A DNA stretch of 64,000 nucleotides, from IMG/VR virus record IMGVR_UViG_3300024999_000083; one strand, written 5' to 3'. This stretch comes from a virus. This document shows positions 1-64,000 of the stretch, in pieces; the stretch's first letter is position 1; each line of letters begins with the position of its first letter. The notes under the pieces are model-generated. The model was not told where the DNA came from and did no database searches. It saw nothing but the letters and a program-made list of their open reading frames with translations. The translations under genes were made by a program, and so were the position numbers.

Positions 1-129
1 GAAATGAGTTGGTTTGAAGATGAGGTTTTGGATCTTGATGATTTGGGTGAAAGTAAGCATAAGAAAGTCAAATCTAAGACATCTACAAGCACTTCTAATG
101 TGACAAAACCATCTGTTGGTATTAAATAA
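1..129 (+). CDS. 3' end of an upstream gene (partial), hypothetical protein
   Basis: Open frame 1 from the window edge to TAA at 127-129; Ser/Thr/Lys-rich tail. Confidence 0.3.
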   Translation, partial: EMSWFEDEVLDLDDLGESKHKKVKSKTSTSTSNVTKPSVGIK

Positions 130-320
130 ATCACCTACAGTTAAATCTAAGCCTAGTACAAGCAAAAAGAAGAGTTGAGGAGGGAATAATTGTGAAGTGG
201 ATTATACTTTATTTTGTGGTTATGACTATTATATTGATGTTTAATCACGGAGCACATGCGAAGAGTTAAATATAATTTATTTAGATTAAAATATTTCTTT
301 TAAGGGGAATAGGAAGGAGG

Positions 321-533
321 TTGAATATGAAAGGTTATCTAATAGATGATATGGTAGTTAAAGAACTTGCTGAAGAATATAAAATGACATTAGAAGAAGC
401 ACAAAAATACATGAATGATACATTAAAATATAATGAAGTAAGTTTAATAACATGCAAGGATTGTAAAATAATTAATTGTGAAGAGTGTTGTGATAAATGG
501 GATGTAAATTTTAATAGTTTTATTTTAGAATAG
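321..533 (+). CDS. hypothetical small protein (Cys-rich C-terminus)
   Basis: ORF preceded by GGAAGGAGG RBS at 312-320. Confidence 0.45.
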   Translation: MNMKGYLIDDMVVKELAEEYKMTLEEAQKYMNDTLKYNEVSLITCKDCKIINCEECCDKWDVNFNSFILE

Positions 534-556
534 GAAAGAGATTGGTGAGAACACAT

Positions 557-721
557 ATGAAATTAATTTGTGTTTGCTCAAATTGTGGAGCATACGATGA
601 TTGGTCAGAAACAGGGACAAAAGGAATTTATCGTTGTCAATATTGTCATAAGGCATCGAGTCTTGTTGGTATGAAAATTGAAAATGAATTCTATGGAGTT
701 ATGCAAAGAGATATTGAATAG
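557..721 (+). CDS. small zinc-ribbon protein (CxxC...CxxC)
   Basis: 54-aa ORF with two CxxC pairs; ATG at 557. Confidence 0.35.
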   Translation: MKLICVCSNCGAYDDWSETGTKGIYRCQYCHKASSLVGMKIENEFYGVMQRDIE

Positions 722-735
722 GAGGATAAATACAT

Positions 736-1191
736 ATGAAATACAGAGAAGGGGATAAAGTTGAAATCATTGATCAGTCTTCAGAATTCTTTAAAAAGAA
801 AGGTTATGTAATGACAACAAAAATCAATGATAAAATATGGGTTGTTTTCCCACCATCTAAATCAACCGGAAATGGTTTTACACCAGAACAAATTAAACTT
901 ATAAAAAGTGCTATCAAAGGACAAGAAATTGAACCTGCTAGTTGTTGTGTATCAAATGTTGGTGGAATATCGGCTAGTGTCTATCTAGATGAATGTCCTA
1001 TAAAAAGAGAAATTGGACAACAAGAACAATTCGCTAATATGAATATTAAAGAAAAGGTTAAAGTATGCAACTGTATAAATTCTCATTATATTTGGGGTGT
1101 GCCTACTTGTGAACACTATAAAGGACTTAAAGAAGTAACTCGTGGTGGACGAAAAGTATGGAGAGTGTCTTGTGATGCTGTAGAGGTTTAA
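736..1191 (+). CDS. hypothetical protein, Cys-rich
   Basis: 151-aa ORF; RBS GGAGG at 720-724. Confidence 0.5.
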   Translation: MKYREGDKVEIIDQSSEFFKKKGYVMTTKINDKIWVVFPPSKSTGNGFTPEQIKLIKSAIKGQEIEPASCCVSNVGGISASVYLDECPIKREIGQQEQFANMNIKEKVKVCNCINSHYIWGVPTCEHYKGLKEVTRGGRKVWRVSCDAVEV

Positions 1192-1225
1192 AATAATTAA
1201 TAAGAGAAAGAGGAGATATATAACT

Positions 1226-1579
1226 ATGGAAGAAGTAAGAGTATTTAAACTCAAAAAATACATGGAATTTGCAGTTGGCGAAAGTTCAATAGAAAACAAA
1301 TTCGAGTTTATAAATATTCCTGAAGAAAGTATTTTAGGGTTGGATTTATCTTTAAATGCTGAACTGTTTTATGGATTAAAAGCAGGAAATATACTTTATG
1401 TGACTATTACCAACATAGATGAGTTTAAAAATTATGATGCTATTTTTAGATTGCTTAGTTGGAGTAGGATAGACGGAAAAGGTGAATATATTTTTAGAGT
1501 ATTAAAGAGCAATAATAATGAGCAAGTAGATTTCAAAGAAGAAAGAGAATACTTAAAAAGTTTTCGCAGAATCATATAA
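1226..1579 (+). CDS. hypothetical protein
   Basis: ORF with GAGGAG RBS upstream. Confidence 0.5.
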   Translation: MEEVRVFKLKKYMEFAVGESSIENKFEFINIPEESILGLDLSLNAELFYGLKAGNILYVTITNIDEFKNYDAIFRLLSWSRIDGKGEYIFRVLKSNNNEQVDFKEEREYLKSFRRII

Positions 1580-1615
1580 GTAGTCGATTTTAACTTAGAA
1601 AGGGAAGATTTAAAA

Positions 1616-1849
1616 ATGGAATCATATGAAAAACTAAAAGCGCAAAAAGATATATTAATTAACAAAAAGGAAAATTATATAGACACAGATTTAAGTACAG
1701 CATTACATAAATTCGCGTTAGGATATAAAATTGAATGTAGAATCAATTTTTCAACTTGGGAATTTGATTTCTCTAAAAATAATGCAACAGTAATATTGAA
1801 TCAAAGAATGATTGAACATGGTAAGTGGTCTGTATGTTCTAAGAAGTAA
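1616..1849 (+). CDS. hypothetical protein
   Basis: ORF with GGGAAG RBS. Confidence 0.4.
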   Translation: MESYEKLKAQKDILINKKENYIDTDLSTALHKFALGYKIECRINFSTWEFDFSKNNATVILNQRMIEHGKWSVCSKK

Positions 1850-1900
1850 TCCCTCGAAAAATTAGATTTATCGTATTTAAAATTGAAAGGATGATAAATA

Positions 1901-2422
1901 ATGGGGCAATTCAATATCAAAGAAAATATAAATAACTTCATCAAGGGTGATTTTGCTGTTAATTGCAGAACCGAAGAATTAGCAAATAGATTCCTAAATT
2001 ATTGTGACAAGTTAGGTATAAAATGGTGTTCAGATAAAGATTTACTAGATAATAATGAATGGGACGAATACAGAACAGAAACATCTTATCGTTGTTGTGG
2101 TAAAAGTGGAATGGAATTTGGCAATATAAAGGTTTTCAAAGAAACAATTGGTATTCCAGTTGTTGAATTTACAAATTCAGATACATATGAACATATTCAA
2201 AAACCTAAACCACCATTAGGAGTAATGCCAAAGAATATCTATGAATTGAAAAGAGTTCAAGATTTATGTAAAGCATTATATGAAAGAAGTATATTTGAAG
2301 AAACAGATTATGAGCTTATGATTAAGTGGAGTGATGAGTTAAATGATAGGTTGTATGGACTGAAAGGTGACAAATTAAATAAAGAAATTGAAGACGATGA
2401 TGAATCTTGGGATTTTGAATAG
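1901..2422 (+). CDS. hypothetical protein with acidic C-terminus
   Basis: 173-aa ORF; RBS AAGGATG. Confidence 0.5.
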   Translation: MGQFNIKENINNFIKGDFAVNCRTEELANRFLNYCDKLGIKWCSDKDLLDNNEWDEYRTETSYRCCGKSGMEFGNIKVFKETIGIPVVEFTNSDTYEHIQKPKPPLGVMPKNIYELKRVQDLCKALYERSIFEETDYELMIKWSDELNDRLYGLKGDKLNKEIEDDDESWDFE

Positions 2423-2464
2423 TATGAATGTTTCATTTTAATTGAGTAAAATAAGGAGGATAAA

Positions 2465-2596
2465 TATGAAGTATAAGATTTATGAATTGAATATCGAAGC
2501 AACATATATTGCTAGTTTAATTAAAATTCAATATAATTTATTCTTTAAAAATAAAGAAACCATAATCGAAAAAGAGTTTAGTGGTGATATATTTTG
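2465..2596 (+). CDS. small hypothetical protein (43 aa)
   Basis: AAGGAGG RBS 7 nt upstream of ATG 2465. Confidence 0.35.
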
Positions 2597-3083
2597 AATC
2601 CAAAACCTTCTTCGAAACTTCCTATGTAATGTATATCATCTTCTGAATGGATTCTAATTTTATCATCAATATTTCTGCCTATGTTTCCTAATTTATGTAT
2701 TGCAGGACTGTTGGCTTTAAGTATCATTATTTTATTCAATTGGCAGATTCCTCCTCTACAATCTCATAAGTAAAGGTGCTATCACTACTTCAAGGGTGAC
2801 TAATGTTGATATTCATGAGAATCAATATATAATTTATACTAATAATAGTGTTTATTATATTGAGGTAGTTTAATGGCTGAAAAGATCATTGCATATCTTA
2901 AACAAGAAGCAGATAAGGAAGTAGTAAGAAAAACTAAAGCAAAAGAACAAGATATAAGAGGATACATAATTGATTGTGTTTATAAGGCACAAAAGAGACG
3001 AAGAAAGTATATGGGGAAGTAGGAATGGATATATGTAGAATACTAACAAATGGCTCATTTATTGGGTTGGCAAGGAGATAAAA

Positions 3084-3320
3084 ATGAAAAAAATTCAATT
3101 GGTTATAATATTAGCAATCGGAATATTTATAGGAGGGTGTGGGACTCAACAAACTTCAAATACACAGATAAAAGAAAATACTAATCAGAGATTTGAAGCA
3201 ATATATGAACAAAGACATTTAACCATTTATAAAGACATCGAAACTAATAGAAAATATCTTATTATATCAGATAATACTGGAATTGGGATTTGTGAATTAA
3301 ATGAAAACAAAGCAAATTAA
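3084..3320 (+). CDS. putative lipoprotein
   Basis: Signal peptide plus lipobox-like FIGGCG; GGAG RBS. Confidence 0.5.
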   Translation: MKKIQLVIILAIGIFIGGCGTQQTSNTQIKENTNQRFEAIYEQRHLTIYKDIETNRKYLIISDNTGIGICELNENKAN

Positions 3321-3359
3321 GATTTGAAGTGAAACAAATTAAGGAAAGAAGGAATAAAG

Positions 3360-3623
3360 TTGAAAGAATATACTTTAAAAATTAATTCAGATCAAGCTAA
3401 AAGATTTACTGAACTGCCTCCTATGCCATTTGTGATTGAGGTTGTTTATGGAGGAAACGGAGATAAATATTTAATTGTAAAAAATACTAACTATAAATTA
3501 ATTTCATTAAGTGGTCATACTTTAGGAAGTATCGTTGATCGTGATTATACAGAAAGTGAAATATTAAATGCAATTAATGATAAGAAATGGACTTTAAAAA
3601 AGTCTGAAATAAATATTGTCTAA
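3360..3623 (+). CDS. hypothetical protein
   Basis: ORF. Confidence 0.4.
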   Translation: MKEYTLKINSDQAKRFTELPPMPFVIEVVYGGNGDKYLIVKNTNYKLISLSGHTLGSIVDRDYTESEILNAINDKKWTLKKSEINIV

Positions 3624-3659
3624 TAATTTATACTGTAAATAAAAAAGGAGTGTTTATTA

Positions 3660-4121
3660 ATGTTAATATCTACAATTGCAATATCAAGTATAATGGTTAT
3701 AGGCACAGGAGGGTTACTAATTTATTATAAAAACAAAAATAAGAAAGTTGAGAAAGAGATTGTCGTTCCACACACCAGACCTGCGCAAGAAAGAATTCAA
3801 TTTGCTAAAGTCAGTGCCAATGTTACAAAAGCACCAATCACTACATCAAATGTAAAGCAAAATTTAACGCATCCAAGAAGTTTAAATACTGTTCGTAGTC
3901 ATAATACATATGATGACGATTTAAGTCTGTTAAACACTGTAATAATGGTCGATGCAATAGATAGTATTGCTGATAGTCATACACATCGCAGTCACAGCTA
4001 TCATGACTCACATGACTATGGAAGTAGTTCTCATGGTAGTTCATATGATTCTAGTAGTTCTTATGACTCTGGTGGTAACTATGATTCTGGAAGTTGTGAT
4101 TGTAGCTGTGGGTGTGATTAG
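3660..4121 (+). CDS. membrane-anchored protein with His/Ser/Asp/Tyr-rich low-complexity tail ending CDCSCGCD
   Basis: N-terminal TM helix; repetitive H/S/D/Y tail; terminal Cys cluster; AAGGAG RBS. Confidence 0.5.
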   Translation: MLISTIAISSIMVIGTGGLLIYYKNKNKKVEKEIVVPHTRPAQERIQFAKVSANVTKAPITTSNVKQNLTHPRSLNTVRSHNTYDDDLSLLNTVIMVDAIDSIADSHTHRSHSYHDSHDYGSSSHGSSYDSSSSYDSGGNYDSGSCDCSCGCD

Positions 4122-4168
4122 CACCATAGCAAATGTAGTTTTTAAAGGGTTGGAAAGGAGGAATTTAA

Positions 4169-4324
4169 ATGTCATCAGTAATTATGTTATCATGCCCAAA
4201 CTGCTTTGGTTTAGAATGGAGTCAAATTAATTTAGAAGAATATAAATATCAGTGTAAAGAATGTGGAGAATGGACAAGTGAAGAAGAATTAACCGTTGAA
4301 ATTATGGAAAAGGAAGTAGAATAA
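4169..4324 (+). CDS. small zinc-ribbon protein
   Basis: CPNC...CKECGEW motifs; AAGGAGG RBS at 4155-4161. Confidence 0.4.
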   Translation: MSSVIMLSCPNCFGLEWSQINLEEYKYQCKECGEWTSEEELTVEIMEKEVE

Positions 4325-4497
4325 TCAAACCAAAAACAAGTTTTATGTTATTTGAAGGGAGGTGATGATATATATGTTTGTAATATTCATTCTTGCTATA
4401 GTGGTATTACTACTATTTTTAGCAATACCATTATACTCAAAAATAGGTCAGAAAGTTGAACAAGTAGAAAATAAAATTAAAGAGGAGATTAAAAATA

Positions 4498-5409
4498 ATG
4501 AGAAATAATATTAATATTGATATGAGTAATTTTAAAATGAATAAATTCACTAAAGGTTTAATTACAGTTGGAGTATCGGCAGTTGTTTTGCTTGCAGGAT
4601 TTGGGGCATCTACTACAAAAATTAATCCAGGACATGCAGGAATTGTATATAATGTATCTGGTGGTCTAGAAGATATTACATTAAGTCAAGGATGGCATAT
4701 TGTAGCACCTTGGAAGAGTGTAAGAGAATATCCAATTTCTACAGAAACAGTATGGTTGACACAAGCTAAAACAGAAGGCTCACCTAACGATGATTCCTAC
4801 AATACTTCTACAATGGAAGGTAAACCAGTTAATGTAGATGCTTATTTTACATATCATGTAAATGTAGAAAAATTACCTGCAATATTTAATCGTTTCAAAG
4901 GCGCAGACATCGAATCCATCCAATCAGGTTACCTTAAACAACAAGTGAAAACAGCTTCTCAATCAGTTACATCTAGTTATAGTGTTCTTGATTTGTACGG
5001 CAATAAGCGTTCAGAGATTCAAAATAAAATCCATGATATATTAATCAAAGAATTAACTCCATTTGGACTAGAAGTTGAGACATTTAGTTTTGGAGAAATT
5101 CGTCCTGATGCAGACACTATGAAAGCAATTCAAGCAAAAGTAGATGCCCAACAAAAACTTCAACAAATGGAAATTGAACTATCACAATCTACAGTTACAG
5201 CAAACAAAGCAAGAGTAGATGCTCAAGGGGTAGCTGATGCAGCAGTCATTAAGGCAAAAGGTGAAGCAGAAGCTAATAATCTATTACAAGCATCTTTAAC
5301 TGATACACTTGTTAAATATCAATCTGTATTGAAATGGAATGGAGCATATCCTCAAGTTGTAGGCGGCAATCAAATTATTAGTTTGCCAATGGCAGATGCA
5401 GGGAAATAA
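4498..5409 (+). CDS. SPFH/band-7 (prohibitin/HflC-like) membrane protein
   Basis: N-terminal TM segment, SPFH-like core, C-terminal Ala/Gln-rich coiled coil. Confidence 0.75.
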   Translation: MRNNINIDMSNFKMNKFTKGLITVGVSAVVLLAGFGASTTKINPGHAGIVYNVSGGLEDITLSQGWHIVAPWKSVREYPISTETVWLTQAKTEGSPNDDSYNTSTMEGKPVNVDAYFTYHVNVEKLPAIFNRFKGADIESIQSGYLKQQVKTASQSVTSSYSVLDLYGNKRSEIQNKIHDILIKELTPFGLEVETFSFGEIRPDADTMKAIQAKVDAQQKLQQMEIELSQSTVTANKARVDAQGVADAAVIKAKGEAEANNLLQASLTDTLVKYQSVLKWNGAYPQVVGGNQIISLPMADAGK

Positions 5410-5415
5410 TTAAAT

Positions 5416-5769
5416 ATGTATCAAAATAAATATAACATAAAAAGAAAGAAGGAATATATAATGTTTAATAAATTAATCGAAATGGTAATGTCAAATCCTA
5501 AATTAGCTAAACCAATGGTAAGTGAATTAGTAGATCAATACAAACCTTTATTATATGGAATTGCAGAAGAGTTATTTAATATCTATAAAGATTATGCGAA
5601 TAATACTGAATATTTTAGCACTACTGCAATTGCTAAAAAGAATCAATATGATGCTTATGTTAATGTAGGATTTTCAGATGAGCAATCTATGAGTTTAGTA
5701 TTAAATGATGCTAAGAAATTAGAAGAGAAATTGAATAAATTATCTTCTGGTGTTAAATCTAAAAAGTAA
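5416..5769 (+). CDS. hypothetical protein (true start possibly 5461)
   Basis: ORF following the SPFH gene; internal Met with AAGGA RBS. Confidence 0.45.
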   Translation: MYQNKYNIKRKKEYIMFNKLIEMVMSNPKLAKPMVSELVDQYKPLLYGIAEELFNIYKDYANNTEYFSTTAIAKKNQYDAYVNVGFSDEQSMSLVLNDAKKLEEKLNKLSSGVKSKK

Positions 5770-5824
5770 TAATAGGATATGGGGAGATAATTCTCCCCTT
5801 CCCACGAAAGGAAGTAGATAAAAA

Positions 5825-6076
5825 ATGTACGGAATTAACAAAATTAACACAGAAGATATGCAAATTGGAAACTATGCTTATAGTGATTATACAGGTCAGT
5901 GGTATATAGTTTCTGCATTGCCTAATTTTATTAATGTAGGTCATCATATTTATGTTTTAATAAGATTAGACGGACAAGGATATTTTTATAAAAGTGATTC
6001 ACTAGATGAACTGAAAAATAATATTTCTAAAGATGGTGGAGAAACAACTATTTTTAAGGATTTAATTTTTGAATAA
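5825..6076 (+). CDS. hypothetical protein
   Basis: ORF with GGAAG RBS. Confidence 0.45.
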   Translation: MYGINKINTEDMQIGNYAYSDYTGQWYIVSALPNFINVGHHIYVLIRLDGQGYFYKSDSLDELKNNISKDGGETTIFKDLIFE

Positions 6077-6255
6077 TTCATCTAAACATTCAATTGATAA
6101 AATACCTCAAATTGTTAAGGAAATTATAACAAATCCATAAAAGTAAAACCCTGTAACCCTTGCTACATAAGGGTTTCTAAAATCAAATAATCCAATAAAA
6201 GGATATTTTTATGTGGTTAGAAAAATGAATAATTTTATCAAATATAAAAATAAAT

Positions 6256-6284
6256 TTGACATATGGTTGTGAAAATGTTATACT
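6256..6284 (+). promoter_or_regulatory. sigma-A type promoter: TTGACA, 17 bp spacer, TATACT
   Basis: TTGACA 6256-6261, 17-nt spacer, TATACT 6279-6284; near-identical module at 8066. Confidence 0.6.
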
Positions 6285-6314
6285 AAGTATGTGGTTAGTT
6301 ATGTGAAATAAATA

Positions 6315-6587
6315 ATGAATCGAGGTGAGAGAATGGCAGATTTAGTAGTTGGTAGATCAGAGGGCGTTGCTTACTCAAATAATAACCTTACATATAGTCA
6401 GTTTAAACAACCTATTAAACCAATACTAAAACATCCTGAAAAACATTTTATTGATCTTATGGTTAATGAAATTAAAGAAGCAAAATGTGATACTGATATT
6501 AAAAATATTTTGTATCAAGTATATGTGACTACTCAAATTGATTCGATGATTAGGAATGAGTTTGATTGCTATATAAGTAATAAATAA
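6315..6587 (+). CDS. hypothetical protein (paralog of the small ORF at 23283)
   Basis: C-terminal ...NILYQVYVTTQIDSMIRNEFD resembles ...NILCDIYVSTQMDSSIREEFD. Confidence 0.5.
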   Translation: MNRGERMADLVVGRSEGVAYSNNNLTYSQFKQPIKPILKHPEKHFIDLMVNEIKEAKCDTDIKNILYQVYVTTQIDSMIRNEFDCYISNK

Positions 6588-6617
6588 AACTATAATTAAG
6601 AAAGAAGGGGATAATTA

Positions 6618-6821
6618 ATGGAAGTTGGAACCAAAGTTTTAATTGTTGATAATCTTGAAGAACTTAGAGGAGCAGAGCATGATATTGTTTGGGATATGGT
6701 AGAGCATGCAGGTAAAGAAGCAATAATTACAAAAATACTTATCGAAAATGAAAAATATGAATTAGATATTGATGGTGGAGCATGGGCTTGGTATTCAAAT
6801 TTAATCAATGTAGCAGAATAA
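6618..6821 (+). CDS. hypothetical protein
   Basis: ORF with AAGGGG RBS. Confidence 0.45.
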   Translation: MEVGTKVLIVDNLEELRGAEHDIVWDMVEHAGKEAIITKILIENEKYELDIDGGAWAWYSNLINVAE

Positions 6822-6834
6822 AAGTTTAGATTGA

Positions 6835-7035
6835 TTGGTGAACAAAAGGGAGGTGAAAACAATGAGTAAAACAATATCTAGTCTTAATGACAATGCAAGT
6901 AATGAAGAAATAATTTCTAAGATAAACGAAATGATTAATATTCTTAATACTTTAACAATTGATAATATTGAAAGACAAATTAAGAAAAGATTGAATGAGC
7001 AAATTAATATATGTGCTGAAGGTTTATATATTTAA
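6835..7035 (+). CDS. hypothetical protein (likely starts 6862)
   Basis: AAGGGAGGTG RBS precedes the internal ATG. Confidence 0.4.
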   Translation: MVNKREVKTMSKTISSLNDNASNEEIISKINEMINILNTLTIDNIERQIKKRLNEQINICAEGLYI

Positions 7036-7076
7036 TATAAATAATTTCAAACAGTTAATTAGTGTGATTTAAGGAG

Positions 7077-7262
7077 GTGATAAAAATAAGAAAAGTGAGA
7101 TTCTTAAAAGATTTTAAATTATTCAAGAAAGATACTTATAGAGTTATTATGGAAGAAACTGCATTACATTATCGTATTCAAGTTCATTTGGATGGTGATG
7201 AGTTATATTGGATTCATAAGGAAGATTGTGGAGATTTGTTTGTTGTAGCAGAGAGGAGTTAA
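7077..7262 (+). CDS. hypothetical protein
   Basis: AAGGAGGTG RBS. Confidence 0.4.
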   Translation: MIKIRKVRFLKDFKLFKKDTYRVIMEETALHYRIQVHLDGDELYWIHKEDCGDLFVVAERS

Positions 7263-7268
7263 TTAATA

Positions 7269-7625
7269 ATGAAAAGAGAAGATATTAGACTGGGAATGAT
7301 GGTTATTCCACATTCGAAAAGTTATTGTGGTGATTTATCAAGTAGTGTTAATTGGGAACATGCAAAAAAGATAAAGCAACCATATTTATTTGTATCAATA
7401 ATTCATCCTAATTATATTGTTTTAGATTCCATAGAAGGATCGAATGGTGGAGATTATTTCTTGCCAGAAGATTTTGAACCATACATAGAAGAAAATAATA
7501 ATGAAAGTAGGAAAGTTAAAATTAAAAAATCACAATTGAATAGTTCAATGCTTTTCAAAATGAGAGACGAAAAACTTTATATATTGTTGCCAGATCATGA
7601 AAACGACTTAGTTTTTACGATGTAG
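7269..7625 (+). CDS. hypothetical protein
   Basis: ORF. Confidence 0.45.
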   Translation: MKREDIRLGMMVIPHSKSYCGDLSSSVNWEHAKKIKQPYLFVSIIHPNYIVLDSIEGSNGGDYFLPEDFEPYIEENNNESRKVKIKKSQLNSSMLFKMRDEKLYILLPDHENDLVFTM

Positions 7626-7744
7626 AAGATATTAATGCAGGGTATACTGAAGGAACAGTATTTTTTAATGACACATGTAACGACTTAGAACATTGTGATG
7701 ATAGTAATTATGATATTATTGCTATTAAACAATATGCAAGTTAT

Positions 7745-7966
7745 GTGGAAGTTTTATCACAAGTGTTATGTAATAGAGAACCTAAAGAGTGGGATTGGGT
7801 TGAAGAGATTGAGAAAGAAGATTTAGAAGAAGAATCAAAGGTTGAAAATACTGTTCAAAATATCACAATTAATATCACAATTCACTCATCTAATAAAGAT
7901 TCGTCGCAATTTAGAGAATTGATTAATGGACTTAGCAAATATGCAACACAATGTTCAAAAGTATAA
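7745..7966 (+). CDS. hypothetical acidic protein
   Basis: ORF. Confidence 0.35.
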   Translation: MEVLSQVLCNREPKEWDWVEEIEKEDLEEESKVENTVQNITINITIHSSNKDSSQFRELINGLSKYATQCSKV

Positions 7967-8065
7967 AACTGAGAATAAAGCTATAGTAGGGTTTGATGGT
8001 TTGACAAAGGGAATGAAATCAAAATTTTAAGCCATAATTTAGTGATATAAATGTAAAAATAAAGT

Positions 8066-8094
8066 TTGACATGATTTGTGTATTATGTTATACT
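8066..8094 (+). promoter_or_regulatory. sigma-A type promoter: TTGACA, 17 bp spacer, TATACT (duplicate of the module at 6256)
   Basis: Same architecture and flanks (AAAnTTTGACAT...GTTATACT...GTGGTTA) as 6256-6300. Confidence 0.6.
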
Positions 8095-8270
8095 TATTAA
8101 GTGGTTAAGAAATAAATAATATTTTAGAGAAAGGACTGATTGGTTGAAGACAAAAGGAAAGCGAAGAATTCCCATAAAGATTTGTAAACCACCTCCTTCT
8201 TCAATATATTTTAATAGATCATGTGAATAGAATAATAAAATAAAAATATTGAAAGAAGGAATTAATACAT

Positions 8271-9317
8271 ATGGCAAAGATTAAACTTGGAGAACACGGC
8301 CTACCACTAACAGAAGGGCAATTTAAAGCTAGAGGATTAGTTACTGGAACTAAAAAAGGTGAGAGTTTTTTTAAACAAAAACCACAAAAAAATGGGTTTG
8401 AAAGAAATACAGTAAATTTTGGTCTTAAAACATCAGAAGATAATGAAGTTTATGTTCAAATTTCTGACTCAGAAAAAGAAGATGCGTGGTTTTATAAGAA
8501 ATCAGAAGTAAAAGGAGAACAAGGAACTAGTAAAAAGATTTCTTGGGGACAGCGCAAAAACTTTAAAGAAGAAGGTTTTGAACCAATTGGTGTAATTATT
8601 GGATTAGACAAAGATGAAAAAAATAAAAACATTAATAAGAGTGTATGGGACTATGATGCTGCTGAGTATCTTTCTAAAAAACTAACTGACGATATGCCTG
8701 TATTAGTAGTTGGTGATTTAGAATTTAGTTCAATGGAAGGAGAAAATGGTAAAAATAGATTCAAAAAATTAAACATTAAAAAGATTTATAATTCGGTTGT
8801 GGACTTTTCTAAAGATGACTTTAAAGAAGAAAATCATTTTAAACAAAAATGTTTATTTATGGAAATTGCTCAAGCAACTAAAGACAATAAACCTGACACA
8901 GACGACCCAAGATGGATGGTAAAAGCTAAAATTGTTACATACAAAACACTTGAAGACATTGAATTTGTAATTAGAAATAAAGTTTTAGCATCTAATTTTA
9001 GGAAACATCTAAAACCTTATAATAGAATTTCAATTCACGGAGTCATTAATAATAAACGCAATGCACAAGAGGTAGAAAATAATAATCCAGAAGATTGGGG
9101 TGGAGAAGCAGATCCATTTAATCAAGTTGGAAGCCCTCGTAAATTTGAGTTTGAAATTAGTGGAATTGACACAAAAGATATTGACACTAAAACTTATACT
9201 GAAGAAATTGTAATTAAGGCTTTCAAAGCACAGGACGAATTTGGTAGTGATAATCAAAGTTGGGGAGGAAATGAAGAAAGTAGTACAGATGGAGAAGATC
9301 CAGAAATGGAATGGTAA
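8271..9317 (+). CDS. hypothetical protein with acidic C-terminal tail; possibly a ssDNA-binding/replication accessory protein
   Basis: 348-aa ORF; tail EESSTDGEDPEMEW; sits before the recombinase-like ATPase and replisome genes. Confidence 0.45.
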   Translation: MAKIKLGEHGLPLTEGQFKARGLVTGTKKGESFFKQKPQKNGFERNTVNFGLKTSEDNEVYVQISDSEKEDAWFYKKSEVKGEQGTSKKISWGQRKNFKEEGFEPIGVIIGLDKDEKNKNINKSVWDYDAAEYLSKKLTDDMPVLVVGDLEFSSMEGENGKNRFKKLNIKKIYNSVVDFSKDDFKEENHFKQKCLFMEIAQATKDNKPDTDDPRWMVKAKIVTYKTLEDIEFVIRNKVLASNFRKHLKPYNRISIHGVINNKRNAQEVENNNPEDWGGEADPFNQVGSPRKFEFEISGIDTKDIDTKTYTEEIVIKAFKAQDEFGSDNQSWGGNEESSTDGEDPEMEW

Positions 9318-9421
9318 TATTCAATAAATAGATAATTGCAAGTAGTATAGAGAAGTATGGGTAGTAAAATAATGCTACCCATACAAAATAAATTAAAAAT
9401 TGAAGGGTTGGATTTAATAAT

Positions 9422-10600
9422 ATGGCAAGAGCAAGAACTGGAAGTAATGTGGAAAAAGGATTAAAGTATTTTGTTTATGGTAAACATGGTGTACGTAAAA
9501 GCAATTGTGTAGCAGACTTTGCGAAAATGAATAAAGATGGCAAACCTTTACGTGTACTATATATTGACTGTGAAACAGGAAGTATTGATGGTTTTGGATT
9601 AGATAGATTAGAAGAAGAGGGTGTAAACCTAGAAAATATTTATCTAGTTTACACATCTGCCCTTTCAGAGATTAGATATTATTGCGATAAAGTTATCAAT
9701 AATGAACCATTATATCATTTAGATGAAGATGGTATTGAAACTGAGGAAGTTGTATTAGATGGTGATGGTAATCAATTTATTGCTGATGCTATTGTAATTG
9801 ATGGTATTACTGTTGTAGCAGATAATGTTTCGGATGCAGCAATCAATCTTTCTGAAAAAAGAGCATCTATTAGAGCAGAATTACAAGGTAAAACTTCAGA
9901 TGAAAAAGAAGTTATGGTTGGTACTGCTGGTCTTGAATTTAAAGATCATAATAAGATTAAATCAAGTGGTAAATCGCTTGTTCGTAATCTTATCACAAAC
10001 ACAGATAAATATGTTGCTATTACAGGTAGAGCAAAAGACAAGAAAGAAATGGTTAAAAATAATAAAGGAGAAATGGTTCTTACATATATGGGATATGAAG
10101 TTCCAGAAGCATGGGACTTTATCCAGTATGAAGTATTTACAGTTATTCATAATATGGCAGATGCAGATGGTGAAATTTACGCTGTAATTGAGCAGAAAGA
10201 TAGAACAGGTAAATATAAACCTAATGAAATTGTTAAAAATCCATCAGTAGCATTATGGCAAGATGTGATTGATAGTAATAAAAATAGAGGTAAGAATGTA
10301 GGAATGTCTCAAGGCAAAGTTAGTGATACAGTTAAGAAGAATGAAGAAACTTATAAAGAAATTGCTGGATATGCCGATACTCCTAATAATACAAATCAAA
10401 ATACTACAGTCACAGATAATTCTAATGTCACAGTAGAGTCTTTAATTAAAACTATTGAGAAGCTTAAAGAATCTATGCCTCCTACAAAACGTAAAGCAAT
10501 GAAGCCATTATTAGAAAATGTGGGACTACCAATTCAATTTACTTCTGATTTGTCAATTGAGACACTTCAAAAAATATATGATATTATGACAAAGAATTAA
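9422..10600 (+). CDS. putative RecA-fold/AAA_24 (Sak4-like) ATPase
   Basis: P-loop-like YGKHGVRKS near the N-terminus; position in the replication/recombination module. Confidence 0.45.
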   Translation: MARARTGSNVEKGLKYFVYGKHGVRKSNCVADFAKMNKDGKPLRVLYIDCETGSIDGFGLDRLEEEGVNLENIYLVYTSALSEIRYYCDKVINNEPLYHLDEDGIETEEVVLDGDGNQFIADAIVIDGITVVADNVSDAAINLSEKRASIRAELQGKTSDEKEVMVGTAGLEFKDHNKIKSSGKSLVRNLITNTDKYVAITGRAKDKKEMVKNNKGEMVLTYMGYEVPEAWDFIQYEVFTVIHNMADADGEIYAVIEQKDRTGKYKPNEIVKNPSVALWQDVIDSNKNRGKNVGMSQGKVSDTVKKNEETYKEIAGYADTPNNTNQNTTVTDNSNVTVESLIKTIEKLKESMPPTKRKAMKPLLENVGLPIQFTSDLSIETLQKIYDIMTKN

Positions 10601-10615
10601 AGTTAAAATAGTAAA

Positions 10616-10648
10616 AATGAGGAATGGTTTTTGATCATTCCTCATTTG
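10616..10648 (+). terminator. hairpin terminator (AATGAGGAATG / CATTCCTCATT)
   Basis: 11-bp stem directly after the stop of the 9422-10600 gene, then a T-rich stretch. Confidence 0.5.
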
Positions 10649-10673
10649 AGTAAAATATTGGAGTGATATAATA

Positions 10674-11351
10674 TTGAAAGAGATATTGAGAAAATGCAAA
10701 ATATGCGATAAACCAAAAACTAAAACTATTAAATTAGAAACAGGAAAATTTATTTATTATCAACAATCATATTATCATTACGATTGTTTTGTTAAATTTC
10801 AAACAGAAAAGAAATCATTGGCATTCAATGAGGCAAAAGAACTTGCTGATGAGATGGTTATTAAAACTATTGAATCAGATTATGTAAATAGTTTAATTGA
10901 TAGAGATAGACTTACATATTGGATATATGATAATTATAACTTAACTGTACTCCCAGTATTATTTTTTCAGAAAATAAAACAGATTAATGATGGAACATTT
11001 GCTATGCGTATAAATGCACCTATCTCATATTACGATTTATTGCAAATTTTTAAGAAAATGAAAACATATCTTGATAAAGTCAATAATAATAACGAAAGGA
11101 AAGGTAAGAAAATAGATTTATTAAGGAGAATTGATTATGACCTTGCGATTGTAATTAATAATTATGATGAATATTTAAAATGGAAACAAAAGCAAAAGAC
11201 AGAAGAAATAGAGAAAAAGATAATTAAGGACGATATGATGTCTAAAAGCGATATTCAAATTAATACAATTTCTTCATTACAAAGAAAGAATAATCAAATT
11301 AATAGTAATGAAGAAATAAATATATCGGATATTTTAGATGAAGTCTTTTAG
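10674..11351 (+). CDS. hypothetical protein with N-terminal CxxC zinc finger
   Basis: CKICDK...HYDC. Confidence 0.45.
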   Translation: MKEILRKCKICDKPKTKTIKLETGKFIYYQQSYYHYDCFVKFQTEKKSLAFNEAKELADEMVIKTIESDYVNSLIDRDRLTYWIYDNYNLTVLPVLFFQKIKQINDGTFAMRINAPISYYDLLQIFKKMKTYLDKVNNNNERKGKKIDLLRRIDYDLAIVINNYDEYLKWKQKQKTEEIEKKIIKDDMMSKSDIQINTISSLQRKNNQINSNEEINISDILDEVF

Positions 11352-11369
11352 AGAGTTGGTGTTGCTTAA

Positions 11370-12920
11370 TTGGATGAAATAAAAAATAATAATATTCAAA
11401 ATGAAACGCTTTTAGTGGGAGCCATATACAAAAATCCTGATATTTATGTTGAGTATGGGCATGTAATGCGTCCTAAATATGATTTTTATGATAGTTCTTG
11501 TAAATTTTTCTATGATTGTTTCGATATGATGTTTCAATCTTTTTCACAAGAATTTACAGAAAATAATATTAATATCTATATGTCTCAGGATAAGAAAAGA
11601 AATGCTCAATACAAAGAGTATGGTGGATATAAAACAATAGAAAAAATGAAAGAACTATCAACTGTTGATGATTTTAAAAATTACTTCAATATTGTAAAGA
11701 AATTTTCTCTTGTAAGAGAGTACGAACGAGGCGGTTTTCCCGTTCAGAAAATCCTTGAACATAAAAACTTTGAAAAATTCTCTGCAAATGACATTTACAA
11801 GATGATTAAAGCAAAAGCTGATACTATTAATACTGTAATTAGTGGTGGAGAAGAAAGTATTATTCTAGGAAGACAGTCTGTAAAAAGAATTAAACAATGG
11901 ATTAAAAAACCTAGTTTTGGCATTACATTTCCTTGGAATTGTTGGAATTTATTCTTTAGGGGTTTCCGTAAAGGTAAATTAATTGTAGAGGGTATGTTGT
12001 CCAATGAAGGTAAATCAAGAAAAATGGTGGCACTTGCGACACATATATCCTTAGTGGAGAAAAAAGCTGTACTTATTATGACTAATGAGATGTCTGAAGA
12101 GGATATTGAAGCTTGTAAAATTGTCACTGTTATTAATGACCCAATACATAAATTACATTTTGATTTTGATCTGAATAAAACAGAAGAAGAAATTGTACTT
12201 GGAAGATATAGAAGTGACACAACTGGTCAATTTATAATCAGAGAAATTAATGAAAATGAAGAACCATTACTAACAGAGGATGAATTTGAACAGAAACTAT
12301 TTAATGAATCAACAGAATATAGAAATACCCTTATAGTTGCAGAATGGATTGAACAAAATACTAAGATATATTTTAAAGAAATGAGAGAGTATGCTGATTA
12401 TGATATAGAAATGGAAATTCGCAAACACGTATTATCTAAAAATGTAGAATATGTTATGTATGATACATTGAAAGGTTACAGAACAGACGCATGGGAAACT
12501 ATAAAACAAACTGCCACAAGACTTGAAGAATTAGCGAAAGAATTAATGATTGGAATTTATGCCAATTTTCAACTTACTGATGATTCAGTATATTTAGAAG
12601 TATTTGATTTAAACAGTATGAATTTAGCTAATTGTAAACAAATATTTCATGTATTAGACTATTTAGTATTAGGTAAGAGATTGTTTAGAGATGATTATGA
12701 CAAATATTCCATAATAGATGATTGGGGAGGAGAAATACCTTTAGACATAAACAAGACGTATTATGGTCATAGGTTTGCTAAAAGCAGAACTGGTGGGAAA
12801 GGAAAGGTTACGGTATGTGAGGTTGATTTAGATAGAAATACATGGATTGAAGTTGGATTATTAGTAAAAAAGGGGAATAGGAATAGTGATTCAAAACCTA
12901 AACAAAGACTAGGAGCATAA
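11370..12920 (+). CDS. DnaB-family replicative helicase (divergent Walker A)
   Basis: N-terminal ETLLVGAIYKNPDIYVEY...DFYDSSCKFFYDCF matches the DnaB N-domain pattern; RGFRKGKLIVEGMLSNEGKS aligns to the DnaB GGLxPGDLIIVAARPSMGKT segment. Confidence 0.55.
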   Translation: MDEIKNNNIQNETLLVGAIYKNPDIYVEYGHVMRPKYDFYDSSCKFFYDCFDMMFQSFSQEFTENNINIYMSQDKKRNAQYKEYGGYKTIEKMKELSTVDDFKNYFNIVKKFSLVREYERGGFPVQKILEHKNFEKFSANDIYKMIKAKADTINTVISGGEESIILGRQSVKRIKQWIKKPSFGITFPWNCWNLFFRGFRKGKLIVEGMLSNEGKSRKMVALATHISLVEKKAVLIMTNEMSEEDIEACKIVTVINDPIHKLHFDFDLNKTEEEIVLGRYRSDTTGQFIIREINENEEPLLTEDEFEQKLFNESTEYRNTLIVAEWIEQNTKIYFKEMREYADYDIEMEIRKHVLSKNVEYVMYDTLKGYRTDAWETIKQTATRLEELAKELMIGIYANFQLTDDSVYLEVFDLNSMNLANCKQIFHVLDYLVLGKRLFRDDYDKYSIIDDWGGEIPLDINKTYYGHRFAKSRTGGKGKVTVCEVDLDRNTWIEVGLLVKKGNRNSDSKPKQRLGA

Positions 12921-12924
12921 AGTT

Positions 12925-13980
12925 ATGGAGGTAAAAGAATTATTTAGTAAGATTATTGAAAATAATGATATAGAAAAGATACTTAAAAATCTTGGTATGC
13001 ACCATATTAATGATAAAGGAGAATATTTTACTTGTGGATTTCCAGATGGTGATAGTACCAAGAGTGCTGTAATTTACAAAGATAATCTTTGGGTAAATGC
13101 TTATACTAGAGATATATCAGACAAATATGGTTATACGAATATAATCTCACTTACTTCTTTTGTGAAAAAACTATATTTTTCACAAAGTATAAAATGGATA
13201 TGTGATATTTGTGCGTATAATTACTATGAAGAACCAAAAAATAAAACAGAAATGATTAAGTTTTTAGATTATATTTACGAACAAAAAAATGGTTTTAATA
13301 AGAGTGATGAAGATGAAGTAGTAAATTTAAAACCTATTAATGAAGATATTTTACGATATTATGGAAACTATGCTAATAAGTTATTCTTACAAGACAATAT
13401 AGACTTACAGACACAAATTGATTTTGGTTTTGGTTATGATTTAGAGACACATTCTATCACTATACCTATTCGGGATGAATTAAATACATTAGTTGGAGTA
13501 AAGGCAAGGTTATATAAGACATCAGAAGAATTAGAAGAATGGGAAAGTAAGTATTTTTATTTAGTTCCATGTGCTAAGTCTAAAATATTATACGGTTTAA
13601 ATAGGACTATGCCATACATAAAAAGAGAAGGTTTTGTAGTAATATGTGAATCAGAAAAAGCAACAACCCAACTATGGTCGTATGGGATAAGAAATGCTGT
13701 AAGTATTGGTTCACATACAATATCAAAATATCAAGCAAAGAAACTAACACATTTAGGGGTAGATTTGATTTTAGCTTACGATAAAGATGTTATGTTTAAG
13801 AATGGTAAATTTAATAAAGAACATTATGAAAAAGAATGTAATAAATTTATAGAAAATCAAATAATTTATTGTTTAATTGATGAGGATGAAATATTAGGAG
13901 AAAAAGAATCACCAACCGATAATAAAGAAAAATTCAGACAATTATATGAAAATAAAAGAATTCTGAGAGGATTGAAATAA
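12925..13980 (+). CDS. DNA primase (DnaG-like, Toprim domain)
   Basis: Toprim-like acidic segment VVICESEKATTQLWSYGIRNAVSIGSH...AYDKD; position between helicase and exonuclease. Confidence 0.5.
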   Translation: MEVKELFSKIIENNDIEKILKNLGMHHINDKGEYFTCGFPDGDSTKSAVIYKDNLWVNAYTRDISDKYGYTNIISLTSFVKKLYFSQSIKWICDICAYNYYEEPKNKTEMIKFLDYIYEQKNGFNKSDEDEVVNLKPINEDILRYYGNYANKLFLQDNIDLQTQIDFGFGYDLETHSITIPIRDELNTLVGVKARLYKTSEELEEWESKYFYLVPCAKSKILYGLNRTMPYIKREGFVVICESEKATTQLWSYGIRNAVSIGSHTISKYQAKKLTHLGVDLILAYDKDVMFKNGKFNKEHYEKECNKFIENQIIYCLIDEDEILGEKESPTDNKEKFRQLYENKRILRGLK

Positions 13981-15684
13981 ATGAAACATAAAATTATTGG
14001 AAAAAATAATTATAATGCGTCAAACTTATTGTGCGAAATACTTAACAATAGAGGGATAAAAGACATTGAAAAGTTTTTAAATATTGATGACAGTGTAGTT
14101 ACAAATCCGTTAGATTTTAAGAATATGGATATTGCAGTAAAATGTCTGTTAGAACACCTAGAAAAAGAATCTAATATATTAATTGTGGTCGATCAAGATA
14201 TGGATGGATGTACATCAGCATCTTTACTATACAATTACATAAAAAGTGTATACCCAAATGCTAATCTATTTTTCCAAAATCATATTAAAAAAACACATGG
14301 CATTATGTTGGATGATTTGAAAAATATACTCCCTACAATTCAATTATTAATTCTTCCAGATGCTTCAAGCGAACAGTTTAAAGAACACAAAATAGTTAAG
14401 GACATGGGGATTGATATTATCATCCTTGACCATCATAGTGTAAAAGATTATAGTGCAAATGCTATTGTTGTAAACAATCAATTATCTAAAATATCTACTA
14501 ACCTATCAGGTGTTGGAATGACATATAAGTTCTGCAAAGCACTCGATGAAGAATTATGGGAAGATAAAGCTGATAATTATTTAGATTTAGTCGCAACTGG
14601 TTTACTAGCAGATTATATGGACACGAAAGATTTAGAAGTACAATATTATGTTCGTAAAGGACTAAGTAATATAAAAAGTCCTGCATTAAAAGCATTAATA
14701 GAAGCACAGGATTTTTCGTTAAAAGGAGAAATAAATCCAATCTCTATAGCATTTTATATTGCACCACTTATTAATTCTGTTTATAGGTTGGGAAAAATAG
14801 AAGATAAAGATATGATGTTTAAATCATTTGCTAATATTGATACTGATAAAATCTATATATATAAACCTACTAGGGGTAGTAAAAAAGGAGAAGAAATTGA
14901 AGAATCAATCCACCAACAATCTGCTCGAATGTGTGTTAGTTATAATGGTAAAAGAAAGAGATTGTCAGAAAAACTAATTAAACCTGTTGAAGACCAAATT
15001 AACTTAGATAATAAAATAATATGTGTAAAAGTAAACAAAGAAGAATCGGAAGGCATGTCTGGGTTATTAGCAAATTCATTATTGGGAAAATATCAGAAAC
15101 CTTCAATCGTTTATTCTATTAATGAAAAGAATGAAATTCGAGGGAGTATGAGAGCAAATACTGGAGACTTTAAAGATAAATTACAAAAAACAGGATTATT
15201 TGTTTTTGTGGCAGGACATCAAGACGCAGCAGGAATACAAATTAAAGAACATTGTTTAGAGGATATAGATAATAAACTTAATGAATTCTTTAAAGATGAG
15301 ACATTTGAAAAGATTTATAGTGTAGATTTTAAAATTCCATTTGAAGAAATGTCATTTGAGTTTATAAAAGATATTTGTGACTTAAAATACATATATAGTA
15401 CAAATATCCAAGAACCATTAATTTATATAGAAAACGTAAAAGTAAGTACGCAAAATATTAAACTAATGGGAGAAGGTAAAAATACCATAAAGATTGAGAC
15501 AGATGAGGTTGATTTTATTAGATTTAAAAGCAATGAAGATATGTACAGTAATATGGTAGACTGGAAAGATGAGGTAATATTAAATATTGTTGGTAGAGCA
15601 AGTATTAATGAGTATAATGGGAAATTAACCGGACAAATTTTTGTTGATGAATGGGAAGTTTTAGAAGATATAAATAATAACTAG
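13981..15684 (+). CDS. DHH-family phosphoesterase (RecJ-like ssDNA exonuclease)
   Basis: Motifs VVDQDMDGCTSAS and IIILDHHS (DHH); DHHA1-like C-terminal part. Confidence 0.6.
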   Translation: MKHKIIGKNNYNASNLLCEILNNRGIKDIEKFLNIDDSVVTNPLDFKNMDIAVKCLLEHLEKESNILIVVDQDMDGCTSASLLYNYIKSVYPNANLFFQNHIKKTHGIMLDDLKNILPTIQLLILPDASSEQFKEHKIVKDMGIDIIILDHHSVKDYSANAIVVNNQLSKISTNLSGVGMTYKFCKALDEELWEDKADNYLDLVATGLLADYMDTKDLEVQYYVRKGLSNIKSPALKALIEAQDFSLKGEINPISIAFYIAPLINSVYRLGKIEDKDMMFKSFANIDTDKIYIYKPTRGSKKGEEIEESIHQQSARMCVSYNGKRKRLSEKLIKPVEDQINLDNKIICVKVNKEESEGMSGLLANSLLGKYQKPSIVYSINEKNEIRGSMRANTGDFKDKLQKTGLFVFVAGHQDAAGIQIKEHCLEDIDNKLNEFFKDETFEKIYSVDFKIPFEEMSFEFIKDICDLKYIYSTNIQEPLIYIENVKVSTQNIKLMGEGKNTIKIETDEVDFIRFKSNEDMYSNMVDWKDEVILNIVGRASINEYNGKLTGQIFVDEWEVLEDINNN

Positions 15685-15695
15685 GAAGTGATAAT

Positions 15696-18600
15696 TTGAC
15701 AAGACCAGAACATAGGACAGATTTACATGTTCATTCATATTATAGTTTACTTGATGGTTTACCAAGTCCTACAGATATTATTAAAAATGCGGTCAGTAAG
15801 GGTATGAAAAGCATAGCCCTTACTGACCACGGGTTTCTAGGTGGCATGGCAGAGTTTTTCTTACAAGCAAAGAAGAATAACATTAAACCTATTTACGGTG
15901 TAGAAGTATATGAAACTTCCGACACTTTAAATAAAGATAAGGACAATAGATACTACCACTTACTTGTATTATGTAAAAATAATAATGCTATGAAAGAACT
16001 CAATAAGGTGGTAAAAAGATCAACTCAAGAAGAAAACTTTTACTACAAACCAAGAATTGAAATTGATTGGTTAATACCGTTTGCAGACGATTTAATAATT
16101 GGCACAGCTTGTTTAAATGGAAGAATAAATAAAATAAACAGAGAAGAAAAAATTGAATTTATTAATAAAATGAAATCTATTTTTAAAAGTTTCTATATAG
16201 AGTTACAAAGTCATGAAACCGAAGACCAAATTACTTGTAATAAAGAATTATTAGAAATGTCAATACTAACAAATACTCCTATTATTATTACAACTGATGC
16301 TCATATGCTTAACGAAGAAGATTTAGAATTACATGGTAGATTTAAATCAATAGTTATGAATAGTAAAAAAACTCCTGATGAAATAGGTGAAGCATATAGA
16401 GATTGTTACATACAGACGGTTGATGATATTTATAAAAAAATGTCCTATCTTCCAGAAGAAGTTATTAATGAAGGTGTTATTAATAGTAACCTAATTGCTG
16501 ATATATGTAATGTTGAGATGGATTTTTATAATATAAAATTTCCAGAAATTGATATACCACCTCAATATAAAAATATTAGACAATTTATAGAATCAAGAGT
16601 TAATGAAGGTTGGAAAGAAAGAGAGTATTACTTAAAGTCACAAGAAAGGCAACAAGAGGCAAAGGAAAGAATTAAATACGAGTTAGATGTTATTGATGCA
16701 AAAGGATACTTGGATTACTTTGCAATTGTTGATGACTTTTTAATATATAATAAAGAACAAGGATATTTACCACCTAAAGGAAGGGGTTCTGCTGGAGGAA
16801 GTAGTGTAGCTTACTTTATGATGATTCATGATATTGACCCATTAGATTATGACTTATTATTTGAAAGATTTCTTAATCCAGATCCAAAAGATACTCACAT
16901 TCCTGATATCGATATAGATTTTTGCCATACTGTTAGACAAGATGTAGTTGATTATTGTATAAGAAAGTATGGAAATAGTCAGGTTTGTAATATTGGGCTT
17001 TACTCATATATGAAAGCAAAAACAGCAATTAAAGATGTTGGAAAGTCTTTAGAAGTGCCGTTTTTTGCTACCAATGAGATTTCTAAAACACTATCAGATG
17101 ACACAAAACTGTCGGAGTATATTGAAGAAGGTAAACATCAGAAATGGATTGATAAATATAGTAAATTTCAAATTAAAGAAATGTTTGAAATTGGTGCTAA
17201 ACTTCAAGGGATACCAAAAAGTTTTGGAAGTCATCCTTCTGGAAAAATAATATCAAATATGATACTTGAAGAAGCAATGGGTATGGCAGTTATTGATGGT
17301 GAAAATGTGTGTATGTATGATATGCATTACGTTGAAGACTTAGGTTTCATTAAATTTGACTTCCTTGGGCTAAAAACCAATACAACTATTTATGATACAT
17401 TAAAATTAATTGGCAAAGATTCTAAATTCATCGAGACAGCAAGATTGAATTTTAATGATGATAAAGTTTATGAACAATTTAGACTAGGTAATACTTCTGG
17501 GATATTTCAATTCAGTTCGTATAGTATGAGAGAAGTATTGTCTAAAATGAAAGTGGACTGCATAGAGGATCTAATCGCTGCAAATGCTTTATTTAGACCT
17601 GGAGCAATGGATTACATTGATGCATTTTGCCACAATAAACAACATCCAGAAGATATTAAATATGTAAACGATAGTCTTAGTGATATTCTTAAAGTTACAT
17701 ACGGGCAATTAGTGTATCAAGAACAAATGATGGCTGTTGGTAAAATGGCTAATGTTCCTTCTGTGGACGATTTACGCCGTGCGTGTGGTAAAAAGAAAAT
17801 TGATTTAATGAAAGAACAAGAAGTTTTCTTGAAAGAAGGGTTAATTAATAAAGGATGGCAACAGAAAGAAGTAGATATTATTTGGGATCAAATGGTAAAA
17901 TTTGGATCTTATGCCTTCAATAAATCGCATTCGGCTAGTTATGCCATAATTGCCTATATCACTATGTATTTAAAAGTATATTATCCTGCTGAATTTATGA
18001 CATCATTACTTAATGCGTATAGTAATGATAATCAACTAATTAGTAAATATATAGCAGAAGCACAGAGAATGGGTTTAAAAGTTAAAACTCCAAATATTAA
18101 TAAATCGGAAAAGAATTTTACAGTAGATGATGGTTCTATACTTTTTGGACTTAAAAATCTTAAAGATTGTGGAGAAGTTTTTGTAACTAAATTATTAGAA
18201 GAAAGAGGTAGAGATCCTTTTAAAAACTTCACAGATTTCTACACAAGATCAAAACCTGATAAACCATCTGTTGTTTCACTTATTAAAGCTGGAGCATTTG
18301 GTGTAAAAAACAGAGAGCAATTCTTATTGAAATTTATAGAATCTCTGTTTGAAACAAAAGAATACACTCCTGTAATATCGCCACCAACTAAAAAGGTTTT
18401 AAAAGAACAATGGGGAATAGAAGCAGATAATAAAGAAGATAGGTTGAAGTATTATAATGCTAAACGTAAAATATTATTTGACGAAGAACAAATTGTAAAG
18501 CATGAAAATCATGTTCAAGAACTAAAAGAAAAATATATGAGCAATCCAGAAATGTGGGAATATGATATTATGTCAATGTTTATTACATATAATCCATTGG

Positions 18601-18911
18601 AAAAATATAATAAATATATAACTCCTTTTGAAGATGTTGATGAAGGAAAAGAATCAGTCTTAGTTGGAGTAATCGCAAGTGTACAGAAAAAAATGGATAA
18701 ACACAAGAAACAATTTGCATTTTTAGATATTTACCAAAATGGAGATTTAATCGAAGTTATATGTTGGCACACACAATTTAAAGACTATGTAAATGAATTA
18801 GTAAGAGGGAGGGTTGTAGTTATTTTAGGTAAAAAGAGTGAAGGTAAGGTTGTTCTGAAGGAAGTAATTTCATTAGAACAGTGGAAGAATAGGAGAGAAA
18901 TTAAAGAATGA
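15696..18911 (+). CDS. dnaE: DNA polymerase III alpha subunit (DnaE-type, N-terminal PHP domain)
   Basis: PHP motif HVHSYYSLLDGL...ALTDHG; 1071 aa; polymerase core regions; stop overlaps the next start (ATGA). Confidence 0.85.
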   Translation: MTRPEHRTDLHVHSYYSLLDGLPSPTDIIKNAVSKGMKSIALTDHGFLGGMAEFFLQAKKNNIKPIYGVEVYETSDTLNKDKDNRYYHLLVLCKNNNAMKELNKVVKRSTQEENFYYKPRIEIDWLIPFADDLIIGTACLNGRINKINREEKIEFINKMKSIFKSFYIELQSHETEDQITCNKELLEMSILTNTPIIITTDAHMLNEEDLELHGRFKSIVMNSKKTPDEIGEAYRDCYIQTVDDIYKKMSYLPEEVINEGVINSNLIADICNVEMDFYNIKFPEIDIPPQYKNIRQFIESRVNEGWKEREYYLKSQERQQEAKERIKYELDVIDAKGYLDYFAIVDDFLIYNKEQGYLPPKGRGSAGGSSVAYFMMIHDIDPLDYDLLFERFLNPDPKDTHIPDIDIDFCHTVRQDVVDYCIRKYGNSQVCNIGLYSYMKAKTAIKDVGKSLEVPFFATNEISKTLSDDTKLSEYIEEGKHQKWIDKYSKFQIKEMFEIGAKLQGIPKSFGSHPSGKIISNMILEEAMGMAVIDGENVCMYDMHYVEDLGFIKFDFLGLKTNTTIYDTLKLIGKDSKFIETARLNFNDDKVYEQFRLGNTSGIFQFSSYSMREVLSKMKVDCIEDLIAANALFRPGAMDYIDAFCHNKQHPEDIKYVNDSLSDILKVTYGQLVYQEQMMAVGKMANVPSVDDLRRACGKKKIDLMKEQEVFLKEGLINKGWQQKEVDIIWDQMVKFGSYAFNKSHSASYAIIAYITMYLKVYYPAEFMTSLLNAYSNDNQLISKYIAEAQRMGLKVKTPNINKSEKNFTVDDGSILFGLKNLKDCGEVFVTKLLEERGRDPFKNFTDFYTRSKPDKPSVVSLIKAGAFGVKNREQFLLKFIESLFETKEYTPVISPPTKKVLKEQWGIEADNKEDRLKYYNAKRKILFDEEQIVKHENHVQELKEKYMSNPEMWEYDIMSMFITYNPLEKYNKYITPFEDVDEGKESVLVGVIASVQKKMDKHKKQFAFLDIYQNGDLIEVICWHTQFKDYVNELVRGRVVVILGKKSEGKVVLKEVISLEQWKNRREIKE

Positions 18912-21355
18912 TAGAATTGGAATCATCTAAAGAACTAGAAGAAAAGAAACCTGATTTAGACAAAATATATGAGTTTGTAGCAACTATTACATATTCAATA
19001 TATTACGATCAACAAAGAAATTTTGGTATATATGAGTTTACAACAGATAGTAAATTGCCATATACTAACGATTATATATACAGAGATAAAACTAGATACT
19101 TAGGTTGTTTAAGTGGAAATATGCAAGAATTATATTGTGAAACTGATTATAAGGTTGTCGCTAAACTAAAATATAATAAGAAATATAAAAAATATGATTA
19201 TTTTATTGAAAGTGTCTTTAGTGAGCAACCAAAAACACCAAATGAACAAAGAAAATTTCTAGAGGTTTTATGTACTAAAAGGCAAGCAGATATAATACTA
19301 GAATCTTATCCAAACATTATTGAAGACGTAATGACTGGAAAACATATTGATACTTCAAAATTTAAAGGAATAGGAGATAAAACATTTCAACCAATTAAAG
19401 ATAAAATATTAGAGAATTACATTATTCAAGATATTGTTGTTTTATTAAGACCTTTAGGTGTTACATTTAATACTATTAAAAAGATGTTAGGAGTTGAAGA
19501 TAATCCATCATTGCTTAAACAAAAAATAATGGAAAATCCTTATATACTGACATCTGTTCATGGGTTAGGGTTTAAAAAAGTAGATGAATTAGCCTTAAAA
19601 TTAAACCCTGATTTAAAATCAAGTTTACAAAGAACAAAGGCATTTCTATTCTATATATTTAAAGAAATTGCAAGTTCTGAAGGTCATACGTGGATTAGTA
19701 AAAGGGATTTGATTGGTTATGTGAGAAAGGATTTAAGAGAATGTATTGACATTTATAAAGACTTTATTGAACAAGAGACTGAAGATCCAATGTTGCTTTA
19801 TATTTATGATGAGAAGATTGGCCTATTAAAATACTACAATACAGCTAAAAATATTGTTGAAAGTTTATTTTGGTTAGATAGTTTAGAAAGTATGATAGAA
19901 CCTTTTACAGAAGACGAAATGGATGAATCTATAAAACAAACTGAAAAAGAATTGGGTTTTGAGTTCACTTTAGAACAGAAAAATGCTATTAAAAGTATTA
20001 ATGAACATAACGTAATAATAGTTACAGCTCCAGCAGGGGCCGGAAAATCAGTATCAATTAAAGGAATCTTCGACCTACTTACAAGAGCAAAAGTAAAAGA
20101 TAAATTTATAAGTAGCGAATATAATCAAATACATTCAGAAGATATAATGGGAAACGATGAATTTTCTACTAGTAATGAATTATGTCAAGGATTGTATGGA
20201 GATATATCTGTAATTGATGATCATTCAGTAATTAAGGTTGGTCAATCTGCTTTATCGGCAAAGGCAGCTAAAAGAATGAAAGAAGCATCAGGTGGACAAC
20301 AAGCGATGACAATGCATAGAATGCTAGGTTTTGGTGGAAATAATGGAGATGGTGGAAAGGGAGGATTTGCGTTTAAAAAGGATTTCCCAATGAAGTATCA
20401 TGTTAATGTACTTGACGAGGTTAGTTTAGTTAACAAGTCTTTAATTAATAGTTATATTAATGCAATACGACCACATAGTAAATTAGTATTAATATTTGAC
20501 TTTGCACAATTGCCACCCATCGGATCAGGAGATTTTACAAGAGATATTTTGAAAAGTAAATTATGTATTAATAAATTCACTAAAGTCCATAGGCAAGGCG
20601 AAAAAAGTGGTATATTAATGGACGCTAACAAAATAAGAGTTGGTATTAATCCAATAGAAAAATTAGAAAAGAAAATAGTTCATGGAGAATTAAGAGATAT
20701 GTTTTACAGATTTGAAACAGATAAAGAAAAAATGAGGGATATGGCGGTTGATGCCTATCTTAAATCTGTAGAAGATGTTGGTTTAGAGGAAGCAGTTATT
20801 ATCACTCCAAGAAAACGTAAATGTATTAATAGTGCTACTGAACTGAATAAGATCATACAAGATAAATTGATCCCTTATGGGGTAAAAAGTTTGACAAGGT
20901 GGAAAGATGGAGAACAATGTATTTTTAAACTTGGTGCAAAAGTTATGCAAAAGAAAAATAATTATGATAAGGATAAGATGGTTTTTAATGGCGATGAAGG
21001 TTATATAACCGATATTGATAAAAATGGTTTTACTATAAGTTTTACTCTTGAAAATGGTAAAAGAGAAGTTATTTATACTAATAGTGAATTAGACCAAATT
21101 GAATTATCATATGCTAACACAATTCATAGTGTTCAAGGATCTCAATTCCACTCAGTAATTTGTGTCTTTGATTCAAGTAGTTTTATAATGTTAAATCGCA
21201 AAATATTGTATACCGCAATTACTAGAGCAAGAAAGAAATGTATGCTTATTAGTGAACCAAGGGCTTTTAAAGTATGCTTAGACGATGAAAACAATAAACC
21301 ACGAAATACATTTTTAAGTGAAATGTTTGAGGTATATAATGAAGAAAGGAAGTAA
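18908..21355 (+). CDS. RecD-like SF1 DNA helicase (AAA_30/UvrD_C_2)
   Basis: Walker A VTAPAGAGKS; Walker B LDEVS; motif VI-like SVQGSQF...YTAITRARKKCML. Confidence 0.8.
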   Translation: MIELESSKELEEKKPDLDKIYEFVATITYSIYYDQQRNFGIYEFTTDSKLPYTNDYIYRDKTRYLGCLSGNMQELYCETDYKVVAKLKYNKKYKKYDYFIESVFSEQPKTPNEQRKFLEVLCTKRQADIILESYPNIIEDVMTGKHIDTSKFKGIGDKTFQPIKDKILENYIIQDIVVLLRPLGVTFNTIKKMLGVEDNPSLLKQKIMENPYILTSVHGLGFKKVDELALKLNPDLKSSLQRTKAFLFYIFKEIASSEGHTWISKRDLIGYVRKDLRECIDIYKDFIEQETEDPMLLYIYDEKIGLLKYYNTAKNIVESLFWLDSLESMIEPFTEDEMDESIKQTEKELGFEFTLEQKNAIKSINEHNVIIVTAPAGAGKSVSIKGIFDLLTRAKVKDKFISSEYNQIHSEDIMGNDEFSTSNELCQGLYGDISVIDDHSVIKVGQSALSAKAAKRMKEASGGQQAMTMHRMLGFGGNNGDGGKGGFAFKKDFPMKYHVNVLDEVSLVNKSLINSYINAIRPHSKLVLIFDFAQLPPIGSGDFTRDILKSKLCINKFTKVHRQGEKSGILMDANKIRVGINPIEKLEKKIVHGELRDMFYRFETDKEKMRDMAVDAYLKSVEDVGLEEAVIITPRKRKCINSATELNKIIQDKLIPYGVKSLTRWKDGEQCIFKLGAKVMQKKNNYDKDKMVFNGDEGYITDIDKNGFTISFTLENGKREVIYTNSELDQIELSYANTIHSVQGSQFHSVICVFDSSSFIMLNRKILYTAITRARKKCMLISEPRAFKVCLDDENNKPRNTFLSEMFEVYNEERK

Positions 21356-22100
21356 ATTACCATTTATTAATAGAGTGTGTGATGTTTGTGGAGAAGATAA
21401 GGAATCAGGATTTAAGATACATTTTTGTAAAGAAGTGAATATGTATCTATGTAATAAACATTATCAACAAATAAAATTATATGGAATGATAAAGCATAGA
21501 ACTAGAAAAGATTTAAATGAGATAATTATATACGATACATATGCTGAAATTATTTTGTATGACTTGGAAAATAAAGAAAAGTGCAGAGCAACTATTGACA
21601 TTGAGGAAATTGATAAAATTAAAGTTTATAAGTGGTCTGAGATGGGGAGTGGATATGTAACAGCAACGTATTACAAAGGAGATATGAAAACTGGAATATT
21701 ATTACATAGATTAATAATGGGACTAGATGATGAAAAAGATTTTGATCATATTGACGGAAATAGAAAAGATTGTCGAAAACAAAATTTAAGACCAGCGAGT
21801 AGTTTAGACAATGGCAAGAATAGATTGAAAACAAATACTAATACTTCTGGTTTCATAGGTGTATCTTGGAGTAAGGTAAAAGATATGTGGAGAAGTTATA
21901 TTCAAGTGGATTATAAACAAAAGCATTTAGGTTATTTCGATTCTATTAAGGAAGCAACATTTGAAAGAATTAAAGCAGAAATGAAATATTATAAGCAATA
22001 TAGAAACTTGTATAATGAAAATGAGTATATAAAAGTTTATGGGGAAGAAGATATAGTTAACCTAAAGCAAGAATTGTTACTATATAAAACCAATAAATAA
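21339..22100 (+). CDS. HNH homing endonuclease with AP2 DNA-binding domain
   Basis: HIDGNRKDCRKQNLR (HNH_3-like) then FIGVSW...WRSYI...KHLGYFDSIKEA (AP2-like); GAGGT RBS; start overlaps the helicase 3' end. Confidence 0.6.
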   Translation: MKKGSKLPFINRVCDVCGEDKESGFKIHFCKEVNMYLCNKHYQQIKLYGMIKHRTRKDLNEIIIYDTYAEIILYDLENKEKCRATIDIEEIDKIKVYKWSEMGSGYVTATYYKGDMKTGILLHRLIMGLDDEKDFDHIDGNRKDCRKQNLRPASSLDNGKNRLKTNTNTSGFIGVSWSKVKDMWRSYIQVDYKQKHLGYFDSIKEATFERIKAEMKYYKQYRNLYNENEYIKVYGEEDIVNLKQELLLYKTNK

Positions 22101-22107
22101 AATTCCT

Positions 22108-22136
22108 TGACATCAAATTCCCTACATGCTATAATA
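22108..22136 (+). promoter_or_regulatory. consensus sigma-A promoter TTGACA-17-TATAAT
   Basis: Perfect -35 and -10 with 17-nt spacer; followed by GAAAGGAGGTG RBS. Confidence 0.65.
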
Positions 22137-22164
22137 TAAACATAGAAAGGAGGTGAAACAAAAA

Positions 22165-22311
22165 ATGAATCCAACAAAAATCATCAATCGCATCGACGGA
22201 ATTTGGACTACTTGCACTTCACAAGAATACAATTCTCAAGACAAAGCAAACTTCATGTTCAGTACAAGTGATTTAACCAATATTACTACATATTACAAAA
22301 AGATTGGTTAA
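22165..22311 (+). CDS. small hypothetical protein (48 aa) behind the consensus promoter
   Basis: Strong RBS plus ATG at 22165. Confidence 0.35.
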   Translation: MNPTKIINRIDGIWTTCTSQEYNSQDKANFMFSTSDLTNITTYYKKIG

Positions 22312-22368
22312 TCTATCATAATTCCTAAACACAAATCATAAAATAATTATCATAATATTAGCAAGAGT

Positions 22369-22641
22369 TTGATCACATATCTTATCAACACTACTAATCA
22401 AATTCTTGCTAAATCAAAAGAGGTGATACATATTAAAATTTTAACAGATGCTATGGATAGTTCTGAGTGGTTAGAAATATCCAAAGAAGAATATGAAAAT
22501 CATTATACAGACAAAATTAATTATATGCATTGTTTTGAACAAGATACAGGTAAAGTTGGTTATTATAAAAGAGAATTGTTTATTGCTTTAGGTAGAGAGT
22601 GGTTTGAATCAGAAATTAAAAATGAGAGGATTGAAGATTAA
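22369..22641 (+). CDS. hypothetical protein
   Basis: ORF. Confidence 0.4.
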   Translation: MITYLINTTNQILAKSKEVIHIKILTDAMDSSEWLEISKEEYENHYTDKINYMHCFEQDTGKVGYYKRELFIALGREWFESEIKNERIED

Positions 22642-22644
22642 AAC

Positions 22645-22842
22645 TTGGTAACATTCGGTTTATGTTCTCATGATATTTGTGAAAAATCTAATGAATGCAA
22701 ACGTTACTTATATAAAGACTTACCTCATATAAATCCTATATTCTTTAGATTTAAAAATATTTGTGATGAAAGTAATGAATATCAGTGGATGATTAAAGTA
22801 GAAACTAGTGACTTAATTCCAAAAGAAGAAGGTGATGCATAA
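22645..22842 (+). CDS. hypothetical protein
   Basis: ORF. Confidence 0.35.
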   Translation: MVTFGLCSHDICEKSNECKRYLYKDLPHINPIFFRFKNICDESNEYQWMIKVETSDLIPKEEGDA

Positions 22843-23023
22843 TCAGAGAAATATATATTGTCGAACAACTGAAACCGTTACTCAATAATTATCCTATTCT
22901 GAACATTAAACAATTAGACGAGTTAAGGATATTATCTAATTTATTAAGTTCATCATTAGGTGAATATCTTTACAATAAAAGAATTAATGGTTATTTAAAA
23001 TAGAAAGAAGATGAATAAAACAT

Positions 23024-23263
23024 TTGAGTGTTAATTTAAGTGGTGCAGATTTTAATAAATACATTGTCATTAAACAAGAAGACATGGTTAAACATGCTTT
23101 AGAACAAGATAGAACTGATTTAGCTAGAATACTTAAAAATATTAGAATCAGCAGATATAAATTCAATAAGAACACAGGAAATAAATATCTTGTTATTAAT
23201 GTTGATGTTGATTATGCTGACGAGGTTGTTGATATTCTAAAGAAGAATAATCATTGGAAATAA
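23024..23263 (+). CDS. hypothetical protein
   Basis: ORF. Confidence 0.4.
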   Translation: MSVNLSGADFNKYIVIKQEDMVKHALEQDRTDLARILKNIRISRYKFNKNTGNKYLVINVDVDYADEVVDILKKNNHWK

Positions 23264-23282
23264 ATGAAGGGAGGTGATGTAA

Positions 23283-23435
23283 TTGGATTATATAGAGCAA
23301 ATAGTTTTAGAAATAAAGAATTCAAAAACAGACAATGAAATTAGGAATATCTTATGTGATATTTACGTTTCTACTCAAATGGATTCAAGTATTAGAGAAG
23401 AATTTGACAATCTATGTTTAGCGTTTTTATCTTAA
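23283..23435 (+). CDS. small protein, paralog of the 6315-6587 C-terminus (TTG start)
   Basis: AAGGGAGGTG RBS then TTG; the shared motif is noted under 6315. Confidence 0.35.
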   Translation: MDYIEQIVLEIKNSKTDNEIRNILCDIYVSTQMDSSIREEFDNLCLAFLS

Positions 23436-23517
23436 ATTCTTAGGATAAAAGAAGATATTGATGGGATAATGGGATGTAATAATAAATATTAAAATAATTA
23501 TATTGGAGGATACATAA

Positions 23518-25806
23518 TTGAAAGTACAAAAAAGAAATAGCACATTGGTTGACTTTGATAAAAATAGTATCATTCGAGCAATTGAAAAAGCTATGCTTGA
23601 AACAAAAGAAGGAATTGATACTAAACTAAGTCATGATATTGCAAATAAAATTGAGTCTATTGGATTAGAAGTATACTCAGTTGAAAATATTCAAGATTTT
23701 GTGGAAGATATTTTAATGGAAAGCAATAGAAAGGATGTAGCAAAGAGATATATTATCTATCGCAATCAAAGAGATAAGGTTCGCAAAAACAAAGTAAAAG
23801 GACTTCTTAGTGAAGAGTTTATAAGCAAATATAAACATTTACCTTCACCAATGAATCAATTAGGAAGTTTTGTTTATTATCGTACATATAGTAGATGGCT
23901 TCCAGATGAACAAAGAAGAGAATATTGGTGGGAAACTGTAAAAAGAGCAGTGGAATATAATTGCAGTTTAGTTCCAACTTCTAAAGAAGAAGCAGAAAAA
24001 CTATATGATAATATTTATAATCTTAGGCAGTTTTTATCAGGTAGAACATTTTGGGTAGGAGGAACACAAGTAGCTTATAAGTATCCCTGTTCCAACTTCA
24101 ATTGTGCCTTCATTATTATTAATAGTATTAAATCATTTGAAGAATTATTTTATTTGCTTATGGTAGGAACAGGTGTTGGAGTAAGAGTTTTAAAAGCAGA
24201 TGTAGATAAATTACCTAAAATTAAAAATAATATTGATATTATACATAAAGAATACAATCCTTTACCTAAAGATGGTAGAGAAGACTACACTTCTTTAAAA
24301 TTTAAAAAAGATATTGCTACTATAATTATGGGTGATTCTAAAGAAGGTTGGAGTAAGGCACTATATTATTATCTAGAATTACTAACCAACAGTTATTATG
24401 AAAATATTAAATTAATTGTTTTGGATTATGATAATGTTAGACCAAAAGGAGAGAGACTAAAAACATTTGGTGGAACTGCTTCTGGACACGAAAGTATAAA
24501 GAATATGTTTAAAAAAATACATACTATAGTTAAAGATTCAAATAAAAAATTAAGCACGTTAAATTGTTTAGATATTGCTAATATAATTGGTGAAAACGTG
24601 GTTGTTGGTGGAGTAAGAAGGACAGCGGAGAACGGTCTTATTGACCATGATGATGATGAATCAATAAATGCAAAAAATAACTTATATATACAATCAGAAG
24701 GACAATGGATCGAAAATAAAGAAATATCTCATAGGAAAATGAGTAATAATTCAATTTTTTATACTGAAAAACCAACTAGAGAAAAATTGCATTGGCAAAT
24801 AGAGAAAATGAGATATTCAGGAGAACCAGCATTTGCTAATGCAGAAGCAGCATCCAAACGAAGAGTTAATTTTGAAGGACTTAACCCTTGTTTTGAGGTT
24901 TTATTGCAATCAAAAGGACTATGTAATTTAATTACATCCAATGTAATGAGCTTTGTCTTTAATGGAAAATTAAATATAGAAATGCTTTTAGAAGCGCAAA
25001 AATTAGCCGTAAGAGCAGGATACAGAATGACTTGTGTAGATTTAGAGTTACATGAATGGGATTTAGTTCAAAAGGAAGATAGGTTGTTAGGTTGCTCATT
25101 AACTGGTTGGCAGGATATGGTTAACGCAACTAATATGTCTTTACAAGAACAAAAAGAGACATTGATAAAACTCAAAGATGTTGCCATAGAAGAATCAAAA
25201 AAATATTCATCTCAATTAAATATGAAAGAACCATTATTGGTTACTACCGTGAAACCAGAAGGAACTTTGAGTTTATTACCCGGAGTATCTAGTGGAGTAC
25301 ATTATTCTCACTCGCCATTCTACATTAGAAGAATTAGAATTAATTCAGATGATCCTTTAGTAAAAGTTTGTGAAGAATTAAGTTATCCAGTTTTTGATGA
25401 TGGTATAAATACAAAAGTAATTGAATTCCCTGTAAAGTCTCCTAAAGGAAAAACTAAATATGATGTATCTGCAATTGAACAATTAGGAATATATAAAATG
25501 TTTCAAGAATGTTATGTACAACATAATACTAGCATTACCATTCATGTTAGAGAGAATGAATGGGATGAAGTTGAACAATGGTTATGGGACAATTGGGATG
25601 ATGTGATTGGAGTGTCATTCTTATCTTTAAGTGATAGTTTTTATCATTTAATGCCATATGAAACAATTACAGAAGAAGAATATAATAAAAGAGTTAAGGA
25701 AATGAATCCATTTATTCCATCATTGCTTTCAAAATATGAAAAAGAAGAAGTTGAACTAGATATTGGTAATGATGGATGTTCTTCTGGTTTATGTCCCATA
25801 CGCTAA
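23518..25806 (+). CDS. ribonucleotide reductase large subunit with N-terminal ATP-cone (class I/II-like active site NPCFE; class not resolved)
   Basis: ATP-cone KVQKRNSTLVDFDKNSIIRAIEKA; active-site finger NPCFEV; C-terminal Cys pair GCSSGLC; no NrdB seen. Confidence 0.75.
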   Translation: MKVQKRNSTLVDFDKNSIIRAIEKAMLETKEGIDTKLSHDIANKIESIGLEVYSVENIQDFVEDILMESNRKDVAKRYIIYRNQRDKVRKNKVKGLLSEEFISKYKHLPSPMNQLGSFVYYRTYSRWLPDEQRREYWWETVKRAVEYNCSLVPTSKEEAEKLYDNIYNLRQFLSGRTFWVGGTQVAYKYPCSNFNCAFIIINSIKSFEELFYLLMVGTGVGVRVLKADVDKLPKIKNNIDIIHKEYNPLPKDGREDYTSLKFKKDIATIIMGDSKEGWSKALYYYLELLTNSYYENIKLIVLDYDNVRPKGERLKTFGGTASGHESIKNMFKKIHTIVKDSNKKLSTLNCLDIANIIGENVVVGGVRRTAENGLIDHDDDESINAKNNLYIQSEGQWIENKEISHRKMSNNSIFYTEKPTREKLHWQIEKMRYSGEPAFANAEAASKRRVNFEGLNPCFEVLLQSKGLCNLITSNVMSFVFNGKLNIEMLLEAQKLAVRAGYRMTCVDLELHEWDLVQKEDRLLGCSLTGWQDMVNATNMSLQEQKETLIKLKDVAIEESKKYSSQLNMKEPLLVTTVKPEGTLSLLPGVSSGVHYSHSPFYIRRIRINSDDPLVKVCEELSYPVFDDGINTKVIEFPVKSPKGKTKYDVSAIEQLGIYKMFQECYVQHNTSITIHVRENEWDEVEQWLWDNWDDVIGVSFLSLSDSFYHLMPYETITEEEYNKRVKEMNPFIPSLLSKYEKEEVELDIGNDGCSSGLCPIR

Positions 25807-25840
25807 GATAAAATAAATAATAAAGTGAGGTAATTAATAA

Positions 25841-26356
25841 ATGAAAATAAGAGGTTTTGAAAGAATTTCAAAAGAGCAGTACGACAAAGATATCAAAGAA
25901 GAAATATTAAATAAATATTCACTCGATAACTGCTACATACACGAAGAAATCAAATTACCAAAACGTGCAACTGCACTATCTGCTGGATATGATGTTTTTA
26001 GTACACTGGAATTTCAATTGCTACCTAATGATGAAATTAAACTACCTACAGGTATTAAATCATATATGCAAAATGATGAAGTTTTAAAAGCATATCCAAG
26101 AAGTAGTTTAGGGTTTAAGTATTATCTTAGATTTGCAAATACTATTCCAGTAATTGATGCTGATTATATCTTTAGTAAAAATGAAGGTCATATTTGGATT
26201 AAGTTAAGAAATGAAGGTGAAAAAGTTTTGTCAATTAAAAAAGGTGAAGCAATTTGTCAGTTCATTTTTGAGAAATGCTTATTGGCAGATAGAGATAGTT
26301 ATGAAGGAGAAAAGCGTGATGGAGGAATTGGTAGTACAAATAAAGGAAGGGCTTAA
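25841..26356 (+). CDS. dut: dUTP diphosphatase (dUTPase)
   Basis: All five dUTPase motifs: SAGYDVFS, YPRSSLG, VIDADY, ICQFIF, RDGGIGSTNKG. Confidence 0.85.
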   Translation: MKIRGFERISKEQYDKDIKEEILNKYSLDNCYIHEEIKLPKRATALSAGYDVFSTLEFQLLPNDEIKLPTGIKSYMQNDEVLKAYPRSSLGFKYYLRFANTIPVIDADYIFSKNEGHIWIKLRNEGEKVLSIKKGEAICQFIFEKCLLADRDSYEGEKRDGGIGSTNKGRA

Positions 26357-27299
26357 TTGCCTTTCCTACCTCAAACACAAAGGAGTGATACAATACTTGA
26401 AATTATTAGAAAAAATCCATTCCAAAACTGACAACACAATTAAATACATATTCATGACACAAGATAATCTAATTATCGAATTATCATACATAAATAAAAA
26501 TGATGGTAAAGATATTATCTGTGTTCCTTCACAAACTTCTTGTAAAATGAAATGTAAATTCTGCCACATTACTGATGCTACAGATAAATTAATTAATAGA
26601 AATCTTACAGCACAAGAAATTAAAGAAGCAGTAGATAATGTCTATAATAACTTAAATTTATCACTTAATCCCAAATCATTACTAATATCTTATATGGGAT
26701 GTGGTGAACCGCTACTAAACTACAAATATATAAAAGATAGTATGGTATTACTCAGAAATGAATATCAAACCACAAAAGTTCCATTAATTAGATTTGCTAT
26801 AGCAACATCATTACCTGAATTTGCATGGATTAACTTCTTTAACTTAACCAATGAAATACATAAAGAAAAACTACCAGTAAAAATACATCTATCTTTACAT
26901 TACACTATTGATTCTATACGAAAAGATTGGATGCCTAACTCCTTATCAATTTTACCATCATTGGTTGCATTAGAATATTATAAGAAAATTACTAATAATT
27001 CAGTTGAGATTCATTACACTTTAATTGATGGAGTCAACGACACTGAACGAGATGCAATTAGATTGAGTGAGTTTTTAAAATATCGAGATATTCCAGTTAA
27101 ATTCTTATTCTATAATGAAAAACCAAGTATTGAATTTCATGCGAGTTCAAAAGAAAAATTGAATTTATTTAAGAGATATTTTGATAAGTATGATATTGAA
27201 TATGAGTATTATATCCCTCCAGGTCTTGATGTGGGAGCTAGTTGTGGTCAATTTTTGATGGATTATTACTTAAAGTATAATCTTATTAGAGCAAAATAA
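26319..27299 (+). CDS. RlmN/Cfr-family radical SAM RNA methyltransferase
   Basis: CVPSQTSCKMKCKFCHIT (CxxxCxxC with the upstream Cys, as in RlmN CVSSQVGCALECKFC); MGCGEPLLN; C-terminal ASCGQF matching the RlmN ACGQL Cys; start 26319 has an AAGGAG RBS. Confidence 0.7.
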   Translation: MEELVVQIKEGLNCLSYLKHKGVIQYLKLLEKIHSKTDNTIKYIFMTQDNLIIELSYINKNDGKDIICVPSQTSCKMKCKFCHITDATDKLINRNLTAQEIKEAVDNVYNNLNLSLNPKSLLISYMGCGEPLLNYKYIKDSMVLLRNEYQTTKVPLIRFAIATSLPEFAWINFFNLTNEIHKEKLPVKIHLSLHYTIDSIRKDWMPNSLSILPSLVALEYYKKITNNSVEIHYTLIDGVNDTERDAIRLSEFLKYRDIPVKFLFYNEKPSIEFHASSKEKLNLFKRYFDKYDIEYEYYIPPGLDVGASCGQFLMDYYLKYNLIRAK

Positions 27300-27337
27300 A
27301 ATAAACATTTTCTCGTATTTTAAGAAAGGAATAAGCA

Positions 27338-27484
27338 TATGTATTTTATTTTAGAGGTTTATATAGATGTAGACTCTGAAGAAGATGCTAAAGACATAGC
27401 ACATGATATTCATGAAATATTAGGAGACAATGGAATAACCAATAGTGTTAATGTAATAAATGATGAAAACGACGAAGCAAAATA
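27338..27484 (+). CDS. small acidic hypothetical protein
   Basis: AAAGGA RBS, ATG 27338. Confidence 0.3.
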
Positions 27485-27501
27485 AAGAAGGAGAAAATAT
27501 A

Positions 27502-27729
27502 ATGAAAACATTAAACAGACAAAAATCAGAAGAGTTATTCAATGAAATAAGAAGCATCGAATTTTCGGTAAATCATCTTGGAGCATATGTTCAAAATCCA
27601 GACTTCGTAAATGAAGAAAATGTATATCAAGATTATAATAGTTTTGATAATAAGTTCTCAAAAGTTATTGAACGGTTAAAAAATGTAAGGACAGAATTAT
27701 ATAAGTTATATGCAGAAGTTTTAAATTAG
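27502..27729 (+). CDS. hypothetical protein
   Basis: AAGGAG RBS before ATG 27502. Confidence 0.45.
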   Translation: MKTLNRQKSEELFNEIRSIEFSVNHLGAYVQNPDFVNEENVYQDYNSFDNKFSKVIERLKNVRTELYKLYAEVLN

Positions 27730-27799
27730 AATAAAAATTGAGTTAGCTACTCGTTTCTTACCCTTCATGATATTTAGATTTAGAAAGGAGTAAATAAAA

Positions 27800-27961
27800 A
27801 TGGCATATTTAGCTTATGGAATGGCATGGGTATCTACAGCTATAGCAACTTCAGTTGGGATTTATTATACAAAAGATGCAGACTGTCTTTGGGCAATGTT
27901 AATTCCTGCAATGATTAGTATAAGTTTTGGTGGTAAAGACAAGACAAATAATAAAGCATAG
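27800..27961 (+). CDS. small membrane protein (53 aa)
   Basis: AAAGGAG RBS; two hydrophobic segments. Confidence 0.35.
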   Translation: MAYLAYGMAWVSTAIATSVGIYYTKDADCLWAMLIPAMISISFGGKDKTNNKA

Positions 27962-27983
27962 AAATAAAAAGGAGATATTAAAA

Positions 27984-28322
27984 ATGCAAACATCCTACTA
28001 TGCAAAATACAAAGGTGAAAATGCTGTATCAATTGCAGGTAAATGTCCAACTTGGTATAAAGGTAGAGAATATAAAAAGTTAGCCCCTAATTATTGGTTC
28101 TTTAAGAGATACAAAGAAGATGGTGATAAACAATTCTATACTGAACAATATCAAAAAGAAATTCTTGATAAATTAGATCCACAACAAGTATATGAAGAAC
28201 TTGGTAAAGATGCTGTATTGCTCTGTTGGGAGAAAAGTTCTGACTTCTGCCACAGACATATCGTTTCAAGTTGGTTAATGAAGGAATTAGGAATTGAAAT
28301 TAAAGAATATATTAAGGAGTGA
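27984..28322 (+). CDS. DUF488-like protein
   Basis: AAAGGAG RBS; C-terminal ...SDFCHRHIV... motif typical of DUF488. Confidence 0.4.
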   Translation: MQTSYYAKYKGENAVSIAGKCPTWYKGREYKKLAPNYWFFKRYKEDGDKQFYTEQYQKEILDKLDPQQVYEELGKDAVLLCWEKSSDFCHRHIVSSWLMKELGIEIKEYIKE

Positions 28323-28331
28323 ATCTAAACA

Positions 28332-28871
28332 ATGCATAAAACTATTGTTGTAAATATATTTGGTGGCCCATCGGCAGGTAAATCAACCACTTCAGCAGGA
28401 ATATTTTATGAATTAAAACGCCAAGGCATTCGCTGTGAACTTGTTACTGAATATGCAAAAAGTAAAGTTTGGGAAGAAAGTTTTAAAGTATTAGAAGATC
28501 AAATTTATATTTTTGGTAAACAAAATCATAAAATGTTTACAGTCAAAGGAAAAGTAGATGTTATTATTACAGATTCACCTCTTCTTCTATCTTTATATTA
28601 TGGAAAAGATTTGTCTTCTAGTTTTAAAGGTTTAATTGTTGAAACACATAATACTTATCATAATATGAATTATTTTATCAATAATCTTGGAGAATACGAT
28701 ACTGTTGGTAGAATGCAAACTGAAGAAGAATCTTTAATTATTAGTGGTCATATTTTAGATATTTTGAAAGATGGTGAATTTCCTCATACTGTATTAAATA
28801 AAACTAATCTCGTAGTAGATTTTATTATAGGAGATATTTATAAAGAACTTGCTAAAGTGAAAGGATGTTAA
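28332..28871 (+). CDS. P-loop NTPase (AAA/kinase-like)
   Basis: Walker A GGPSAGKST. Confidence 0.5.
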   Translation: MHKTIVVNIFGGPSAGKSTTSAGIFYELKRQGIRCELVTEYAKSKVWEESFKVLEDQIYIFGKQNHKMFTVKGKVDVIITDSPLLLSLYYGKDLSSSFKGLIVETHNTYHNMNYFINNLGEYDTVGRMQTEEESLIISGHILDILKDGEFPHTVLNKTNLVVDFIIGDIYKELAKVKGC

Positions 28872-28873
28872 AA

Positions 28874-29140
28874 ATGGCAGTTAATGATTCGGTAATGAAT
28901 GTTGCAACAAGAATAAACACAGAAAGAATGCAAACTCAACCAGTAGAAATCCCAATCAAAGTAAAATATAAAAACTATCAAGGAATTACATCAATCAGAA
29001 ATATTATTCCTCAAAATATCTATTATGGTAGCACAGATTACCATAAAGAAGACCAGTGGCTATTAGAAGTTTGGGATATTGAAAAAGATGCTCTGAGAAC
29101 TTATGCAGTAATGGATATTATTGAGTTTATCAGAGATTAA
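28874..29140 (+). CDS. hypothetical protein
   Basis: ORF with AAAGGA RBS. Confidence 0.4.
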   Translation: MAVNDSVMNVATRINTERMQTQPVEIPIKVKYKNYQGITSIRNIIPQNIYYGSTDYHKEDQWLLEVWDIEKDALRTYAVMDIIEFIRD

Positions 29141-29225
29141 TTATAAAACCATAAAATCAACATTGAACTAGCATAATAATTTTTAACAGAAAGGAGGTGA
29201 AATTAAAAGAAAGGAGAAACCATAA

Positions 29226-29390
29226 ATGAAAGAACTTAAACAATGGTTAATTAATCACATTAATAATTTTTCCAAAGAATATTATAATGAAAGCACTTAT
29301 ATTTGGTCAAAAGGCTATAAGAAAGCATGTATAGAAATTTTAGAAATCATTAATAAGATTGAGAGTAAAAGTGGAAAAGGGGAGAAATAA
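29226..29390 (+). CDS. small hypothetical protein
   Basis: AAAGGAG RBS. Confidence 0.3.
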   Translation: MKELKQWLINHINNFSKEYYNESTYIWSKGYKKACIEILEIINKIESKSGKGEK

Positions 29391-29491
29391 ACAAATCGAA
29401 AATCTACTACAATTCCAAGAAGAATTATCTTTGAAATATAAATATCGCAAACTTAATAAAATCTCTATCAGCAGAAGTTAGACAAAAATAT

Positions 29492-29836
29492 TTGGATAAT
29501 TTGCCTTTAAACATTAATGGTGATACTAATTTCAAAATATATAGTCTAAATAATACATTAATATCAAATGGTTATAATCGTATTGTAATTGGTGATTATG
29601 GAGCATTCATTGAATTTGATAAATCTCAAGTTGTTAAATCAAATCTTAAAGTTAAATCAGGGCAAGAATATAGGTTTAATAATCCTAAATATAGTGAAAA
29701 TGTAAAATATTATTGGTTAACCCCTAACGATGATAGTGATATGAAAGTTTATCTTCAGAAGAAAACTGTGAGTTATGCTGATTATATGGTTGATATGTTT
29801 TATGTGTCACCATATGAGATTTTGTTAGAGGAGTGA
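29492..29836 (+). CDS. hypothetical protein
   Basis: ORF. Confidence 0.4.
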   Translation: MDNLPLNINGDTNFKIYSLNNTLISNGYNRIVIGDYGAFIEFDKSQVVKSNLKVKSGQEYRFNNPKYSENVKYYWLTPNDDSDMKVYLQKKTVSYADYMVDMFYVSPYEILLEE

Positions 29837-29839
29837 AGT

Positions 29840-30073
29840 ATGAAAAATATAATTGTTTATGATTCAACAATAGAAAAAGCATTCAATAAGTTACAAGAGT
29901 TGCTTGATAATATGAATCCAAAAGACATCAGAAAAGTTACAAAAACATCTCCTAATACTGGTATATTTACTATTGAATTAAATACTGGAGATTATTATAA
30001 AGCAATAAGCGCAAGTGATAATGCTAGAGGGTATAAATGGCAGTATGCCTATGTAGATAAAGATATAAATTAA
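29840..30073 (+). CDS. hypothetical protein
   Basis: ORF with GGAG RBS. Confidence 0.4.
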   Translation: MKNIIVYDSTIEKAFNKLQELLDNMNPKDIRKVTKTSPNTGIFTIELNTGDYYKAISASDNARGYKWQYAYVDKDIN

Positions 30074-30199
30074 GAATCACTTGATCATTCTGTATTTTAT
30101 AATTTCACACCTGAGTATGGTACTGATGATTATTGGAATTATGACAGAAATTTTAAAGACTATTACGAATGGTATTAAATAATGAAAGGAGTTAAAATA

Positions 30200-30889
30200 A
30201 TGCTAAGAACTGAACAAGTTGATGTGTCATTCAACCTAAAACTTCAAAAAGACCTCCAAGAACATGAAATTATCTGCCCTCACTGCGGAGGTACAGGACT
30301 TCAAGTGGATGATAATCCATTTGGCCTTAAAGAAGAAAATAGTAAAATTCATTTTCCATATAAACAACAAACTATTGTTGGATGTAGATATTGTTATAAT
30401 GGAGTTCAAAGTAAATGTTTACATTGTGATAAAATATTATCTAGAGGAACTTCTAGATGTGATTGTAAACAGTCAAACTTAGAACGTATTCAAGAGCGAT
30501 ATGATAAAGATTTAGAGACATGGAATAAAGCAAAAAAGATTAGTTACGAACAAGCGTGTAACGACTTCACAATGATTTATATTGATAATTATGATAAATA
30601 TCTCATGGTTGAAGAATTAGAAGAATGGATAGAAGATAAAGAAAGCGAAGCAGACCAATCAATATGTCGCGAAGAATTAAGAGTTTATGGCACATATATT
30701 ATGGAATTATCTATAGATACATCTGATATTTTAGAAAATGCTTGTAGTGATTTACACGAAGATGCTAGAGATAATATTTCGGTACAAGATGAGGAAGAAC
30801 TTCAAGTGTTATTAAATAAATGGTGCGAAAATAATAAGCAAGGAACTACGAGTTATTATGTTGATTTCAATGTTGGAATTAATTTGTAA
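30200..30889 (+). CDS. hypothetical Cys-rich (multi zinc-ribbon) acidic protein
   Basis: CPHCGGTG, CRYCYNG, CLHCDK, CDC motifs; AAAGGAG RBS. Confidence 0.5.
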   Translation: MLRTEQVDVSFNLKLQKDLQEHEIICPHCGGTGLQVDDNPFGLKEENSKIHFPYKQQTIVGCRYCYNGVQSKCLHCDKILSRGTSRCDCKQSNLERIQERYDKDLETWNKAKKISYEQACNDFTMIYIDNYDKYLMVEELEEWIEDKESEADQSICREELRVYGTYIMELSIDTSDILENACSDLHEDARDNISVQDEEELQVLLNKWCENNKQGTTSYYVDFNVGINL

Positions 30890-30897
30890 ATTAGGAT

Positions 30898-31281
30898 GTG
30901 ATTAAAATAAAATTATGGGAATACGTTCTTACAAATGATAAAGAAGCAGAATTTATAAAATGGAAAAGTGGTAAAAGAATTTCAGAAGATAAATTATTAA
31001 TTTATGATTATTGCCCTATGTCATTTGAATGTTTGGTTGATACTGAGTATAATACAGCATATAAATTAAAAAATAAAAAAGGGGATTGTAAATATCAAGA
31101 AGTTGATCATAACGATATTCGTTTAGAATATTACGATAGCAAAGAACAATTCGAAAAAGATTTTCTTAAAGAATATAAAGTTTGTAGCGAATGTTGGAAT
31201 AGGGAAATAAAGAGTGAAGTTGATAAAGAATATGAGACATATTTAAAACTTAAAGAAAAATATGGAGACAAAAAGAAATAA
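30898..31281 (+). CDS. hypothetical protein
   Basis: ORF. Confidence 0.4.
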   Translation: MIKIKLWEYVLTNDKEAEFIKWKSGKRISEDKLLIYDYCPMSFECLVDTEYNTAYKLKNKKGDCKYQEVDHNDIRLEYYDSKEQFEKDFLKEYKVCSECWNREIKSEVDKEYETYLKLKEKYGDKKK

Positions 31282-31310
31282 TGATTTTGAAGAAAAGGAG
31301 AAGCAAAATT

Positions 31311-31535
31311 ATGAAATTACTCTGTATTGAATCAGTAATTATGGATGTTAGTGGCGAACAATCATTTACAAAAGACAAAGAATATAAGAGCTATAAATTA
31401 ACTTGTAAAATTGATTATGATATTGAAATGGTCATTTATGCTAAAAATGATCAAGGAGAAAGTCATATTATTAAAAATATAGACAACTCAAATTTAGATA
31501 ATTTTTATGATAGTCATTTTAAAGAAATAAAATAA
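31311..31535 (+). CDS. hypothetical protein
   Basis: AAGGAG RBS before ATG 31311. Confidence 0.4.
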   Translation: MKLLCIESVIMDVSGEQSFTKDKEYKSYKLTCKIDYDIEMVIYAKNDQGESHIIKNIDNSNLDNFYDSHFKEIK

Positions 31536-31809
31536 ATAAACTGTATTATCAATAAAAGGAGGAAATTATCATAGATATTCTACTCTACAATTCAAAAGAT
31601 GATGTAGTAATAGCATACACCTCTAATAATCAAAATTATCAAAACAATGATCAAATCAAGATCAAAGGAAGCAACAAAAACTATAAGATAGTTGACATCA
31701 ATAAATATCATGTTATGGGAAGAGAACAGTATGTGTCATTGGAATTAAAAGTTATTAAGTAAATCATAAATCATAAGTATAAAGTCACAAATAATATTAA
31801 ACAAAGGAT

Positions 31810-32016
31810 GTGAATATCATAAATAAAGATGAACGTGTTGTTTGTACAGATTGTGTTAATTGGGATAAATTAAAAAAGAAGTTAGAAAATTACTTTAGTT
31901 GTAATACTGCATTATGTTTCCGATGCGAGTGTAATAAATGCAGTTGTTACGATCCGACGAGTACCAGAAGGTTTGAAACTAGGCCACTATTTGTAAGAAA
32001 GATTGTTATTACATAG
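31810..32016 (+). CDS. small Cys-rich protein
   Basis: CTDC...CFRCECNKCSC. Confidence 0.35.
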   Translation: MNIINKDERVVCTDCVNWDKLKKKLENYFSCNTALCFRCECNKCSCYDPTSTRRFETRPLFVRKIVIT

Positions 32017-32024
32017 TCTAGTAA

Positions 32025-32069
32025 AGTGAAATAAGTAATAGAAAAATACAGTTCTTATTTCACTTTTCC
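32025..32069 (+). terminator. rho-independent terminator (11-bp stem AGTGAAATAAG/CTTATTTCACT then TTTTCC)
   Basis: Hairpin directly downstream of the 31810-32016 stop. Confidence 0.55.
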
Positions 32070-32101
32070 AATATTTATGAAATAAATAAATTTAAAGGAG
32101 A

Positions 32102-32305
32102 ATGATTAATATGAGAAATAATGTAAATATATCAAACAAAGAGATTTTAACCAAAGAGGAATTAGAATCAAAACATTATGAAAGAATGATGGGATTATTA
32201 ATTGCTGATTTTGAAGGAAGAGATTTTGAGGAATGTGATGTAATTCTTAGACAAATTATTAAGGTCGCACATGATTTGCTTAATGAACCTGATGTTATGA
32301 AGTAG
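32102..32305 (+). CDS. hypothetical protein
   Basis: ORF with AAGGAG RBS. Confidence 0.4.
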   Translation: MINMRNNVNISNKEILTKEELESKHYERMMGLLIADFEGRDFEECDVILRQIIKVAHDLLNEPDVMK

Positions 32306-32423
32306 ATTTGCTTTGTGAGAGACAGAATGGTGTATAGGTTCAGTTTAAAATTTATTAAGGTATGAATTGTTGAGGATTGATTTATGAAGTCTTATATATG
32401 GCAAATTAGAGGAGGAATTATAA

Positions 32424-32660
32424 ATGTCAAGTCTATTATTAAATATGAATATCAAAGTTACAGAAGTTGATGAGATTATGAATATTGCAAAATGTGCTTT
32501 TAATCTTGTTGATCAAATTGAATTAAGTGATTTCAGAGATGAATCTGGACACAAATTAAAAATGAATGATTCTTATATAAAATTAAAGGAATCTATTCAT
32601 TCATTTAATGATTTATTAGAGAAATGTAATAATTATGAATTTGTTGATATGAGCAAATAA
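32424..32660 (+). CDS. hypothetical protein
   Basis: ORF with GGAGG RBS. Confidence 0.4.
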   Translation: MSSLLLNMNIKVTEVDEIMNIAKCAFNLVDQIELSDFRDESGHKLKMNDSYIKLKESIHSFNDLLEKCNNYEFVDMSK

Positions 32661-32671
32661 AAAGAAATGGA

Positions 32672-32893
32672 GTGATTATTATGCTAGTAAAGATTGGAGA
32701 CAAAATTTATAACTCTACTCAAGTTCCTATTTTATTAATATTTGATGCAAAAGAAATTAAGGATATGCAAAATTTAGCAGACAATAATCATAAATATTGT
32801 TCATGTCCAGATGATACAGAGGAGAAAGATATTGAAGAATTTATGAGAACTGATGAAGTAGAAATTGAGATTACTGGTTATGTTAGATATTAA
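32672..32893 (+). CDS. hypothetical protein
   Basis: ORF. Confidence 0.35.
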   Translation: MIIMLVKIGDKIYNSTQVPILLIFDAKEIKDMQNLADNNHKYCSCPDDTEEKDIEEFMRTDEVEIEITGYVRY

Positions 32894-32937
32894 ATTTATT
32901 AGGTGATTAAATAGTAAGTAAATACATAAATAATTTT

Positions 32938-32966
32938 TTGACTTTGTTGGTTAATTAATATATAAT
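32938..32966 (+). promoter_or_regulatory. sigma-A promoter TTGACT-17-TATAAT
   Basis: TTGACT 32938-32943, 17-nt spacer, TATAAT 32961-32966; AAAGGTGGTG RBS follows. Confidence 0.55.
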
Positions 32967-32989
32967 ATTTATGAAAGGTGGTGAAAAGT

Positions 32990-33505
32990 ATGGCAAAAGG
33001 AAAAGGAATTAATCTTACTCCTAGAGAACCCAAAAAGAAGCAAGATAAATATTCTGAAACTCCAAATAAAACCAAAAGAGAATATTTGCACGAAATTAAT
33101 AGTCAAGTAATTTATTTAGGAATTATTGACATTTACAAAAATACATTAGCCACTATTATAAAAAGATCAAAGAAACACCTAAGCGAATATTATTCAATTA
33201 AATTTGCTATCGACGATGAGATTGTTAACGATATTGCAGGTGGAGTTTTGATTTCTATTGAGGAATATGAACTTAAATTAGCAAATGAAGAAGAAAAAGA
33301 ATTTAATCAAGATCAAGAGGATGATCAAAGTAATCTATCAGATGAAGAGATTAAAATTGTAGATTCAGGGTATACACCATATAAAAATCATTTATCCTGC
33401 TTCTCTCCTATTGATTTTTTAAACAAGAATTGTGGTGAAAAATGTACACATAAAAATCAATGCATTTATAGGTATAAAGGAAGATATGACAAGGTTAAAT
33501 TTTAG
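32990..33505 (+). CDS. hypothetical protein (basic N-terminus, acidic middle)
   Basis: ORF. Confidence 0.45.
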   Translation: MAKGKGINLTPREPKKKQDKYSETPNKTKREYLHEINSQVIYLGIIDIYKNTLATIIKRSKKHLSEYYSIKFAIDDEIVNDIAGGVLISIEEYELKLANEEEKEFNQDQEDDQSNLSDEEIKIVDSGYTPYKNHLSCFSPIDFLNKNCGEKCTHKNQCIYRYKGRYDKVKF

Positions 33506-33534
33506 ATAAGATCAGAAAGGAAGATAAAAACCAA

Positions 33535-34305
33535 TTGGCAAATAAGATAATTAAAAATTTACCATCAGAAAGAATTGGTGAAGAAAATGTAAATTCATAT
33601 GGATCAACTTTTAAAATCATAGAATATAACAGTTCCAATGATATTCTAGTACAATTTTATGATGGATACAAAAGAAAAGCAAGATATTATAGATTCTTAA
33701 GAGGGGAGGTGAGTAATCCATATGATAAAACTGTTTGTGGAGTAGGGTATTATGGTGAGGTAGACCATACTGAAATTTTTAAACGCAAACAACACCACAG
33801 GTGGATAAATATGATGCATAGATGTTATAACGCAAAAATATATGAAAAATGCCCTAGTTATAAAGGTTGTACTGTATGTAAAGAATGGCATAATTTTCAG
33901 GTGTTTGATAAGTGGTACGAAGAAAATTATTATGAAATTGATGGACAAACAATGGAAGTAGATAAAGACATATTGGTAAAAGGTAATAAAATATACTCAC
34001 CTGAAACTTGTGTATTTGTACCTCACAATATCAACACATTATTTTTAAAAAGCGATGGTAAGCGCGGTGAATTTCCAATTGGAGTAAGTTTGCATAAAAA
34101 ATCAAACACTTATATAGCATCATGCAAAAACAAATTTACAAAAAAAGTAACTATCGGCTATTACCCTACTATAGAATTAGCTTTCAATACATATAAAAAG
34201 TATAAGAAAACAATTATAAAAGAAGTTGCAGACGATTATAAAGATAAAATACCACAAAGATTATATGAAGCTATGTATAAATATGAAGTAGAAATTACTG
34301 ATTAA
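33535..34305 (+). CDS. HNH-type homing endonuclease-like protein
   Basis: Pattern W.NMMHRCYN...Y..C.VC.EW.NF..F..W...NY.E resembling phage HNH endonuclease families. Confidence 0.4.
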   Translation: MANKIIKNLPSERIGEENVNSYGSTFKIIEYNSSNDILVQFYDGYKRKARYYRFLRGEVSNPYDKTVCGVGYYGEVDHTEIFKRKQHHRWINMMHRCYNAKIYEKCPSYKGCTVCKEWHNFQVFDKWYEENYYEIDGQTMEVDKDILVKGNKIYSPETCVFVPHNINTLFLKSDGKRGEFPIGVSLHKKSNTYIASCKNKFTKKVTIGYYPTIELAFNTYKKYKKTIIKEVADDYKDKIPQRLYEAMYKYEVEITD

Positions 34306-34342
34306 ATACATAAATAATTTAATTAAAGCGAGGAAGATATAA

Positions 34343-35008
34343 ATGATTAAAGTAGAAAATATATCAGTTATGAATTTTGAAAATGCGATTAGAGGAATGA
34401 GAAATCCTCTAGAAAGTTGGGATCAATCAGATAGTTATTGGAAATATAACTCTGAGTTAAGAAGTGGAATGGAGTATATTATTGGCCCAAAAGATATGGA
34501 AGTTGCACTTAAACTTATTAAAGCTGGTTCAGATCACTCCAAATTCATTCGTCAAGTGTTTGTGTCAATGGATATAACTGCTCCTATGTCATGGTGGTGG
34601 GATTTTGATACATATAAGGTTTCAACAGTAAGAAATAGCACCAGTAGAATGCATAAACTAGGAACACGATTATTAACTATTGAAGATTTTAGTTATGATA
34701 GTCAAGATGGAGAAATAAATATTACTCCATTAAGACAATACGTAATGGACGATCTAAACAAACGAATAATAGAGTATCAAAAACTTAAAGAAACAGATAT
34801 TAAATCAGCATTAAAATTATGGAGAGAAATTGTATTTGATTCACCTCAAAATTATAATTTTTTATCCACTTGGACTGGAAATTATGAAAATCTTAGAAAT
34901 ATATATCATGGTAGAAAAAATCATAAGCAAAGAGAATTTCCTGATTTTTGTGATGTTATTGAGGATTTGCCATATAGTCAATTAATTACTATTGAGAGGA
35001 AGAGATAA
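34343..35008 (+). CDS. hypothetical protein (no ThyX RHR motif)
   Basis: 221-aa ORF between the HNH-like and kinase genes. Confidence 0.45.
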   Translation: MIKVENISVMNFENAIRGMRNPLESWDQSDSYWKYNSELRSGMEYIIGPKDMEVALKLIKAGSDHSKFIRQVFVSMDITAPMSWWWDFDTYKVSTVRNSTSRMHKLGTRLLTIEDFSYDSQDGEINITPLRQYVMDDLNKRIIEYQKLKETDIKSALKLWREIVFDSPQNYNFLSTWTGNYENLRNIYHGRKNHKQREFPDFCDVIEDLPYSQLITIERKR

Positions 35009-35011
35009 ACA

Positions 35012-35545
35012 ATGTCGAGTATAATCCTCGTAAGTGGAAAATCTAATTCTGGCAAAGGAGAAACATCAAAAAAACTAGAACAACTCTTTAAATCACAAAA
35101 TAAACATGTAATTAGATGTAGTTTATCAACTTATATAAGAGAATTAACTAAAAATGATTTTTATTGGAACGGAATAGACACACTAGAAAGTCGTAAATTT
35201 ATGGCTGAAGTTTATAGAGTTGGAACAGACTTTTATCCACATCATATGGCAAGAAGAGTTTGGGAAAGAGATATTGAACCGTATGCAAATAAAGATACAA
35301 TCGCAATTGTAGAAAGTTTTCGTGAAAAGGTTAATTATGATTATTTCAATTTTCTTTTACAATTTAAATATATTGATAAATTGACAACAATTAGAATAAT
35401 TAGACCAAATTTTAATGTTATTCAAAATGAAAAACTTGAAAATCATGTTTCTGAATCTGATTTAGATGATTTTGTGTTTGATTATGTTATTGAGAATAGT
35501 GGAACTGTTGAAGAATTAGATGAGAAGTTAAAGGAGTTGTTTTAA
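35012..35545 (+). CDS. P-loop (deoxy)nucleotide kinase-like protein
   Basis: Walker A-like LVSGKSNSGKGETS; small size; next to the NDT-like gene. Confidence 0.45.
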   Translation: MSSIILVSGKSNSGKGETSKKLEQLFKSQNKHVIRCSLSTYIRELTKNDFYWNGIDTLESRKFMAEVYRVGTDFYPHHMARRVWERDIEPYANKDTIAIVESFREKVNYDYFNFLLQFKYIDKLTTIRIIRPNFNVIQNEKLENHVSESDLDDFVFDYVIENSGTVEELDEKLKELF

Positions 35546-35980
35546 ATGTATGCTTATCTTGCAGGAGCACTTACCATACATCATAGAAATAATGAATTCT
35601 ATAAGGCTACAAATTGGAGAAATAAATTTAAGGATTGGGCTAAAAATAATTCAGTAAGTACATTTGATCCTTGTATTAATTTTCTTAGAGAAATTAATCA
35701 TACATATGATCCTAAGATTGTGGTTGACCAAAATAATTACTATATTAATAAATCAGATATTTGTATTGTTTGCCTAGATTCTATAGATTTCAGTCCAGGA
35801 ACTATATTTGAGTTAACTAGATTTAAAGAATTAGGAAAACCAGTTATAGCATTTGGAAGTGATAAACACTGGAGTCCTCATATCAATTCGTGTATCAGTA
35901 ATTATTGTGTAGAATTAGACGGTGCAATTGATGTTTTAGAAAATATGTTTGATCAATGGAGTTTCGGATTATATAAGTAA
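35546..35980 (+). CDS. nucleoside 2-deoxyribosyltransferase-family protein
   Basis: N-terminal YLAGAL (compare YLAGP) and GTIFELTRF (compare DxGTxFExG catalytic Glu motif). Confidence 0.5.
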   Translation: MYAYLAGALTIHHRNNEFYKATNWRNKFKDWAKNNSVSTFDPCINFLREINHTYDPKIVVDQNNYYINKSDICIVCLDSIDFSPGTIFELTRFKELGKPVIAFGSDKHWSPHINSCISNYCVELDGAIDVLENMFDQWSFGLYK

Positions 35981-35992
35981 AAGGAGAAATAA

Positions 35993-36394
35993 ATGAATTA
36001 TTGTGAAAACATAAAATGTAATCGAATTAGTCTGTGTGACTACCCATGCGAACCATATACCGATTACATAATAAATTTATCATTGAAGAAAGGAAACACA
36101 GAAAATAAAAAGGAGAATGAAATAATGGATTATAATATTGAAGAATTTATGGAATTCAGTGTAGGAGATCCAGAATACTTACAAATTTGTAATGGTTTAA
36201 TTTCACCAACTCAAGCAATAGACTTTAAGAAATTGCGTCAATATATGATTGAGAAAAATGAAGAATACTGCAAAGATTACGGATTGTGTGAAATTTGCCA
36301 TTCTCCATTTATAGATGAAAAGCAGGTAGAAGAATATTGGGGATACAGAATGGTTATAGGACTTAATAGAATATGTCCGAATGGTTGTAGTTAG
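35993..36394 (+). CDS. hypothetical Cys-rich protein
   Basis: ORF. Confidence 0.4.
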   Translation: MNYCENIKCNRISLCDYPCEPYTDYIINLSLKKGNTENKKENEIMDYNIEEFMEFSVGDPEYLQICNGLISPTQAIDFKKLRQYMIEKNEEYCKDYGLCEICHSPFIDEKQVEEYWGYRMVIGLNRICPNGCS

Positions 36395-36430
36395 GAAAAA
36401 TAATAAATTAAACGAAAGAAGGAATTAATA

Positions 36431-36919
36431 ATGGCAAAGATTAAACAAATTGGTGGAAATCCTAAAGAAATAGCTTATGATGCAAAGGATATCTTAATAT
36501 GGCTCAATTGTTTAGAAAATAAATCACATCCTGCTTACATGACTACGCCATATGATTTTACTCAGAATAATCAAAAATGTCCTATATGTGAAGGAAGAGA
36601 ACCTATTACTGCATATGTCATTAGATATTATGCAGGTAAAAAATTAAAAGAAGATCAAAATATAAAATTCAAAGTAATCAAAGGTGCTGTAACAACTATT
36701 GAAGAAGCAAAATCAGAAGTATTTAATATATTTTGGAATATTATCAAGAAGAACTGTAATAATGTTATTGCAGATGATTTAGTAATATTTGAGGATATTG
36801 CTCCAACTTGTCATTGTGGTTGTGGTATGGTAGCAACAGATGGAAATGTTGAGATAGTTGGTAGGAAACAGGGATTATTTGATAAAGGTGAGTTTATTAT
36901 TGATATTGTAAAAGCTTAA
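36431..36919 (+). CDS. hypothetical protein (CPICEG, CHCGCG motifs)
   Basis: ORF. Confidence 0.45.
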   Translation: MAKIKQIGGNPKEIAYDAKDILIWLNCLENKSHPAYMTTPYDFTQNNQKCPICEGREPITAYVIRYYAGKKLKEDQNIKFKVIKGAVTTIEEAKSEVFNIFWNIIKKNCNNVIADDLVIFEDIAPTCHCGCGMVATDGNVEIVGRKQGLFDKGEFIIDIVKA

Positions 36920-37647
36920 CTATAATGATAATTAAAATAGGCACTTTCTCCTGAAACAAAATCTCTAAGAACCTTTTTAACGAAACCAAATGGATTCTTA
37001 ATATGAAATTTAGCATTGAATAATGTATTTAAAGCACTTTTTAATTGATCTGCATTAGCATTGACCTCTCTTAATATTTTGGTTACAGTAATTGCAAAAT
37101 CTGAATCTGGGTCTATTTTAGAATCTCCAAGAGTTTTTATGATAGACCAATCATTTTCTTGATTCCAAAATTCTTCTTTTGCAGGTTCATTTTCTGATTT
37201 AACCATACATACATCTTTAGATATTGTTGTATTAGGTGTAATGATCAAGTCACTTTGTCTGTCTTCTTGGACATCTTGTCTTTTTTTATCCACAGGTTTA
37301 GATTCAATTGGTTTTTCCATTCCAATTAGTTTATACAATACATCTAAATCAATTCTATATGATTTTCCATGATACCAATCTTTAGATTCAAATTGTTTAG
37401 ATATTAAAACTTTCTTATCTTCTAAATCCTTAATTGCTCTTTGAATTGTCTTAGTAGATTTATTTAGTTCTAAGGCCCACTGATCTACAGTCTTATAAAC
37501 CCATAAAAAACCCTCCTTATATTTTGTTGCTCTATTTAACCAATATTTCAAACGAGACAATAGTTCAGCTTGGGTCTGACCAAAAATATTAACTACAGTA
37601 GGTTGAACAACAATAGGCATTTCATTAGGAATAATTAAATCTATCAT
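36916..37647 (-). CDS. HTH replication-initiator/replisome-organizer-like protein
   Basis: Winged-helix segment WVYKTVDQWALELNKSTKTIQRAIKDLEDKKVLI; sits next to the DnaA-box cluster. Confidence 0.45.
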   Translation of the reverse strand: MIDLIIPNEMPIVVQPTVVNIFGQTQAELLSRLKYWLNRATKYKEGFLWVYKTVDQWALELNKSTKTIQRAIKDLEDKKVLISKQFESKDWYHGKSYRIDLDVLYKLIGMEKPIESKPVDKKRQDVQEDRQSDLIITPNTTISKDVCMVKSENEPAKEEFWNQENDWSIIKTLGDSKIDPDSDFAITVTKILREVNANADQLKSALNTLFNAKFHIKNPFGFVKKVLRDFVSGESAYFNYHYS

Positions 37648-38125
37648 GATTAAAACCTTCTTTCAGCATTTTCCCATAGCAATGCTAAAGACTGTTTACA
37701 AATTTTTAAAATCATGATAAAATGACTTAAAGAATTTAATACAAGTCTTCAGGGGTCTTCTATGAAATGTTAAGTTTGGTCGCTCTGCATTTCATAGAAG
37801 ATTTTTTCATGTGCTATTTAAAGTTATTAAGATAATTTGATTAATCAAACTCAATAAAATAAAAAAGTTAGTAGCATGTACATTTCTGCACCAACTACTA
37901 ACTTTGAAATCCTTAATCTAATTTATTATCCAAAGACTTGATTTTCTTAATGTCTTTAGTTATAATAATCTCAAGAACTAAAAGCTTAATGTTGGTTCAG
38001 AACATTTTGCTAGAAAAAACTTGATCTCTTGCAAAGGTCAGGTTTTTTCGCATTTTATTGAGTTGTTAATTTATTAGAGTTATATATTCGACAAGTTGAT
38101 ACAATTCTCCTTCTAAGAATAAAAA

Positions 38126-38196
38126 TTATCCACAGGTAATAGTATATACCAGAATTTCCTTTGTGGATAGATAGTCCTCGACAAAATTTATCCACA
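38126..38196. promoter_or_regulatory. DnaA-box cluster (candidate origin/DnaA-regulated region)
   Basis: TTATCCACA at 38126-38134 and 38188-38196, CTATCCACA (reverse) at 38162-38170, in an AT-rich intergenic region; IR AAGCACTATCCA/TGGATAGTGCTT at 38238-38272. Confidence 0.55.
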
Positions 38197-38297
38197 TGTT
38201 GATAAGTGTTCGGGTCGGATAATAAAAGTGAAAAAATAAGCACTATCCAGTTAATTTTGGATAGTGCTTTTACATTTTAACTATTTCACCTTAACAT

Positions 38298-39119
38298 TCA
38301 CCTAACATTAACTGGCAACCATATTTTCTCCTTAACCTCTAATCTTTCATTTTCCTTTTTCATCTCATTAATCCTATTATCGCATTCATCTTTCATTTCT
38401 TGTCTCATTACCCTTAATTCCAATACATGACTTTCTCTCAATTCACTAATTTCCTTAATTCTATCTTGTTTTAACTCAACTAATTGTCCTTCTAAAAACA
38501 CCGATCTATTCTCTGATTCTTTTAATTGAAGTTGCAAATATTTATTAGAGTCTTCCATCTCGCCGATAGAAAGTTCCAATTCATCTACAGACCCAATTCT
38601 TTTCTTCATCTCATCATTTTCTAACCTTAATGTCTCAATTAAATAATTTGAATTATTCTGTGCGGCCTCTAATTCAATATTCCTTTTGGATAAAGTCTCC
38701 GACTTATCTTCTGCTTCTTTTTTAGCTTTATCAGAATCTTTTTTGTTGTTTTCAGCAATATCAATTCTTTCTCTTAAAGAATCTAAGGTTGTTTTAAAAT
38801 CATTAGTCAATGTTTGAACTGTTTCTTGGTGGAATTTCTTTTGGTCTGCCCTATCCCGTGTAAGTTCCAAGAAACTTTGAACTATGCGTTCGGTGTGCTC
38901 TTTTACTTTTAAAACTTCTGGCACAATCAATTCAGATATTCCACCTGATTCTGCTTCTAGTTGATCTTTCTTTAGTCTAATTACATCAAGCAATAAGTCT
39001 TTTGATGTTAATCCTGTGCGGGTTTGAAGTGAGGCCCATTCATTTTTACCATCTTCATTATCTAATCTGATTGAAAGGGAGGATGGAGATGGTTTTCTTG
39101 ATTCTTCTGATTCATTCAT
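38298..39119 (-). CDS. coiled-coil protein
   Basis: Highly charged heptad-rich 273-aa ORF. Confidence 0.5.
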   Translation of the reverse strand: MNESEESRKPSPSSLSIRLDNEDGKNEWASLQTRTGLTSKDLLLDVIRLKKDQLEAESGGISELIVPEVLKVKEHTERIVQSFLELTRDRADQKKFHQETVQTLTNDFKTTLDSLRERIDIAENNKKDSDKAKKEAEDKSETLSKRNIELEAAQNNSNYLIETLRLENDEMKKRIGSVDELELSIGEMEDSNKYLQLQLKESENRSVFLEGQLVELKQDRIKEISELRESHVLELRVMRQEMKDECDNRINEMKKENERLEVKEKIWLPVNVR

Positions 39120-39139
39120 GTTTATTACCTCCTAAGATA

Positions 39140-39335
39140 ATGTATACATTTTAAGGTGCAATAATGCTAGGTATACACATGTATACACGTAAACTTTTGT
39201 ATACATTGATTATAGCATAAAATGGTAAGGTGAGCAAGATGTATAAAAATGTGTTGCAAAGTATGGGGTATGACTATATAATATCCATAAAGGTAAATAC
39301 CCCATACTTTATAGTGGGGTATAATATGAAGGAGG
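39140..39335. promoter_or_regulatory. iteron/operator region (parC-like) upstream of parM
   Basis: Four GTATACA copies at 39143-39215; 13-bp perfect IR AAGTATGGGGTAT / ATACCCCATACTT at 39261-39315; third GGGGTATAAT overlapping a -10. Confidence 0.5.
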
Positions 39336-39342
39336 AATATTT

Positions 39343-40194
39343 ATGGCAATTCAGATCATTCCAATCGACTGTGGACGCAACACTGTAAAGTTATTAAACA
39401 ATCAATCATTTAGATCTGTGGTTGGAGATTGGCATCATAGGGAAATATCTGATAATGAAGAATATGAAGTAATTATCAACGACAAAGAAAAACATTTTGT
39501 AGGACAATTGGCACTCGATGAGTCGTTTGCCCCAATCGAGATGAGTACAGCATCAAAGATTCATGAACAGACAAGAGTGCTTTTTTTAACTGGGGTCGGC
39601 CTATCCTTAGAGGAAGATGACAGTGATTTATATATTTGCACAGGTGTACCAGTTGATCAGTTCAATGCCACAACAAAATCTGCATTGGAAAATTTATTAT
39701 TTGGCAAATACGATATTCAAATTAATGGAGAACATAAAAAATTCTGTATAAACAATCTAAATATTATACCTGAATCTGTTGCCAGCTTTCAGTATGCATT
39801 ATCGAAAGATGAAAATTTATCAATTGGTAAGAAAAGAATAATTGACTTAGGAAGTTTAACTGTAAATTATAGTTCTATGAATGGGAGTAAATTTGTAACA
39901 AGGGATTCTGGAACACTGGCTTTCGGTTCCATTAAACTAAAAGGAAATCAAATTGATAATTCTCAATATGTTGGAAAAATTGTAGCTGAACTTAGTCAAA
40001 GATTCACAGACTATGAAATCTCTGATCGAGTTTTATTAACTGGTGGAGGAGCATTGCAATTTGGTGATTTATTTAAGAAATATTATCCTAATTGCTCAGT
40101 TTTAGATAATTGTGTCTATGCTAATGTAGAAGGTTATCACAGGATGGGTGTGAAAAAATGGGCAAAAGCACAGGCGAACTCACAGGTAGAGTAA
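39343..40194 (+). CDS. parM: actin-like plasmid segregation ATPase (ParM/StbA family)
   Basis: N-terminal phosphate-1 motif IDCGRNTVK (DxGxxxxK); about 280 aa; followed by a small basic gene. Confidence 0.65.
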   Translation: MAIQIIPIDCGRNTVKLLNNQSFRSVVGDWHHREISDNEEYEVIINDKEKHFVGQLALDESFAPIEMSTASKIHEQTRVLFLTGVGLSLEEDDSDLYICTGVPVDQFNATTKSALENLLFGKYDIQINGEHKKFCINNLNIIPESVASFQYALSKDENLSIGKKRIIDLGSLTVNYSSMNGSKFVTRDSGTLAFGSIKLKGNQIDNSQYVGKIVAELSQRFTDYEISDRVLLTGGGALQFGDLFKKYYPNCSVLDNCVYANVEGYHRMGVKKWAKAQANSQVE

Positions 40195-40409
40195 AAAGAA
40201 AAGGTGTTTATTTTAATTTAGACGATGAAGATGAATTATTACTTTATGAAAAGGCAAATGAGATTAGAAATTTTAGCAAATGGGTTAAGAAGCAATTGAT
40301 TAATGATGGGGTCGTAGTTAAAGAGGGAATAAAAGAGACTGTAGTAGAACATATTAAGGTTGAAAGAAGGAAGATAGAAAAGGATGAACTTGACGATATG
40401 ATGATTTGA
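40158..40409 (+). CDS. ParR-like small DNA-binding adaptor
   Basis: 83-aa ORF overlapping the parM 3' end. Confidence 0.35.
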   Translation: MGKSTGELTGRVKRKGVYFNLDDEDELLLYEKANEIRNFSKWVKKQLINDGVVVKEGIKETVVEHIKVERRKIEKDELDDMMI

Positions 40410-40724
40410 GACGCAACTGTAATGTTGTGTCTTCTTTTTTATTGTGGATAGTATGTAGGAATATAAGGGGTATTATATGGGGTAAAGGGATGATGTCGAG
40501 TAAGTATAGAGGAATGTTTGTGGTATACCACATATTTATTAGATTAATGAATAAATCACCTTAAATATCACAAATTAAATCAAATTTAAGCATACAAAAA
40601 TAATGTTTAGTATGATTTTGTGAGTCTGATTAATTAACTTCATTTGAGACCAAAGATTTGGGATAAATTAACTAACATAATGGACAATTATAGGTTGATA
40701 TACATTGATATAGACTTTTAAAGA

Positions 40725-40997
40725 ATGAGAAGAGGTGGTCTAGATTTGAACAGAATGTTAAGTAAATTGGAGGTGGATATTCTAATACATCTCTCAGAAA
40801 ATGAACTATTAGATCCAATGAATTCTAGAACCATTAAGAATATTTCTAAAGCAGTTGATATTAATTATTTCAGAACTAGAACCAATGTAAATCATTTATT
40901 TAAGTTAGGGTATATTTCTATGGGATTTCGAGAAAGGGCATCGAATACCTATTATTTAAGTAAAAAAGGAGTTGAAATGATTAATGAGAAAACCTGA
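40725..40997 (+). CDS. winged-helix transcriptional regulator-like protein
   Basis: 90 aa with HTH-like segment. Confidence 0.35.
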   Translation: MRRGGLDLNRMLSKLEVDILIHLSENELLDPMNSRTIKNISKAVDINYFRTRTNVNHLFKLGYISMGFRERASNTYYLSKKGVEMINEKT

Positions 40998-41223
40998 AAT
41001 TGGATTAAAACTAAAATCAGAAATCATTAAACCATCTACTCTAAAACGATGCACTAAATGTAAATCTTTAAATGTAGTGGGTTATGGAACGATTATAGGT
41101 CATGGGTGGATTAATCTAGGGGATATGAGTGTAGAGGATACTTGTTGTGCTGATGAATTTGAAGTTTATGATGGTGAGAATCTGAGTTATGAATGTAGGG
41201 ATTGTGATCATGAGTGGGAGTAA
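40984..41223 (+). CDS. zinc-ribbon protein
   Basis: CTKC...CRDCDH. Confidence 0.4.
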   Translation: MRKPEIGLKLKSEIIKPSTLKRCTKCKSLNVVGYGTIIGHGWINLGDMSVEDTCCADEFEVYDGENLSYECRDCDHEWE

Positions 41224-41235
41224 GGAGGAATTATT

Positions 41236-41538
41236 ATGAATAAATTATACACAATTTTGCAATCAAACAACCCTCTTTACAATAAAACCCAAAAGCGTCT
41301 AAAAACCATAGTTTTCAATTGTGAAATTTGTGAAACCAAATGTGCAACTTTTAATGAAAATTCAATTATTACAAAAGATTCTAGTAATGGATTTATTCAT
41401 GTTTTAAATTATTGTCCTAAATGTTTACAGAGATTCCCCATTCAATTTAATTTAAATGATAATAGTGTTTCTATAGCATGGCCTAGTTGGGATGGTAAGG
41501 ATGAAGATGGAATTTATCCGAGGAGAAGAGTTGATTAA
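41236..41538 (+). CDS. zinc-ribbon protein
   Basis: CEICETKC...CPKC. Confidence 0.4.
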   Translation: MNKLYTILQSNNPLYNKTQKRLKTIVFNCEICETKCATFNENSIITKDSSNGFIHVLNYCPKCLQRFPIQFNLNDNSVSIAWPSWDGKDEDGIYPRRRVD

Positions 41539-41567
41539 GGTACTTTAATTTAAGGAGGTATTATTAA

Positions 41568-41780
41568 ATGAGAATTAAATTATCAATAATGGTTAATAAA
41601 GGTCGTAGAATCCATGACATTATTAATCATTTGGAATTTGATAGTGTTGATGATTTTGCTGATTATAAAAGAAAATTTTATGAGGATTTAATGGTTAGAG
41701 GTTGGAGAAAGGTTTATATGAGTGCTAATCAATGTTATAAAGGCAATTTGGTTTTGACTCCTTATTTTATAAGGGAGTGA
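41568..41780 (+). CDS. hypothetical protein
   Basis: ORF with AAGGAGG RBS. Confidence 0.4.
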   Translation: MRIKLSIMVNKGRRIHDIINHLEFDSVDDFADYKRKFYEDLMVRGWRKVYMSANQCYKGNLVLTPYFIRE

Positions 41781-41783
41781 TTT

Positions 41784-42377
41784 ATGAGAAAAACAAAGGG
41801 AAAATTAATTCCCAAACCAAGCAAAAAACTATTATTTTCACTTTTATTATTAATCCTGTTGTCAATACCTCATCCTGTCTCAGCTAAAGGAGAATTGACT
41901 ACAGAGGAAGCAAAAAGTATTTTAAACATTGTCATTAATAAAACTTATATATTGCTTACTTCTTCTTCCTCTAATTATATCTATCCAGTAGATGGAATAA
42001 TTTCAAGTTTTTATGGCCCAAGAGAGTCTTCATTAGATGGATTTCACTATGGTTTAGACATTGCAGTAGTAGAAAATAGTCAAATTCATGCTTCAAATTT
42101 TGGCATAGTAGTTAAAGCAGAATTTAATGAAATGATTGGAAATGTAATCTATATCAATCATTCCGATGGAAAACAAACTGTGTATGCACATAATAATCAA
42201 TTATTAGTCAATGTTGGAGATAAAGTAAATCAAAATGATGTAATTGCTTTTTCTGGAAATACAGGATTACTGTCCAGAGGACCACATGTACATTTTGAAA
42301 TTCGTACTAATAATGGAACTAATTCATTAAATCCAATGAATTATTTACCTGCAAAACAAAATAAACCCCTCAAATGA
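41784..42377 (+). CDS. secreted M23 family metallopeptidase (peptidoglycan hydrolase; conjugation-associated lysin candidate)
   Basis: Signal peptide; HYGLDIA and GPHVHFEIR motifs. Confidence 0.75.
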   Translation: MRKTKGKLIPKPSKKLLFSLLLLILLSIPHPVSAKGELTTEEAKSILNIVINKTYILLTSSSSNYIYPVDGIISSFYGPRESSLDGFHYGLDIAVVENSQIHASNFGIVVKAEFNEMIGNVIYINHSDGKQTVYAHNNQLLVNVGDKVNQNDVIAFSGNTGLLSRGPHVHFEIRTNNGTNSLNPMNYLPAKQNKPLK

Positions 42378-42381
42378 GGGG
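42364..42381 (-). terminator. hairpin CCCCTCA..TGAGGGG with T-run on the minus strand
   Basis: On the minus strand the hairpin is followed by TTTATTTTGTTTT; on the plus strand it overlaps the M23 stop codon. Confidence 0.5.
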
Positions 42382-42401
42382 ATGAAATGGAGCATATGAT
42401 T

Positions 42402-42503
42402 AATTATTGAACTAATTTTCCTAATTGCTGTACTATATCAACTAATTCGTATGCTCCATATCCCATTAATCCTACTCCAATTACTGTTCCAAATATTAAA
42501 AAC
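42402..42503 (-). CDS. 33-aa hydrophobic peptide (type I toxin-like)
   Basis: GGAGTG RBS then ATG; MFLIFGTVIGVGLMGYGAYELVDIVQQLGKLVQ; convergent with the M23 gene. Confidence 0.3.
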
Positions 42504-42750
42504 ATAAATTTTCACTCCTTTAAATCATATTTTAATGACTATATTGTTACCAAACTATATGTCGAATATACATGAATTAATGTAAATTTTAAGACAAGAA
42601 CCCTATATTAACCCCCTATGTTAAGTATAGTACACTATAAATCCTACAGCCCTTTAATACCAATGGTCTTAGAATTGAAAATGTGGGGTCTTCTTATATA
42701 AGGAGGCAAGATTTGCCGACTGTTTTAAATTTCAAAGGAGGTTGTTTACA

Positions 42751-43002
42751 TTGAATGAATTTTTAAGTTGGTCAACAAAGATTTGTTTGGCTATGACTGC
42801 TCTTGGTGGAGGATTGGCTATGCTCATGATAGTATGGTCTGGGATTATGGATATAATTGGAAATGGGCAATGGAAGGCACAAGCCAAGGAATTAAAGGAA
42901 TCGGTAATTAGAGGATGTATTACTATAATCGTTGGGCCTTGGGTTATAAAAATTCTTTGGACTATACTCAAAGGAATTTTTCCAACACTTCCTACATTTT
43001 AA
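42751..43002 (+). CDS. VirB2/TrbC-like conjugative pilin
   Basis: GGAGG RBS, TTG start; two TM helices with Gly-rich ALGGGLAML segment. Confidence 0.5.
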   Translation: MNEFLSWSTKICLAMTALGGGLAMLMIVWSGIMDIIGNGQWKAQAKELKESVIRGCITIIVGPWVIKILWTILKGIFPTLPTF

Positions 43003-43031
43003 TTATTGCAATTCTAAAGGGGATGATCATA

Positions 43032-44066
43032 ATGTTTACAGTTGGAGAAGTTGGAGACGCAATTATTGATTTATTTATTAAACCACCATCTCCTGAAACT
43101 GTTGATAAAGTAAATGGGGCATTATTTGATGTCCCTACTCCAGAAACGATAGAGAGTGTCAATAATGCTTTATTTAATGCGCCTACACCACATGATATTT
43201 CTACGGTTAATGGGAGATTAGAACATTTTATTACTGATTCATTAGTACAAAACTTTGCACAATTATTTCTTCATACACCTAATGTACTATTAGAAAATCC
43301 AACAATATTAGTTTTACACTCATTCTTTTTAAAAATAATTATTGCTTTTTCATTCGCAGGAATAGTATATTTTGGAATTATGCAAGTCATGAACAAAGGT
43401 AGTAAATATCAGACAAATGAATATATTGTAAAAATAGCTCAATCGATGGTAATTATAAATATAGTAATTATAGCACTACCAACACTAATAGAAACAACAA
43501 ACAAATTAACTATAGCAATTCTTTCAATAGGTGGAACAGAAGCAGAGATGATAAAGGCTCTAACCCCTCAGTACGGTTTAGGCTTAATCATATTCACACT
43601 AATATTTGCTTTAATACTAATCAATCTAATATGGTATTACTTTATGAGAATGATTTCTATTATGTTTTTAGTTGCTACAGCACCCATATTCTTTTTTCTA
43701 TGGTTATTTCCTAAACATCAAAATATGAGACAAATATGGATTGATGAGCTATTGGATAACTTACAAGCACCTATTATTCATGCGATTATTATGGTCATTT
43801 GGTTAGGTTTTGAGTCATCTATTTCAAAATCAAGTCACGGAGGACTTTATCACATTATGCTTTGTATAGCAGCAGGTTCATTTATGATTCAAGCACCTAG
43901 TTATGTGCAACAATGGATTAGTTATGGACACCAAGCACCTACTCCTATTCAAATGTTCAAAGAAATTAAGTATGGATTAAGTCCTAGAAAACTTATCGGT
44001 TATGGAGGATTTGGAAGAATGGGAGGAAACATGTTTAGAGGAAGAGGAACTACAAGAAGGAGGTAA
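43032..44066 (+). CDS. polytopic membrane protein (VirB6/TrbL-like)
   Basis: Multiple TM helices; position after the pilin. Confidence 0.5.
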   Translation: MFTVGEVGDAIIDLFIKPPSPETVDKVNGALFDVPTPETIESVNNALFNAPTPHDISTVNGRLEHFITDSLVQNFAQLFLHTPNVLLENPTILVLHSFFLKIIIAFSFAGIVYFGIMQVMNKGSKYQTNEYIVKIAQSMVIINIVIIALPTLIETTNKLTIAILSIGGTEAEMIKALTPQYGLGLIIFTLIFALILINLIWYYFMRMISIMFLVATAPIFFFLWLFPKHQNMRQIWIDELLDNLQAPIIHAIIMVIWLGFESSISKSSHGGLYHIMLCIAAGSFMIQAPSYVQQWISYGHQAPTPIQMFKEIKYGLSPRKLIGYGGFGRMGGNMFRGRGTTRRR

Positions 44067-44070
44067 TTTA

Positions 44071-44418
44071 ATGTTTAATAATGAGATGTTTGAAACTAAT
44101 CAAATCATTGAAATGAAGGATGAAATATTCTATGGACTTACAGGCAAACAAACAATTTATTTAATATCTGGGATAGTTTTAAGTTTATCTATATTTAATA
44201 CTGCATTACCTATTATTGCAAAACTATTCATTCTACCAAATATCGGTATTCCTACTGCAATTCTAGTTAAAACTGATATTGATCAAGGAATAGTTTCTTT
44301 CTTCAAATTTAAGTGGAGAGGGGTGACAAAACAAAATGTTACAATACAATCTTTACCCAAAAGTAAATTATCTTTTAGTAACAAAAGAAGAACAAACACT
44401 ACTCCGATCCAAGTTTAA
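44071..44418 (+). CDS. small membrane protein (VirB3-like)
   Basis: AGGAGG RBS; two TM helices; overlaps the next ATPase gene in another frame. Confidence 0.4.
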   Translation: MFNNEMFETNQIIEMKDEIFYGLTGKQTIYLISGIVLSLSIFNTALPIIAKLFILPNIGIPTAILVKTDIDQGIVSFFKFKWRGVTKQNVTIQSLPKSKLSFSNKRRTNTTPIQV

Positions 44419-45841
44419 ATATCTATTAAATTCTCTAAATGAACCGTCTAGAATCATTTGTAGAACTGACTCAAATAAATTGAATAAAGACACACAAATC
44501 AATGAATCAATTTATCATTTAATAACTAATGCTGATATTTATGAGAATTTAAGTAATTCTGAAATAGATTATACTCAAAATAAATGTCCTACATCAAATA
44601 TTCAAGTAAAAGAACATCGAAAATATATTGCTATTACTGAAAACAATGAAAAATATTTTGCTAAATCAATCAAGGTTATCCAATTTCCACAAATGCTTTC
44701 TACTGGATTCATAAACAACTTAATGATTTCTGACACTGAAATTGCCCTTACAATCTTTCCATTGCCACAAGAAGAGGCTGTGAAGGCAGTAAAAAAGAGA
44801 ATTGATACTAATGAAGCAAATGTAAATTGGAAGGTCGTAAAGAACCCTAATCAAGAGTTTTATGTAGAAGATGAAATTGTACTAAAACTTCAAAAGACTA
44901 TGGTTGATCTTATGGGTAATGAAGAAAAACTTTGTATGGTTGGATTATATATCTTAATTAAAGGACAAACACTTAAACAATTGGAAACAAAAGCAAAACA
45001 AATATCAATGCTTTTGGATGGAATGCAAATTAGGTTTAAATTCGCTAATTATGAACATTTTAATTGTTTTAAGAATTTTAGAGCATATAAAGAAATTGAT
45101 TATGTAAATGAGTTAAAAGTATTTTTGACAAGTGTAATTAGTAATTTTTATCCATTTGTTAGATATGTATCAGGGGATGGAGTTATTATCGGATATGATT
45201 ATCAAAATTATCAATTGATTAAAATTAATTTTTCAGAACTCTTCAATCTGTCATGGTTTATTTTCGGAATTTCAGGAAGTGGAAAGTCATTTGCTGTAAA
45301 GAGCATTGTAAAGAAAATATCTAGTCATAAGAAGATTTATATTCTTGATATTACTGGTGAATATGCCAAACTAAAATCAAAGAATATTATCATAATATCT
45401 AAAGATTTTGAGAAATTTCTATTATACACTGATTTTAAAGATTGCATGATTATAATTGATGAAGCATGGGATATTTTAAAAACTGATAAAGTTATTAAAA
45501 GAGTAGTAGCAATAGCGAAAGGATATAGAAAGAGGGGAGTAGGTGTTTTAGTCTGCACTCAAAACATTGCTGATACAAGTAAAGAGGATATTGAATTAAT
45601 TATTAAAAACTGTGCTAATACTTTAATTCTTCATTTGACTTCACTAGAACTTCAACATATTAGCGAATACATGAATATACCTCATCATATTATTGATTAT
45701 CTTTCTAGGATTGAAAAAGGACAAGGGTGGATGACCATAGGAACAAAGCAATATGCTTTTAGACCAATATTTAGTGATGAAGATTACTTGTTATTCAATA
45801 CTAATTATGAGGAAATGAAAGGGGTTGGTTATAATGGGTGA
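44336..45841 (+). CDS. VirB4/TraC-like conjugative ATPase
   Basis: Walker A GISGSGKS; Walker B MIIIDEAWD. Confidence 0.6.
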   Translation: MLQYNLYPKVNYLLVTKEEQTLLRSKFKYLLNSLNEPSRIICRTDSNKLNKDTQINESIYHLITNADIYENLSNSEIDYTQNKCPTSNIQVKEHRKYIAITENNEKYFAKSIKVIQFPQMLSTGFINNLMISDTEIALTIFPLPQEEAVKAVKKRIDTNEANVNWKVVKNPNQEFYVEDEIVLKLQKTMVDLMGNEEKLCMVGLYILIKGQTLKQLETKAKQISMLLDGMQIRFKFANYEHFNCFKNFRAYKEIDYVNELKVFLTSVISNFYPFVRYVSGDGVIIGYDYQNYQLIKINFSELFNLSWFIFGISGSGKSFAVKSIVKKISSHKKIYILDITGEYAKLKSKNIIIISKDFEKFLLYTDFKDCMIIIDEAWDILKTDKVIKRVVAIAKGYRKRGVGVLVCTQNIADTSKEDIELIIKNCANTLILHLTSLELQHISEYMNIPHHIIDYLSRIEKGQGWMTIGTKQYAFRPIFSDEDYLLFNTNYEEMKGVGYNG

Positions 45842-47531
45842 GAAACTTAGCAAGATTAAAGATTTGGCAATTAAATCAGGTAAATATTCTGCTTTATATA
45901 GTGGAAAATTTATTTTAGGTGGATTAGGTTATGCTGTTCAAATTGCTTCAAACGGAATATTAGGAATGAGTATTCCAGATTATAAATTGCCTAATTTGAA
46001 GTTTGGTGATGATAAAACTTCATTAGGAGATAGAGTAGTTTTAACTCCTAGCAAATTTCTCCTTAAAGGAAATGGTATAGTGGTTGGTAAGGATTTTAAT
46101 ACAAAGAATGTAATTAGTTATCCAATAGATCATTTTGACGATCTTTGTAAACATTCTATTTATGTTGGTGCTCCTGGAAGTGGCAAATCAAATTTAGCAG
46201 AAAATGTAGCCATTCAAATATCTAAAATTAATAATTTACAAAACTTTAATACAGCAGGATTTTGTGTTATAGATGTTGCAGATGGGGCCTTGATTGATAA
46301 TGTTTTATTGTCTATTCCAGAAAATAGATTAGATGATGTAGTTTTATTAGACTTCTCTAATAAAGACTTTCTACCAGGAATTAATCTCTTAGAATTTGAT
46401 GAAAAAGTAGAGAAACAATTTCCACACTTTATTCATGCTGAAATAATCTCATTCTTTAAAAAGCGATTTGGTGAACAAATTGGTTTTGCAAGTGAGGATC
46501 TTTTATCAAACTCACTCAATGCTATTCTGAAGCAAACAGATTATCCAAAAACACTTTTAGGAATTATTAAAATGTTAACTGAGGTAGATTATAGAGAACA
46601 AATATTAAAATCATTAAGAAAAAACAAAAGAAATGCTTCTGTTGTTAGATATTGGGATAGATTTGAAGCACAATCACCATCTGTAAAAAGAGATATCGTC
46701 AAACCTCTGTTAAACAAGGTTGGCAATCTTACTAATAACGATTATTTAAAATCTATTATATGTCAAAACAAATCTACCATTGACTTTAGAACAATAATGG
46801 ATGAAGGCAAAATTCTATTGATTAAAGCTCCTAAAGTTGCAGTTGGTAAAGTTAATATAGAAATATTAATACCACTAATCCTTTCAAAATTTTGGATATC
46901 TGCATTATCAAGATTTGATATTACTGACAAAAACCAAAGAAGACCTTTTATGCTTTTTCTTGACGAGCCACAAATGTATTTGTCAAATGAAGCAGGAATT
47001 GAAGAAATGCTAACAGAATCAAGAAAATACCGACTATGCTCACATTTTTTCTTTCAGTCTCCAGAACAAACTCAACTTCAATCTGTCATTAGAATGATGT
47101 TAGAAGTGCATCCTCAGATTATATCATTTGCTATAGGTAGGGGTGGCGCACAGACGTTGTTTAAAGAATTTGAAACAGGTGATGAAGAAAAAGATATGTC
47201 CATAAGATATACAATTCTTAATCTACCTAAATATCATGCTTTGTGTAGATTCTTATATAAGAATGAAAAGAGTGTATCTATTATTAAATGTGATCCTCCC
47301 ACTAAACCTTTGCGAAAAAAAGTACCCGATATTATTACTGAAAATAGTCAAATGTATTTACGTTCTGTTGATGAAATTATGGAAGAAATTCTTGAATCAG
47401 ATTATATCCCAGAACCAGATTTTAGTTTAATAGAGGTGAACAATAATGAACAGCAAAGATTTAATGTTGAAGAAGTTGACTTTAGGAACAAAGTTTCAAG
47501 ATTTAACAAACCGAGATTTAGAGATAATTAG
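45825..47531 (+). CDS. type IV coupling protein (VirD4/TcpA/FtsK-like ATPase)
   Basis: Walker A GAPGSGKSN; Walker B MLFLDEPQ. Confidence 0.65.
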   Translation: MVIMGEKLSKIKDLAIKSGKYSALYSGKFILGGLGYAVQIASNGILGMSIPDYKLPNLKFGDDKTSLGDRVVLTPSKFLLKGNGIVVGKDFNTKNVISYPIDHFDDLCKHSIYVGAPGSGKSNLAENVAIQISKINNLQNFNTAGFCVIDVADGALIDNVLLSIPENRLDDVVLLDFSNKDFLPGINLLEFDEKVEKQFPHFIHAEIISFFKKRFGEQIGFASEDLLSNSLNAILKQTDYPKTLLGIIKMLTEVDYREQILKSLRKNKRNASVVRYWDRFEAQSPSVKRDIVKPLLNKVGNLTNNDYLKSIICQNKSTIDFRTIMDEGKILLIKAPKVAVGKVNIEILIPLILSKFWISALSRFDITDKNQRRPFMLFLDEPQMYLSNEAGIEEMLTESRKYRLCSHFFFQSPEQTQLQSVIRMMLEVHPQIISFAIGRGGAQTLFKEFETGDEEKDMSIRYTILNLPKYHALCRFLYKNEKSVSIIKCDPPTKPLRKKVPDIITENSQMYLRSVDEIMEEILESDYIPEPDFSLIEVNNNEQQRFNVEEVDFRNKVSRFNKPRFRDN

Positions 47532-48210
47532 AGTTGTTAGAGATTTACAAATTGTTTCAAGGAGCCAACTTCAAATTATGTTCTTTCCTACAAAGCAAAG
47601 TTTAACTATCTGTAATAGAAGATTAGCCAAAATAGAGAAATTAGGATTTATTAATAGAACTCCTATTACTTTGAACGGTGAATCTTTAATTACTGCTGGA
47701 AAATTACTTTGTCTAGCAGGAGGTACTTATATGTCTAAATTGCCATCTGATTACACTCATCAGTTATTGATGAATGAAATTTATGCTTTGTTATTTAGAG
47801 AGCAGAATTTGAATCGAATTATCATTAAACAATACAAACCTGAATTTGTTTATAAATTTAGGGACAAGGATGAAGGTAAGCAATATATTTTAAGGTCTGA
47901 TATTTTAACTGTATTAGAGAAAAATGGAATGGATACAACTCTATTATTTGAGATAGATGCAGGAACAGAAACAAAGAAACAATTAAGAGAAAAGATTAAT
48001 ATTTATGAAAAAGTATCTATGAAAGTAAAGGGATTTCCTCAACTGTTTTGGTTGGCAAATGACAAGGGATTCAGAAAATTAATTAGTTTGGACAAGACTG
48101 TTAATATAGCAAAAGTAGAAGAATTGAGAGAAAATTTTTATTTATGGACAAGGTATCCTGATATGAAAAGGACAAGATTAATTCCTGATATTGTTGTTTG
48201 GAAAATTTAG
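47446..48210 (+). CDS. replication-relaxation family protein
   Basis: N-terminal LTNRDLEIIRVVRDLQIVSRSQLQ winged-helix typical of the PF13814-like family; downstream of the coupling protein. Confidence 0.45.
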   Translation: MNSKDLMLKKLTLGTKFQDLTNRDLEIIRVVRDLQIVSRSQLQIMFFPTKQSLTICNRRLAKIEKLGFINRTPITLNGESLITAGKLLCLAGGTYMSKLPSDYTHQLLMNEIYALLFREQNLNRIIIKQYKPEFVYKFRDKDEGKQYILRSDILTVLEKNGMDTTLLFEIDAGTETKKQLREKINIYEKVSMKVKGFPQLFWLANDKGFRKLISLDKTVNIAKVEELRENFYLWTRYPDMKRTRLIPDIVVWKI

Positions 48211-48524
48211 ATGAATGATTAGGAGGTATGATTATATGGGATTTTTATAATTTGTTAAGTAGTTTTACTAAACCTGAAATTGATATTGATGAATTAGTTG
48301 ATTTTATAGCTGAAGGGACACATATTGACAGAGGAATTATTGAAATTATTTTAGAGGCAGAAGATATTTATTTGAGAGAAAAAGGGATCATATATTAGAT
48401 TGGAGAGTGATGGATGTCACTCTTTTCTTTTTGAGGATTATTTTATTAAATTTATAAAAACTAGTGCTAAAAAGTTGCATTTGGAATAGATAATCAATAT
48501 AATGTGTGAAAGGGTTGATTTGAG

Positions 48525-50123
48525 ATGATTTTTAAATTTGATAAAGTTGGAAATATGGAAAATATAGATGTGGAAGGAGATATACAGGATATGGCAAGGA
48601 AAGGTAAGGATAAGGATAGGTTTAATCAAATGGATATGAATGTGGTTAATCAGGTAAAGGAAGAGGTTTTAAATACTATGACAGAAACACAAAGTCAAGT
48701 AGCTGCAGGATTTGAAAGTCTAGATGAAATTATTGGTGATGAGGATATGGTTCAACAACATGAAACAGAATTAGTTAAAGAAATGGATGCGGAAGTAGAC
48801 GATGAAAAATTAAAGCAACAAATGAGGGAATTAAATATGAGGAATATGCCTAGCTTGAGTAATTTGAGTAGAATGAAAGATGAAGGGGAGGGGAAGGAAA
48901 GTAGTGGAGATGGAGTAGGAAGTGATAAAGAGCAAATTCCGAAGGATCATTTTAATGAAGAATACAGCGATGCTCAAAGGAAGAAAGATGAATTAGCGAA
49001 GAAAAGGGAAGCGAATAAATTAAAGAAACAGATGAAAGAAAGATTAGAGCAATTAAATAGTGCAGTAGATAAGTCATTTGAGTTTGATAACGTACTTGTT
49101 ACTATGCGTGATGGTGTGCCGAAAAAGTTTCATTTATCATTGTCAGTGACGCAATTGGCTGAATTATACCTATCAGGACGCATATTCTATAAAAGTTCAG
49201 AGCAAAGGGGAGAAAAACACACAAGTAAAGGTGATGTTCCACTAATTAATGTGAAGCATACAAAGGATATATTAAACGCTCTATTATCTTCTTCATCTGT
49301 CAGTGGGGGATGTATCTACCTTAATTATGCAAAAGAAAATGAAGATGACTTATTTTTTGACTCTCAGAACAATACTTTATCAGGAAATTCTCCACTTTCA
49401 GTCTTAGATGGAGCCCACAGATTGGAGGCTATGGTGCTCTGGTATAGGGCGTTCTCTAAATTAAAAGATATTTCTACAATGAAAAATCCAAATGACTTTT
49501 ATTTTCCCGTAACAATAGAGAACGCTACGCACGAGGAGTCTAAGAATATTTTCGTCGAACTGAATAGTTTTAGTCTTCCAATTAGCAAGACTCGCATTGC
49601 CTTCCATGACGTATATAGCTTAAGTAACGTGATTGCGCAGAAGGTAATGAATGAATCCTCTCTTCGTAGCAAAATAGAGGTAATTTCTAATTCACTTCGT
49701 AAATCCAGTTCTAATGTAATGACGTTTAGTAGTTTATCAAAAGGATGTTCTTTATTTTCTCCTGACACTAAGAATCAAGCAAATGAAATTGGTTCTTATC
49801 TCTGTGACTTCTGGGATACCATCATAGAACTTTTCCCTAAAATATATGGTAATGTTACTCCTGAAGTAAAACAAATAGAGAAACTTAATACCTATATCGG
49901 AGAAGTTATGTTTATCCATGCGCTGTTCGGCATTTCTGTAGAATTACAATTTGTTAGTGATTGGAAAGATAAACTTAAAAAATTGACACAACCAAGTAGT
50001 TTTTTGAGTCGAGATAATGACTTATGGATAAGAAATATTACTCGTAATGAAGGGAAATTAATCAATACTAGTAAAACTCAAGATTTTGTGAAGGATCAGT
50101 TATTGGCGAAGGTATTAGGTTAA
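48525..50123 (+). CDS. DGQHR/DndB-like (ParB/Srx-fold) protein with acidic N-terminal extension
   Basis: DGAHRLEA motif in the central domain; 150-aa acidic low-complexity N-terminus. Confidence 0.45.
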   Translation: MIFKFDKVGNMENIDVEGDIQDMARKGKDKDRFNQMDMNVVNQVKEEVLNTMTETQSQVAAGFESLDEIIGDEDMVQQHETELVKEMDAEVDDEKLKQQMRELNMRNMPSLSNLSRMKDEGEGKESSGDGVGSDKEQIPKDHFNEEYSDAQRKKDELAKKREANKLKKQMKERLEQLNSAVDKSFEFDNVLVTMRDGVPKKFHLSLSVTQLAELYLSGRIFYKSSEQRGEKHTSKGDVPLINVKHTKDILNALLSSSSVSGGCIYLNYAKENEDDLFFDSQNNTLSGNSPLSVLDGAHRLEAMVLWYRAFSKLKDISTMKNPNDFYFPVTIENATHEESKNIFVELNSFSLPISKTRIAFHDVYSLSNVIAQKVMNESSLRSKIEVISNSLRKSSSNVMTFSSLSKGCSLFSPDTKNQANEIGSYLCDFWDTIIELFPKIYGNVTPEVKQIEKLNTYIGEVMFIHALFGISVELQFVSDWKDKLKKLTQPSSFLSRDNDLWIRNITRNEGKLINTSKTQDFVKDQLLAKVLG

Positions 50124-50149
50124 TGGTTTAACATTGAAACGTAAAAAAA

Positions 50150-50188
50150 ATAGAGAGTAATCACTTTTAATTTGTGATTACTCTCTAT
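50150..50188. terminator. bidirectional terminator (15-bp stem ATAGAGAGTAATCAC / GTGATTACTCTCTAT)
   Basis: Perfect stem, 9-nt loop, between convergent genes, with flanking A/T runs. Confidence 0.7.
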
Positions 50189-50192
50189 AATA

Positions 50193-51317
50193 TTATATTA
50201 CGATTAAACCAGACTCAATATTTTGTTTAAATTCCTCAAATTGCTCAGGAGTATTATCATCTCCATATAATTTATGATATAAAGTATGCACTTTCTTGCA
50301 TAGACATACCCCTAAAGGATACTTGTCGTGCATTTCAATTATTTTTATTTTTAATGTATGTAACTCATCTGAAGAATATTTACCAATTTCCGTATGGACA
50401 GGAAGTTCACATTCACTGACAACTTCTCTTAATATTTTATTAAAAGAATATAAGTGGTGAATCACATTAAAACCTTCACCTGTTATTACACATTTATAAT
50501 TACAATTGAACATACTTTTCTTTTTCCAATCTGTAATAAATTCTCTTAAATATACACCTAAACTAGAGTATCCTCCTTTCCAAGAATTAACGTTGCTGTG
50601 ACGATCACGATTACAAAGAAAACAACCTTCTCCTCCAAACAATAAACTATTTAACGATTTATATTGAATTATATCTGGATGATAAGGACAAATATACTTC
50701 AATGGAATCGCACAGCTTGTATATTCCTGTGGTGGTAAATAAAATCCATATTTTGCGAACTCTTCAAATGCTATTTCATATGTATATTTCCTATTTTTTA
50801 TTTTGCCTAACCCTAAATACTTAAGAAAATCATCATATGTTTTTATATTTTCCTTAGAATTTTCAATAAACCATTTAGCGGATGGCAAACCATAATCATG
50901 TCTTTTTAATTCTCTAAGTGTTATTGACCTTTTTATTTCACTATATATGAATTTAAAAATTAATATGTATTCGTGATATGTTTTTGTTGGTTTCCAACTT
51001 TCTCCTATTGTTTTTTCATATTTTTTAATAGGAATACTAACAGGAATACTTGGATTAAAAACCAATTTAACAAAATCAACATAATTATCAACAATTGATT
51101 CTGGATAATTTTTAACAAACCAATTTTGGGTCGGCAAATTATTCATCTTTAAATCTTCTTTATTTGGTATTTCAATTAATTTACCGCATAATTCTTTAAA
51201 CTTTTCCAAACATTCTTTATATTTTTTAGTATACTTTTTAGACATTTTTATACAACCTTCTTTCTTTTTATTAAACAGTAGTTTTATATTTAGATATCGC
51301 TTTTTGAAGCAATTCAC
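50193..51317 (-). CDS. HNH-like endonuclease family protein
   Basis: C-terminal CNYKCVITGEGFNVIHHLYSFNKI...HTLYH His/Cys motifs. Confidence 0.35.
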   Translation of the reverse strand: MNCFKKRYLNIKLLFNKKKEGCIKMSKKYTKKYKECLEKFKELCGKLIEIPNKEDLKMNNLPTQNWFVKNYPESIVDNYVDFVKLVFNPSIPVSIPIKKYEKTIGESWKPTKTYHEYILIFKFIYSEIKRSITLRELKRHDYGLPSAKWFIENSKENIKTYDDFLKYLGLGKIKNRKYTYEIAFEEFAKYGFYLPPQEYTSCAIPLKYICPYHPDIIQYKSLNSLLFGGEGCFLCNRDRHSNVNSWKGGYSSLGVYLREFITDWKKKSMFNCNYKCVITGEGFNVIHHLYSFNKILREVVSECELPVHTEIGKYSSDELHTLKIKIIEMHDKYPLGVCLCKKVHTLYHKLYGDDNTPEQFEEFKQNIESGLIVI

Positions 51318-51661
51318 TATTTTGGAACATGTAAATTGTTCTACCTGTATTTTTTAGATCAGATTTAATTCCTGTGATAGAGAACCCATTAATGAGAAGG
51401 TGTCCAGCTAACTTTTGTGAGAAACAATTATAAATATTCATTGTTAACACTCCTTTTTAGACATAGAAATAGAGAGGGTATTATATTTACCCTCTCTTAA
51501 AACACAATTAATCAATATAAATTTACTAGGAATACATACTTTTATTGGATAAATAAAAATTAATAATTTTATCCAAATTTGAACAAAAAACTAAATATGT
51601 TATAATAAACACCTATAAATATACACATACTATACACACAAATTAAGGAGGTATTAAATCA

Positions 51662-51934
51662 ATGTCTAAATATGTGTATACAACTGGAGACACAAGCATA
51701 AATTCTCAAAGGAATCCAAATATCCCAATAATTTGTCCAATATGTAAAAGTGAAAATGTTAAACCGTTTAACATGGTTGCTTGTATTCGTATGGAATCAC
51801 CAGGGCTTACAATAAATCATGCACCAACTATTACACAAATATGCAATGATTGTGGTTATCTTATGTTCTTTATGAGAATTAAAACTGAAGAAGAAAAATT
51901 AAAAGATGCCGAAGAAAATGAAAAGTGGAAATAG
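51662..51934 (+). CDS. zinc-ribbon protein
   Basis: CPICKSEN...CNDCGY; GGAGG RBS. Confidence 0.5.
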   Translation: MSKYVYTTGDTSINSQRNPNIPIICPICKSENVKPFNMVACIRMESPGLTINHAPTITQICNDCGYLMFFMRIKTEEEKLKDAEENEKWK

Positions 51935-51961
51935 AATAACTATTCTCTAATTCTTATATTG

Positions 51962-51998
51962 ATACTCCTAACTGCTAATCAAAAGCAGTTAGGAGTAT
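51962..51998. terminator. bidirectional rho-independent terminator (15-bp stem)
   Basis: ATACTCCTAACTGCT / AGCAGTTAGGAGTAT, 7-nt loop, then TTGTTTTACTTTT; between convergent genes. Confidence 0.7.
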
Positions 51999-52016
51999 TT
52001 GTTTTACTTTTATTAT

Positions 52017-52550
52017 CTACCTTCTACTAATACCTAATTCACAAACCTTTAAATCTCCAAATTCCATAAGATGATCATACAAACTCATTCCAAATCCTTG
52101 AGTATTAACGTACACCTCGTATCCTTTAGTGATAGCTATATTATGAATCATATTTGCATAACTCTTCATACTTATTGGTTCTTGATATTTTCTTGAATCC
52201 AAGGTAATTAATTTTTTATCAACATATATTAATACTTTATTATTATCTCTACCTGTACCGTTAGTCCAAATGCAATCAACATACATTGGTTCAGTACATT
52301 TAATTTGTGGTTTTAATCTTGTACTTTGACTAATTTTATGAATCATATCTAGAATATCCTTTTTAGTTTTTACATCTTCCTGTGGAGTTGTCATAAATTG
52401 ATATTCTAGTTCAAACATTGATCTTATCATAAATCCCATATCACATGGAATAAGATAAATATCATTCCATAGTTTACATTTTTCCTCAATATATTCTTCT
52501 TGTGTTTGTTGTTTATATAATACATCTCTCATTATTAATCCTTCTTTCAA
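52017..52550 (-). CDS. hypothetical protein
   Basis: ORF. Confidence 0.45.
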   Translation of the reverse strand: MKEGLIMRDVLYKQQTQEEYIEEKCKLWNDIYLIPCDMGFMIRSMFELEYQFMTTPQEDVKTKKDILDMIHKISQSTRLKPQIKCTEPMYVDCIWTNGTGRDNNKVLIYVDKKLITLDSRKYQEPISMKSYANMIHNIAITKGYEVYVNTQGFGMSLYDHLMEFGDLKVCELGISRR

Positions 52551-52572
52551 ATTTTATTTAGTAATTAATTTC

Positions 52573-53505
52573 CTAAATATTCTTTACACTCTTATACAAT
52601 TGTCCAATCATTTCTAACAAATTCTTTCTTGTCAAAACAGTATCCTTAGTTTTTGCAATATCATCATATTCTTCTTGGAGTCCAATTAATGAATCCATTA
52701 AGAATTTGTTTGCAGGAGTAACTTGGAAAGATTGATATAATTCATATTTTCTATTAATATCTTCCTCTGTGTCATCCTTCACACTTTTCTCTTCTGATGG
52801 CTTACTCATGATTGCATATTCTTCATACCACTTATTCTCTTTAATTTTATCCATTATACCTTGATTAAACATTCCAACATCCATGCCAGTTTTATAATCT
52901 TCATTTAATATATTAGTTGTACAATTTCCATATAATTTTTCTAAATGAAAATTATAATTATTAGTTGTAACAAATGAAATTGTTCTATTCCCAGTAATGT
53001 TTTTTAATGATGTTGGTAATATTCCATCAAAGAATATGTAATCAAAATTCATTACATTATGGTCAATAGGAATCGTATGCCAATTGATAATATTTATGGT
53101 TTTAAAATCATAAAATACAATTCTCATATCTTCTTTAGTCATATGAATATCCTTAATTAAGTTCTTTAAATCATTATTCATTCTAAGTATTTCATCTAAT
53201 TTATTCTTTAAGGAACTTAACCAATCATGTTTTCCTCTAAGATATAAAACATTTTCTGGCCTATTTTTAAGTATAGTTGCTAAAATAGTATAGGTTGCTC
53301 CTAGTCCTCTAGACCAATTGCAGATTAATGTATCTCTTCCTGATTTAATTTGAATTGCTTTTTGATAATCAAACATTGTAATATTAACATCTTCCCACTT
53401 TACTCCGTTATTTGAATTGTAATTATTAAATTTTGGCATTTTTAATTCCTTCTTTCTCTCACATTTCACACAAATTTTTGTTTTTGAGAAGACATATATT
53501 TTCAT
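52573..53505 (-). CDS. hypothetical protein
   Basis: 310-aa ORF. Confidence 0.45.
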   Translation of the reverse strand: MKIYVFSKTKICVKCERKKELKMPKFNNYNSNNGVKWEDVNITMFDYQKAIQIKSGRDTLICNWSRGLGATYTILATILKNRPENVLYLRGKHDWLSSLKNKLDEILRMNNDLKNLIKDIHMTKEDMRIVFYDFKTINIINWHTIPIDHNVMNFDYIFFDGILPTSLKNITGNRTISFVTTNNYNFHLEKLYGNCTTNILNEDYKTGMDVGMFNQGIMDKIKENKWYEEYAIMSKPSEEKSVKDDTEEDINRKYELYQSFQVTPANKFLMDSLIGLQEEYDDIAKTKDTVLTRKNLLEMIGQLYKSVKNI

Positions 53506-53585
53506 ATGTCTTCTCCATGTTTGTTCTTTTAATGACCAGAATTAACTGTTCTTTATAGAGCTATCCAAAGAGTATTGATTTGCTA

Positions 53586-54233
53586 TTATAAAGTTATATA
53601 AAGGCGATTACTTGGTTCATTGTTAGAAATATAAACTCCATGCAAATATTTAAATATATCTGGATATTTCTCACTCAAAATTTTTGCTTCAAAAACTGAA
53701 TCATCTGTGATTTCAACATAATATGTTTGTTGTTTTGAATCTAAAGACTTTAATTTCTCATTTATTTTGTCTTCTTCATATTCTATTGCTTTATCTAACT
53801 TTTTTAATTGTTCCTCCTGCTTATCTCTAGGTCTATCCCTCTCAATTCTATTTATTTTATCAGCTAATTTCACATAAGAATCACTTAAACATCTAAACTG
53901 ATTGTAATCACTTTTACATTTTTTCATTAATATGTGTAAATCTTTAGACTCAATAATCAATCTATTTAAAAATTCTTCCGCAAATTCTGAATCATACTTA
54001 AATAAACTATAATCGAACATTTTATTTAAGACATCATAACTCTTCAGGAGTGTGTCTACCATGCCTCTATATGGTCTAAAATCTTTAACATAATTAACGA
54101 AATCTGAAGATGCAGAGTCTATTCCTGCTAATTTTTGCTCTTCATTTCTAAAATCCTTCATCTCTTCTTTATTTTTTATAACCCATAATTCATCTAAAAT
54201 ATACTCAATATGGTTTTTAATTGTATCAATCAT
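53586..54233 (-). CDS. hypothetical protein
   Basis: ORF. Confidence 0.45.
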   Translation of the reverse strand: MIDTIKNHIEYILDELWVIKNKEEMKDFRNEEQKLAGIDSASSDFVNYVKDFRPYRGMVDTLLKSYDVLNKMFDYSLFKYDSEFAEEFLNRLIIESKDLHILMKKCKSDYNQFRCLSDSYVKLADKINRIERDRPRDKQEEQLKKLDKAIEYEEDKINEKLKSLDSKQQTYYVEITDDSVFEAKILSEKYPDIFKYLHGVYISNNEPSNRLYITL

Positions 54234-54284
54234 TTTTATTCCTTCTTTCTTGACGTTTAGTTCGTCACCTTTTTTATTTAAATT

Positions 54285-54530
54285 TTAACCTTCAAACTGA
54301 TTTATTTTGTTTCCAATCCTATTTAAATTAAGAGTAGTAATTTCCATTACTTTATTTGACAAGTCTTTCAAATCTAATTTCTCTTTTTGCAATTCTTTTA
54401 CCAATTGTTCTAAATAATTAATTCTAGTCTCCATATTAAATAATTGCTCCGCTAACTCTTTTGTAGAATTAACTTCTTTCCCAAATGTATCCCATACATG
54501 CTTCTCCAATTCAACTCTTGATTCAATCAT
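54285..54530 (-). CDS. hypothetical coiled-coil protein
   Basis: ORF. Confidence 0.4.
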   Translation of the reverse strand: MIESRVELEKHVWDTFGKEVNSTKELAEQLFNMETRINYLEQLVKELQKEKLDLKDLSNKVMEITTLNLNRIGNKINQFEG

Positions 54531-54567
54531 TTTGTCTCACCTCCTCTCATAAAATTACCCTTAACTC

Positions 54568-54771
54568 CTACTCATTCATCAAAGCCATAATTTCGCTCTT
54601 ACCTTTTAAACCACCAATCATCATTGCCCAATTATCTCTAGTTTTCTCTGAATAAGTTGACCATACTGATTTTAATTCGCTGTAGAGTTCTTCCATTTTG
54701 TATCCTTTTAACACTATAACATAGCCAATCTTTTCTGCTTCTTCCATAGTCATAGTTTTAATTTCTTCCAT
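54568..54771 (-). CDS. hypothetical protein
   Basis: GGAGGTG RBS. Confidence 0.4.
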   Translation of the reverse strand: MEEIKTMTMEEAEKIGYVIVLKGYKMEELYSELKSVWSTYSEKTRDNWAMMIGGLKGKSEIMALMNE

Positions 54772-54806
54772 TTTATCACCTCCTTTCGATAATTACCTTT
54801 TATATT

Positions 54807-55121
54807 TTACTCACTGACATTTAACTCTCTCATGTGAACAGATTTAATTTCTTTATATGGCTCACTATTTTTCTCCCAAATATTCTTTACATAATAAGTG
54901 TTTCCACCAATATTAATTATCTCATCTGCCCCAACTTTAATCTCTTTTAATATTTCATTATATTTTTGTTCTGCATCTTTTTTGGACGCAAATAATTTCT
55001 CAAAATTCAATCCATACTGAAGATCCCTTGTGGTTCCCTGATAGAATTTAGAATAGCTTTCTTCTTCCATAGGTTGATAATTAATAATATCTGTTTCTTG
55101 CATTACTTTATAGATTTTCAT
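54807..55121 (-). CDS. hypothetical protein
   Basis: ORF. Confidence 0.4.
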   Translation of the reverse strand: MKIYKVMQETDIINYQPMEEESYSKFYQGTTRDLQYGLNFEKLFASKKDAEQKYNEILKEIKVGADEIINIGGNTYYVKNIWEKNSEPYKEIKSVHMRELNVSE

Positions 55122-55155
55122 TTTTTATTCCTTCTTTCATTTAATTTCGAATAAC

Positions 55156-55548
55156 TTACCTATGATATACTCCCAACACATTACTCATAGGAATTATTGC
55201 AATTTTATAATTTCCTTTTTCATTTTTGTAGATTATTTCTGCAATTTCTGTACATTGCAATCCAATGTTTTCTGCAAACTGATCAGTTTTAACATTTAGA
55301 ACATAACCTTCAATTTCATTCTTGTTAGAATCTATGAATATTACTTGTTGATTTTGTAACATTTGCATTTCACCTCCTTTTATAATTTGATTATTGTTAA
55401 ATACACTTATAATAACTTTATAAGCTGTATCACAATCATATTCTATAATGCCATTTACTTCTTTCCTTAGACCATTATCATCTTCTAAGAATACAGGCAT
55501 ATCATCATCCATTACTTGCAATATTTCTATAAGTTCTTTTACTTTCAT
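55156..55548 (-). CDS. hypothetical protein
   Basis: GGAGGTG RBS. Confidence 0.45.
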   Translation of the reverse strand: MKVKELIEILQVMDDDMPVFLEDDNGLRKEVNGIIEYDCDTAYKVIISVFNNNQIIKGGEMQMLQNQQVIFIDSNKNEIEGYVLNVKTDQFAENIGLQCTEIAEIIYKNEKGNYKIAIIPMSNVLGVYHR

Positions 55549-55583
55549 TTATTTTCACCTCCTTAATTTAGTATAATATAATA

Positions 55584-56267
55584 CTAAACTCCAAGCATCC
55601 CAACACCTATTTTCATATAGAAGCACAATCCATTTTCTTTTTTAATTAAAATAAAACAATTATCAAATCCAATCTTAATTGGTTTTTCTTTAATCACATT
55701 AGCCATTAATGTATGTTCTTGTAGAGTTTCAATCTGGCTTTTTAGATATTTTTCAATATTATTTAAGATACAATTAACTAGTTCCTTTAAAGTAAGTTTG
55801 TTTTCCCTAAACCTACGTAGATTACTTTCTATATCAAAATATACTATTTTTGTTTCTAAAATAATATTATTGTCAATTATTTCTCTTTTGTAAACACTAC
55901 CATCCTTACTTAGAATATTTAGAGTGTATGGTTTTAAATTAGAGACACGGAAATTTAGATTATTGCCCCAAGATGAATTTCTGAATTCAACAATATTAGG
56001 AAGATATGAAAAGAATTTATCTGGAATAATTTTTTCTAATATTTCCTCTAATATTTCATGTATTGTATATTCATAATTCAAAATGTGTGGAATATTAATA
56101 TTATCCCAATTATTTATATTAGATTGCATTTCATCAATTAATAATTGTCCAACCATTTTTCTAAATTTCAATTCACTATAATTAGTATTACCATCACTTA
56201 AAATGTCTTCTGCTTCTTTGACTATATCGTTTAATTTATCAGACATGTTATACACTTCTCCATTCAT
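55584..56267 (-). CDS. hypothetical protein
   Basis: ORF. Confidence 0.45.
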   Translation of the reverse strand: MNGEVYNMSDKLNDIVKEAEDILSDGNTNYSELKFRKMVGQLLIDEMQSNINNWDNINIPHILNYEYTIHEILEEILEKIIPDKFFSYLPNIVEFRNSSWGNNLNFRVSNLKPYTLNILSKDGSVYKREIIDNNIILETKIVYFDIESNLRRFRENKLTLKELVNCILNNIEKYLKSQIETLQEHTLMANVIKEKPIKIGFDNCFILIKKENGLCFYMKIGVGMLGV

Positions 56268-56309
56268 TTTATAAATTTTGGTTTATTGAATAATTATTTA
56301 TGTATTTGA

Positions 56310-56924
56310 CTATATTGCGGTTAGGAGTTGATTTGATTTTATGTAATCATCGTAGTACATCCATTTGAGAGGTTCGTTGGTAATTGGGTGTTTCCCTGCG
56401 TATTCACTAATTCCTCTACAACATGAACATATGCCACTGCTGCTAAATATACCATATTTCTTACGAGCATCTGTTTGTGACTTAAATATCTCCCCTGTAT
56501 TTAAGCATATTACTTTTTTACTACGTCTCTCACTAGTTAAAGCATATTGTTTTTCTAATTCTACTTTAGCATCATAATCGCACCATTTTAATTCGACTCC
56601 CTGTTTTAAATATTTTCTAACGGATGTTGTGCTAATTTTTAATTGTTCGGCTATTAATAGTGTGTTTTTTAAACCATTTTCCCATAAATCACAAACTGTT
56701 TTAACCAAACTACTACAAGCATATTTGTGGCATTTTAACCAATCTATATCTGATTCCTTAAAATTAAATAATTGTGGTAATTCTGAATTCATAATGCTAT
56801 TCTTTATGTACTTCCATTCAGATTTTAAACTATCAATTCTTATAATTTTTACATTATTTTCTCTACACAGTCTATCTTTTTCATCATCAATATATTTAAC
56901 ATTTTCTTTAGTTTTATCAAACAT
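56310..56924 (-). CDS. homing-endonuclease-like protein (HTH plus NUMOD-like DNA-binding motif)
   Basis: ISTTSVRKYLKQG (HTH) and KVICLNTGEIFKSQTDARKKYGI (NUMOD-like) motifs. Confidence 0.35.
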   Translation of the reverse strand: MFDKTKENVKYIDDEKDRLCRENNVKIIRIDSLKSEWKYIKNSIMNSELPQLFNFKESDIDWLKCHKYACSSLVKTVCDLWENGLKNTLLIAEQLKISTTSVRKYLKQGVELKWCDYDAKVELEKQYALTSERRSKKVICLNTGEIFKSQTDARKKYGIFSSSGICSCCRGISEYAGKHPITNEPLKWMYYDDYIKSNQLLTAI

Positions 56925-57877
56925 TTTAATATTCTTTGTATGAAATCCCCATCCATTTCAACTCCATATTGTTTTGTGTTTATTTTAAAATATAAGTCTA
57001 TCCTGCCTTTATGCAATTCTTCTTTATATTCATATTTCAACCAACTAAAAGATTTCTCCGTTTTGAAATCTTTGATTATTTTTAATTTTCTTATTTGTTC
57101 CATAAAATTAAATCCAAATTTATTAGGATAACTAATTCCGTCACTACATTTATTACAACCAAAACCATGCCTTACTAATGTGTCAAATGACAATTCTTTT
57201 TCGTACCCACATTCTGGACATTTCGTAGGTATATTAATTCCAGAACCTTTTGAATATTTCTTTGAGTCGTCTTTATTTATTAAGAATATATCTAAATATG
57301 GATTGGTTACTGATACTGAATTACATAATTTACACTCAAGACTCCTCCTGCTATGTGTAAAACAACTTATACTTTTCAATTCAGATTCATGTTCTGGGTG
57401 ATCAAGGCACTTAAACCAATAACCTTGTTTTTCATACCCACCAGAACTATAACTAACGTCTTTAGGACTTAACATATTGCCTTTTCTATCAACATTTAAT
57501 TCATAATCCCATCTGCTTAATATGTAGTCTGCCAATTCTTTAAGTAGATTTTCATAACACCAATCGTAAAAAGATAGACTATTTTTTAATCTTGATTTTC
57601 TATAGTTTTCAGATCCATATAAAACTATAGCACAGTTATTACAATAATATGTTCCGTCTTCTTTTACGCATTTTTTATAATCTTTCCATTTTACTTTCTT
57701 TAACTTACCACATTTGTTACATTCAACTTCAACTGATATATTAGATCCATTTTGCAAATCTTCGATTTTAACTTCAAATTCATCTTTAAACTTTGTAAAT
57801 GCGTGACCCTTTCCTTCATACCATTTTTTATTGTTTGAATGCCATTTAACGTAAAACTCTTTTGTCAATAATCCCAT
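56849..57877 (-). CDS. multi zinc-ribbon protein
   Basis: At least five CxxC pairs (CNKCGK, CNNCA, CKLCNS, CPECG, CNKCSDG). Confidence 0.45.
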   Translation of the reverse strand: MGLLTKEFYVKWHSNNKKWYEGKGHAFTKFKDEFEVKIEDLQNGSNISVEVECNKCGKLKKVKWKDYKKCVKEDGTYYCNNCAIVLYGSENYRKSRLKNSLSFYDWCYENLLKELADYILSRWDYELNVDRKGNMLSPKDVSYSSGGYEKQGYWFKCLDHPEHESELKSISCFTHSRRSLECKLCNSVSVTNPYLDIFLINKDDSKKYSKGSGINIPTKCPECGYEKELSFDTLVRHGFGCNKCSDGISYPNKFGFNFMEQIRKLKIIKDFKTEKSFSWLKYEYKEELHKGRIDLYFKINTKQYGVEMDGDFIQRILKCLIKLKKMLNILMMKKIDCVEKIM

Positions 57878-57977
57878 TAATTTTCTCTCCTCCTGATCAG
57901 GGAGGGTAGCTACCCATACACTTGCAAGTTATATCCCGTATATATTTATTTTTTAATTTAAAAACCATTTTTGAACT

Positions 57978-58145
57978 TAATACTTAAAACTTTTCATAGT
58001 TTCATTATCTACAAGAAATCTGATTTGATGTCCACATTTTGAACAAGAAAATACTCCAATTGCATTTCCAGTAGTTGGATTATAACTGATATTTGATGGT
58101 TTATATAGTATTTGACACGTTTCACAAATTATTAAATTTCTCATA
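57978..58145 (-). CDS. small zinc-ribbon protein (about 55 aa)
   Basis: MRNLIICETCQ...CSKCGHQ; coordinates approximate. Confidence 0.3.
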
Positions 58146-58469
58146 ATACGCTCCTTTGCTTGTGCGTTTTGTAATTTATTTCGTGGTCGTTTGAAACGTC
58201 CTCGGATTATATATATGCGAAATATTATTTATTAACGTTTGTCTAATTATTTATTAACGTAAATTTACACTCACCTAAAACTAGACCAATTTCCACATCT
58301 AATATCTATTGGTTCAAACACATACATAAATCTTCTTCTCTTGTTAAATATAATTGATATTTCCTTTAATCCTTTGTGTTTCCCATGTTTATGAAACCAC
58401 ATTCCTTTATTTCTAATTTTTACGGCAGTTTTAGAATTCATAGAACACCACATCCTTTTATTAATTTAA

Positions 58470-58646
58470 TCAAATCCATCTGGTTCTCTCTTTCAAATAA
58501 ATCAATATCAATCCTACTCCTATATTGCATCCTGCCAATAAATATTTTCCATTTACAATATTGGCAATAGCATTAACTCCACCAAATATTATCCAAAAAG
58601 TTAATTCTTGTTTGTAAGTTAATTTTCTTAATTTCATATATTCCAT
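58470..58646 (-). CDS. small two-TM membrane protein just downstream of cas12f (coordinates approximate)
   Basis: MEYMKLRKLTYKQELTFWIIFGGVNAIANIVNGKYLLAGCNIGVGLILIYLKERTRWI, translated by hand from the minus strand. Confidence 0.3.
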   Translation of the reverse strand: MEYMKLRKLTYKQELTFWIIFGGVNAIANIVNGKYLLAGCNIGVGLILIYLKERTRWI

Positions 58647-58684
58647 CACTTTCTTCTAAAATTTTACTTATATGCAATTACAAT

Positions 58685-60013
58685 CTAACTAACCTTCTTA
58701 TCCTTAAACTTACTCATCATCTTCAGTTGCTCCACAATAATACTATCAATCATAGGAATGCTAATATTCTTGGCGGCATTTATATCTGCATTTTCTTCAT
58801 GTCCACATGTAACACACTTAAACTTTGCCTGATTACTCTTACAATCTCTATTAGCATCATCTATACATCCACAATGACTACATCGCTTGCTTGTGTACTT
58901 TGGGTCAATCAAAATAAATTTAATACCCTTTTCTTCACATTTATACTTAGTTTTATTTTGGAGATCAAAATATGACCAATTCTTTAAAAATTTCTCAGAT
59001 TGTTGTTCTGAAAATCCACTTAGATTTTCCATTTGAATAGTTCCACAATTGTATTTTAATGCAGTATCAACTATATTTTTGCTAACTTTATGATTATATG
59101 TATCTCTAAATTTTCCAACTTTGTCTCTCATTTTATCTACTGGTTTTAATCTAACTTTCCTACCATGTCCTATTCTTCCGTTGCCAACTATTTTACTAGC
59201 AATATACATTTGTTTATTTCTTGCTTCAATCTTTTGCCGATAATGTATTAATTCACTACCATTAATTTTGCATTCTTTCCATGATATTCTATCCCATTTT
59301 TCTGTAGAAATATCAAATACTTGCATTGTTGCAGTATTCACAATTCCTAAGTCAACTCCTAATACTTTATTCATATCCAATTGCCTTACGACTGGTTCAA
59401 AACTAAAACTAATTATAAGATACCATTTGCCTCTTTTATCTTCAATAATTTGTGCTGATCCTTGTTTATATATACCTAAGATTATCTTATTTAATATTGA
59501 TTTCCTACTATTGTCCAAACTATCAATAAGAAAACTTACTCGTTTTATATCATTTTCTTTTTGATATTTAAGATTAAATAAACTGCATTTTACTTCGAAC
59601 CCTTTATTTCCTTGAGTTATCGTATAATTCTTATTATGGACAATGAGTGGAATACTCTGTTTAAAATTTGATAATGATACCTGACCTTTAAATAGTCCTT
59701 TTTTAATATCGTCTTTAAATCTATTACTTACAAATTGTCTAGTTTGAGCTACATTGCCACTATTATGTATATTCATAACTTCATTCATTCTGTTCTCTAC
59801 CCAAGATCCATGACTCTTACCATATCTATCTTTTTCATTTATAGTAGTACCATTCATTTGTTTGTGTTCCATATTTTCTACAGCAAAAGTGTAACAATAT
59901 GTTATTGCTTTATTTGAAGCTAACCATGATTGATATCTCAAATCTTTCAGTGTTTGTTTATAATTGCTTATTTCATTACAATTTTTTATTGCGATTTTAA
60001 TACATTTATTCAT
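58685..60013 (-). CDS. cas12f: Cas12f-like (type V-F) miniature RNA-guided nuclease
   Basis: RuvC-I LGVDLGIVN; RuvC-II CGTIQMENLS; Zn finger CSHCG...CVTCG; RuvC-III ENADINAAKNIS; long collinear similarity to AsCas12f1 as I remember it (WYLNISYDFEP/WYLIISFSFEP; GTIQMEDL/GTIQMENL; IDPQYTSQRCSECG/IDPKYTSKRCSHCG); sits next to the CRISPR array. Confidence 0.9.
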   Translation of the reverse strand: MNKCIKIAIKNCNEISNYKQTLKDLRYQSWLASNKAITYCYTFAVENMEHKQMNGTTINEKDRYGKSHGSWVENRMNEVMNIHNSGNVAQTRQFVSNRFKDDIKKGLFKGQVSLSNFKQSIPLIVHNKNYTITQGNKGFEVKCSLFNLKYQKENDIKRVSFLIDSLDNSRKSILNKIILGIYKQGSAQIIEDKRGKWYLIISFSFEPVVRQLDMNKVLGVDLGIVNTATMQVFDISTEKWDRISWKECKINGSELIHYRQKIEARNKQMYIASKIVGNGRIGHGRKVRLKPVDKMRDKVGKFRDTYNHKVSKNIVDTALKYNCGTIQMENLSGFSEQQSEKFLKNWSYFDLQNKTKYKCEEKGIKFILIDPKYTSKRCSHCGCIDDANRDCKSNQAKFKCVTCGHEENADINAAKNISIPMIDSIIVEQLKMMSKFKDKKVS

Positions 60014-60080
60014 AATATCTCATCATCCTTTTATATGATTCGTTTTATATGAAAAATAATACTTCCACACCTAGTATAAG

Positions 60081-60622
60081 TCTCGTATCTTATTGTATAC
60101 ACAAGTTTTAACAATAAAGAATAATGCTTAAGTGTTTGCCGGACATCTTGCATCATATATGTATATACAAGTTGTAACGAGGAATTTGAATTATAACTGG
60201 CTCACGGTCTTTCTTACATTCTTATACATATATGCAAGTCGTAACAAACCATGGTCTTGCTGTTCAACTTCTTGATTCTTGCAAATTGTAACGATCACTC
60301 ACCAGTGATTCAAAATTATCCCCTAGTCTTACAACTTATATGTATATGCAAGTTGTAACTTGATATTTCACCTTTAAACGCTCCAATAAGTCTTACACAT
60401 TATACATATATACAAGTTGTAACTTGTTTAATAGAAGCAAAGTATAAATCCAAGCATCTTACATCTTATATACATATACAAGTTGTAACGTAATGGTAGA
60501 TTTTCAGCTTCTTTTATTCGATCTTCTTACATCTTATATACATATACAAGTTGTAACTCTCGGAGAATTCGGAACTGAAGAGATACAAATCTTACATCTT
60601 ATATACATATACAAGTTGTAAC
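60081..60622. CRISPR. CRISPR array of about 9 repeats, consensus CTTACATCTTATATACATATACAAGTTGTAAC (32 nt)
   Basis: Near-identical repeats at 60328, 60392, 60458, 60526 and 60591; degenerate copies at 60081, about 60145, 60213 and about 60261; unique 32-36 nt spacers (one 15 nt next to a degenerate repeat). Confidence 0.85.
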
Positions 60623-60639
60623 TGCACCCCTCTACAAAC

Positions 60640-60830
60640 CAATCACACCAACCATTACAACTCATAAAAATGCGAACATATTAAATTATTACAACTTGAA
60701 TATACATATAAGATGTGCTGACGGTATTTGTGCCAGCAGTTTCAATAGGTGCGAATGTACTAGTGTTCTTATGTATGCTTATCATTCGCATTATTCCCAT
60801 TACCTTATCGAGAGCAATTCAACCTTATAA
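60640..60830. ncRNA. tracrRNA-like element: anti-repeat plus three hairpins
   Basis: 60688-60717 ATTACAACTTGAATATACATATAAGATGTG approximates the reverse complement of the repeat; hairpins TGCTG..CAGCA, GCGAATG..CATTCGC and CCTTAT..ATAAGG follow. Confidence 0.5.
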
Positions 60831-61084
60831 ATAAGGATTTACAAACCCTTCTTCGATTCATAGGCCACTAAGTCTGCCTTTATTTGAATTGTGATTGTGA
60901 ACTTAATAATTTACTTATGTACAAACTAACTACATTCACTAATTTACAATTTTCATCTCACCACATCCTCTTGTTAAAATATTTATTTATTACTTCAACC
61001 TATAACCAGTTTACCATAAGTGGAAATGCTTGTCAAGTTTTAACTTTGTAAACTTTATTTATCAATTTAATTACCTCTAATCCT

Positions 61085-61294
61085 TTAAATTTTACAAATA
61101 GATTTCATTATTTCCTCCGACTTTTTCTTATCTTCTTCAATTTCCATTTTCCATTTGATAATCTCTTTTTCTGATTCAAACATCAGTTCTCGTTGTTTGT
61201 TTATTTCATTTAACATCTCTTGCTTACGATCTTTTAGATTTTTCCCATTAATGCGTATGCCTATGTATCTCACTCCCATAATCATTTCTCTCAC
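61085..61294 (-). CDS. hypothetical charged coiled-coil protein
   Basis: ORF. Confidence 0.35.
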   Translation of the reverse strand: MREMIMGVRYIGIRINGKNLKDRKQEMLNEINKQRELMFESEKEIIKWKMEIEEDKKKSEEIMKSICKI

Positions 61295-61392
61295 CTCACT
61301 TCCTCTTGTCTCTACTATACCACACCGACTACTTCAATGTCAAATATTTATTTTACAATTTATACAGAAGAAAGAGGAAAGGGAATTATTTA

Positions 61393-61857
61393 CTATTCCC
61401 TCGCATTGCCCATCTCTGCTTCAGACTCTTCCTTCATTCTCAAAGACATTTTAGAAATCATATCATCAGATATCTTTCTAATTTCAATCCATTTTTCTAA
61501 ATCTTCATTTGCTTTAATCATGTCTCCAATATCACCATTGGCAATAATTGAATAGAAGTTACAATATTCTTTGTATTGATCTTCAGTAAAGGAAAATTGA
61601 TTATCCCCTTTAGTTACTTTATGCTCTTGTATCGGCAACTTATATCCCAATACCTCATATTTAATTCCAATTTCAGTATTCTCATCCTTTACAAAATCAT
61701 AAGGTACATCAAGATATCCTTCAATTACATCCTTTATTGCATCTTCAATCATTGGTTGATTATCTTTTGGAAATTCATCAAGATCAAATACTTTAGCCGG
61801 ATCAATTTCAACCTCTAATATTGCAGTCATAATAAGCTTTACTCTTGCTTTTGTCAT
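61393..61857 (-). CDS. hypothetical acidic protein
   Basis: ORF. Confidence 0.5.
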   Translation of the reverse strand: MTKARVKLIMTAILEVEIDPAKVFDLDEFPKDNQPMIEDAIKDVIEGYLDVPYDFVKDENTEIGIKYEVLGYKLPIQEHKVTKGDNQFSFTEDQYKEYCNFYSIIANGDIGDMIKANEDLEKWIEIRKISDDMISKMSLRMKEESEAEMGNARE

Positions 61858-61875
61858 TTAAATCATTCTCCTTAA

Positions 61876-62133
61876 CTAATTTTTATGATCATAATTAATC
61901 ATTGGTGATTTTTCAATTACTTTAGTTATTTCGCCAACATTACCTTTACCATCATCTTCTATAATTACATATGAAATTTGAAATGTTGGGTCATTCTTTA
62001 AAAATTCGGTAGGATCATTTGTTATTAATTTGTTAAAATCCTCAATAATTTCAATAGTGTTTGAAGTTAAAGACTCTGGGATAATCATATCCATTGTTGA
62101 TGTTAGGGTATATCTTACTCTTTTCTGTTTCAT
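61876..62133 (-). CDS. hypothetical protein (short paralog of 62188-62676)
   Basis: RYTLTSTMDMIIPE...NTIEIIEDF...DGKGNVGEITK matches RYTLTATIDLVIPH...NVIEIVENF...DGKGNVSKMTK. Confidence 0.5.
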   Translation of the reverse strand: MKQKRVRYTLTSTMDMIIPESLTSNTIEIIEDFNKLITNDPTEFLKNDPTFQISYVIIEDDGKGNVGEITKVIEKSPMINYDHKN

Positions 62134-62187
62134 AATTAATTACCATCCAATCTGTTCTTTTATCATTAGAATATACTAAAAATATAA

Positions 62188-62676
62188 TCAATGTGTAATT
62201 TTACAGTCATTTTTCTCTGAATCCTTGGCAATCTTAGTCATTTTACTAACATTTCCCTTACCATCATTGTTCATTATCTCATATGTGATAGTAGGTTGCA
62301 CTTGTGATTGTTTACTAAGAAAAGATTCATTATCACTCTTTAAAAACTCCAGAAAGTTTTCAACAATTTCAATAACGTTAGGGGTAATCTCAGGATGAGG
62401 AATAACTAAATCTATTGTTGCTGTTAAGGTATATCTAGCGATTTTCTGTTTAAATCTATTATACCTTATTTCAATATCAAAATCTTTGCCATATTGTGGA
62501 ATCCACACATTTTCATAAACAAATAAACAAAATTTAGGAAATAAATCTTCATCTTGTTTTGTAGGAGGATTATTCGCACCTAAATTACAATTGTTTAAAT
62601 TATTAAATTGATCTAACAATTCTTGGTCAGTAATACATTCTCCACAGAAATCTTCAAAATTCATAATTGTATTCAC
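62188..62676 (-). CDS. hypothetical protein (paralog family)
   Basis: See the paralog 61876-62133. Confidence 0.5.
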   Translation of the reverse strand: MNTIMNFEDFCGECITDQELLDQFNNLNNCNLGANNPPTKQDEDLFPKFCLFVYENVWIPQYGKDFDIEIRYNRFKQKIARYTLTATIDLVIPHPEITPNVIEIVENFLEFLKSDNESFLSKQSQVQPTITYEIMNNDGKGNVSKMTKIAKDSEKNDCKITH

Positions 62677-62904
62677 TCCTAATTTTAGTTTATCATATTA
62701 TTATAGTGGACAAGCAACATAAAGTCAAAAGGTAATAAAGGTAAAAAATAGAGGAAATCCTACTAATAAGTAAGACTCCCTCTTAGGATGAAAGAAAGAG
62801 AGTGCAAATGATGGAAAATAGGAAATGAATCACTTGCAAATGTATTGTAACATTATTTTTATATTTGTGTCAAGTGTGATTTTTATTTATTGGTTTATAA
62901 AAAA

Positions 62905-63528
62905 TTACTCTAACTCCTCAAGCTTCTTTTTTAGTTCGGCAATTTGACTTTTAATATTCTTTCTCTGCTCCTCTAGTTGATATTTTTCTACCTCATCATT
63001 TTTATTTTGCTCATTTCTATTAAATTTATCTACATATTTCCAATAATCTCTTTCTTGACCTTTCCACACTCCACCACCTAGATTAATACTCTTTTCTAAA
63101 CTAAATGCAGGTGCAACCCAATCACAGCCACGACCACAACATCCATACTTTTCATTATACCCTGAATCGTTAGGAGTGCATTCACAATATCCAGAATATC
63201 GCTCATCATTGGTAAATTCAATATAATAGCAATAGTTATGTTGGTCATAATACTCTATATACTCATGATCTTTTTCACTATCATTTTTCTCAATAAAAAT
63301 TCTTATTCTTGGATGGGTAAAACCATTACTCTCTTCATATCCATTAATGTGATATGCATGATCAGTGATATCATCTAAAAACTCTTTGCAGTTTTCTAAC
63401 TGTTGGTCAATTACTGATATTACACGACAAACATCAATTAGATGTTTATTTTCGTATGTAATCCTATTTTCATTAATATCATTCAATTCAGAGATTAAAT
63501 CTCTAATAAATTTTTCTTTAACACTCAT
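62905..63528 (-). CDS. hypothetical Cys/Tyr-rich protein with C-terminal coiled coil
   Basis: ORF. Confidence 0.45.
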   Translation of the reverse strand: MSVKEKFIRDLISELNDINENRITYENKHLIDVCRVISVIDQQLENCKEFLDDITDHAYHINGYEESNGFTHPRIRIFIEKNDSEKDHEYIEYYDQHNYCYYIEFTNDERYSGYCECTPNDSGYNEKYGCCGRGCDWVAPAFSLEKSINLGGGVWKGQERDYWKYVDKFNRNEQNKNDEVEKYQLEEQRKNIKSQIAELKKKLEELE

Positions 63529-63693
63529 ATTCTATTTATCTCTCCTCTTTATTTATATAATTATTTTATTTTCATTTATCCCTTGTGCAATTAATAATTA
63601 TCCTATCCATCTCTCAAATTTATTTCACCTCACTTTGCAATAAGTATACATCGTGAGGCAAAATAAATCAAGGTAAATAGTTATTTATTAATT

Positions 63694-63984
63694 TTAAGGT
63701 TTCTCAATGATAATTTTAGGGTAACTTCTTGCAGAAACATTAATACTATACTTTTCTTTAATCTCCTTATTAGCGGTTACTTTAACCAACCCGTAACTAT
63801 CTAATATTTCCTGAATACTACGTCTCCACTGATTTTCAGTCATACCATTAACTTTTAAATCCTTTTCTAGGACATATCCTTGCACCTTAATTCCTTCTAA
63901 TATGTATGCTGACAATCTACTACTATTTTCATCTGATATTTCAGTTGTACCTAAATTATTTTCATATTCATATTGAGGGAACAC
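63694..63984 (-). CDS. hypothetical protein
   Basis: ORF near the window edge. Confidence 0.4.
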   Translation of the reverse strand: MFPQYEYENNLGTTEISDENSSRLSAYILEGIKVQGYVLEKDLKVNGMTENQWRRSIQEILDSYGLVKVTANKEIKEKYSINVSARSYPKIIIEKP

Positions 63985-64000
63985 TTTATTAGTAAATTCA

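Follow-up and report, generated by a model that had tools for sequence, protein, structure and literature searches.

A large-phage radical-SAM methylase of the RlmN/Cfr superfamily without the N-terminal RNA-binding domain, possibly acting on a deoxypyrimidine nucleotide

To our knowledge, only two activities are known for the class-A radical-SAM methylases, those of RlmN and Cfr on A2503, with RlmN also modifying tRNA A37, and no class-A enzyme is known to us that takes a free nucleotide or a pyrimidine as its substrate. The described systems closest to the gene studied here are RlmN (E. coli YfgB, PDB 3RFA and 5HR7; Sphaerobacter, 6FZ6) and Cfr/Cfr(D) (PDB 9P0P; cryo-EM complex, PMC13001441). 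In RlmN the catalytic core is preceded by an HhH2 accessory (RNA-binding) domain of about 60-70 aa, and the 349-aa Cfr carries the same domain (PMC13001441); in both enzymes it is the anchor for H91/H92 or the acceptor stem, and Cfr activity falls when it is mutated (PMC13001441, PMC2836569). Phage-encoded proteins of about 300 aa without this domain include gp170 of Tunturiibacter phage Tunturi_5 and gp434 of Pseudomonas phage 201phi2-1 (PHROG 27142, 'Fe-S-cluster redox domain-containing'), and a full-text literature search turned up nothing published on RlmN-like enzymes of phages or on the methylation of dNMPs by radical-SAM enzymes. Thymidylate synthase, of the ThyA (PF00303) or ThyX (PF02511) type, provides a further point of comparison, being usual in phage and bacterial operons between a dUMP-forming enzyme and thymidylate kinase.

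The window analysed here, a 64-kb stretch of viral DNA (64,000 nucleotides), comes from a large phage, and the gene of interest, X, sits in the replication and nucleotide-metabolism module of that phage. The relevant features are as follows:

23518..25806, + strand: class II (adenosylcobalamin-dependent) ribonucleoside-triphosphate reductase with an ATP-cone domain (TIGR02505 RTPR, 371 bits, cut-off 340)
25841..26356, + strand: dUTPase, directly upstream of X (Pfam dUTPase 1.7e-15; NCBIfam dUTP diphosphatase 1.4e-31)
26344..26367, + strand: 9-bp hairpin over the dUTPase stop codon, dUTPase-X spacer (RNA fold)
26380..26385, + strand: ribosome-binding site AAGGAG of X, 11 nt 5' of the TTG, read from the sequence
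26397..27299, + strand: X, coding sequence of an RlmN-like radical-SAM methylase without the N-terminal domain, 300 aa, TTG start
26520..26564, + strand: codons C42..C56 of X, the Cys motif (alignment with E. coli RlmN and Cfr)
26694..26711, + strand: MGCGEP, SAM-binding (GGE-type) motif, X residues 100-105, common to RlmN and Cfr
27240..27254, + strand: SCGQF, in which C283 of X corresponds to RlmN C355 and Cfr C338, the methyl-carrying Cys (alignment)
28332..28871, + strand: thymidylate-kinase-like P-loop kinase, three genes past X (PHROG 2107 'thymidylate kinase', 1.9e-14)

The gene order was thus class II ribonucleotide reductase (RNR), dUTPase, X, two small ORFs and the thymidylate-kinase-like gene, with no terminator-like site between 23000 and 28400. 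The kinase also matched Pfam AAA_28 at 25.3 bits, under the 27-bit cut-off. A search of the 64-kb window for ThyA, ThyX and dCMP deaminase found none of them, and the window contained no tRNA genes or Rfam matches. In contrast to RlmN, the context of X is one of dNTP metabolism and not of housekeeping rRNA or tRNA modification, and the dUTPase is a probable operon partner of X, making dUMP. With RNR and dUTPase (or, at related loci, dCMP deaminase) on one side and a thymidylate-kinase-like gene on the other, X occupies the usual slot of a thymidylate synthase. ThyA and ThyX showed no sequence or fold homology to X in Pfam, NCBIfam and Foldseek comparisons, so that a thymidylate-synthase-like role for X would be one of analogy and not of family membership.

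The first-pass annotation had read the gene as an ORF at 26319-27299 whose start overlapped the end of the dUTPase gene, suggesting co-translation. The gene itself and its end at 27299 were upheld, but the true start is the TTG at 26397, as judged from the N-termini of homologues, more than 100 of which start at M[KN]LLEKIHSK, and from the close relatives L023 and L024, in which the same TTG, AAGGAG and spacing are conserved and in-frame stops lie just upstream. Since the dUTPase stop is at 26356 and X starts 40 nt later, the overlap was an artefact of the over-extended ORF, and without it there is no evidence for translational coupling of the two genes. The hairpin at 26344..26367 had a centroid energy of -15.3 kcal/mol on its own, and the 66-nt segment containing it had an MFE of -16.8 kcal/mol (z -3.2); with no T-run after it the hairpin is not terminator-like, and whether it is part of the X system is uncertain. 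An exact look-up of the X protein sequence found no record, and megablast of 23500-29200 against isolated phages gave no close DNA relatives.

The protein carries CVPSQTSCKMKCKFCH, a C-x6-C-x3-C-x2-C arrangement equivalent to C118/C125/C129/C132 of E. coli RlmN. Within it, C49/C53/C56 form the CX3CX2C [4Fe-4S] motif and C42, seven residues before the cluster motif, is the counterpart of RlmN C118, by which the covalent intermediate is resolved; these positions were invariant in an alignment of 47 family sequences, in which C283 was kept in at least 90% of members. All five catalytic Cys of RlmN and Cfr, together with the SAM motifs, were found in X in a column-for-column alignment, in agreement with the first-pass reading of the extra upstream Cys, of MGCGEPLLN and of SCGQF as the site of the second catalytic Cys. 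The best NCBIfam matches of X were the RlmN and Cfr models, which excludes a chance match, and the Pfam Radical_SAM cut-off was passed (30.3 bits against 29.5). The AlphaFold (AF2) model of X, with a pLDDT of 92.6, matched the RlmN structures 6fz6, 5hr7 and 3rfa in Foldseek with TM 0.78-0.80, and X has the same core fold, Cys motif and GGE-type SAM motif as RlmN, the C-terminal methyl-carrier Cys in an xCGQ loop, and the three-strand beta extension before the core. From these five cysteines and the match of the predicted structure to RlmN, X is, as far as sequence and model can tell, a class-A radical-SAM methyl synthase of the RlmN/Cfr superfamily. The earlier assignment to an RlmN/Cfr-family radical SAM methylase on a mobile element is thereby supported at the level of the superfamily, the element being a large phage.

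Within that superfamily, X is neither RlmN nor Cfr on the sequence comparisons. Against the NCBIfam equivalog models for RlmN it scored 132.8 bits with a cut-off of 290 (TIGR00048) and 94.4 with a cut-off of 633 (NF008396), and against the Cfr models NF000424, TIGR04432 and NF011024 it reached 85.5, 80.5 and 79.8 bits with cut-offs of 530, 550 and 468. The HhH2 domain is wholly absent: the match to the RlmN profile does not begin until position 58 of 355, residue 10 of X is paired with residue 88 in the His-tagged 3RF9 chain (near residue 68 in native RlmN, provided that the 20 aa of extra length are an N-terminal tag), and the AF2 model opens directly with beta strands. The missing N-terminal extension had been taken as a sign that X is nearer to Cfr; as Cfr has the HhH2 domain too, its absence sets X apart from both enzymes. 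By sequence score and fold match X was nearer to RlmN than to Cfr, with PDB phmmer scores of 67-77 bits for RlmN and 49 bits for Cfr and a Foldseek TM of 0.67 to the Cfr structure, and identity in the trimmed alignment was about 25% to RlmN and to Cfr alike (24.5% to Cfr/Cfr(D)). X shares the superfamily and the catalytic Cys pair with Cfr/Cfr(D), but the alpha5/beta6 loop extension was not visible in the X alignment and X was not associated with resistance genes. The pocket is likewise different: at the positions of the Cfr-conserved residues Y97, W101, S103, S151, S153, Q329 and F330 (PMC12887959), X has K34, K38, I40, L96, S98, P274 and P275, a match at one of seven (S98 for Cfr S153), and in the base-proximal pocket X differs from RlmN at nine of the ten positions compared. 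In neighbour-joining trees the short family formed one clade in 88 of 100 bootstraps, RlmN plus Cfr formed a separate clade in 88 of 100, and the short family grouped with Cfr in none of 100, placing X outside the RlmN and Cfr clades.

Judged from its sequence, X is within a distinct subfamily in which the N-terminal RNA-binding domain is absent and the substrate pocket is remodelled. The family comprises at least 104 clusters at 50% identity (E<1e-30), nearly all of whose full-length members measure ~285-310 aa and align from residue 1, with a core of about 285-330 aa that starts at the beta extension, and it is carried by huge phages, Patescibacteria and Firmicutes, including gut Firmicutes. 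It is marked by a signature of L95, L96, S98, K162, H164, E204, H206, K235, Y272, P274, P275, S282 and F286, all present in X; conservation is 71-100% across the phage, CPR, fused and stand-alone groups, whereas RlmN and Cfr differ at these positions. The member GFI47457.1 bears the GenBank name 'methyltransferase Cfr', and JGI pipelines label many other family members as 23S rRNA (adenine2503-C2)-methyltransferase. Outside phages, the nearest relatives (43-50% identity) are chromosomal and single-copy in Patescibacteria; they sit among genes for tRNAs, aminoacyl-tRNA synthetases, PNPase and the CCA enzyme and could be the housekeeping RlmN of those organisms. Among the phage proteins, Tunturi_5 gp170 (40% identity) falls inside the X clade, while the 201phi2-1/D6/Marchewka and Arash/ANB28/Vibrio groups fall into clades of their own further away, at 22-26% identity; several of their genes lie within tRNA clusters, and these two groups may have a different substrate.

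The analysis of homologous loci covered ±10 kb of each contig. Within the window's own clade, genes of deoxynucleotide metabolism adjoined X homologues at several loci: a dCMP deaminase lies directly upstream with a 9-nt gap in L024, where X is 90% identical, and overlaps the start of the homologue in L042, the neighbour is an RNR gene in L003 (80 nt away) and in L063 (45 nt away), a dUTPase is 179 nt away in the L039 group, and thymidylate-kinase-like homologues are nearby in L042 (773 nt) and L025. Across the set, an RNR, dUTPase, dCMP deaminase or ThyX-like gene was present within 3 kb in only 9 of 43 non-redundant locus groups. Genes of dNTP metabolism made up 9 of 150 proteins within 2.5 kb and 2 of 149 at 6-10 kb (Fisher one-sided p = 0.03), a modest enrichment. 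Translation-related genes were not enriched near X homologues, and tRNAs occurred within 10 kb at about a third of related loci in inconsistent positions. There was no universal partner gene, for instance one for an RNA-binding protein standing in for the N-terminal domain, among the 1392 neighbouring ORFs of 60 loci, the commonest neighbour cluster being found at only nine of them.

Fusions also link the family to deoxypyrimidine metabolism. About 45 clusters (90% identity) of 485-517 aa, from Firmicutes, are fused to a dCMP deaminase of the ComEB/DCTD type; a TadA-type (tRNA) deaminase was considered and rejected, as the ComEB/dCMP-type models matched at 1e-12 to 1e-33 compared with about 1e-7 for TadA. 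A triple fusion of 670 aa with dUTPase added was found as an identical sequence in at least 40 contigs, a nucleoside 2-deoxyribosyltransferase domain is joined to one family member, and at L082 the fusion gene, which has a ThyA-family gene and a 5-HMUDK gene next to it, shares an overlap with a thymidylate kinase gene. The fusions that recur come from a subclade in Firmicutes that has only about 30% identity to X and differs from it at K34, K38 and R132; inside X's own subtype the only N-terminal deaminase fusion was a singleton, P0191. ThyA-family or ThyX-like genes co-occur with X homologues at L035/L052, L042 and L082 and in phage Tunturi_5, which weakens the idea of X as a simple stand-in where thymidylate synthase is absent and indicates that X is not simply a thymidylate synthase replacement.

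We infer that the substrate of X is not A2503 of 23S rRNA, and the gene neighbours together with the relatives fused to dCMP deaminase and dUTPase suggest a nucleotide instead. We tentatively favour the reading that X C-methylates a deoxypyrimidine nucleotide, the conversion of dUMP to dTMP being the leading candidate. Because the full RlmN-type catalytic apparatus is kept (C49/C53/C56, the SAM motifs, C283 and C42), the chemistry is very probably the RlmN ping-pong mechanism: one SAM would methylate C283, a second would yield the 5'-dA radical that takes a hydrogen from the S-methyl group, the resulting methylene radical would attack an sp2 carbon of the substrate, and C42 would resolve the covalent adduct, leaving the C-methyl group behind. 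In the operon, the class II RNR would convert NTP to dNTP and the dUTPase would convert dUTP to dUMP, and X would turn the dUMP from its neighbouring enzymes into dTMP for the thymidylate-kinase-like enzyme. Such an X would differ from ThyA and ThyX in being SAM-dependent and folate-independent and in using radical chemistry with two SAM per turnover. That the whole subfamily represents a thymidylate synthase of a third kind, with no evolutionary relation to ThyA or ThyX, methylating C5 of dUMP in Patescibacteria, anaerobic Firmicutes and huge phages, is conceivable but on the whole unlikely; if so, it would also be the first of the class-A radical-SAM methylases with a free nucleotide, and with a pyrimidine, as substrate. 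Radical-SAM methylases are slow and spend two SAM on each methyl group, a poor fit for the bulk dTMP supply of a large AT-rich phage. Several observations stand against the deoxypyrimidine reading, namely the origin of the fusions in a distant subclade, the linkage in only 9 of 43 locus groups, the co-occurrence with ThyA-family or ThyX-like genes, and the tRNA-gene context in Patescibacteria.

The first-pass annotation had offered, as an alternative to Cfr, a methylase of another RNA or nucleotide substrate working with the RNR and dUTPase; the nucleotide option fits the evidence best, and the RNA option is the main rival to it. In that rival, X would be a minimal RNA m2A methyltransferase, an RlmN without the N-terminal domain, that modifies C2 of A37 in tRNAs of the phage or the host and/or 23S A2503 and tunes translation during infection, which we regard as somewhat doubtful. 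RlmN is the closest characterised homologue and its catalytic residues are intact in X, the JGI labels name this activity, and the genes around the Patescibacteria chromosomal copies are of the kind expected for it, as are the distant phage homologues without the N-terminal domain that lie in tRNA clusters, by RtcB or near a CCA-adding enzyme and the Thg1-like, IF3 and PTH2 genes near some homologues. R132 of X may also correspond to R185, the RNA-backbone-binding Arg of Cfr (PMC13001441). Net charge and pI, considered as signs of RNA binding, did not discriminate. However, the loss of the HhH2 domain, a base-proximal pocket so unlike that of RlmN, the window free of tRNA genes and neighbourhoods not enriched in translation-related genes all argue against an RNA substrate, fusions to dCMP deaminase and dUTPase would be senseless for an RNA enzyme, and the family occurs in Firmicutes-like chromosomes, which almost certainly hold a canonical RlmN already.

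A role in DNA modification, whether by C-methylation of a base after replication or of a purine or pyrimidine dNTP that is later incorporated, with an anti-restriction function, appears improbable. We know of no C-methylated DNA base besides thymine and 5-methylcytosine, and the chromosomal copies of Patescibacteria and the LysR-linked copies of Firmicutes point to a metabolic and not an anti-defence role. It would nevertheless agree with X being part of the module for replication and nucleotide metabolism in a large phage, with the DNA methyltransferase genes near some homologues, and with slow chemistry, which would suit partial modification more than bulk synthesis; the L082 cluster, with its ThyA-family gene, 5-HMUDK and kinases, resembles thymidine hypermodification clusters (PMC8989533). 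Least credible by far is the proposal that X is a Cfr-type 23S rRNA A2503 C8-methyltransferase giving the host PhLOPSA resistance, which had headed the first-pass annotation. The superfamily, the catalytic Cys and S98 are common to X and Cfr, but the low model scores, the rank of Cfr below RlmN among PDB matches, the replacement of six of the seven pocket residues (by K, K, I, L, P and P), the missing N-terminal domain and the tree all rule against a resistance determinant of this type, and in tblastn of X against plasmids the cfr genes were only about 25% identical.

As X is no hidden phage cfr, it should not be counted as mobile PhLOPSA resistance. Its family represents a large third branch of class-A radical-SAM methylases in which the RNA-binding domain has been lost and the pocket rebuilt, and which has repeatedly been fused to dCMP deaminase and dUTPase. 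If the family methylates dUMP or some other deoxynucleotide, it would offer a way of making a methylated DNA precursor without folate. Such a route, if true, would bear on the thymidylate supply of folate-poor bacteria with reduced genomes and of their phages, and on their susceptibility to antifolates.

The gene studied here, X, encodes an RlmN-like radical-SAM methylase and lies in phage DNA of about 28% GC whose ORFs, many of them small, run largely along a single strand and include genes for a DnaB-like helicase, a RecJ-like exonuclease, a 1071-aa DNA polymerase, a RecD-like helicase and a terminase. Around 50 kb coding moves to the opposite strand and both GC skew and AT skew reverse sign; this may be a border between modules or a switch linked to replication. 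The relevant features are:

21318-22100, free-standing HNH endonuclease gene, overlapping the RecD-like helicase gene (18908-21355) at that gene's 3' end
26211..27299, ORF enclosing the feature first reported
26344-26367, hairpin of 9 bp with one G-U pair and loop TTAATT
26397..27299, plus strand, X, 300 aa, placed by homologue N-termini and TTG/AAGGAGTGATA conservation
27927-28322, DUF488 protein gene (Pfam 'Active DUF488-N3 subclade', 1.8e-10)
33535-34305, free-standing HNH endonuclease gene
58685-60013, minus strand, transposase-like ORF (matches phrog_506 and phrog_12300, both phage transposase families)

The N-terminus M[KN]LLEKIHSK is shared by more than 100 homologues of 295-305 aa. The two closest viral contigs, L023 (93% identity) and L024 (90%), have the TTG start of X preceded by the same AAGGAGTGATA motif, and in both the frame is closed by stop codons shortly 5' of it; the X gene is therefore placed at TTG 26397. 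The first-pass annotation had proposed an ATG start at 26319 overlapping the dUTPase gene, but the dUTPase stop lies at 26356 and X starts 40 nt later, the reported overlap arising only because the frame happens to stay open upstream. In this spacer, directly 5' of the X ribosome-binding site, the hairpin carries the dUTPase stop TAA inside its loop (centroid -15.3 kcal/mol alone; MFE -16.8 kcal/mol, z -3.2 for a 66-nt segment). With no T-run behind it, the hairpin is no typical terminator, and no terminator-like site was found between 23000 and 28400; it may act in RNA stability or in coupling.

The motifs in the same annotation, in contrast to its start and overlap, proved real and homologous on alignment with E. 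coli RlmN and Cfr. C42-x6-C49-x3-C53-x2-C56 of X aligns with C118/C125/C129/C132 of E. coli RlmN, MGCGEP with the RlmN GGE motif and S-C283-GQF with RlmN C355, and all three also align with their Cfr equivalents. Modelled with AlphaFold from 47 homologues (pLDDT 92.6), X matched E. coli RlmN and the Sphaerobacter RlmN-like structure 6FZ6 with TM 0.78-0.80, and Cfr 9P0P with TM 0.67. X is a class-A radical-SAM methyl synthase, and we infer the RlmN ping-pong mechanism for it with good confidence.

X is nevertheless neither RlmN nor Cfr, being about 25% identical to each. Among NCBIfam models the best score was that of RlmN (TIGR00048, 132.8 bits) and Cfr models came next at 80-85 bits, but all of these scores fall far under the curated cut-offs of 290-633 bits, and the RlmN alignment begins only at profile position 58. 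Both RlmN and Cfr have an HhH2 N-terminal domain, whereas X lacks it entirely and its model opens directly with beta strands. In the Cfr-rRNA cryo-EM structure this domain anchors H91/H92, whose counterparts in the RlmN complex are the acceptor stem and D-arm of the tRNA (PMC13001441), and mutations in it reduce Cfr-mediated resistance (PMC2836569). Cfr orthologues conserve seven pocket residues (Y97, W101, S103, S151, S153, Q329 and F330; PMC12887959), of which X matches S153 only, and X differs from E. coli RlmN at 9 of 10 compared base-proximal positions. In NJ trees of 100 sequences, the short proteins formed one clade and RlmN plus Cfr another, each in 88 of 100 bootstraps, and the short family never grouped with Cfr (0/100).

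A HMMER scan of 1.8 billion representative proteins placed 104 clusters (50% identity) in this short family at E<1e-30, nearly all full-length members being 285-310 aa and aligned from residue 1. They occur on huge-phage contigs (up to 675 kb in IMG/VR, 95-614 kb in NCBI/ENA), some with a terminase nearby; on genuine Patescibacteria chromosomes (43-50% identical to X), beside genes for PNPase, CCA-enzyme, IleRS, ArgRS, TyrRS, DnaK, RecA and MreB; and on Firmicutes-like chromosomes as a form of ~330 aa. In the last setting a LysR-type regulator gene lies ~110 nt upstream in every case (L081, L084, L090/L091), with stand-alone homologues, dCMP deaminase fusions and triple fusions including dUTPase alike, which implies expression regulated by a metabolite. 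All groups share a pocket signature (L95, L96, S98, K162, H164, E204, H206, K235, Y272, P274, P275, S282 and F286) that is absent from RlmN and Cfr. The only cultured phage in the clade is Tunturiibacter phage Tunturi_5 (gp170, 40% identity), and the literature searched contained no published discussion of these proteins.

Homing-endonuclease genes (HNH, NUMOD, LAGLIDADG, RNR/helicase inteins) are among the commonest neighbours of X homologues. The L001/L002 contig has a Cas12f1-like TNB (TnpB-type) gene 2 kb downstream of the homologue, and the 338-kb contig L003 has, about 7 kb upstream of its homologue, a tRNA that reads the UAA stop (anticodon TTA) as part of an 18-gene tRNA cluster; this suggests stop-codon recoding in this huge phage. 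The RlmN-like genes of Pseudomonas phage D6 (L014), Stenotrophomonas phage ANB28 (L020) and Brevundimonas phage Marchewka (L022) also lack the N-terminal domain, are more distant from X, and lie in tRNA clusters, beside RtcB or near CCA-adding enzyme; these clades may be genuine tRNA-modifying enzymes distinct from that of X and are not to be pooled with it.

Clues to the substrate come from fusions and gene order. About 45 clusters (90% identity) of 485-517 aa, some with 167-489 member sequences, carry a dCMP deaminase with GYNGxPxG, HAE and PCxxC motifs C-terminal to the radical-SAM domain; a TadA-like assignment was rejected in favour of a ComEB/DCTD-like one. A 670-aa form adds a dUTPase domain; at least 40 contigs contain this identical sequence, which rules out an assembly artefact. 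In one member the fused domain is instead a nucleoside 2-deoxyribosyltransferase. The two enzymes that make dUMP are dCMP deaminase and dUTPase. The window order of class II ribonucleoside-triphosphate reductase, dUTPase, X, orf89, DUF488 and a thymidylate-kinase-like protein (PHROG 2107, 1.9e-14) reads as a pathway. Within X's own clade, a dCMP deaminase gene lies immediately upstream in L024 (9-nt gap) and overlaps the start of the homologue in L042, and RNR genes of three classes adjoin the homologues in L003, L063, L033, the window and the Patescibacteria loci L070 and L074. Families of dNTP metabolism made up 9 of 150 proteins within 2.5 kb of homologues versus 2 of 149 at 6-10 kb (one-sided p = 0.03), and translation-related families showed no such gradient.

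At L082:5040-12242, from a Lachnospiraceae MAG (GCA_948850955.1), an X-dCMP deaminase fusion named 'methyltransferase Cfr' in GenBank (GFI47457.1) overlaps one of two thymidylate kinase genes and adjoins genes for a ThyA-family protein and a 5-hmdU DNA kinase (HMUDK_hel), with formyltransferase and NRPS-like genes in a cluster that resembles a modified-thymidine pathway. Small proteins of 163-185 aa near other homologues (L025:7753-8244, L032:16890-17447, L048:1986-2531, also L049 and L050) matched the ThyX (Thy1) profile over its C-terminal quarter only, and the L048 representative had no NCBIfam or PHROG match. These and the 518-aa Tunturi_5 gp50, annotated 'thymidylate synthase' but resembling ThyX only weakly (30 bits, cut-off 88), may be a divergent dUMP-binding family.

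The most coherent reading, plausible though short of probable, is that X C-methylates a deoxypyrimidine nucleotide. The first-pass annotation had offered a nucleotide substrate, in concert with RNR and dUTPase, only as an alternative; fusions, neighbours and gene order now make it the best supported. Its favoured interpretation, Cfr-type PhLOPSA resistance, appears very improbable given the sub-cut-off scores, the missing HhH2 domain, the single matching pocket residue and the bootstraps. Modification at the DNA level is also improbable. Where the gene is carried by bacterial chromosomes, a normal metabolite would be expected as product, and since dTMP is the sole C-methylated canonical deoxynucleotide, dTMP is favoured. 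Conversion of dUMP to dTMP would thus be the leading candidate step, and no ThyA, ThyX or dCMP deaminase was detectable within the 64-kb window, but thymidylate synthesis specifically remains a doubtful proposition.

Several serious points weigh against nucleotide methylation. The subclade that holds the recurrent fusions shares only about 30% identity with X and lacks its K34, K38 and R132, and the one fusion inside X's own subtype is a singleton; most loci have no dNTP-metabolism neighbour; ThyA-family or ThyX-like genes co-occur with homologues in several genomes; and radical-SAM methylases are slow and spend two SAM per turnover. The Patescibacteria copies could also be a minimal housekeeping RlmN, and a minimal RNA m2A methylase is a rival to be taken seriously, if on balance an unlikely one. 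X belongs to a large, unstudied subfamily, whose fusions provide a specific and directly testable substrate hypothesis.

Follow-up and report, generated by a model that had tools for sequence, protein, structure and literature searches.

The 64,000-nucleotide stretch of viral DNA analysed here (the window) carries a real, selectively maintained minimal Gram-positive-type T4SS together with a DNA-processing gene set. It is most likely carried by a groundwater lineage of uncultured tailed jumbo phages or phage-plasmids, and we put at about 0.5 the probability that the set serves particle-independent transfer from such an element. The region is laid out as follows.

39120..39342, no strand: putative parC-like centromere/operator repeats 5' of parM, outside the T4SS (function judged from position)
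39343..40194, + strand: ParM/ALP actin-like segregation ATPase (Pfam ALP_N 7.6e-21, over cut-off)
40158..40409, + strand: ParR-like ribbon-helix-helix candidate, 83 aa, directly after parM
41784..42377, + strand: secreted or anchored M23 (LytM-type) peptidoglycan endopeptidase (Pfam Peptidase_M23 1.9e-27)
42404..42505, - strand: conserved gene for a 33-aa hydrophobic peptide (RBS AAAGGAG 7 nt upstream)
42751..43002, + strand: two-TM VirB2/T4SS-pilin-like protein, 83 aa (Pfam T4SS_pilin 0.0029)
43023..44066, + strand: VirB6/TrbL-like polytopic membrane protein (family profile search, hhalign, NCBIfam)
44071..44418, + strand: PrgI/VirB3-like small membrane protein (Pfam PrgI 2.7e-4, under Pfam cut-off)
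44336..45841, + strand: VirB4-like T4SS ATPase, short form, 501 aa (NCBIfam, Pfam, PDB profile)
45825..47531, + strand: VirD4/TrwB-type coupling ATPase, T4CP-like and MobB/DetA-like (homologues, profile, AF2/Foldseek)
47446..48210, + strand: Replic_Relax/MOBC-type relaxase candidate, wHTH plus PD-(D/E)XK nuclease (PF13814, hhalign)
48228..48398, + strand: conserved 56-aa protein, last gene of the operon, after the relaxase gene in all relatives
48402..48425, + strand: terminator-like hairpin ending the T4SS operon (10-bp stem, then T-run)
48525..50123, + strand: DndB/DGQHR-like protein, always after the module (Pfam DndB 1.1e-20)

A sequence-only reading had described a co-directional set of seven genes at 41784-48210, and all seven ORFs were found there on the + strand, their starts corrected using relatives, ribosome-binding sites and independent gene calls. 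Each of its descriptions (a secreted M23 peptidase, a small two-TM pilin-like protein, a polytopic membrane protein, a small membrane protein, VirB4-type and coupling-protein-type Walker ATPases, and a replication-relaxation family protein) agrees with the evidence given below. The contiguity it claimed holds for the overlapping or closely packed genes from 42751 to the terminator at 48402, but the M23 gene belongs to a transcription unit of its own, outside that of the T4SS. On its 3' side are a terminator-like hairpin, the conserved opposite-strand 33-aa gene and a 373-nt spacer; a hairpin of this kind lies at 42381-42366, near the 33-aa gene, which was also called independently in contigs L004, L006 and L031-34 (33-36 aa). 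In L007-L014 and L031-L034 an M23 gene is conserved ahead of the module; three diverged relatives, L004-L006, lack it and retain the remaining module. The 56-aa protein found no match in an HMM family search.

Over 15 independent metagenomic contigs, with proteins 70-99% identical, repeat the gene order of the module, and the arrangement is therefore no chance feature of a single sequence. Purifying selection acts on all module genes, with dN/dS of 0.02-0.24 across every one and dS of up to about 1.9 (M23 gene 0.15-0.19, pilin-like gene 0.04-0.17, VirB4-like gene 0.08-0.14, Replic_Relax gene 0.02-0.17). The ORFs are intact in every relative, with no variation in the Walker motifs or the putative nuclease residues. 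That the module is a decaying remnant of past plasmid recombination with no current function, as low scores against curated conjugation families, a truncated VirB4 and the absence of VirB8 might suggest, is contradicted by such low ratios at near-saturated synonymous sites and is hardly credible.

The M23 protein has a single N-terminal hydrophobic segment (signal or anchor) and both metal motifs, HxxxD and HxH, quoted earlier from the sequence and present as HYGLD at aa 88 and HVH at aa 168; it is a candidate cell-wall-opening enzyme. The pilin-like gene begins with TTG at 42751, 9 nt past AAAGGAGG. T4SS_pilin was matched by 7 of the 18 small proteins scanned (best 3.7e-6) and TrbC by five, all of these Pfam matches lying under the Pfam cut-offs, and the protein matches phrog_3528 at 2.1e-6. 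For the VirB6-like gene, a start at 42915 was replaced by 43023/43032 (344-347 aa). Its product has at least 5-6 TM segments and, by homology, would be the channel component. The family profile found 64 relatives among 1.84 billion proteins, and among the 57 scanned the matches were to TrbL_4 (26), T4SS_pilin (5), TrbL/VirB6 (3) and no other family. The protein also aligns with phage G gp153 (hhalign 78.7%, E 1.7e-5), itself matching TrbL_4 over cut-off (1.8e-11), and with NCBIfam pLS20_p028 (2.6e-4). The next gene starts at 44071 (115 aa) with the RBS GAAGGAGGA upstream; its product has a TM hairpin, and PrgI was matched by all six family members scanned (best 2.1e-5, under the Pfam cut-off). 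The polytopic protein and the two small membrane proteins thus resolve as VirB6/TrbL-like, PrgI/VirB3-like and T4SS-pilin-like.

Set against phage packaging and DNA-translocase families, the two ATPases fall with VirB4 and T4CP, not with terminases, in HMM, profile and fold searches. The VirB4-like protein has intact Walker A (GISGSGKS, aa 311) and Walker B (MIIIDE, aa 371) motifs, matches NCBIfam VirB4 families of Bacillota and Mollicutes ICEs (VirB4_plasma 1.2e-29, conju_CD1110 3e-29) as well as CedB (2.8e-13), and matches Pfam DUF87 over cut-off (2.4e-10). The top PDB match of its family profile is the VirB4 structure 4ag5 (1.8e-16), before HerA and TrwK, with no tailed-phage terminase among the matches. 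The PHROG label of phrog_2666, "terminase large subunit", was rejected, since no other evidence agrees with it and the same family holds phage G gp155, annotated as VirB-like by its depositors. The coupling ATPase, which may start at 45834, carries GAPGSGKS at aa 115 and MLFLDE at aa 376. Its homologues (1e-46 to 1e-37) bear the Pfam T4CP domains PF10412, PF02534 and PF12696, its profile matches DotL (1.1e-8) and TrwB (4.7e-8) in the PDB, and it matches phrog_5156 at 2.1e-72. An AF2 model (pLDDT 73.5) with an all-alpha insertion superposes on TrwB and Cagbeta (Foldseek against TrwB, E about 1e-10, TM up to 0.69).

The term canonical minimal conjugation apparatus, used in the sequence-only reading, stands in part. 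VirB4-, T4CP-, VirB6-, VirB3- and VirB2-like parts and a relaxase candidate are present, but no VirB8/TcpC-like protein was identified in the module, the VirB4 is short (typical VirB4s have about 200 more N-terminal residues), and all scores against named conjugation families are far under curated cut-offs. No oriT or adhesin was identified. Mycoplasma ICEs have a functional minimal T4SS of VirD4, VirB4, VirB6-like and VirB3-like proteins that does without VirB1 and VirB8 (PMC12857230), and the best NCBIfam match of the VirB4-like protein is the mycoplasma ICE VirB4 family. A T4SS with some other job, perhaps taking up DNA (Ced/ComB-like), delivering proteins or effectors, or keeping out competing plasmids or phages, would accord with the match to CedB, an archaeal DNA-import ATPase, and with a weak match of the second ATPase to CedD (3.4e-4). 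It would also accord with the finding that the cellular proteins nearest to the coupling ATPase are in Patescibacteria, where T4SS-like genes are unlinked to known plasmids. However, conjugative VirB4 families match 16 orders of magnitude better than CedB, and the relaxase-family nuclease adjoining the coupling ATPase in the operon points to donor-side DNA processing, making such a job decidedly improbable.

That nuclease matches Pfam PF13814 (Replic_Relax) at 2e-9 and 38.3 bits (cut-off 25.3). This is the family of the MOBC relaxases. Those relaxases are PD-(D/E)XK enzymes whose N-terminus bears a wHTH (PMC12857230, PMC3424549, PMC5357655). On the S. aureus plasmid pWBG4, for which conjugation is experimentally established, DetA and DetB are adjacent, same-order homologues of the pair (hhalign 96.4%, E 1.1e-9 for the coupling ATPase; 97.5%, E 5.2e-12 for the Replic_Relax protein); DetB is a MOBC relaxase by CONJscan, DetA is a VirD4/MobB-type coupling protein, and their arrangement is that of mobBC in CloDF13 (PMC4993578). 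Residues H105, E133, D152, E169, K183 and Y187, invariant across the phage Replic_Relax proteins and DetB, are putative catalytic residues. Given the family and this homology, the relaxase that was to be sought outside the window has a candidate within the module itself.

The module adjoins a DnaA-box origin and a partition locus, and so sits in a plasmid-like maintenance region. The parC-like region has four copies of a TGTATACA-containing motif and a perfect 14-nt inverted repeat (39258-39271/39297-39310). ParM matches phrog_691, "partition protein" (5.5e-47), the PHROG that also holds CP-51 gp96. The 83-aa protein that follows would be ParR-like, with N-terminal beta-strand/helix/helix features and weak similarity to 0105phi7-2 gp30; an HMM search gave no match. 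On the other side of the module, the DndB-like gene is syntenic in relatives at only 28-59% identity and is fast-evolving (dN/dS 0.3-0.4).

This setting bears on a reading in which the module works in the phage's intracellular cycle rather than in cell-to-cell transfer: the MOBC-like nuclease would nick phage DNA so that replication is primed or resolved, the membrane-associated coupling ATPase and ParM would position the replicon or pump it, say at the septum or into a forespore, and the VirB4-, VirB6- and VirB3-like proteins would be accessories to that machine. Among cultured phages, Bacillus jumbo phage G has the analogue nearest to the module (gp146 and gp150-gp156). Virulent SPO1-like phages have a subset: ParM, coupling ATPase and MOBC-like protein. 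Strictly virulent members such as CP-51 keep these and a pilin-like protein but have neither VirB4 nor VirB6, so the core pair has some role that needs no self-encoded channel. The subset, with pilin-like and RHH proteins, is conserved both in virulent SPO1-like Herelleviridae and in Bacillus and Geobacillus siphophages, likewise lacking VirB4 and VirB6. The PHROG name for the relaxase family is "replication initiation by nicking", and 129 of the 130 records of coupling-ATPase relatives in cultured phages are from phages of endospore-formers, the exception being a Microcystis phage. Nevertheless, the VirB2/3/4/6-like set with a secreted wall hydrolase fits a trans-envelope channel rather than an intracellular motor, DetA/DetB, the closest cellular counterpart of the pair, sits on a conjugative plasmid, and the searchable literature yielded no published function for the phage pair. 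We regard an intracellular role as possible but unlikely.

The phage-like replisome reported a few kb away is not a mere neighbour of the module, as what carries the module is most probably itself a jumbo phage. Related IMG/VR contigs of 227 and 230 kb are phage-borne: they carry the module, and 25-45 kb away from it are a lysis gene (Amidase_3 endolysin) and a complete tail block, comprising a 1609-aa tape measure protein, tail and baseplate-hub proteins (best match 1e-74) and a tail-fibre-like protein. Between module and tail block no integrase boundary was seen, only homing endonucleases. In contig L006, tail fibre, holin and endolysin lie 3-10 kb from the module. Of cultured phages, Brevibacillus phage Sundance matches the window's DnaE best, and it is among the top matches to the tape measure protein. 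The relatives that supply the virion evidence have module proteins of 73-94% identity (the two ATPases 85-88%), and virion formation by the window's own genome is something that we infer.

A conjugative megaplasmid misfiled by virus-detection pipelines, perhaps one harbouring a prophage, would bear an ordinary plasmid conjugation system and could also account for the ParMRC-like partition locus, DnaA-box origin, DnaD-like loader, T4SS and relaxase together, all plasmid hallmarks. Prophage-bearing conjugative megaplasmids of Bacillota are on record (PMC12934698), and partition and conjugation genes served as plasmid criteria in huge-phage surveys (bioRxiv 10.1101/572362). No virion genes were found in the window or on the examined parts of the two closest contigs (112 and 138 kb), and none was seen in about 70 kb around the module in the closest relatives. 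Against this stand the lysis gene and tail block with no integrase boundary, the agreement of replisome and tape measure protein on one cultured phage, a homologous module in the virion-forming phage G, and, in common with large virulent phages, many free-standing HNH/GIY-YIG endonucleases along with dNMP/dTMP kinases, RNR and ThyX. The element is unlikely to be a plasmid, and we consider the megaplasmid reading improbable.

Because the carrier is most likely a jumbo phage, conjugative transfer by the module is an inference on our part. In particle-independent transfer, the MOBC-type (PD-(D/E)XK) Replic_Relax protein would bind the element's origin of transfer through its winged-helix N-terminus and nick it, and the nucleoprotein would pass to the VirD4/TrwB-like hexameric coupling ATPase. 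This would feed single-stranded DNA into a membrane translocon of VirB6-like polytopic protein, VirB3-like and VirB2-like small proteins and VirB4-like ATPase, with peptidoglycan opened locally by the secreted M23 endopeptidase, so that the phage replicon, or DNA mobilised by it, would enter an adjacent cell. With a seemingly complete set of mating genes kept by selection, such a virus may be able to pass DNA between cells without making particles.

All seven open reading frames that the sequence-only reading had assigned to one co-directional module were recovered in an ORF check of the window and lie in the same direction, and the motifs quoted for the M23 peptidase (HYGLD, HVH), the first ATPase (GISGSGKS, MIIIDE) and the second ATPase (GAPGSGKS, MLFLDE) are all present. 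The window is AT-rich, with a G+C content of about 28%, and its genes run on the plus strand until about 50 kb and on the minus strand thereafter. Three gene starts were revised using relatives, ribosome-binding sites and independent gene calls, giving the following core operon:

42751-43002, plus strand: pilin-like gene, 83 aa, revised start
start at 43023 or 43032, plus strand: polytopic (VirB6-like) gene, about 345 aa, revised start
start at 44071, plus strand: PrgI-like small protein gene, 115 aa, revised start
44336-45841, plus strand: VirB4-like ATPase gene, 501 aa
45825-47531, plus strand: gene of the second, coupling ATPase (VirD4/TrwB-type), 568 aa
47446-48210, plus strand: gene of the Replic_Relax protein, a relaxase candidate, 254 aa

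The genes of the core operon follow each other closely from 42751 onwards, and the operon ends at a terminator-like hairpin (48402-48425). The M23 gene is assigned to the transcription unit before it; a hairpin, a 33-aa minus-strand gene (42404-42505) and a 373-nt spacer lie between the M23 gene and the core operon. The 33-aa gene, antisense to the genes on either side of it and equipped with its own ribosome-binding site and terminator, encodes a conserved hydrophobic peptide (MFLIFGTVIGVGLMGYGAYELVDIVQQLGKLVQ), and was independently called as a gene of 33-36 aa in at least six relatives; possible roles of its product are those of a small toxin, a holin-like peptide or a regulator. On the 3' side, a DndB/DGQHR-like gene (48525-50123) is a constant neighbour of the module, yet shares only 28-59% identity across relatives at dN/dS of 0.3-0.4, a pattern that would suit an early-transferred anti-defence or establishment gene.

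Some window proteins have identical copies in groundwater metagenomes from PRJNA268031, and the module keeps its gene order across more than 15 contigs from metagenomes and IMG/VR, at protein identities of 70-99%. Pairwise dN/dS is 0.02-0.24 for each module gene, with dS up to about 1.9; the ParM and DndB-like genes on either side, at 0.28-0.43, are faster-evolving. Low dN/dS together with conserved gene order indicates that the module genes are maintained by selection. That the module is a decayed relic without function is accordingly very improbable, as it is contradicted by the dN/dS of every module gene.

Against NCBIfam, the VirB4-like ATPase matches VirB4_plasma (1.2e-29), conju_CD1110 (3e-29) and CedB (2.8e-13), its best matches being the Mbov_0397 family of a mycoplasma ICE and the CD1110 family; the score of 102 bits, set against equivalog cut-offs of 590 and 325, is a match at family level only and places the protein outside those equivalog families. 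In Pfam, DUF87 exceeds its cut-off, and Walker A and B are intact. The single sequence matches the VirB4 structure 4ag5 in a PDB search, and the family profile returns 4ag5 at the top (1.8e-16), followed by HerA and TrwK. By these matches the protein is predicted to be the VirB4-family ATPase of a Gram-positive conjugative T4SS (MPF-FA/FATA); an exact look-up found no record of its exact sequence. A separate matter is the label of phrog_2666, the family that matches both window 44336-45841 and gp155 of phage G, which is named "terminase large subunit" while its members are VirB4-like in every other test. No terminase family is among the Pfam or NCBIfam matches of the VirB4-like protein, and the PDB profile search returned no tailed-phage terminase, only a weak match (7e-4) to the FtsK/HerA-type STIV2 B204 NTPase. 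The terminase label is probably an annotation error, and one able to propagate.

The coupling ATPase alone gives nothing above Pfam threshold, and PDB searches with single sequences of this protein and of the Replic_Relax protein gave nothing meaningful. However, homologues of the coupling ATPase outside its own family (1e-46 to 1e-37, about 30% identity) bear TrwB_AAD_bind, T4SS-DNA_transf and TraG-D_C domains (Pfam PF10412, PF02534 and PF12696), and a profile of 31 sequences matches DotL (1.1e-8) and TrwB (4.7e-8) in the PDB. In the fold comparison, TrwB (E about 1e-10, TM up to 0.69) and Cagbeta could be superposed on the AlphaFold2 model (pLDDT 73.5) and HerA scored similarly to both; the model contains an all-helical insertion resembling the all-alpha domain of T4CPs. 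Homologue domains, profile and fold, together with an hhalign match to the coupling protein DetA of plasmid pWBG4 (96.4%, E 1.1e-9), identify the protein as T4CP-like (VirD4/TrwB/TcpA). HMM and PDB-profile searches thus assign the two ATPases as VirB4-like and T4CP-like, not to the packaging or translocase families that could have undone the sequence-only reading.

The Replic_Relax protein scores 38.3 bits against Pfam PF13814 (cut-off 25.3), a PD-(D/E)XK family (PMC3424549) that corresponds to the MOBC relaxase class of CONJscan (PMC5357655); in TraX of pAD1, the member of this class that has been studied, a winged helix at the N-terminus is combined with an active site resembling that of restriction endonucleases (PMC12857230). 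Among plasmids, the window protein matches only staphylococcal "replication-relaxation" proteins. Among these systems, pWBG4 DetB is a MOBC relaxase by CONJscan and is encoded directly 3' of DetA, a VirD4/MobB-type coupling protein, in an arrangement also seen in mobBC of CloDF13, and transfer of the pWBG4 family has been shown experimentally (PMC4993578). The Replic_Relax protein aligns with DetB by hhalign (97.5%, E 5.2e-12), and H105, E133, D152, E169, K183 and Y187 do not vary among the phage proteins and DetB. These features point to a MOBC protein with a Replic_Relax/PD-(D/E)XK domain and an N-terminal winged helix, so that a candidate relaxase appears to sit within the module itself.

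Direct matches of the polytopic protein, which has 5-7 hydrophobic segments, are weak (pLS20_p028, 2.6e-4; TrbL_3 in two relatives), its AlphaFold2 model, built from a shallow alignment, is unusable (pLDDT 37.7), and a word-indexed search returned its close family only. An exhaustive profile search found 64 relatives; 57 of these were scanned, and the families matched among them were TrbL_4 (26/57), TrbL/VirB6 (3/57) and T4SS_pilin (5/57), with no competing families. Phage G gp153, which itself exceeds the TrbL_4 cut-off, also aligns with the polytopic protein (hhalign 78.7%, E 1.7e-5). The link is indirect but consistent, and the protein is best regarded as a putative VirB6/TrbL-like channel protein. 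For the PrgI-like protein, all six family members scanned match Pfam PrgI (best 2.1e-5), each under the 27-bit cut-off, and its size, transmembrane hairpin and position beside the VirB4-like gene fit VirB3/PrgI. The pilin-like protein behaves similarly, with T4SS_pilin matched in 7 and TrbC in 5 of the 18 small proteins scanned, sub-threshold but consistent and with no rival families. The M23 peptidase (Pfam 1.9e-27, metal motifs intact, signal or anchor sequence) provides a cell-wall hydrolase, although it belongs to a separate transcription unit and is missing in three diverged relatives (L004-L006). Between 40400 and 48400 no ORF has the N-terminal transmembrane segment and soluble domain of about 150-300 aa expected of a VirB8/TcpC/PrgL-like protein, and no small ORF matches a VirB8-type family, a result that very divergent forms could escape. 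The earlier description of a "canonical minimal conjugation apparatus" is therefore supported as to type, but with no VirB8-like protein and a short VirB4 the apparatus is not fully canonical.

Upstream of the module, a gene for a DnaD-like helicase loader (36916-37647, minus strand) adjoins a 650-nt non-coding gap (37648-38297) that contains three DnaA boxes:

38126: DnaA box, TTATCCACA
38162, other strand: DnaA box, CTATCCACA
38188: DnaA box, TTATCCACA

It is likely, judging from these boxes, that the gap is a replication origin using host DnaA, and such an origin is more plasmid-like than is usual for a large lytic phage. It is followed by a ParMRC-like locus (39120-40409), in which four repeats containing TGTATACA and an inverted repeat of 14 nt without mismatch precede parM; parM (39343-40194) exceeds the Pfam cut-off, and an 83-aa RHH-like (ParR-like) gene overlaps its end. 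The sequence-only reading had deferred the search for a relaxase or MOB gene and an oriT to DNA outside the window. The relaxase part of that search led to a candidate within the module; as for oriT, scanning the intergenic DNA between 37.6 and 51.7 kb for repeats and k-mers returned only the parC-like array and the DnaA boxes, with no repeat array adjoining the module and no convincing oriT candidate near it.

One of the closest likenesses is to the det cluster of pWBG4 from Staphylococcus aureus, in which the coupling ATPase is followed by an adjacent Replic_Relax/MOBC gene, in the same order as in the window, and which further holds a VirB6-like protein, small transmembrane proteins, VirB4 and a wall hydrolase. 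In pWBG4, however, this Dtr pair lies 5' of the channel genes rather than 3', VirB4 and DetA are 862 and 852 aa, the hydrolase is CHAP-type rather than M23, and the carrier is a 40-kb plasmid, unlike that of the window, which is probably a phage. The core of VirB4, VirD4, VirB6-like and VirB3-like proteins is also that of minimal Gram-positive and Mollicutes T4SSs (MPF-FA/FATA), as compared with CDS5, 13, 15, 16 and 17 of mycoplasma ICE, Prg of pCF10 and Con of ICEBs1. In contrast to these systems the window has neither a VirB8/TcpC-like protein nor an adhesin, and its relaxase is MOBC whereas Tn916/ICEBs1 and pCF10 are listed with MOBT or MOBP (PMC12857230).

The presence of a Gram-positive-type T4SS-like transfer module is thus confirmed and its interpretation as such supported, and the best-supported reading of its role is conjugative transfer. 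We give a probability of about 0.5 to relaxase-initiated, T4CP-coupled, T4SS-mediated export of ssDNA: the relaxase would begin transfer by processing DNA, the T4CP would couple the processed DNA to the T4SS, which would export ssDNA, and the phage replicon would thereby be mobilised or transferred by conjugation. This proposal draws on the complete set of parts, on the homology to DetA and DetB, and on the functional minimal T4SSs of mycoplasma ICEs, which likewise lack VirB1 and VirB8 (PMC12857230). Counting against export are the short VirB4 and the failure to find a VirB8-like protein or an oriT. A T4SS with some function other than export is improbable.

Also counting against export is the conservation of the ATPase/nuclease pair in virulent phages that have no channel. 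Relatives of the coupling ATPase occur in 130 cultured-phage records, including virulent SPO1-like Herelleviridae; 129 of the 130 are phages of Bacillus, Geobacillus, Lysinibacillus or Brevibacillus and one is a Microcystis phage, with none in the Herelleviridae of Staphylococcus, Listeria or Enterococcus on the cultured-phage list. These relatives are almost confined to phages of endospore-forming Bacillota; among cellular proteins, T4CPs of Patescibacteria (CPR), a group abundant in the same groundwater, come closest. In the virulent phage CP-51, a ParM of the same PHROG and a similar RHH protein adjoin the coupling-ATPase gene, the neighbourhood consisting of pilin-like gp97, ParM gp96, RHH-like gp95, small transmembrane proteins, gp91 (phrog_5156) and gp90 (phrog_9381, annotated "replication initiation by nicking"); gp96, gp91 and gp90 belong to PHROGs identical to those of the window ParM, coupling ATPase and Replic_Relax protein. 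SPO1-like Herelleviridae thus have pilin-like and RHH neighbours similar to those of the window but no VirB4-, VirB6- or VirB3-like genes. A rival reading, which we consider rather unlikely, is that the module works inside the cell, in replication, segregation or DNA pumping, and is perhaps tied to sporulating hosts. In Bacillus siphophages, "TrbC/VirB2, Replic_Relax, FtsK/SpoIIIE, RHH" genes have been noted; papers on Bacillus phage genomes mention such genes in passing as "plasmid-like", and their authors took them as hints of a plasmid-prophage state rather than of a transfer system (PMC9658697, PMC7685451). We found neither a functional study of this pair nor a dedicated study of a phage-borne T4SS or relaxase in the literature searched.

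The export proposal has a fuller cultured parallel in Bacillus phage G, a 497-kb jumbo myovirus, in genes gp146 and gp150-gp156. The best or only cultured matches of the VirB4-like, Replic_Relax and VirB6-like proteins are gp155 (2e-13 database-wide, 8e-32 locally), gp146 (1e-4) and gp153 (itself matching Pfam TrbL_4 at 1.8e-11), respectively, and gp156 matches the coupling ATPase (3e-28). The order is that of the window, namely small transmembrane proteins, VirB6-like, small transmembrane protein, VirB4-like and T4CP-like, with gp150-152 and gp154 in the corresponding positions of the small proteins. The proteins are no more than 23-27% identical, the N-terminus of gp156 extends about 380 aa beyond that of the window protein, and gp146 lies on the opposite strand, 3 kb upstream. 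These phage G genes carry database notes only ("VirB-like", "MsbA-like"), and no functional study of them was found in the literature searched.

As the sequence-only reading had remarked, replisome genes lie near the module: on its 5' side are SSB, DnaB, RecJ, DnaE, RecD2, ribonucleotide reductase, dNMP and dTMP kinases and several HNH endonucleases. This mixture of replisome, partition and nucleotide metabolism fits either a jumbo phage (genome over 200 kb) or a megaplasmid, and a misclassified megaplasmid is a serious rival (PMC12934698; 10.1101/572362). In the window and the read parts of its two closest contigs no virion gene was seen, and relatives contain serine recombinases. In megablast searches neither the module nor a 25-kb part of the window matched cultured phages or PLSDB plasmids. 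GTDB species genomes, scanned twice, gave a single distant Chitinophagales match and no copy in a prophage or plasmid, and the window contains no tRNAs or Rfam families. Virion evidence comes from relatives, and is limited to tail and lysis genes, as the walk ended short of capsid, portal and terminase. IMG/VR relatives of the module lie on contigs of 112, 138, 227 and 230 kb, and those of 227-230 kb have tape measure, tail, baseplate-hub, tail-fibre-like and endolysin genes. Walking from the module along the 227-kb contig, homing endonucleases come first, then an Amidase_3 endolysin (CwlV 1.8e-25, PlyPSA 3.5e-10) beside a small transmembrane protein, its C-terminal domain shared with the lysozyme of another relative, and then a tail block. 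The latter includes a 1609-aa tape measure protein (Brevibacillus phage Sundance 2e-41, and also Bacillus phage tape measure proteins), tail and baseplate-hub proteins (Thomasclavelia phage TR-TP1 1e-74, Geobacillus virus E3 2e-27) and a tail-fibre-like protein that bears NPHxVTxxQ, a motif of tail fibres. For the window DnaE, too, the best match among cultured phages is Sundance. Tail and lysis genes are present in the diverged contig L006 as well, where tail fibre, holin and endolysin lie 3-10 kb from the module.

Other steps of the walk added little. The first downstream step gave homing endonucleases only, the upstream step no recognisable virion gene, and the 696-aa ORF adjoining the lysis genes no phage match. 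The right end of the window has a sole IMG/VR relative, 52% identical, the L006 tail fibre has none, and the baseplate protein search led to the 227/230-kb lineage only, so the closest contigs of the window were not linked to virion genes; nor does the window hold a paralogous endonuclease family usable to sample distant parts of the genome. On balance the carrier of the replisome and module is probably a jumbo phage, and a megaplasmid improbable. Free-standing homing endonucleases of HNH and GIY-YIG type are unusually dense in the window (21318-22100, 33535-34305, 56849-57877), and three lie inside 10 kb of a related contig (L019, 12892-19641); such density is typical of large virulent phages. 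A 374-aa HNH-like gene of the window (50193-51317, minus strand) is split into 164-aa and 108-aa ORFs in the 227-kb relative (L057, 2881-5283), with a 396-aa ORF between them that by eye resembles TnpB/IS605 OrfB, and the window has its own TnpB-like gene (58685-60013, minus strand; OrfB_IS605/Cas12f1-like_TNB, transposase PHROGs 6.6e-39).

Phages and conjugative elements are usually seen as two distinct transmission strategies. The parts described here are each of known kinds, and it is their combination and carrier that set this case apart. Phage-plasmids join virion genes and plasmid maintenance in one element (PMC7969092, PMC12282955), but no description of one with its own complete T4SS and relaxase was found in the literature searched. 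Phage-ICE tandems join a phage to a conjugative element as a single transferable unit (PMC13651849), yet consist of two separable, adjacent elements, whereas this module sits within one genome, with the replication/partition genes on one side and the late genes on the other. We tentatively suggest, as a bolder possibility that is itself on the unlikely side, that a tailed jumbo phage (and, if so, phage G as well) spreads both by virions and by self-encoded conjugation, a MOBC relaxase and minimal T4SS exporting the replicon into neighbours independently of receptors, and that the relaxase/coupling pair of virulent SPO1-like phages would let them ride the channels of host ICEs or plasmids. Surveys of huge phages take conjugation and partition genes as a sign of a non-phage element (10.1101/572362); a selected T4SS and relaxase operon in phage genomes with tail and lysis genes blurs that rule, and among cultured phages it has a counterpart in G and, in reduced form, in those of SPO1 type. 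The operon also offers a testable function for the widespread, unannotated pair phrog_5156 and phrog_9381 of well-studied Bacillus phages. If the module works, a phage could spread independently of receptors and could persist and be passed on while the donor survives, and very large DNA transfers would have a route.

Follow-up and report, generated by a model that had tools for sequence, protein, structure and literature searches.

The element analysed here carries, in our reading (with a probability of around 80%), a type V-F1 CRISPR-Cas12f system of the V-U3 branch, which would act as a guided dsDNA nuclease of one mobile element against its competitors. An earlier note had proposed an adaptation-less, Cas12f-like type V-F effector with an array and a tracrRNA, and family profiles, array and guide-scaffold homology agree on this, in such a way that the locus belongs to the known V-F1 ("V-U3") group and is not a new kind of system. 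All its parts are encoded on the minus strand of the 64-kb window (the whole stretch of DNA analysed), in the order tracrRNA, leader, array and cas12f. The three parts do lie within the span of 58685-60830 given earlier, but the locus extends beyond it to about 60879, or to about 61036 when a promoter-like site is counted. Its features are:

58685..60013, minus strand: cas12f gene, 442 aa, type V-F1 / V-U3-like effector (profile and structure-sequence matches)
within the 442-aa Cas12f: RuvC triad D221-E329-D410 and zinc finger C378/C381/C400/C403 (alignment)
60020..60030, minus strand: putative Shine-Dalgarno-like AAGGATGATGA upstream of the cas12f ATG, read from the sequence
60081..60622, minus strand: CRISPR array, nine repeats with consensus GTTACAACTTGTATATGTATATAAGATGTAAGA (repeat-spacer analysis)
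60622-60590, 60557-60525, 60489-60457, 60423-60391 and 60359-60327, minus strand: repeats 1-5
60293-60262 (truncated), 60245-60212, 60178-60146 and 60112-60081, minus strand: repeats 6-9
60360..60390, minus strand: spacer 4, CTTATTGGAGCGTTTAAAGGTGAAATATCAA, with a protospacer in another phage
60623..60688, minus strand: leader with a conserved TTCGCAYTTTT box, between anti-repeat and first repeat, conserved in related loci
60689..60716, minus strand: tracrRNA anti-repeat ACATCTTATATGTATATTCAAGTTGTAA (complementarity to the repeats)
60717..60879, minus strand: tracrRNA body, with structured stems on the 5' side of the anti-repeat (scaffold alignment, covariance model, covariation)
61008..61036, minus strand: candidate tracrRNA/array promoter, TTGACA-17-TAAACT with extended TG, a weak site from a consensus scan

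The 442-aa minus-strand ORF contains all the TnpB/Cas12 catalytic motifs ascribed to it by the earlier note (GVDLGIVN, GTIQMENL, CSHCGC...CVTCG and ENADINAAKNI), and an alignment of 20 homologues showed that D221, E329, D410 and the four zinc-finger cysteines are intact and invariant. Comparison with Cas12f and TnpB profiles was significant in Pfam, NCBIfam and PADLOC. The top model of the defence library was PADLOC Cas12u3 (E 1e-119, model positions 3-394 of 398), PADLOC Cas12f matched over its full length (E 2e-118) and Pfam Cas12f1-like_TNB gave an E value of 3e-21. The alignment with AsCas12f1, described before for the C-terminal half, was found to cover nearly the whole protein, as the solved structures (8j12, 7wju) match residues 20-431 with E ~1e-88 and ~41% identity. 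The protein has the size expected for a V-F1 effector (442 aa, for ~400-500), a tri-split RuvC domain, a TNB zinc finger and an intact D-E-D triad, and both family profiles and characterised members match it full-length. It does not fall into the Cas12j (CasPhi) of huge phages, whose members have ~700-800 aa and no tracrRNA, as a tracrRNA is present here and the CasPhi-2 structure matched with an E value of only 0.2.

The same protein is also matched by Pfam OrfB_IS605 and, at 171 bits, by NCBIfam guided_TnpB (cutoff 100), and homologues are named 'transposase' in their source databases, so that the gene might be taken for the TnpB of an IS200/IS605-type transposon, using a guide RNA from the transposon end for homing, with the neighbouring repeats being incidental. 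However, no Y1 (TnpA) transposase was found in the flanking ORFs or in the listed families of the window, Cas12u3 and Cas12f fit the protein best over its full length, a spacer-bearing array and an AsCas12f1-like tracrRNA accompany the gene in ~30 loci, and protospacers with a common 5' motif exist. We consider such a TnpB extremely improbable.

The array had been described with repeats of 32 nt; the unit is in fact 33 nt long (GTTACAAC...GTAAGA), and the array itself is real, with unique spacers. Among its nine repeats three are identical, three show differences at four positions, a further two have degenerated more and the last is a truncated copy; the identical copies are proximal to the tracrRNA, and the gene-proximal half is degenerate. 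The eight true spacers (31-35 nt) are all different, Tandem Repeats Finder reported no tandem duplication at the array, and no spacer has a second copy in the window, with chance matches of 12 nt at best, supporting that this is a true CRISPR and not a tandem duplication. Cas1, Cas2 and Cas4 were absent from the ORFs flanking cas12f, from the first 25 families listed for the 89 ORFs of the window (PADLOC and Pfam scans), a scope in which a weak hit far from the locus may have escaped, and from the 10 kb around the locus in three relatives. This agrees with what had been noted for the surroundings of the locus, and it is the absence that distinguishes V-U3 from Cas14-type loci.

The tracrRNA-like signature of an anti-repeat with hairpins was corroborated too, but not the order given for it, since on the minus strand, in the sense of the RNA, the hairpins precede the anti-repeat. 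The latter is 89-93% complementary to the repeats, with a predicted duplex energy of -31.1 kcal/mol, compared to -9.5 +/- 2.7 for shuffled repeats, and adjoins G+C-rich hairpins at 60717-60792. Three conserved blocks, GAGAAGTG, CTCGnTAAGGTA and TGAAACTnCnnGCACAAAnACCG, align the minus strand with the AsCas12f1 sgRNA scaffold that has been used experimentally (bioRxiv 10.1101/2022.10.20.513037). A covariance model built from 10 loci yielded 36 matches, every one on the gene-sense strand (192.9 bits at this locus), and wherever an array was detected, upstream or downstream of the gene, the full-length matches lay just 5' of it. Within the aligned matches, 94% of the cells are paired in the proposed fold, a value that dropped to 34-40% in controls where the partner was slid by 1-3 columns. 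Compensatory changes affect 17 of the 27 pairs, with strong covariation across 30 related loci, and the anti-repeat covaries with the own repeat of each related locus. Homology, covariation and duplex energy thus argue for a V-F1-type tracrRNA, adjoining the array and with its anti-repeat at the putative 3' end. As single-sequence folding of the region was not better than that of shuffles, the structure is visible only through comparative analysis. Rfam returned no family for it, with a single chance match to a snoRNA (E 0.69), and scans of the locus for promoters and terminators gave sites that were not enriched over shuffled sequence. The production of crRNAs from the plus strand was considered, since on that strand the repeat ends in ...GTAAC, and was discarded because it is contradicted by the tracrRNA homology, by the strand of the 36/36 covariance-model matches, by the G-U pairs in the stems and by the side on which the conserved protospacer flank lies.

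When the spacers were compared with phages, plasmids and the element itself, as the earlier note had suggested, the curated phage and plasmid collections gave no matches for spacers 1-8, IMG/VR none for spacers 1, 2, 3, 5, 7 and 8, and JGI metagenomes none for spacers 1 and 2, and there was no self-match in the window, but spacer 4 was found in a metagenome contig. It matches at 29 of 31 nt in contigs L155 and L156, with the first 29 nt perfect, both mismatches PAM-distal and CTTCA as the 5' flank. The target gene codes for a minor head protein (phrog_115, E 9e-59) and sits in the terminase-portal-head-tail module of a siphovirus-like contig from JGI sample 3300025011, the metagenome in which the relatives closest to this locus (L004 and L005) occur as well. 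As the contig spans only 10 kb, an unrelated phage is not its only possible source, and the structural module could belong to a relative of the carrier. Only one of the eight true spacers has a known target; this match to the minor head protein gene of another phage gives direct support to the role in conflict between mobile elements that had been put forward.

The data on the array and its spacers also bear on whether the locus is a decaying relic, with a non-functional nuclease or guide RNAs and a drifting array, as might be thought from the degenerate or truncated copies among its repeats (four of nine) and from the seven of eight spacers without a detectable target in the collections searched. 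Active arrays, too, usually have degenerate repeats at their distal end. The catalytic and zinc-binding residues do not vary across homologues, the three repeats nearest to the tracrRNA are identical, the tracrRNA itself has been conserved through compensatory changes, and spacer 4 keeps 29 nt of perfect match to a phage from the metagenome of the closest relatives, all of which make decay quite unlikely.

Further protospacers were found for the arrays of relatives. Spacers of L012 match the tape measure gene of phiSM101-like Clostridium perfringens phage-plasmids (with 33/33 nt in pCPCPLi3-1_4 and 31/31 in phiSM101, the phage itself) and, at 34/34, a replication gene on a different plasmid of C. 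perfringens, and one of L079 matches C. botulinum plasmid p1 (32/34). Comparisons among the related arrays and the fetched loci revealed shared arrays only, and no targets. The 5' flanks of four independent protospacers (CTTCA, AATCA, AATCA and TTTCA) all end in 5'-TCA, a triplet with a background frequency of 2%, on the side expected for Cas12, and no motif is common to their 3' flanks. From this we predict 5'-TCA as the PAM of this Cas12f; the four protospacers come from three arrays, and as their effectors share only ~45-51% identity with this one, the PAM may vary among them. We know of no characterised Cas12f for which a 5'-TCA PAM has been reported; that of AsCas12f1 is T-rich, of NTTR type.

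These targets also weigh on the idea that the system serves the biology of the carrier itself, cutting or regulating host or self DNA in counter-defence, plasmid addiction or lysogeny control. Phage CRISPR systems aimed at host defences are known (PMC11656645), and most spacers here have no target in searches that covered phages, plasmids, IMG/VR and metagenomes. Against this, the spacers assigned here and in relatives all match genes of phages or phage-plasmids (head, tape measure, replication), and none matches the window itself, so we regard such a role as unlikely.

The carrier is a large, low-GC, phage-like element, and the main point of the earlier description, a mobile-element carrier, holds. 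By contrast, the conjugation genes mentioned there were reduced to a Replic_Relax protein and a HerA/TraG-like P-loop ATPase whose similarity to TraG is below threshold. The replication module resembles that of a large phage, and the best match of the DNA polymerase, in Brevibacillus phage Sundance, has 35% amino-acid identity. As no virion genes were shown in the window, the carrier, which we read as a large low-GC phage or phage-plasmid, could also be a plasmid. At the DNA level, megablast matched the locus to none of the GenBank phages or PLSDB plasmids, and judged by sequence comparison the carrier is only distantly related to known phages.

Homologous loci were located in GenBank records of Alicyclobacillus phage MMB025, Bacillus phage Mgbh1, C. 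baratii pNPD11_1, C. estertheticum pCF007-C and 54-kb plasmids of C. perfringens. These homologues (35-52% identity) have, like this locus, an array in gene sense immediately next to the gene, but a shorter one, of one to five repeats, positioned in some of them downstream, or both upstream and downstream, of the gene. Although annotated as 'transposase' or TnpB, they are likely the same kind of system. One relative, with otherwise identical DNA, has an extra perfect repeat and a unique spacer at the tracrRNA-proximal end. The extra leader-proximal unit that L005 has relative to L007 (family D4) was also examined as a spacer acquisition and was set aside, as it seems to be a repeat duplicated together with the end of the leader.

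For the system as a competitor-excluding Cas12f we propose the following mechanism. The minus strand would be expressed to yield a tracrRNA of roughly 170-300 nt, whose 3' anti-repeat would pair with the repeats of a pre-crRNA from the adjoining array, and after processing a Cas12f dimer would bind the dual RNA, with the guide 3' of the repeat, as suggested by homology with AsCas12f1. The complex would recognise dsDNA with a 5' PAM, predicted to be 5'-TCA, and cut it with the single RuvC site of Cas12f. The targets would be other mobile elements in the same host, in such a way that by excluding competitors the element may protect the cell it occupies too; exclusion is proposed because the gene matched by the spacer serves head morphogenesis in a siphovirus-like phage. 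Since the locus has no adaptation genes, new spacers would have to be gained either by recombination or with the help of Cas1-Cas2 provided in trans.

A broader and more tentative picture, which we hold as a possibility and do not favour, is that of an entire clade of large Clostridial phages and phage-plasmids fighting their rivals with an adaptation-less Cas12f whose arrays still gain spacers in a polarised way, with an apparent 5'-TCA PAM. The polarised gain is suggested by the relative with the additional tracrRNA-proximal repeat and spacer; if true, these elements would borrow host Cas1-Cas2 or use another, as yet unknown, route to update their arrays. To our knowledge, little has been documented on the natural targets and PAMs of V-U3 Cas12f, as these proteins have mostly been studied as editing tools. 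The natural protospacer found here and the three from relatives link the system to competition among phages and phage-plasmids in Clostridia, and provide a testable 5'-TCA PAM together with a tracrRNA/crRNA design that is ready for use with a nuclease of 442 aa. What is understood of the way Cas12f works is not changed by this locus.

A literature search for this Clostridial phage/phage-plasmid clade, its tracrRNA and its PAM found no description among the papers it covered, and adaptation-less V-F1/V-U3 systems in Clostridia and Bacilli have already been published. Stand-alone, adaptation-less Cas12f1 loci define the V-U3 branch, for which the PAM is given only as T- or C-rich (PMC7229846). 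The second-best solved relative, the metagenomic Cas12f-MG119-28 (433 aa, PDB 9nzq, E 7e-76), considered here together with CnCas12f, is a different ortholog. It too is a small nuclease of type V-F, guided by a large RNA derived from a tracrRNA and with a T-rich PAM; the paper on it does not describe the setting in which it occurs naturally or what it targets there (bioRxiv 10.1101/2025.08.14.670346). The closest known system is AsCas12f1 from Acidibacillus sulfuroxidans (type V-F1, V-U3 branch; PDB 7wju, 8j12), with 422 aa versus 442 aa here. Both share the RuvC triad, the zinc finger and nearly full-length homology, a homologous tracrRNA core with the anti-repeat at its 3' end, and a locus without adaptation genes (PMC7229846). 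They differ in the repeat sequence, in the carrier, which here is a phage-like element, and in an extra long stem of this tracrRNA (TGCGAAT...ATTCGCA), where the AsCas12f1 scaffold has a short GCCAAAAGGC stem. In that carrier the locus resembles plasmid-borne V-F systems, V-F being enriched on plasmids (Pinilla-Redondo 2021, PMC9071438), and the phage-borne CRISPR systems and mini-arrays already known (review PMC11656645), which share with it a mobile carrier, the absence of adaptation genes and spacers against mobile elements.

The proposal of the earlier note, a miniature type V-F CRISPR-Cas12f locus on a mobile element, was confirmed as an observation and supported as an interpretation. The features of the locus are:

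58685-60013, minus strand: cas12f, a 442-aa ORF with all the RuvC and zinc-finger motifs named in that note
60081-60622, minus strand: CRISPR array of nine repeat units of 33 nt
60689-60716, minus strand: anti-repeat, 89-93% complementary to the repeats

The Cas12f identity of the ORF was borne out by Pfam (Cas12f1-like_TNB, E 3e-21, with OrfB_IS605 slightly below threshold), by NCBIfam (guided_TnpB, 171.6 bits for a cutoff of 100) and by PADLOC, where the Cas12u3 model (E 1.2e-119, model positions 3-394 of 398) and the V-F Cas12f model (E 1.6e-118) were matched. In a search of solved structures, the top entries (8j1j, 8j12, 8dzj, 7wju) were those of AsCas12f1, the Cas12f1 of Acidibacillus sulfuroxidans, with E around 1e-88 and a similarity, previously described for the C-terminal half, that covers residues 20-431 (~41% identity over 397 aligned residues); the metagenomic Cas12f of 9nzq followed (E 7e-76). 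D221, E329, D410 and the four zinc-finger cysteines were invariant in an alignment of 20 homologues.

The repeat-spacer array, for which 32-nt repeats had been reported, holds three identical repeats, three with four substitutions, two more degenerate and one truncated. Its spacers, of 31-35 nt, are all different and do not recur within the window, and Tandem Repeats Finder reported no tandem duplication at the array. The anti-repeat seen beside it gave a predicted duplex with the repeat of -31.1 kcal/mol, far below the -9.5 ± 2.7 of shuffled repeats.

The partly palindromic repeat does not by itself give the strand; four agreeing lines of evidence place all the parts on the minus strand, with the tracrRNA first, then the leader (60623-60688), the array and cas12f. 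The identical repeats are those nearest the tracrRNA and the degenerate ones those nearest the gene, the pattern to be expected with a leader on the side of the tracrRNA. The AsCas12f1 sgRNA scaffold, in its experimentally used sequence (bioRxiv 10.1101/2022.10.20.513037), aligns to 60861-60689 on the minus strand through three conserved blocks, GAGAAGTG, CTCGnTAAGGTA and TGAAACTnCnnGCACAAAnACCG, directly followed in both RNAs by the anti-repeat, whereas a long stem in the window tracrRNA, TGCGAAT...ATTCGCA, is extra with respect to the AsCas12f1 scaffold.

The non-coding DNA upstream of the array is conserved among related loci, and a covariance model of the tracrRNA region, built from ten of them, matched 36 times across 30 loci, always in gene sense. 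The full-length matches lie directly 5' of the array wherever one was detected, whichever side of the gene it occupies. In an alignment fitted to this model, which favours the structure, 94% of the cells are paired and compensatory changes affect 17 of the 27 pairs; such changes could be seen beforehand in a plain MAFFT alignment. None of 500 shuffles reached the observed values, and sliding the partner by 1-3 columns lowered pairing to 34-40%. The anti-repeat also varies in step with the repeat of its own locus (TTACAAC in the window, TTGCAA in related locus L008, GTCGCA/TGCGAC in L010). All close relatives share a conserved TTCGCAYTTTT box (60655-60668 in the window), some 20 nt away from the anti-repeat on its 3' side. 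Its TTCGCA duplicates one arm of the tracrRNA stem, and the box may serve as a terminator element, pair in an alternative way or belong to the array promoter. That the gene is instead a transposon TnpB is less likely, as the tracrRNA and array are conserved, the Cas12u3 and Cas12f models fit best, and no TnpA was seen among the listed window families or the flanking ORFs.

None of spacers 1-8 had a target in curated phage and plasmid sets. In IMG/VR, spacers 1, 2, 3, 5, 7 and 8 gave no match, and spacers 1 and 2 gave none in JGI metagenomes either; a mainly host- or self-directed role, although a less likely reading of the system, may still apply to the unassigned spacers. The first 29 of the 31 nt of spacer 4 (60360-60390, minus strand) match exactly in two IMG/VR contigs, both mismatches being PAM-distal. 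One of them, L155, is 10 kb long, and its protospacer falls within a gene for a minor head protein (phrog_115, E 9e-59), which forms a canonical module together with terminase, portal, scaffold, major head and major tail genes. The source of L155, JGI sample 3300025011, is the metagenome in which the two closest relatives of the locus, L004 and L005, occur as well.

Among 91 pooled spacers from related arrays, spacer 1 of L012 matches the tape measure gene of phiSM101-like C. perfringens phage-plasmids (pCPCPLi3-1_4, 33/33; phage phiSM101, 31/31), its spacer 4 a plasmid replication gene of another C. perfringens plasmid (34/34), and spacer 3 of L079 the C. botulinum plasmid p1 (32/34). On the crRNA-identical strand, the 5' flanks of all four independent protospacers end in TCA (CTTCA, AATCA, AATCA, TTTCA), a triplet with a background frequency of ~2%, and their 3' flanks have no common motif. 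This fits a 5' PAM, predicted to be 5'-TCA for the clade of the window Cas12f, and its position on the 5' side independently confirms the minus-strand reading. Within the array itself, the sequence before the spacers is ...AAGA and not TCA, so the array does not target itself.

Its homology with AsCas12f1 and the other V-U3 nucleases that have been characterised (PMC7229846) indicates how the system is most likely to work. Once transcribed, the tracrRNA would anneal through ~28 nt to the repeat in the pre-crRNA. After processing, a Cas12f dimer would bind the dual RNA, the 3' guide would pair with double-stranded DNA next to a PAM, and both strands would be cut at the one RuvC site. The benefit to the carrier would be the exclusion of competing phages and phage-plasmids. 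A decaying relic is less likely, given that the catalytic residues are intact, the leader-proximal repeats are identical and a near-perfect protospacer exists in a phage from the metagenome with the closest relatives of the locus.

The window (28.7% G+C) encodes replication genes (DnaB-like helicase, primase, RecJ-like exonuclease, Pol III alpha-type polymerase and exonuclease V/RecD-like helicase), ribonucleotide reductase, dUTPase, several HNH homing endonucleases, an actin-like partition protein, a HerA/FtsK-type ATPase, a Replic_Relax protein and a DndB-like protein. These include the partition, replication and homing endonuclease neighbours described earlier; the conjugation genes were not confirmed, only the HerA/FtsK-type ATPase, with TraG similarity below threshold, and the Replic_Relax protein having come up. 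The reported lack of cas1, cas2 and cas4 held: these families were absent from the ten flanking ORFs, from those listed for 89 window ORFs, and within 10 kb of cas12f in three relatives. No virion genes were seen in the 64 kb, and neither GenBank phages nor PLSDB gave a close DNA match; the polymerase shares only ~35% identity with its counterpart in Brevibacillus phage Sundance. We class the carrier as a large phage or a phage-plasmid because the Cas12f relatives sit on viral contigs, capsid- and tail-bearing plasmids and cultured phages.

Other observations concern the surroundings. Overlapping ORFs of 342 and 204 aa at 56310-57877 (minus strand) match the N- and C-terminal parts of phrog_4538, the first also matching a homing endonuclease family, which suggests a frameshifted or split gene. 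At 61876-62676 (minus strand), two small paralogues of 85 and 162 aa, without family match, lie in DNA repeats 75-79% identical and spaced by 312-321 nt. A DndB-like protein is encoded a few kb from cas12f in the window (48525-50123) and in related loci L006 (5934-7454) and L150 (5903-7213). The contig of another relative, L152 (6068-6280), encodes Tad2-like (anti-Thoeris) and Mu Gam-like proteins, also a few kb from cas12f, consistent with a phage bearing counter-defence and competition genes.

Close Cas12f relatives (67-94% identity) were found in IMG/VR viral contigs of 47-138 kb and Bacillota MAGs, and distant ones (35-52%) in Clostridium plasmids with capsid and tail genes and in cultured phages; a small array adjoins the gene in almost all. 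In two cultured phages, Alicyclobacillus phage MMB025 (L153) and Bacillus phage Mgbh1 (L154), an array of 2-3 repeats lies directly upstream of a 38% identical homologue labelled merely "transposase" in GenBank. Single repeats occur in L006/L008 and C. perfringens plasmid L002, and tracrRNA or array modules flank both sides of cas12f in L071 (3449-3634 and 5383-5543) and L001 (4752-4914 and 6529-6628). In L015 (3563-3640; Cas12f 76% identical), the anti-repeat runs through a 10-nt loop straight into a partial repeat and then a spacer; with the perfect 17-bp hairpin that results, the tracrRNA and the first crRNA are in effect naturally fused, much like a single guide. Compared with L016/L077 (5562-5600), L022 (5562-5660) has, between identical flanks, one more perfect repeat and a unique spacer of 36 nt on the side of the tracrRNA. 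It has the look of a polarised acquisition of a spacer, in a family whose loci have no cas1 or cas2 nearby, and bears on how such arrays gain spacers.

Type V-U3, now under V-F1, comprises adaptation-less Cas12f1 loci of 422-497 aa from Clostridia and Bacilli, with a tracrRNA region adjoining the array and with demonstrated dsDNA cleavage and plasmid interference (PMC7229846). V-F systems are reported as enriched on plasmids (PMC9071438), and phage-borne CRISPR systems and mini-arrays against rivals have been reviewed (PMC11656645). Because every defining feature that can be read from sequence was found, the locus is assigned at that level, biochemical criteria apart, to this known group, and the system itself will not surprise a specialist. 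In the literature searched, no paper was found on the modest novelties: a Clostridial phage/phage-plasmid clade, a family of tracrRNAs that bear an additional stem, natural protospacers and a predicted TCA PAM. With them, the locus offers a concrete, testable case for the natural role of V-F1 systems.

Follow-up and report, generated by a model that had tools for sequence, protein, structure and literature searches.

Among the described systems, the closest to the locus analysed here is that of AsCas12f1 from Acidibacillus sulfuroxidans (type V-F1, formerly V-U3; PDB 7WJU, 8J12, 8J1J and 8DZJ). The two effectors are alike over nearly their full length, and both loci have a long tracrRNA with the same motifs in the same order (CGAGAAGUG ... 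CUCG(A/G)UAAGGUA ... UGAAAC-hairpin-AC-anti-repeat), followed by the array. In both, a repeat tail of ~6 nt that precedes the spacer is complementary to the loop of the first tracrRNA hairpin. They differ in gene order, the AsCas12f tracrRNA lying between cas12f1 and the array (PMC8548392) and ours at the head of a tracr-array-cas12f succession, as well as in the repeat:anti-repeat duplex, which is one nearly continuous AU-rich 28-bp helix here and two short segments in AsCas12f. Moreover, the GCC-AAAA-GGC hairpin of AsCas12f is enlarged to UGCGAAU-28 nt-AUUCGCA in our locus, the repeats are heterogeneous within one array, unlike those of AsCas12f, and the carrier is a low-GC phage-like element as opposed to a bacterial chromosome.

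OsCas12f1 and RhCas12f1 come from Firmicutes-type loci, and their 5′ PAMs are T-rich and C-rich, respectively (PMC10090079). Compared at the level of the effector only, this Clostridia-type Cas12f1 (PDB 9nzq, 433 aa) belongs to the same size class and clade as ours (E 6.8e-76). Un1Cas12f1 (Cas14a) shares the miniature effector, the long tracrRNA and a crRNA with a 5′ handle and a 3′ spacer, but is distant (E about 1e-25, over the C-terminal half) and carries Cas1, Cas2 and Cas4, which our locus does not. Phages are known to carry type V systems with a compact Cas12, small arrays, no adaptation genes and rival elements as presumed targets, namely Cas12j (CasPhi) and the Cas12p 'hacker' (bioRxiv 10.1101/2025.01.20.633832), and our locus resembles them in all these respects. 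CasPhi and Cas12p are, however, other Cas12 families, whereas the effector described here is a bona fide Cas12f1 relative. CasPhi is not known to need a tracrRNA. We also considered, and set aside, TnpB with its omega-RNA (IS200/IS605), which has one guide RNA overlapping or following the 3′ end of the gene and no array, whereas our gene is preceded by a scaffold RNA and an array of nine units; the TnpB-type matches of our Cas12f in NCBIfam and Pfam reflect shared ancestry.

The strand and the 5′ end of an array set the form of the guide RNA, the side of the PAM and which spacers are recent. The polarity is useful for annotation, and it is needed by those who want to turn the 442-aa nuclease described here into a single-guide tool or to interpret its record of targets. 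Here, we analysed the locus in a 64,000-nt stretch of an IMG/VR virus record (IMGVR_UViG_3300024999_000083; hereafter, the window), for which an initial annotation had deduced the polarity of the array from the decay of its repeats.

A type V-F1 locus on a phage-like element

The Cas12f protein of the window (Table 1) matches the Pfam family Cas12f1-like_TNB (PF07282, 2.7e-21) and the PADLOC models Cas12u3 (1.2e-119) and Cas12f (1.6e-118), and the closest solved structure is that of AsCas12f (PDB 8j1j/8j12/7wju; E about 1e-88, residues 20-431). The RuvC residues D221, E329 and D410 and the zinc-ribbon cysteines C378, C381, C400 and C403 are all present and are invariant among 20 homologs. The array ends 68 nt upstream of the cas12f start codon, and the same layout, with the array beside the effector gene, was found in at least 16 related loci. 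A terminator is predicted neither in the interval from the array to cas12f nor elsewhere within 61100-59900. The locus combines three traits of type V-F1, that is, a miniature effector (about 400-550 aa) with a split RuvC and a zinc ribbon at the C-terminus, an array beside the effector gene and a long tracrRNA with an anti-repeat, the last predicted by sequence tests. It adds a new member to the AsCas12f-like type V-F1 family, and the element that carries it is phage-like. Effectors of this type act as homodimers with one guide RNA, and their PAM is on the 5′ side of the target in the non-target strand, being T-rich in AsCas12f1 and OsCas12f1.

The window also encodes DNA polymerase III alpha, ribonucleotide reductase, RecD- and RecJ-like proteins, a ParM-like partition protein and several HNH endonucleases. 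No Cas1, Cas2 or Cas4 was found among its 76 ORFs. Relatives sit on IMG/VR viral contigs of 47-139 kb and are labelled 'transposase/TnpB' in the databases.

Table 1. Features of the locus, in the order in which they follow one another on the minus strand.
Feature	Position in the window	Strand	Description
Promoter-like site	61008-61036	minus	TTGACA-17-(TG)TAAACT, about 125 nt upstream of the tracr block
tracrRNA body, predicted	60717-60884	minus	covarying helices; motifs common to the AsCas12f tracrRNA
Anti-repeat	60689-60716	minus	inverted repeat copy
tracrRNA 3′ tail, probable	60666-60688	minus	AAUUUAAUAUGUUCGCAUUUUU; conserved TTCGCA, then U-run; by analogy
Leader proper	60623-60665	minus	G/U-rich, 43 nt, 44% GC
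R1	60590-60622	minus	same sequence as R2 and R3; leader-proximal 5′ end of pre-crRNA
S1 spacer	60558-60589	minus	
R2	60525-60557	minus	same sequence as R1 and R3
S2 spacer	60490-60524	minus	
R3	60457-60489	minus	same sequence as R1 and R2
R4	60391-60423	minus	variant, 4 substitutions relative to R1
S4 spacer	60360-60390	minus	sole spacer with a protospacer found (minor head protein gene, L128/L129)
R5	60327-60359	minus	variant, 4 substitutions; 26/28 Watson-Crick pairs with the anti-repeat
S5 spacer	60293-60326	minus	after R5 in RNA sense
R6	60260-60292	minus	full-length, strongly mutated, 12-13 edits
S6 spacer	60246-60259/60260	minus	truncated, 14-15 nt
R7	60212-60245	minus	variant, 4 substitutions and a 1-nt insertion
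S7 spacer	60179-60211	minus	after R7
R8	60146-60178	minus	variant, 4 substitutions; tail GCAAGA
S8 spacer	60113-60145	minus	after R8 in RNA sense
R9	60081-60112	minus	terminal degenerate repeat, 8 edits relative to R1 including a deletion
Array trailer = cas12f 5′ flank	60014-60080	minus	25% GC; ribosome-binding site AAAGGATGA
cas12f	58685-60013	minus	442 aa, AsCas12f-like, type V-F1 (formerly V-U3)

Repeats and spacers of the array

The array (60081-60622) holds nine repeat copies of 32-34 nt with spacers of 31-35 nt, the repeat starts being 64-68 nt apart save for one short interval. Read on the minus strand, in the sense of cas12f, the repeat unit is GTTACAACTTGTATATGTATATAAGATGTAAGA, with a length of 33 nt in R1-R3. 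Three further assemblies, obtained from other samples (L122, L123 and L125), contain the 1101 nt from upstream of the tracrRNA up to the start of cas12f without a single base difference. The array is thus not an assembly artefact, and its degenerate copies are real and stable.

The initial annotation had described the five repeats in 60328-60622 as nearly identical. Copies are indeed present at these places, but only R1-R3 are identical, with four substitutions each in R4 and R5. Similarly, the copies at 60081, ~60145, 60213 and ~60261 all differ, as it had reported, but only R6 and R9 are truly degenerate, while R7 and R8 are intact variants; the one spacer that it had given as truncated to about 15 nt is S6, confirmed at 14-15 nt. 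From R1 to R9, the edit distances to R1 are 0, 0, 0, 4, 4, 12, 5, 4 and 8, and those to a consensus drawn from the other loci only are 3, 3, 3, 3, 5, 13, 4, 5 and 9 (Spearman rho 0.80, p 0.01, n 9). The decay gradient obtained by aligning the repeat copies is real, yet it is carried mainly by R6 and the terminal R9, and what stands out in the array is the identity of R1-R3.

R6 retains only the first 13 nt (GTTACAATTTGCA) and the AAGTTGAA block, and forms just nine Watson-Crick and three G.U pairs with the anti-repeat out of 28. Its tail is GAACAG and that of R9 is altered to ACGAGA, so that both have lost the UAAG able to pair with the loop of tracrRNA hairpin 1, and S6 falls below the shortest spacer of AsCas12f/SpCas12f, which is at least 16 nt (PMC8548392). 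R6/S6 and R9 are probably dead units. In the intact variants R4, R5, R7 and R8, 24-27 of the 28-29 aligned positions pair with the anti-repeat (Watson-Crick and G.U); this level of pairing is kept by seven of the nine repeats in all, six of which also keep the GUAAGA tail (GCAAGA in R8), and these seven units probably still yield working guides.

A tracrRNA block in the sense of cas12f

Related loci with protein identities as low as about 45% conserve the block from ~60884 to 60689, which always lies upstream of cas12f, in the sense of the gene. Over positions 2-29 of R1-R3, the anti-repeat forms 25 Watson-Crick and two G.U pairs with a single mismatch (28 positions). Given the partial palindromy of the repeat, the strand cannot be told from such pairing alone.

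We compared the block with the experimentally defined AsCas12f1 single-guide RNA, the tracrRNA of which had been determined by RNA-seq (Bigelyte et al. 2021, Supplementary Table 3; PMC8548392), using an nhmmer profile built in the cas12f sense from a 16-locus alignment of the conserved block. The profile matched the tracrRNA part of the AsCas12f1 molecule in the sense orientation only, with nothing on the opposite strand, in two collinear segments (model 28-85 / As 31-84, 8.5 bits; model 142-181 / As 95-134, 6.4 bits). These scores are low in absolute terms, but none of 1000 dinucleotide-preserving shuffles exceeded 2.5 bits. The motifs common to the two RNAs are, in order, CGAGAAGUG, CUCGAUAAGGUA / CUCG(A/G)UAAGGUA and UGAAAC-hairpin-AC. 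UGAAAC is followed by a 6-bp hairpin with the loop ACAAA(U/G)ACC, then by AC and, at once, by the anti-repeat. The latter thus begins 2 nt past the conserved hairpin and close to the 3′ end of the block, as in AsCas12f.

Several general approaches told little about the structure. The folding energies of single sequences were uninformative for the two strands (z +0.43 and +0.35), RNAalifold recovered just 20 pairs from the gappy 16-locus alignment, and Rfam returned no match with a meaningful score. An unbiased search of both alignment strands for conserved stems of 4 bp or more yielded mostly short, G.U-rich stems that arise by chance, and failed to tell the strands apart; the helix counts given here were made on hand-drawn helices instead. 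In the hand-drawn structure, 87.9% of the cells are paired, compared to 30-40% when the partners are slid, and 12 pairs have both sides changed, compared to 4.9 in shuffles. Such compensatory changes across the loci argue for purifying selection on the structure. Counted in the cas12f sense, the tracrRNA helices contain 37 G.U versus 11 A.C oppositions and the repeat:anti-repeat duplexes of the 16 loci 78 versus 36 (in both counts the cells are not independent), and both wobble biases indicate that the functional RNA is the one in the sense of cas12f.

The end of the repeat, (G)UAAG, is complementary to CUUA in the loop of tracrRNA hairpin 1 (AGGCAG-ACUUAG-UGGCCU). In L027 and L036, where the repeats end in CAAG, the hairpin-1 loop has CUUG, and the AsCas12f counterparts of tail and loop are UGAAC and GUUCA. 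By analogy with AsCas12f, the repeat tail probably pairs with the hairpin-1 loop.

The segment between the anti-repeat and R1

The segment 60623-60688 has what is expected of a leader with respect to position and conservation: it lies directly upstream of R1, and in the related loci of the GTTACAA-repeat group it is likewise conserved and measures 63-66 nt. The leader proper is conserved in sequence in relatives with at least 68% protein identity. On the other hand, the segment departs from the canonical AT-rich leader that contains the array promoter. A promoter near 60623-60690, as proposed in the initial annotation, finds no support: the promoter scan detected no sigma-70-like site on the minus strand in 60623-60688, the GC content amounts to 35% in the 66-nt segment and 44% in its R1-proximal 43 nt, versus 29% for the window, and the first 23 nt are probably a part of the tracrRNA. 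Indeed, the AsCas12f tracrRNA continues for 23 nt past its anti-repeat (PMC8548392), which suggests that 60688-60666 is the 3′ tail of the tracrRNA. The TTCGCA of this tail is nearly invariant and is paired by RNAalifold with an upstream AUGCGAA, and the two covary at one position (A-U 6, G-C 5, G-U 1, A.C 4).

Two other interpretations of the leader were considered and rejected. The motif TGGTATGAT, conserved in the leaders of some relatives, is unlikely to represent an extended -10 promoter, as the essential A at position 2 of the -10 element is replaced by G in the window and five relatives, where the motif reads TGGTGTGAT. Nor does the leader appear to be a fossil repeat followed by a conserved 'spacer 0' that would serve as a natural guide, since the sequence upstream of its GAGTTGTAAT is not complementary to the anti-repeat, and the 43 nt have no match in the window beyond chance hits of 11 nt. 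The nearest strong conserved site is the promoter-like site at 61036-61008. L001 and L010 conserve it as well, and it is a candidate for the promoter of the tracrRNA, possibly of the tracrRNA together with the array.

Related loci and array turnover

Wherever a related locus has kept the region, down to 45% protein identity, the tracrRNA, the anti-repeat, a segment of 63-66 nt, the repeats from R1 to Rn and cas12f follow one another on one strand. In the typical arrays of L001, L005, L013, L036 and L018/L019, the most decayed repeat is the last one, adjacent to cas12f, and never the first. In the array of the distant homolog L044, the degenerate copy is also the last (8th) one; this locus, the scaffold modules of which are ordered otherwise, with no obvious anti-repeat before the array, does not have a simple AsCas12f-like order and was used solely for this observation.

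It is at the tracr end that sister arrays diverge. L019 has the whole of L018 and exactly one further repeat and spacer at the leader junction; its repeat copy is identical, and the flanks agree at 100%. L005 likewise exceeds L001 by one unit at this junction, the extra repeat differing from its neighbour at five positions. L010 and L028 have the spacer at the cas12f end in common and differ in the first spacer, a difference best explained by deletions. The tracr-end differences among sister arrays would fit growth at this end, but deletions between repeats could produce the same pattern. Furthermore, a different repeat variant occupies every position in the arrays of L017, L126 and L007, and with heterogeneity extending over whole arrays, it is unsafe to equate decay with age in this clade. 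Taken by itself, the decay would thus be a weak indication of polarity. The spacers of the window recur in none of the fetched related loci, even at 94-95% protein identity, so its array is not polarisable by direct comparison with a sister.

A spacer target in a phage head gene

Seven spacers were probed singly in viral contigs, and S4 alone matched, the exact probes with S1, S2, S3, S5 and S7 returning nothing; searches of the isolate phage and plasmid collections with the whole array yielded chance matches or nothing, none of them significant. The match of S4 (60390-60360) extends over 29-30 of its 31 nt on the viral contig L128, which comes from a sample of the same series as the window, where it falls in a gene for a minor head protein (phrog_115, 9e-59), and over 30 of 31 nt in the homologous gene on L129. 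The mismatches are confined to spacer positions 30-31, at the 3′ end, and the 5′ flanks of the protospacers in the sense of the spacer are GCTTC(A) and TCTTC(A), both containing TT, from one spacer and two homologous targets. Read the other way round, S4 would have its mismatches in the PAM-proximal seed, with AACA and AATG as flanks. The match supports the minus-strand orientation without defining the PAM. As the window contains no homolog of the phrog_115 minor head gene, the target is an unrelated phage.

Discussion

Our analyses support transcription of the array on the minus strand, from 60622 to 60081, toward cas12f. The claim of the initial annotation that the leader side is the tracr-proximal one is upheld by evidence independent of repeat decay, namely, the sense-only match to the AsCas12f1 tracrRNA, the wobble bias, the location of the anti-repeat near the 3′ end of its block, the flanks and mismatches of the S4 target, and the sister arrays, and the polarity is now backed far more strongly than it was by the decay. 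Given that the functional transcripts are from the minus strand and that the spacer lies 3′ of the repeat, the 5′ end of the pre-crRNA is at 60622 and its 3′ end at 60081. From the tracrRNA homology, the wobble bias and the pattern of mismatches to the S4 target, we infer a crRNA composed of a repeat-derived 5′ handle and a 3′ spacer. This polarity is what the known AsCas12f system predicts and does not overturn the current understanding.

Building on the observed anatomy, conservation, strand and order, we consider it highly probable that this is an AsCas12f-like V-F1 locus with the promoter region, the tracrRNA, the leader, the nine units and cas12f all on the minus strand and with the polarity given above. 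The minus-strand order would then be: promoter (~61008-61036), tracrRNA (~60884-~60666), leader (60665-60623), repeats (60622-60081) and cas12f (60013-58685), with the tracrRNA ends being approximate and predicted. The crRNA handle would pair with the anti-repeat of the tracrRNA over about 28 bp. The youngest units would be R1-R3 at the tracr end, and the copies nearer to cas12f, whether variant or degenerate, would be older, with R9 as the usual decayed last repeat, and the guide derived from S4 would target the head gene of a competing phage.

Transcription of the plus strand would require a leader beside cas12f (60014-60080), crRNAs ending or starting in ...CAAGUUGUAAC, and degenerate copies proximal to that leader. 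The cas12f-proximal flank is in fact richer in AT (25% GC versus 35% on the tracr-proximal side), the partial palindromy of the repeat leaves the strand unfixed by complementarity to the anti-repeat, and weak promoter-like matches are present on the plus strand at 60096-60125 (9/12), but these fall in non-conserved spacer sequence. Moreover, the block resembles the AsCas12f tracrRNA in the opposite sense only, the wobble bias is contrary, and the S4 mismatches would be placed in the PAM-proximal seed, next to AACA or AATG. Finally, the anti-repeat would come to lie at the 5′ end of the tracrRNA, an arrangement unreported for Cas12, in the guides of which the spacer is 3′ of the handle (PMC8548392). 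We regard plus-strand transcription as very improbable. Even less credible is that the locus is a decaying relic with a disused array and tracrRNA and a TnpB-like cas12f, as might be thought from the two dead units (R6/S6 and R9), the lack of adaptation genes, the single spacer with a known target and the 'transposase/TnpB' names of its relatives. Set against these are the seven of nine repeats that keep their pairing with the anti-repeat (six of them with the GUAAGA tail), the intact catalytic and zinc-binding residues, the compensatory changes in the tracrRNA across loci, the identity of the array in four assemblies, and the match of S4 at 29-30 of 31 nt to a phage contig from the same sample series.

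A different objection leaves the polarity as stated but denies that the repeat gradient records age: R1-R3 would be alike through recent local duplication or gene conversion, and the leader would not be a site of acquisition. The absence of Cas1, Cas2 and Cas4 among the 76 ORFs is in line with this, as are the heterogeneity throughout the arrays of L017, L126 and L007, the standing out of just R6 and R9 against the independent consensus, the five differences between the extra repeat of L005 and the next one, and the deletions that best explain L010/L028. Nevertheless, L019 differs from L018 by exactly one unit at the leader junction, with an identical repeat and identical flanks, terminal-repeat decay is tracr-distal in the typical arrays of several lineages, and R1-R3 flank three unrelated spacers, which excludes a simple tandem duplication of one unit. 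We find this account improbable; in the preferred one, the units at the tracr end would be the youngest.

Within the preferred model, it is conceivable, though we put it at somewhat below even chances, that the tracrRNA, the array and possibly cas12f form a single transcription unit. In one transcript spanning the tracrRNA and the array, the anti-repeat and R1 fold on each other, and a host RNase specific for double-stranded RNA might process it. A bolder proposal, which we consider rather unlikely, is that an array without its own Cas1-Cas2 still grows at the tracr-proximal junction, with the phage borrowing the adaptation complex of its host or using an unknown route, and that the G/U-rich junction of 63-66 nt is dual-purpose. 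In favour of such growth are the identity of the three repeats at the leader end and the one unit by which L019 differs from L018. The junction would then act both as the 3′ tail or terminator of the tracrRNA and as a signal for integration or processing, with the tracrRNA and the pre-crRNA made as one transcript. The TTCGCA of the tail is a second copy that covaries with the upstream UGCGAA and precedes a U-run.

With regard to its biological role, the locus would be an instance of a phage-like element directing its miniature Cas12f against the head gene of a different phage, one recovered from the same series of samples.

Repeat variation and guide RNA architecture

In several relatives (L017, L126 and L007), each repeat within an array is a distinct variant, which is unusual among CRISPR arrays. 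The changes fall mostly in the central (UA)n part, with length variants occurring as well, and the ends GTTACAA and AAGATGTAAG are retained. This pattern fits an array devoid of its own Cas1–Cas2 and a guide whose repeat:anti-repeat helix is weakly constrained in its distal part. Within the GTTACAA-repeat group of related loci, the spacing between the anti-repeat and the first repeat stays at 63–66 nt, even though the half of this segment proximal to R1, the repeat nearest the tracrRNA, drifts in sequence.

Two copies of the TTCGCA motif occur in RNA sense, one within the tracrRNA and the other in its 3′ tail directly before the U-run, and a nearly invariant UGCGAA is able to pair with either of them. 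The distal TTCGCA:UGCGAA pairing displays some covariation (A-U, 6; G-C, 5), and it could constitute an alternative fold, a long-range terminator stem or a pseudoknot.

In the distant homologs (L042–L045; 38% identity), exemplified by L044, the gene is followed downstream by the RNA scaffold and an array of eight repeats. Their scaffold modules are ordered differently, a copy of the UGCGAAU...AUUCGCA hairpin is located immediately after the stop codon, and the array is preceded by no obvious anti-repeat. The degenerate repeat is again the last one.

Coordinates of the features in the window and in other loci
Feature	Window	Other loci
TTCGCA motif and pairing sites	60671-60677 (TTCGCA in RNA sense), 60750-60756, 60784-60792	
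Spacer S4 and its matches	60360-60391	L128 5074-5103 (minus); L129 149-178
Promoter-like site TTGAAT-17-TACAAT	60285-60313 (minus)	
Sense-strand promoters upstream of the tracrRNA (distal one in the window putative)	61008-61036 and 61085-61294 (minus)	L001 4195-4321; L010 1760-1883
Arrays with all-different repeats		L017 2217-2446; L126 1637-1938; L007 926-1090
Anti-repeat-to-first-repeat segment, examples		L001 4645-4708; L010 2208-2271; L126 1573-1636
Scaffold and array downstream of the gene, example		L044 3435-4109
DUF4379 protein and neighbour ORFs	56849-57877 (minus)	L123 4106-5134; L127 3480-4541; L126 3406-3867

Candidate promoters

Upstream of the tracrRNA, the related loci L001 and L010 keep two strong sense-strand promoters. 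For the window, a scan confirmed only the tracrRNA-proximal one (61008-61036), the distal one being read by eye; this putative distal promoter would precede a 69-aa ORF, which is degenerate in L001. Both upstream promoters are missing from L002, L007 and L008, where another gene, ending in a hairpin, lies directly before the tracrRNA instead. Inside the array, a further promoter-like site, TTGAAT-17-TACAAT, runs from the end of spacer S5 into the first bases of the mutated repeat R6, and its TACAAT arises from a C-to-T change in GTTACAAT. This putative promoter could drive cas12f from within the array.

The carrier element and its probable target

The window (1-64000) resembles the replication and nucleotide-metabolism segment from a large phage or phage-plasmid. 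It encodes Pol III alpha, RNR, RecD- and RecJ-like proteins, a DnaB-like helicase, a dUTPase, a ParM-like protein and several HNH endonucleases, and near 50 kb both gene orientation and GC skew switch. A search of the isolate phage collection with window positions 58000-62000 gave no match. The element that carries Cas12f appears to be directed against a rival phage, since spacer S4 has its match in the minor head protein gene of an unrelated phage sampled within the same series; this gene has no homolog in the window.

A short distance downstream of cas12f there is a recurrent protein of ~342–353 aa that carries a DUF4379 treble-clef zinc finger; the ORF immediately following cas12f in L126 and L127 is of the RVT_3 (RNase H-like) type.
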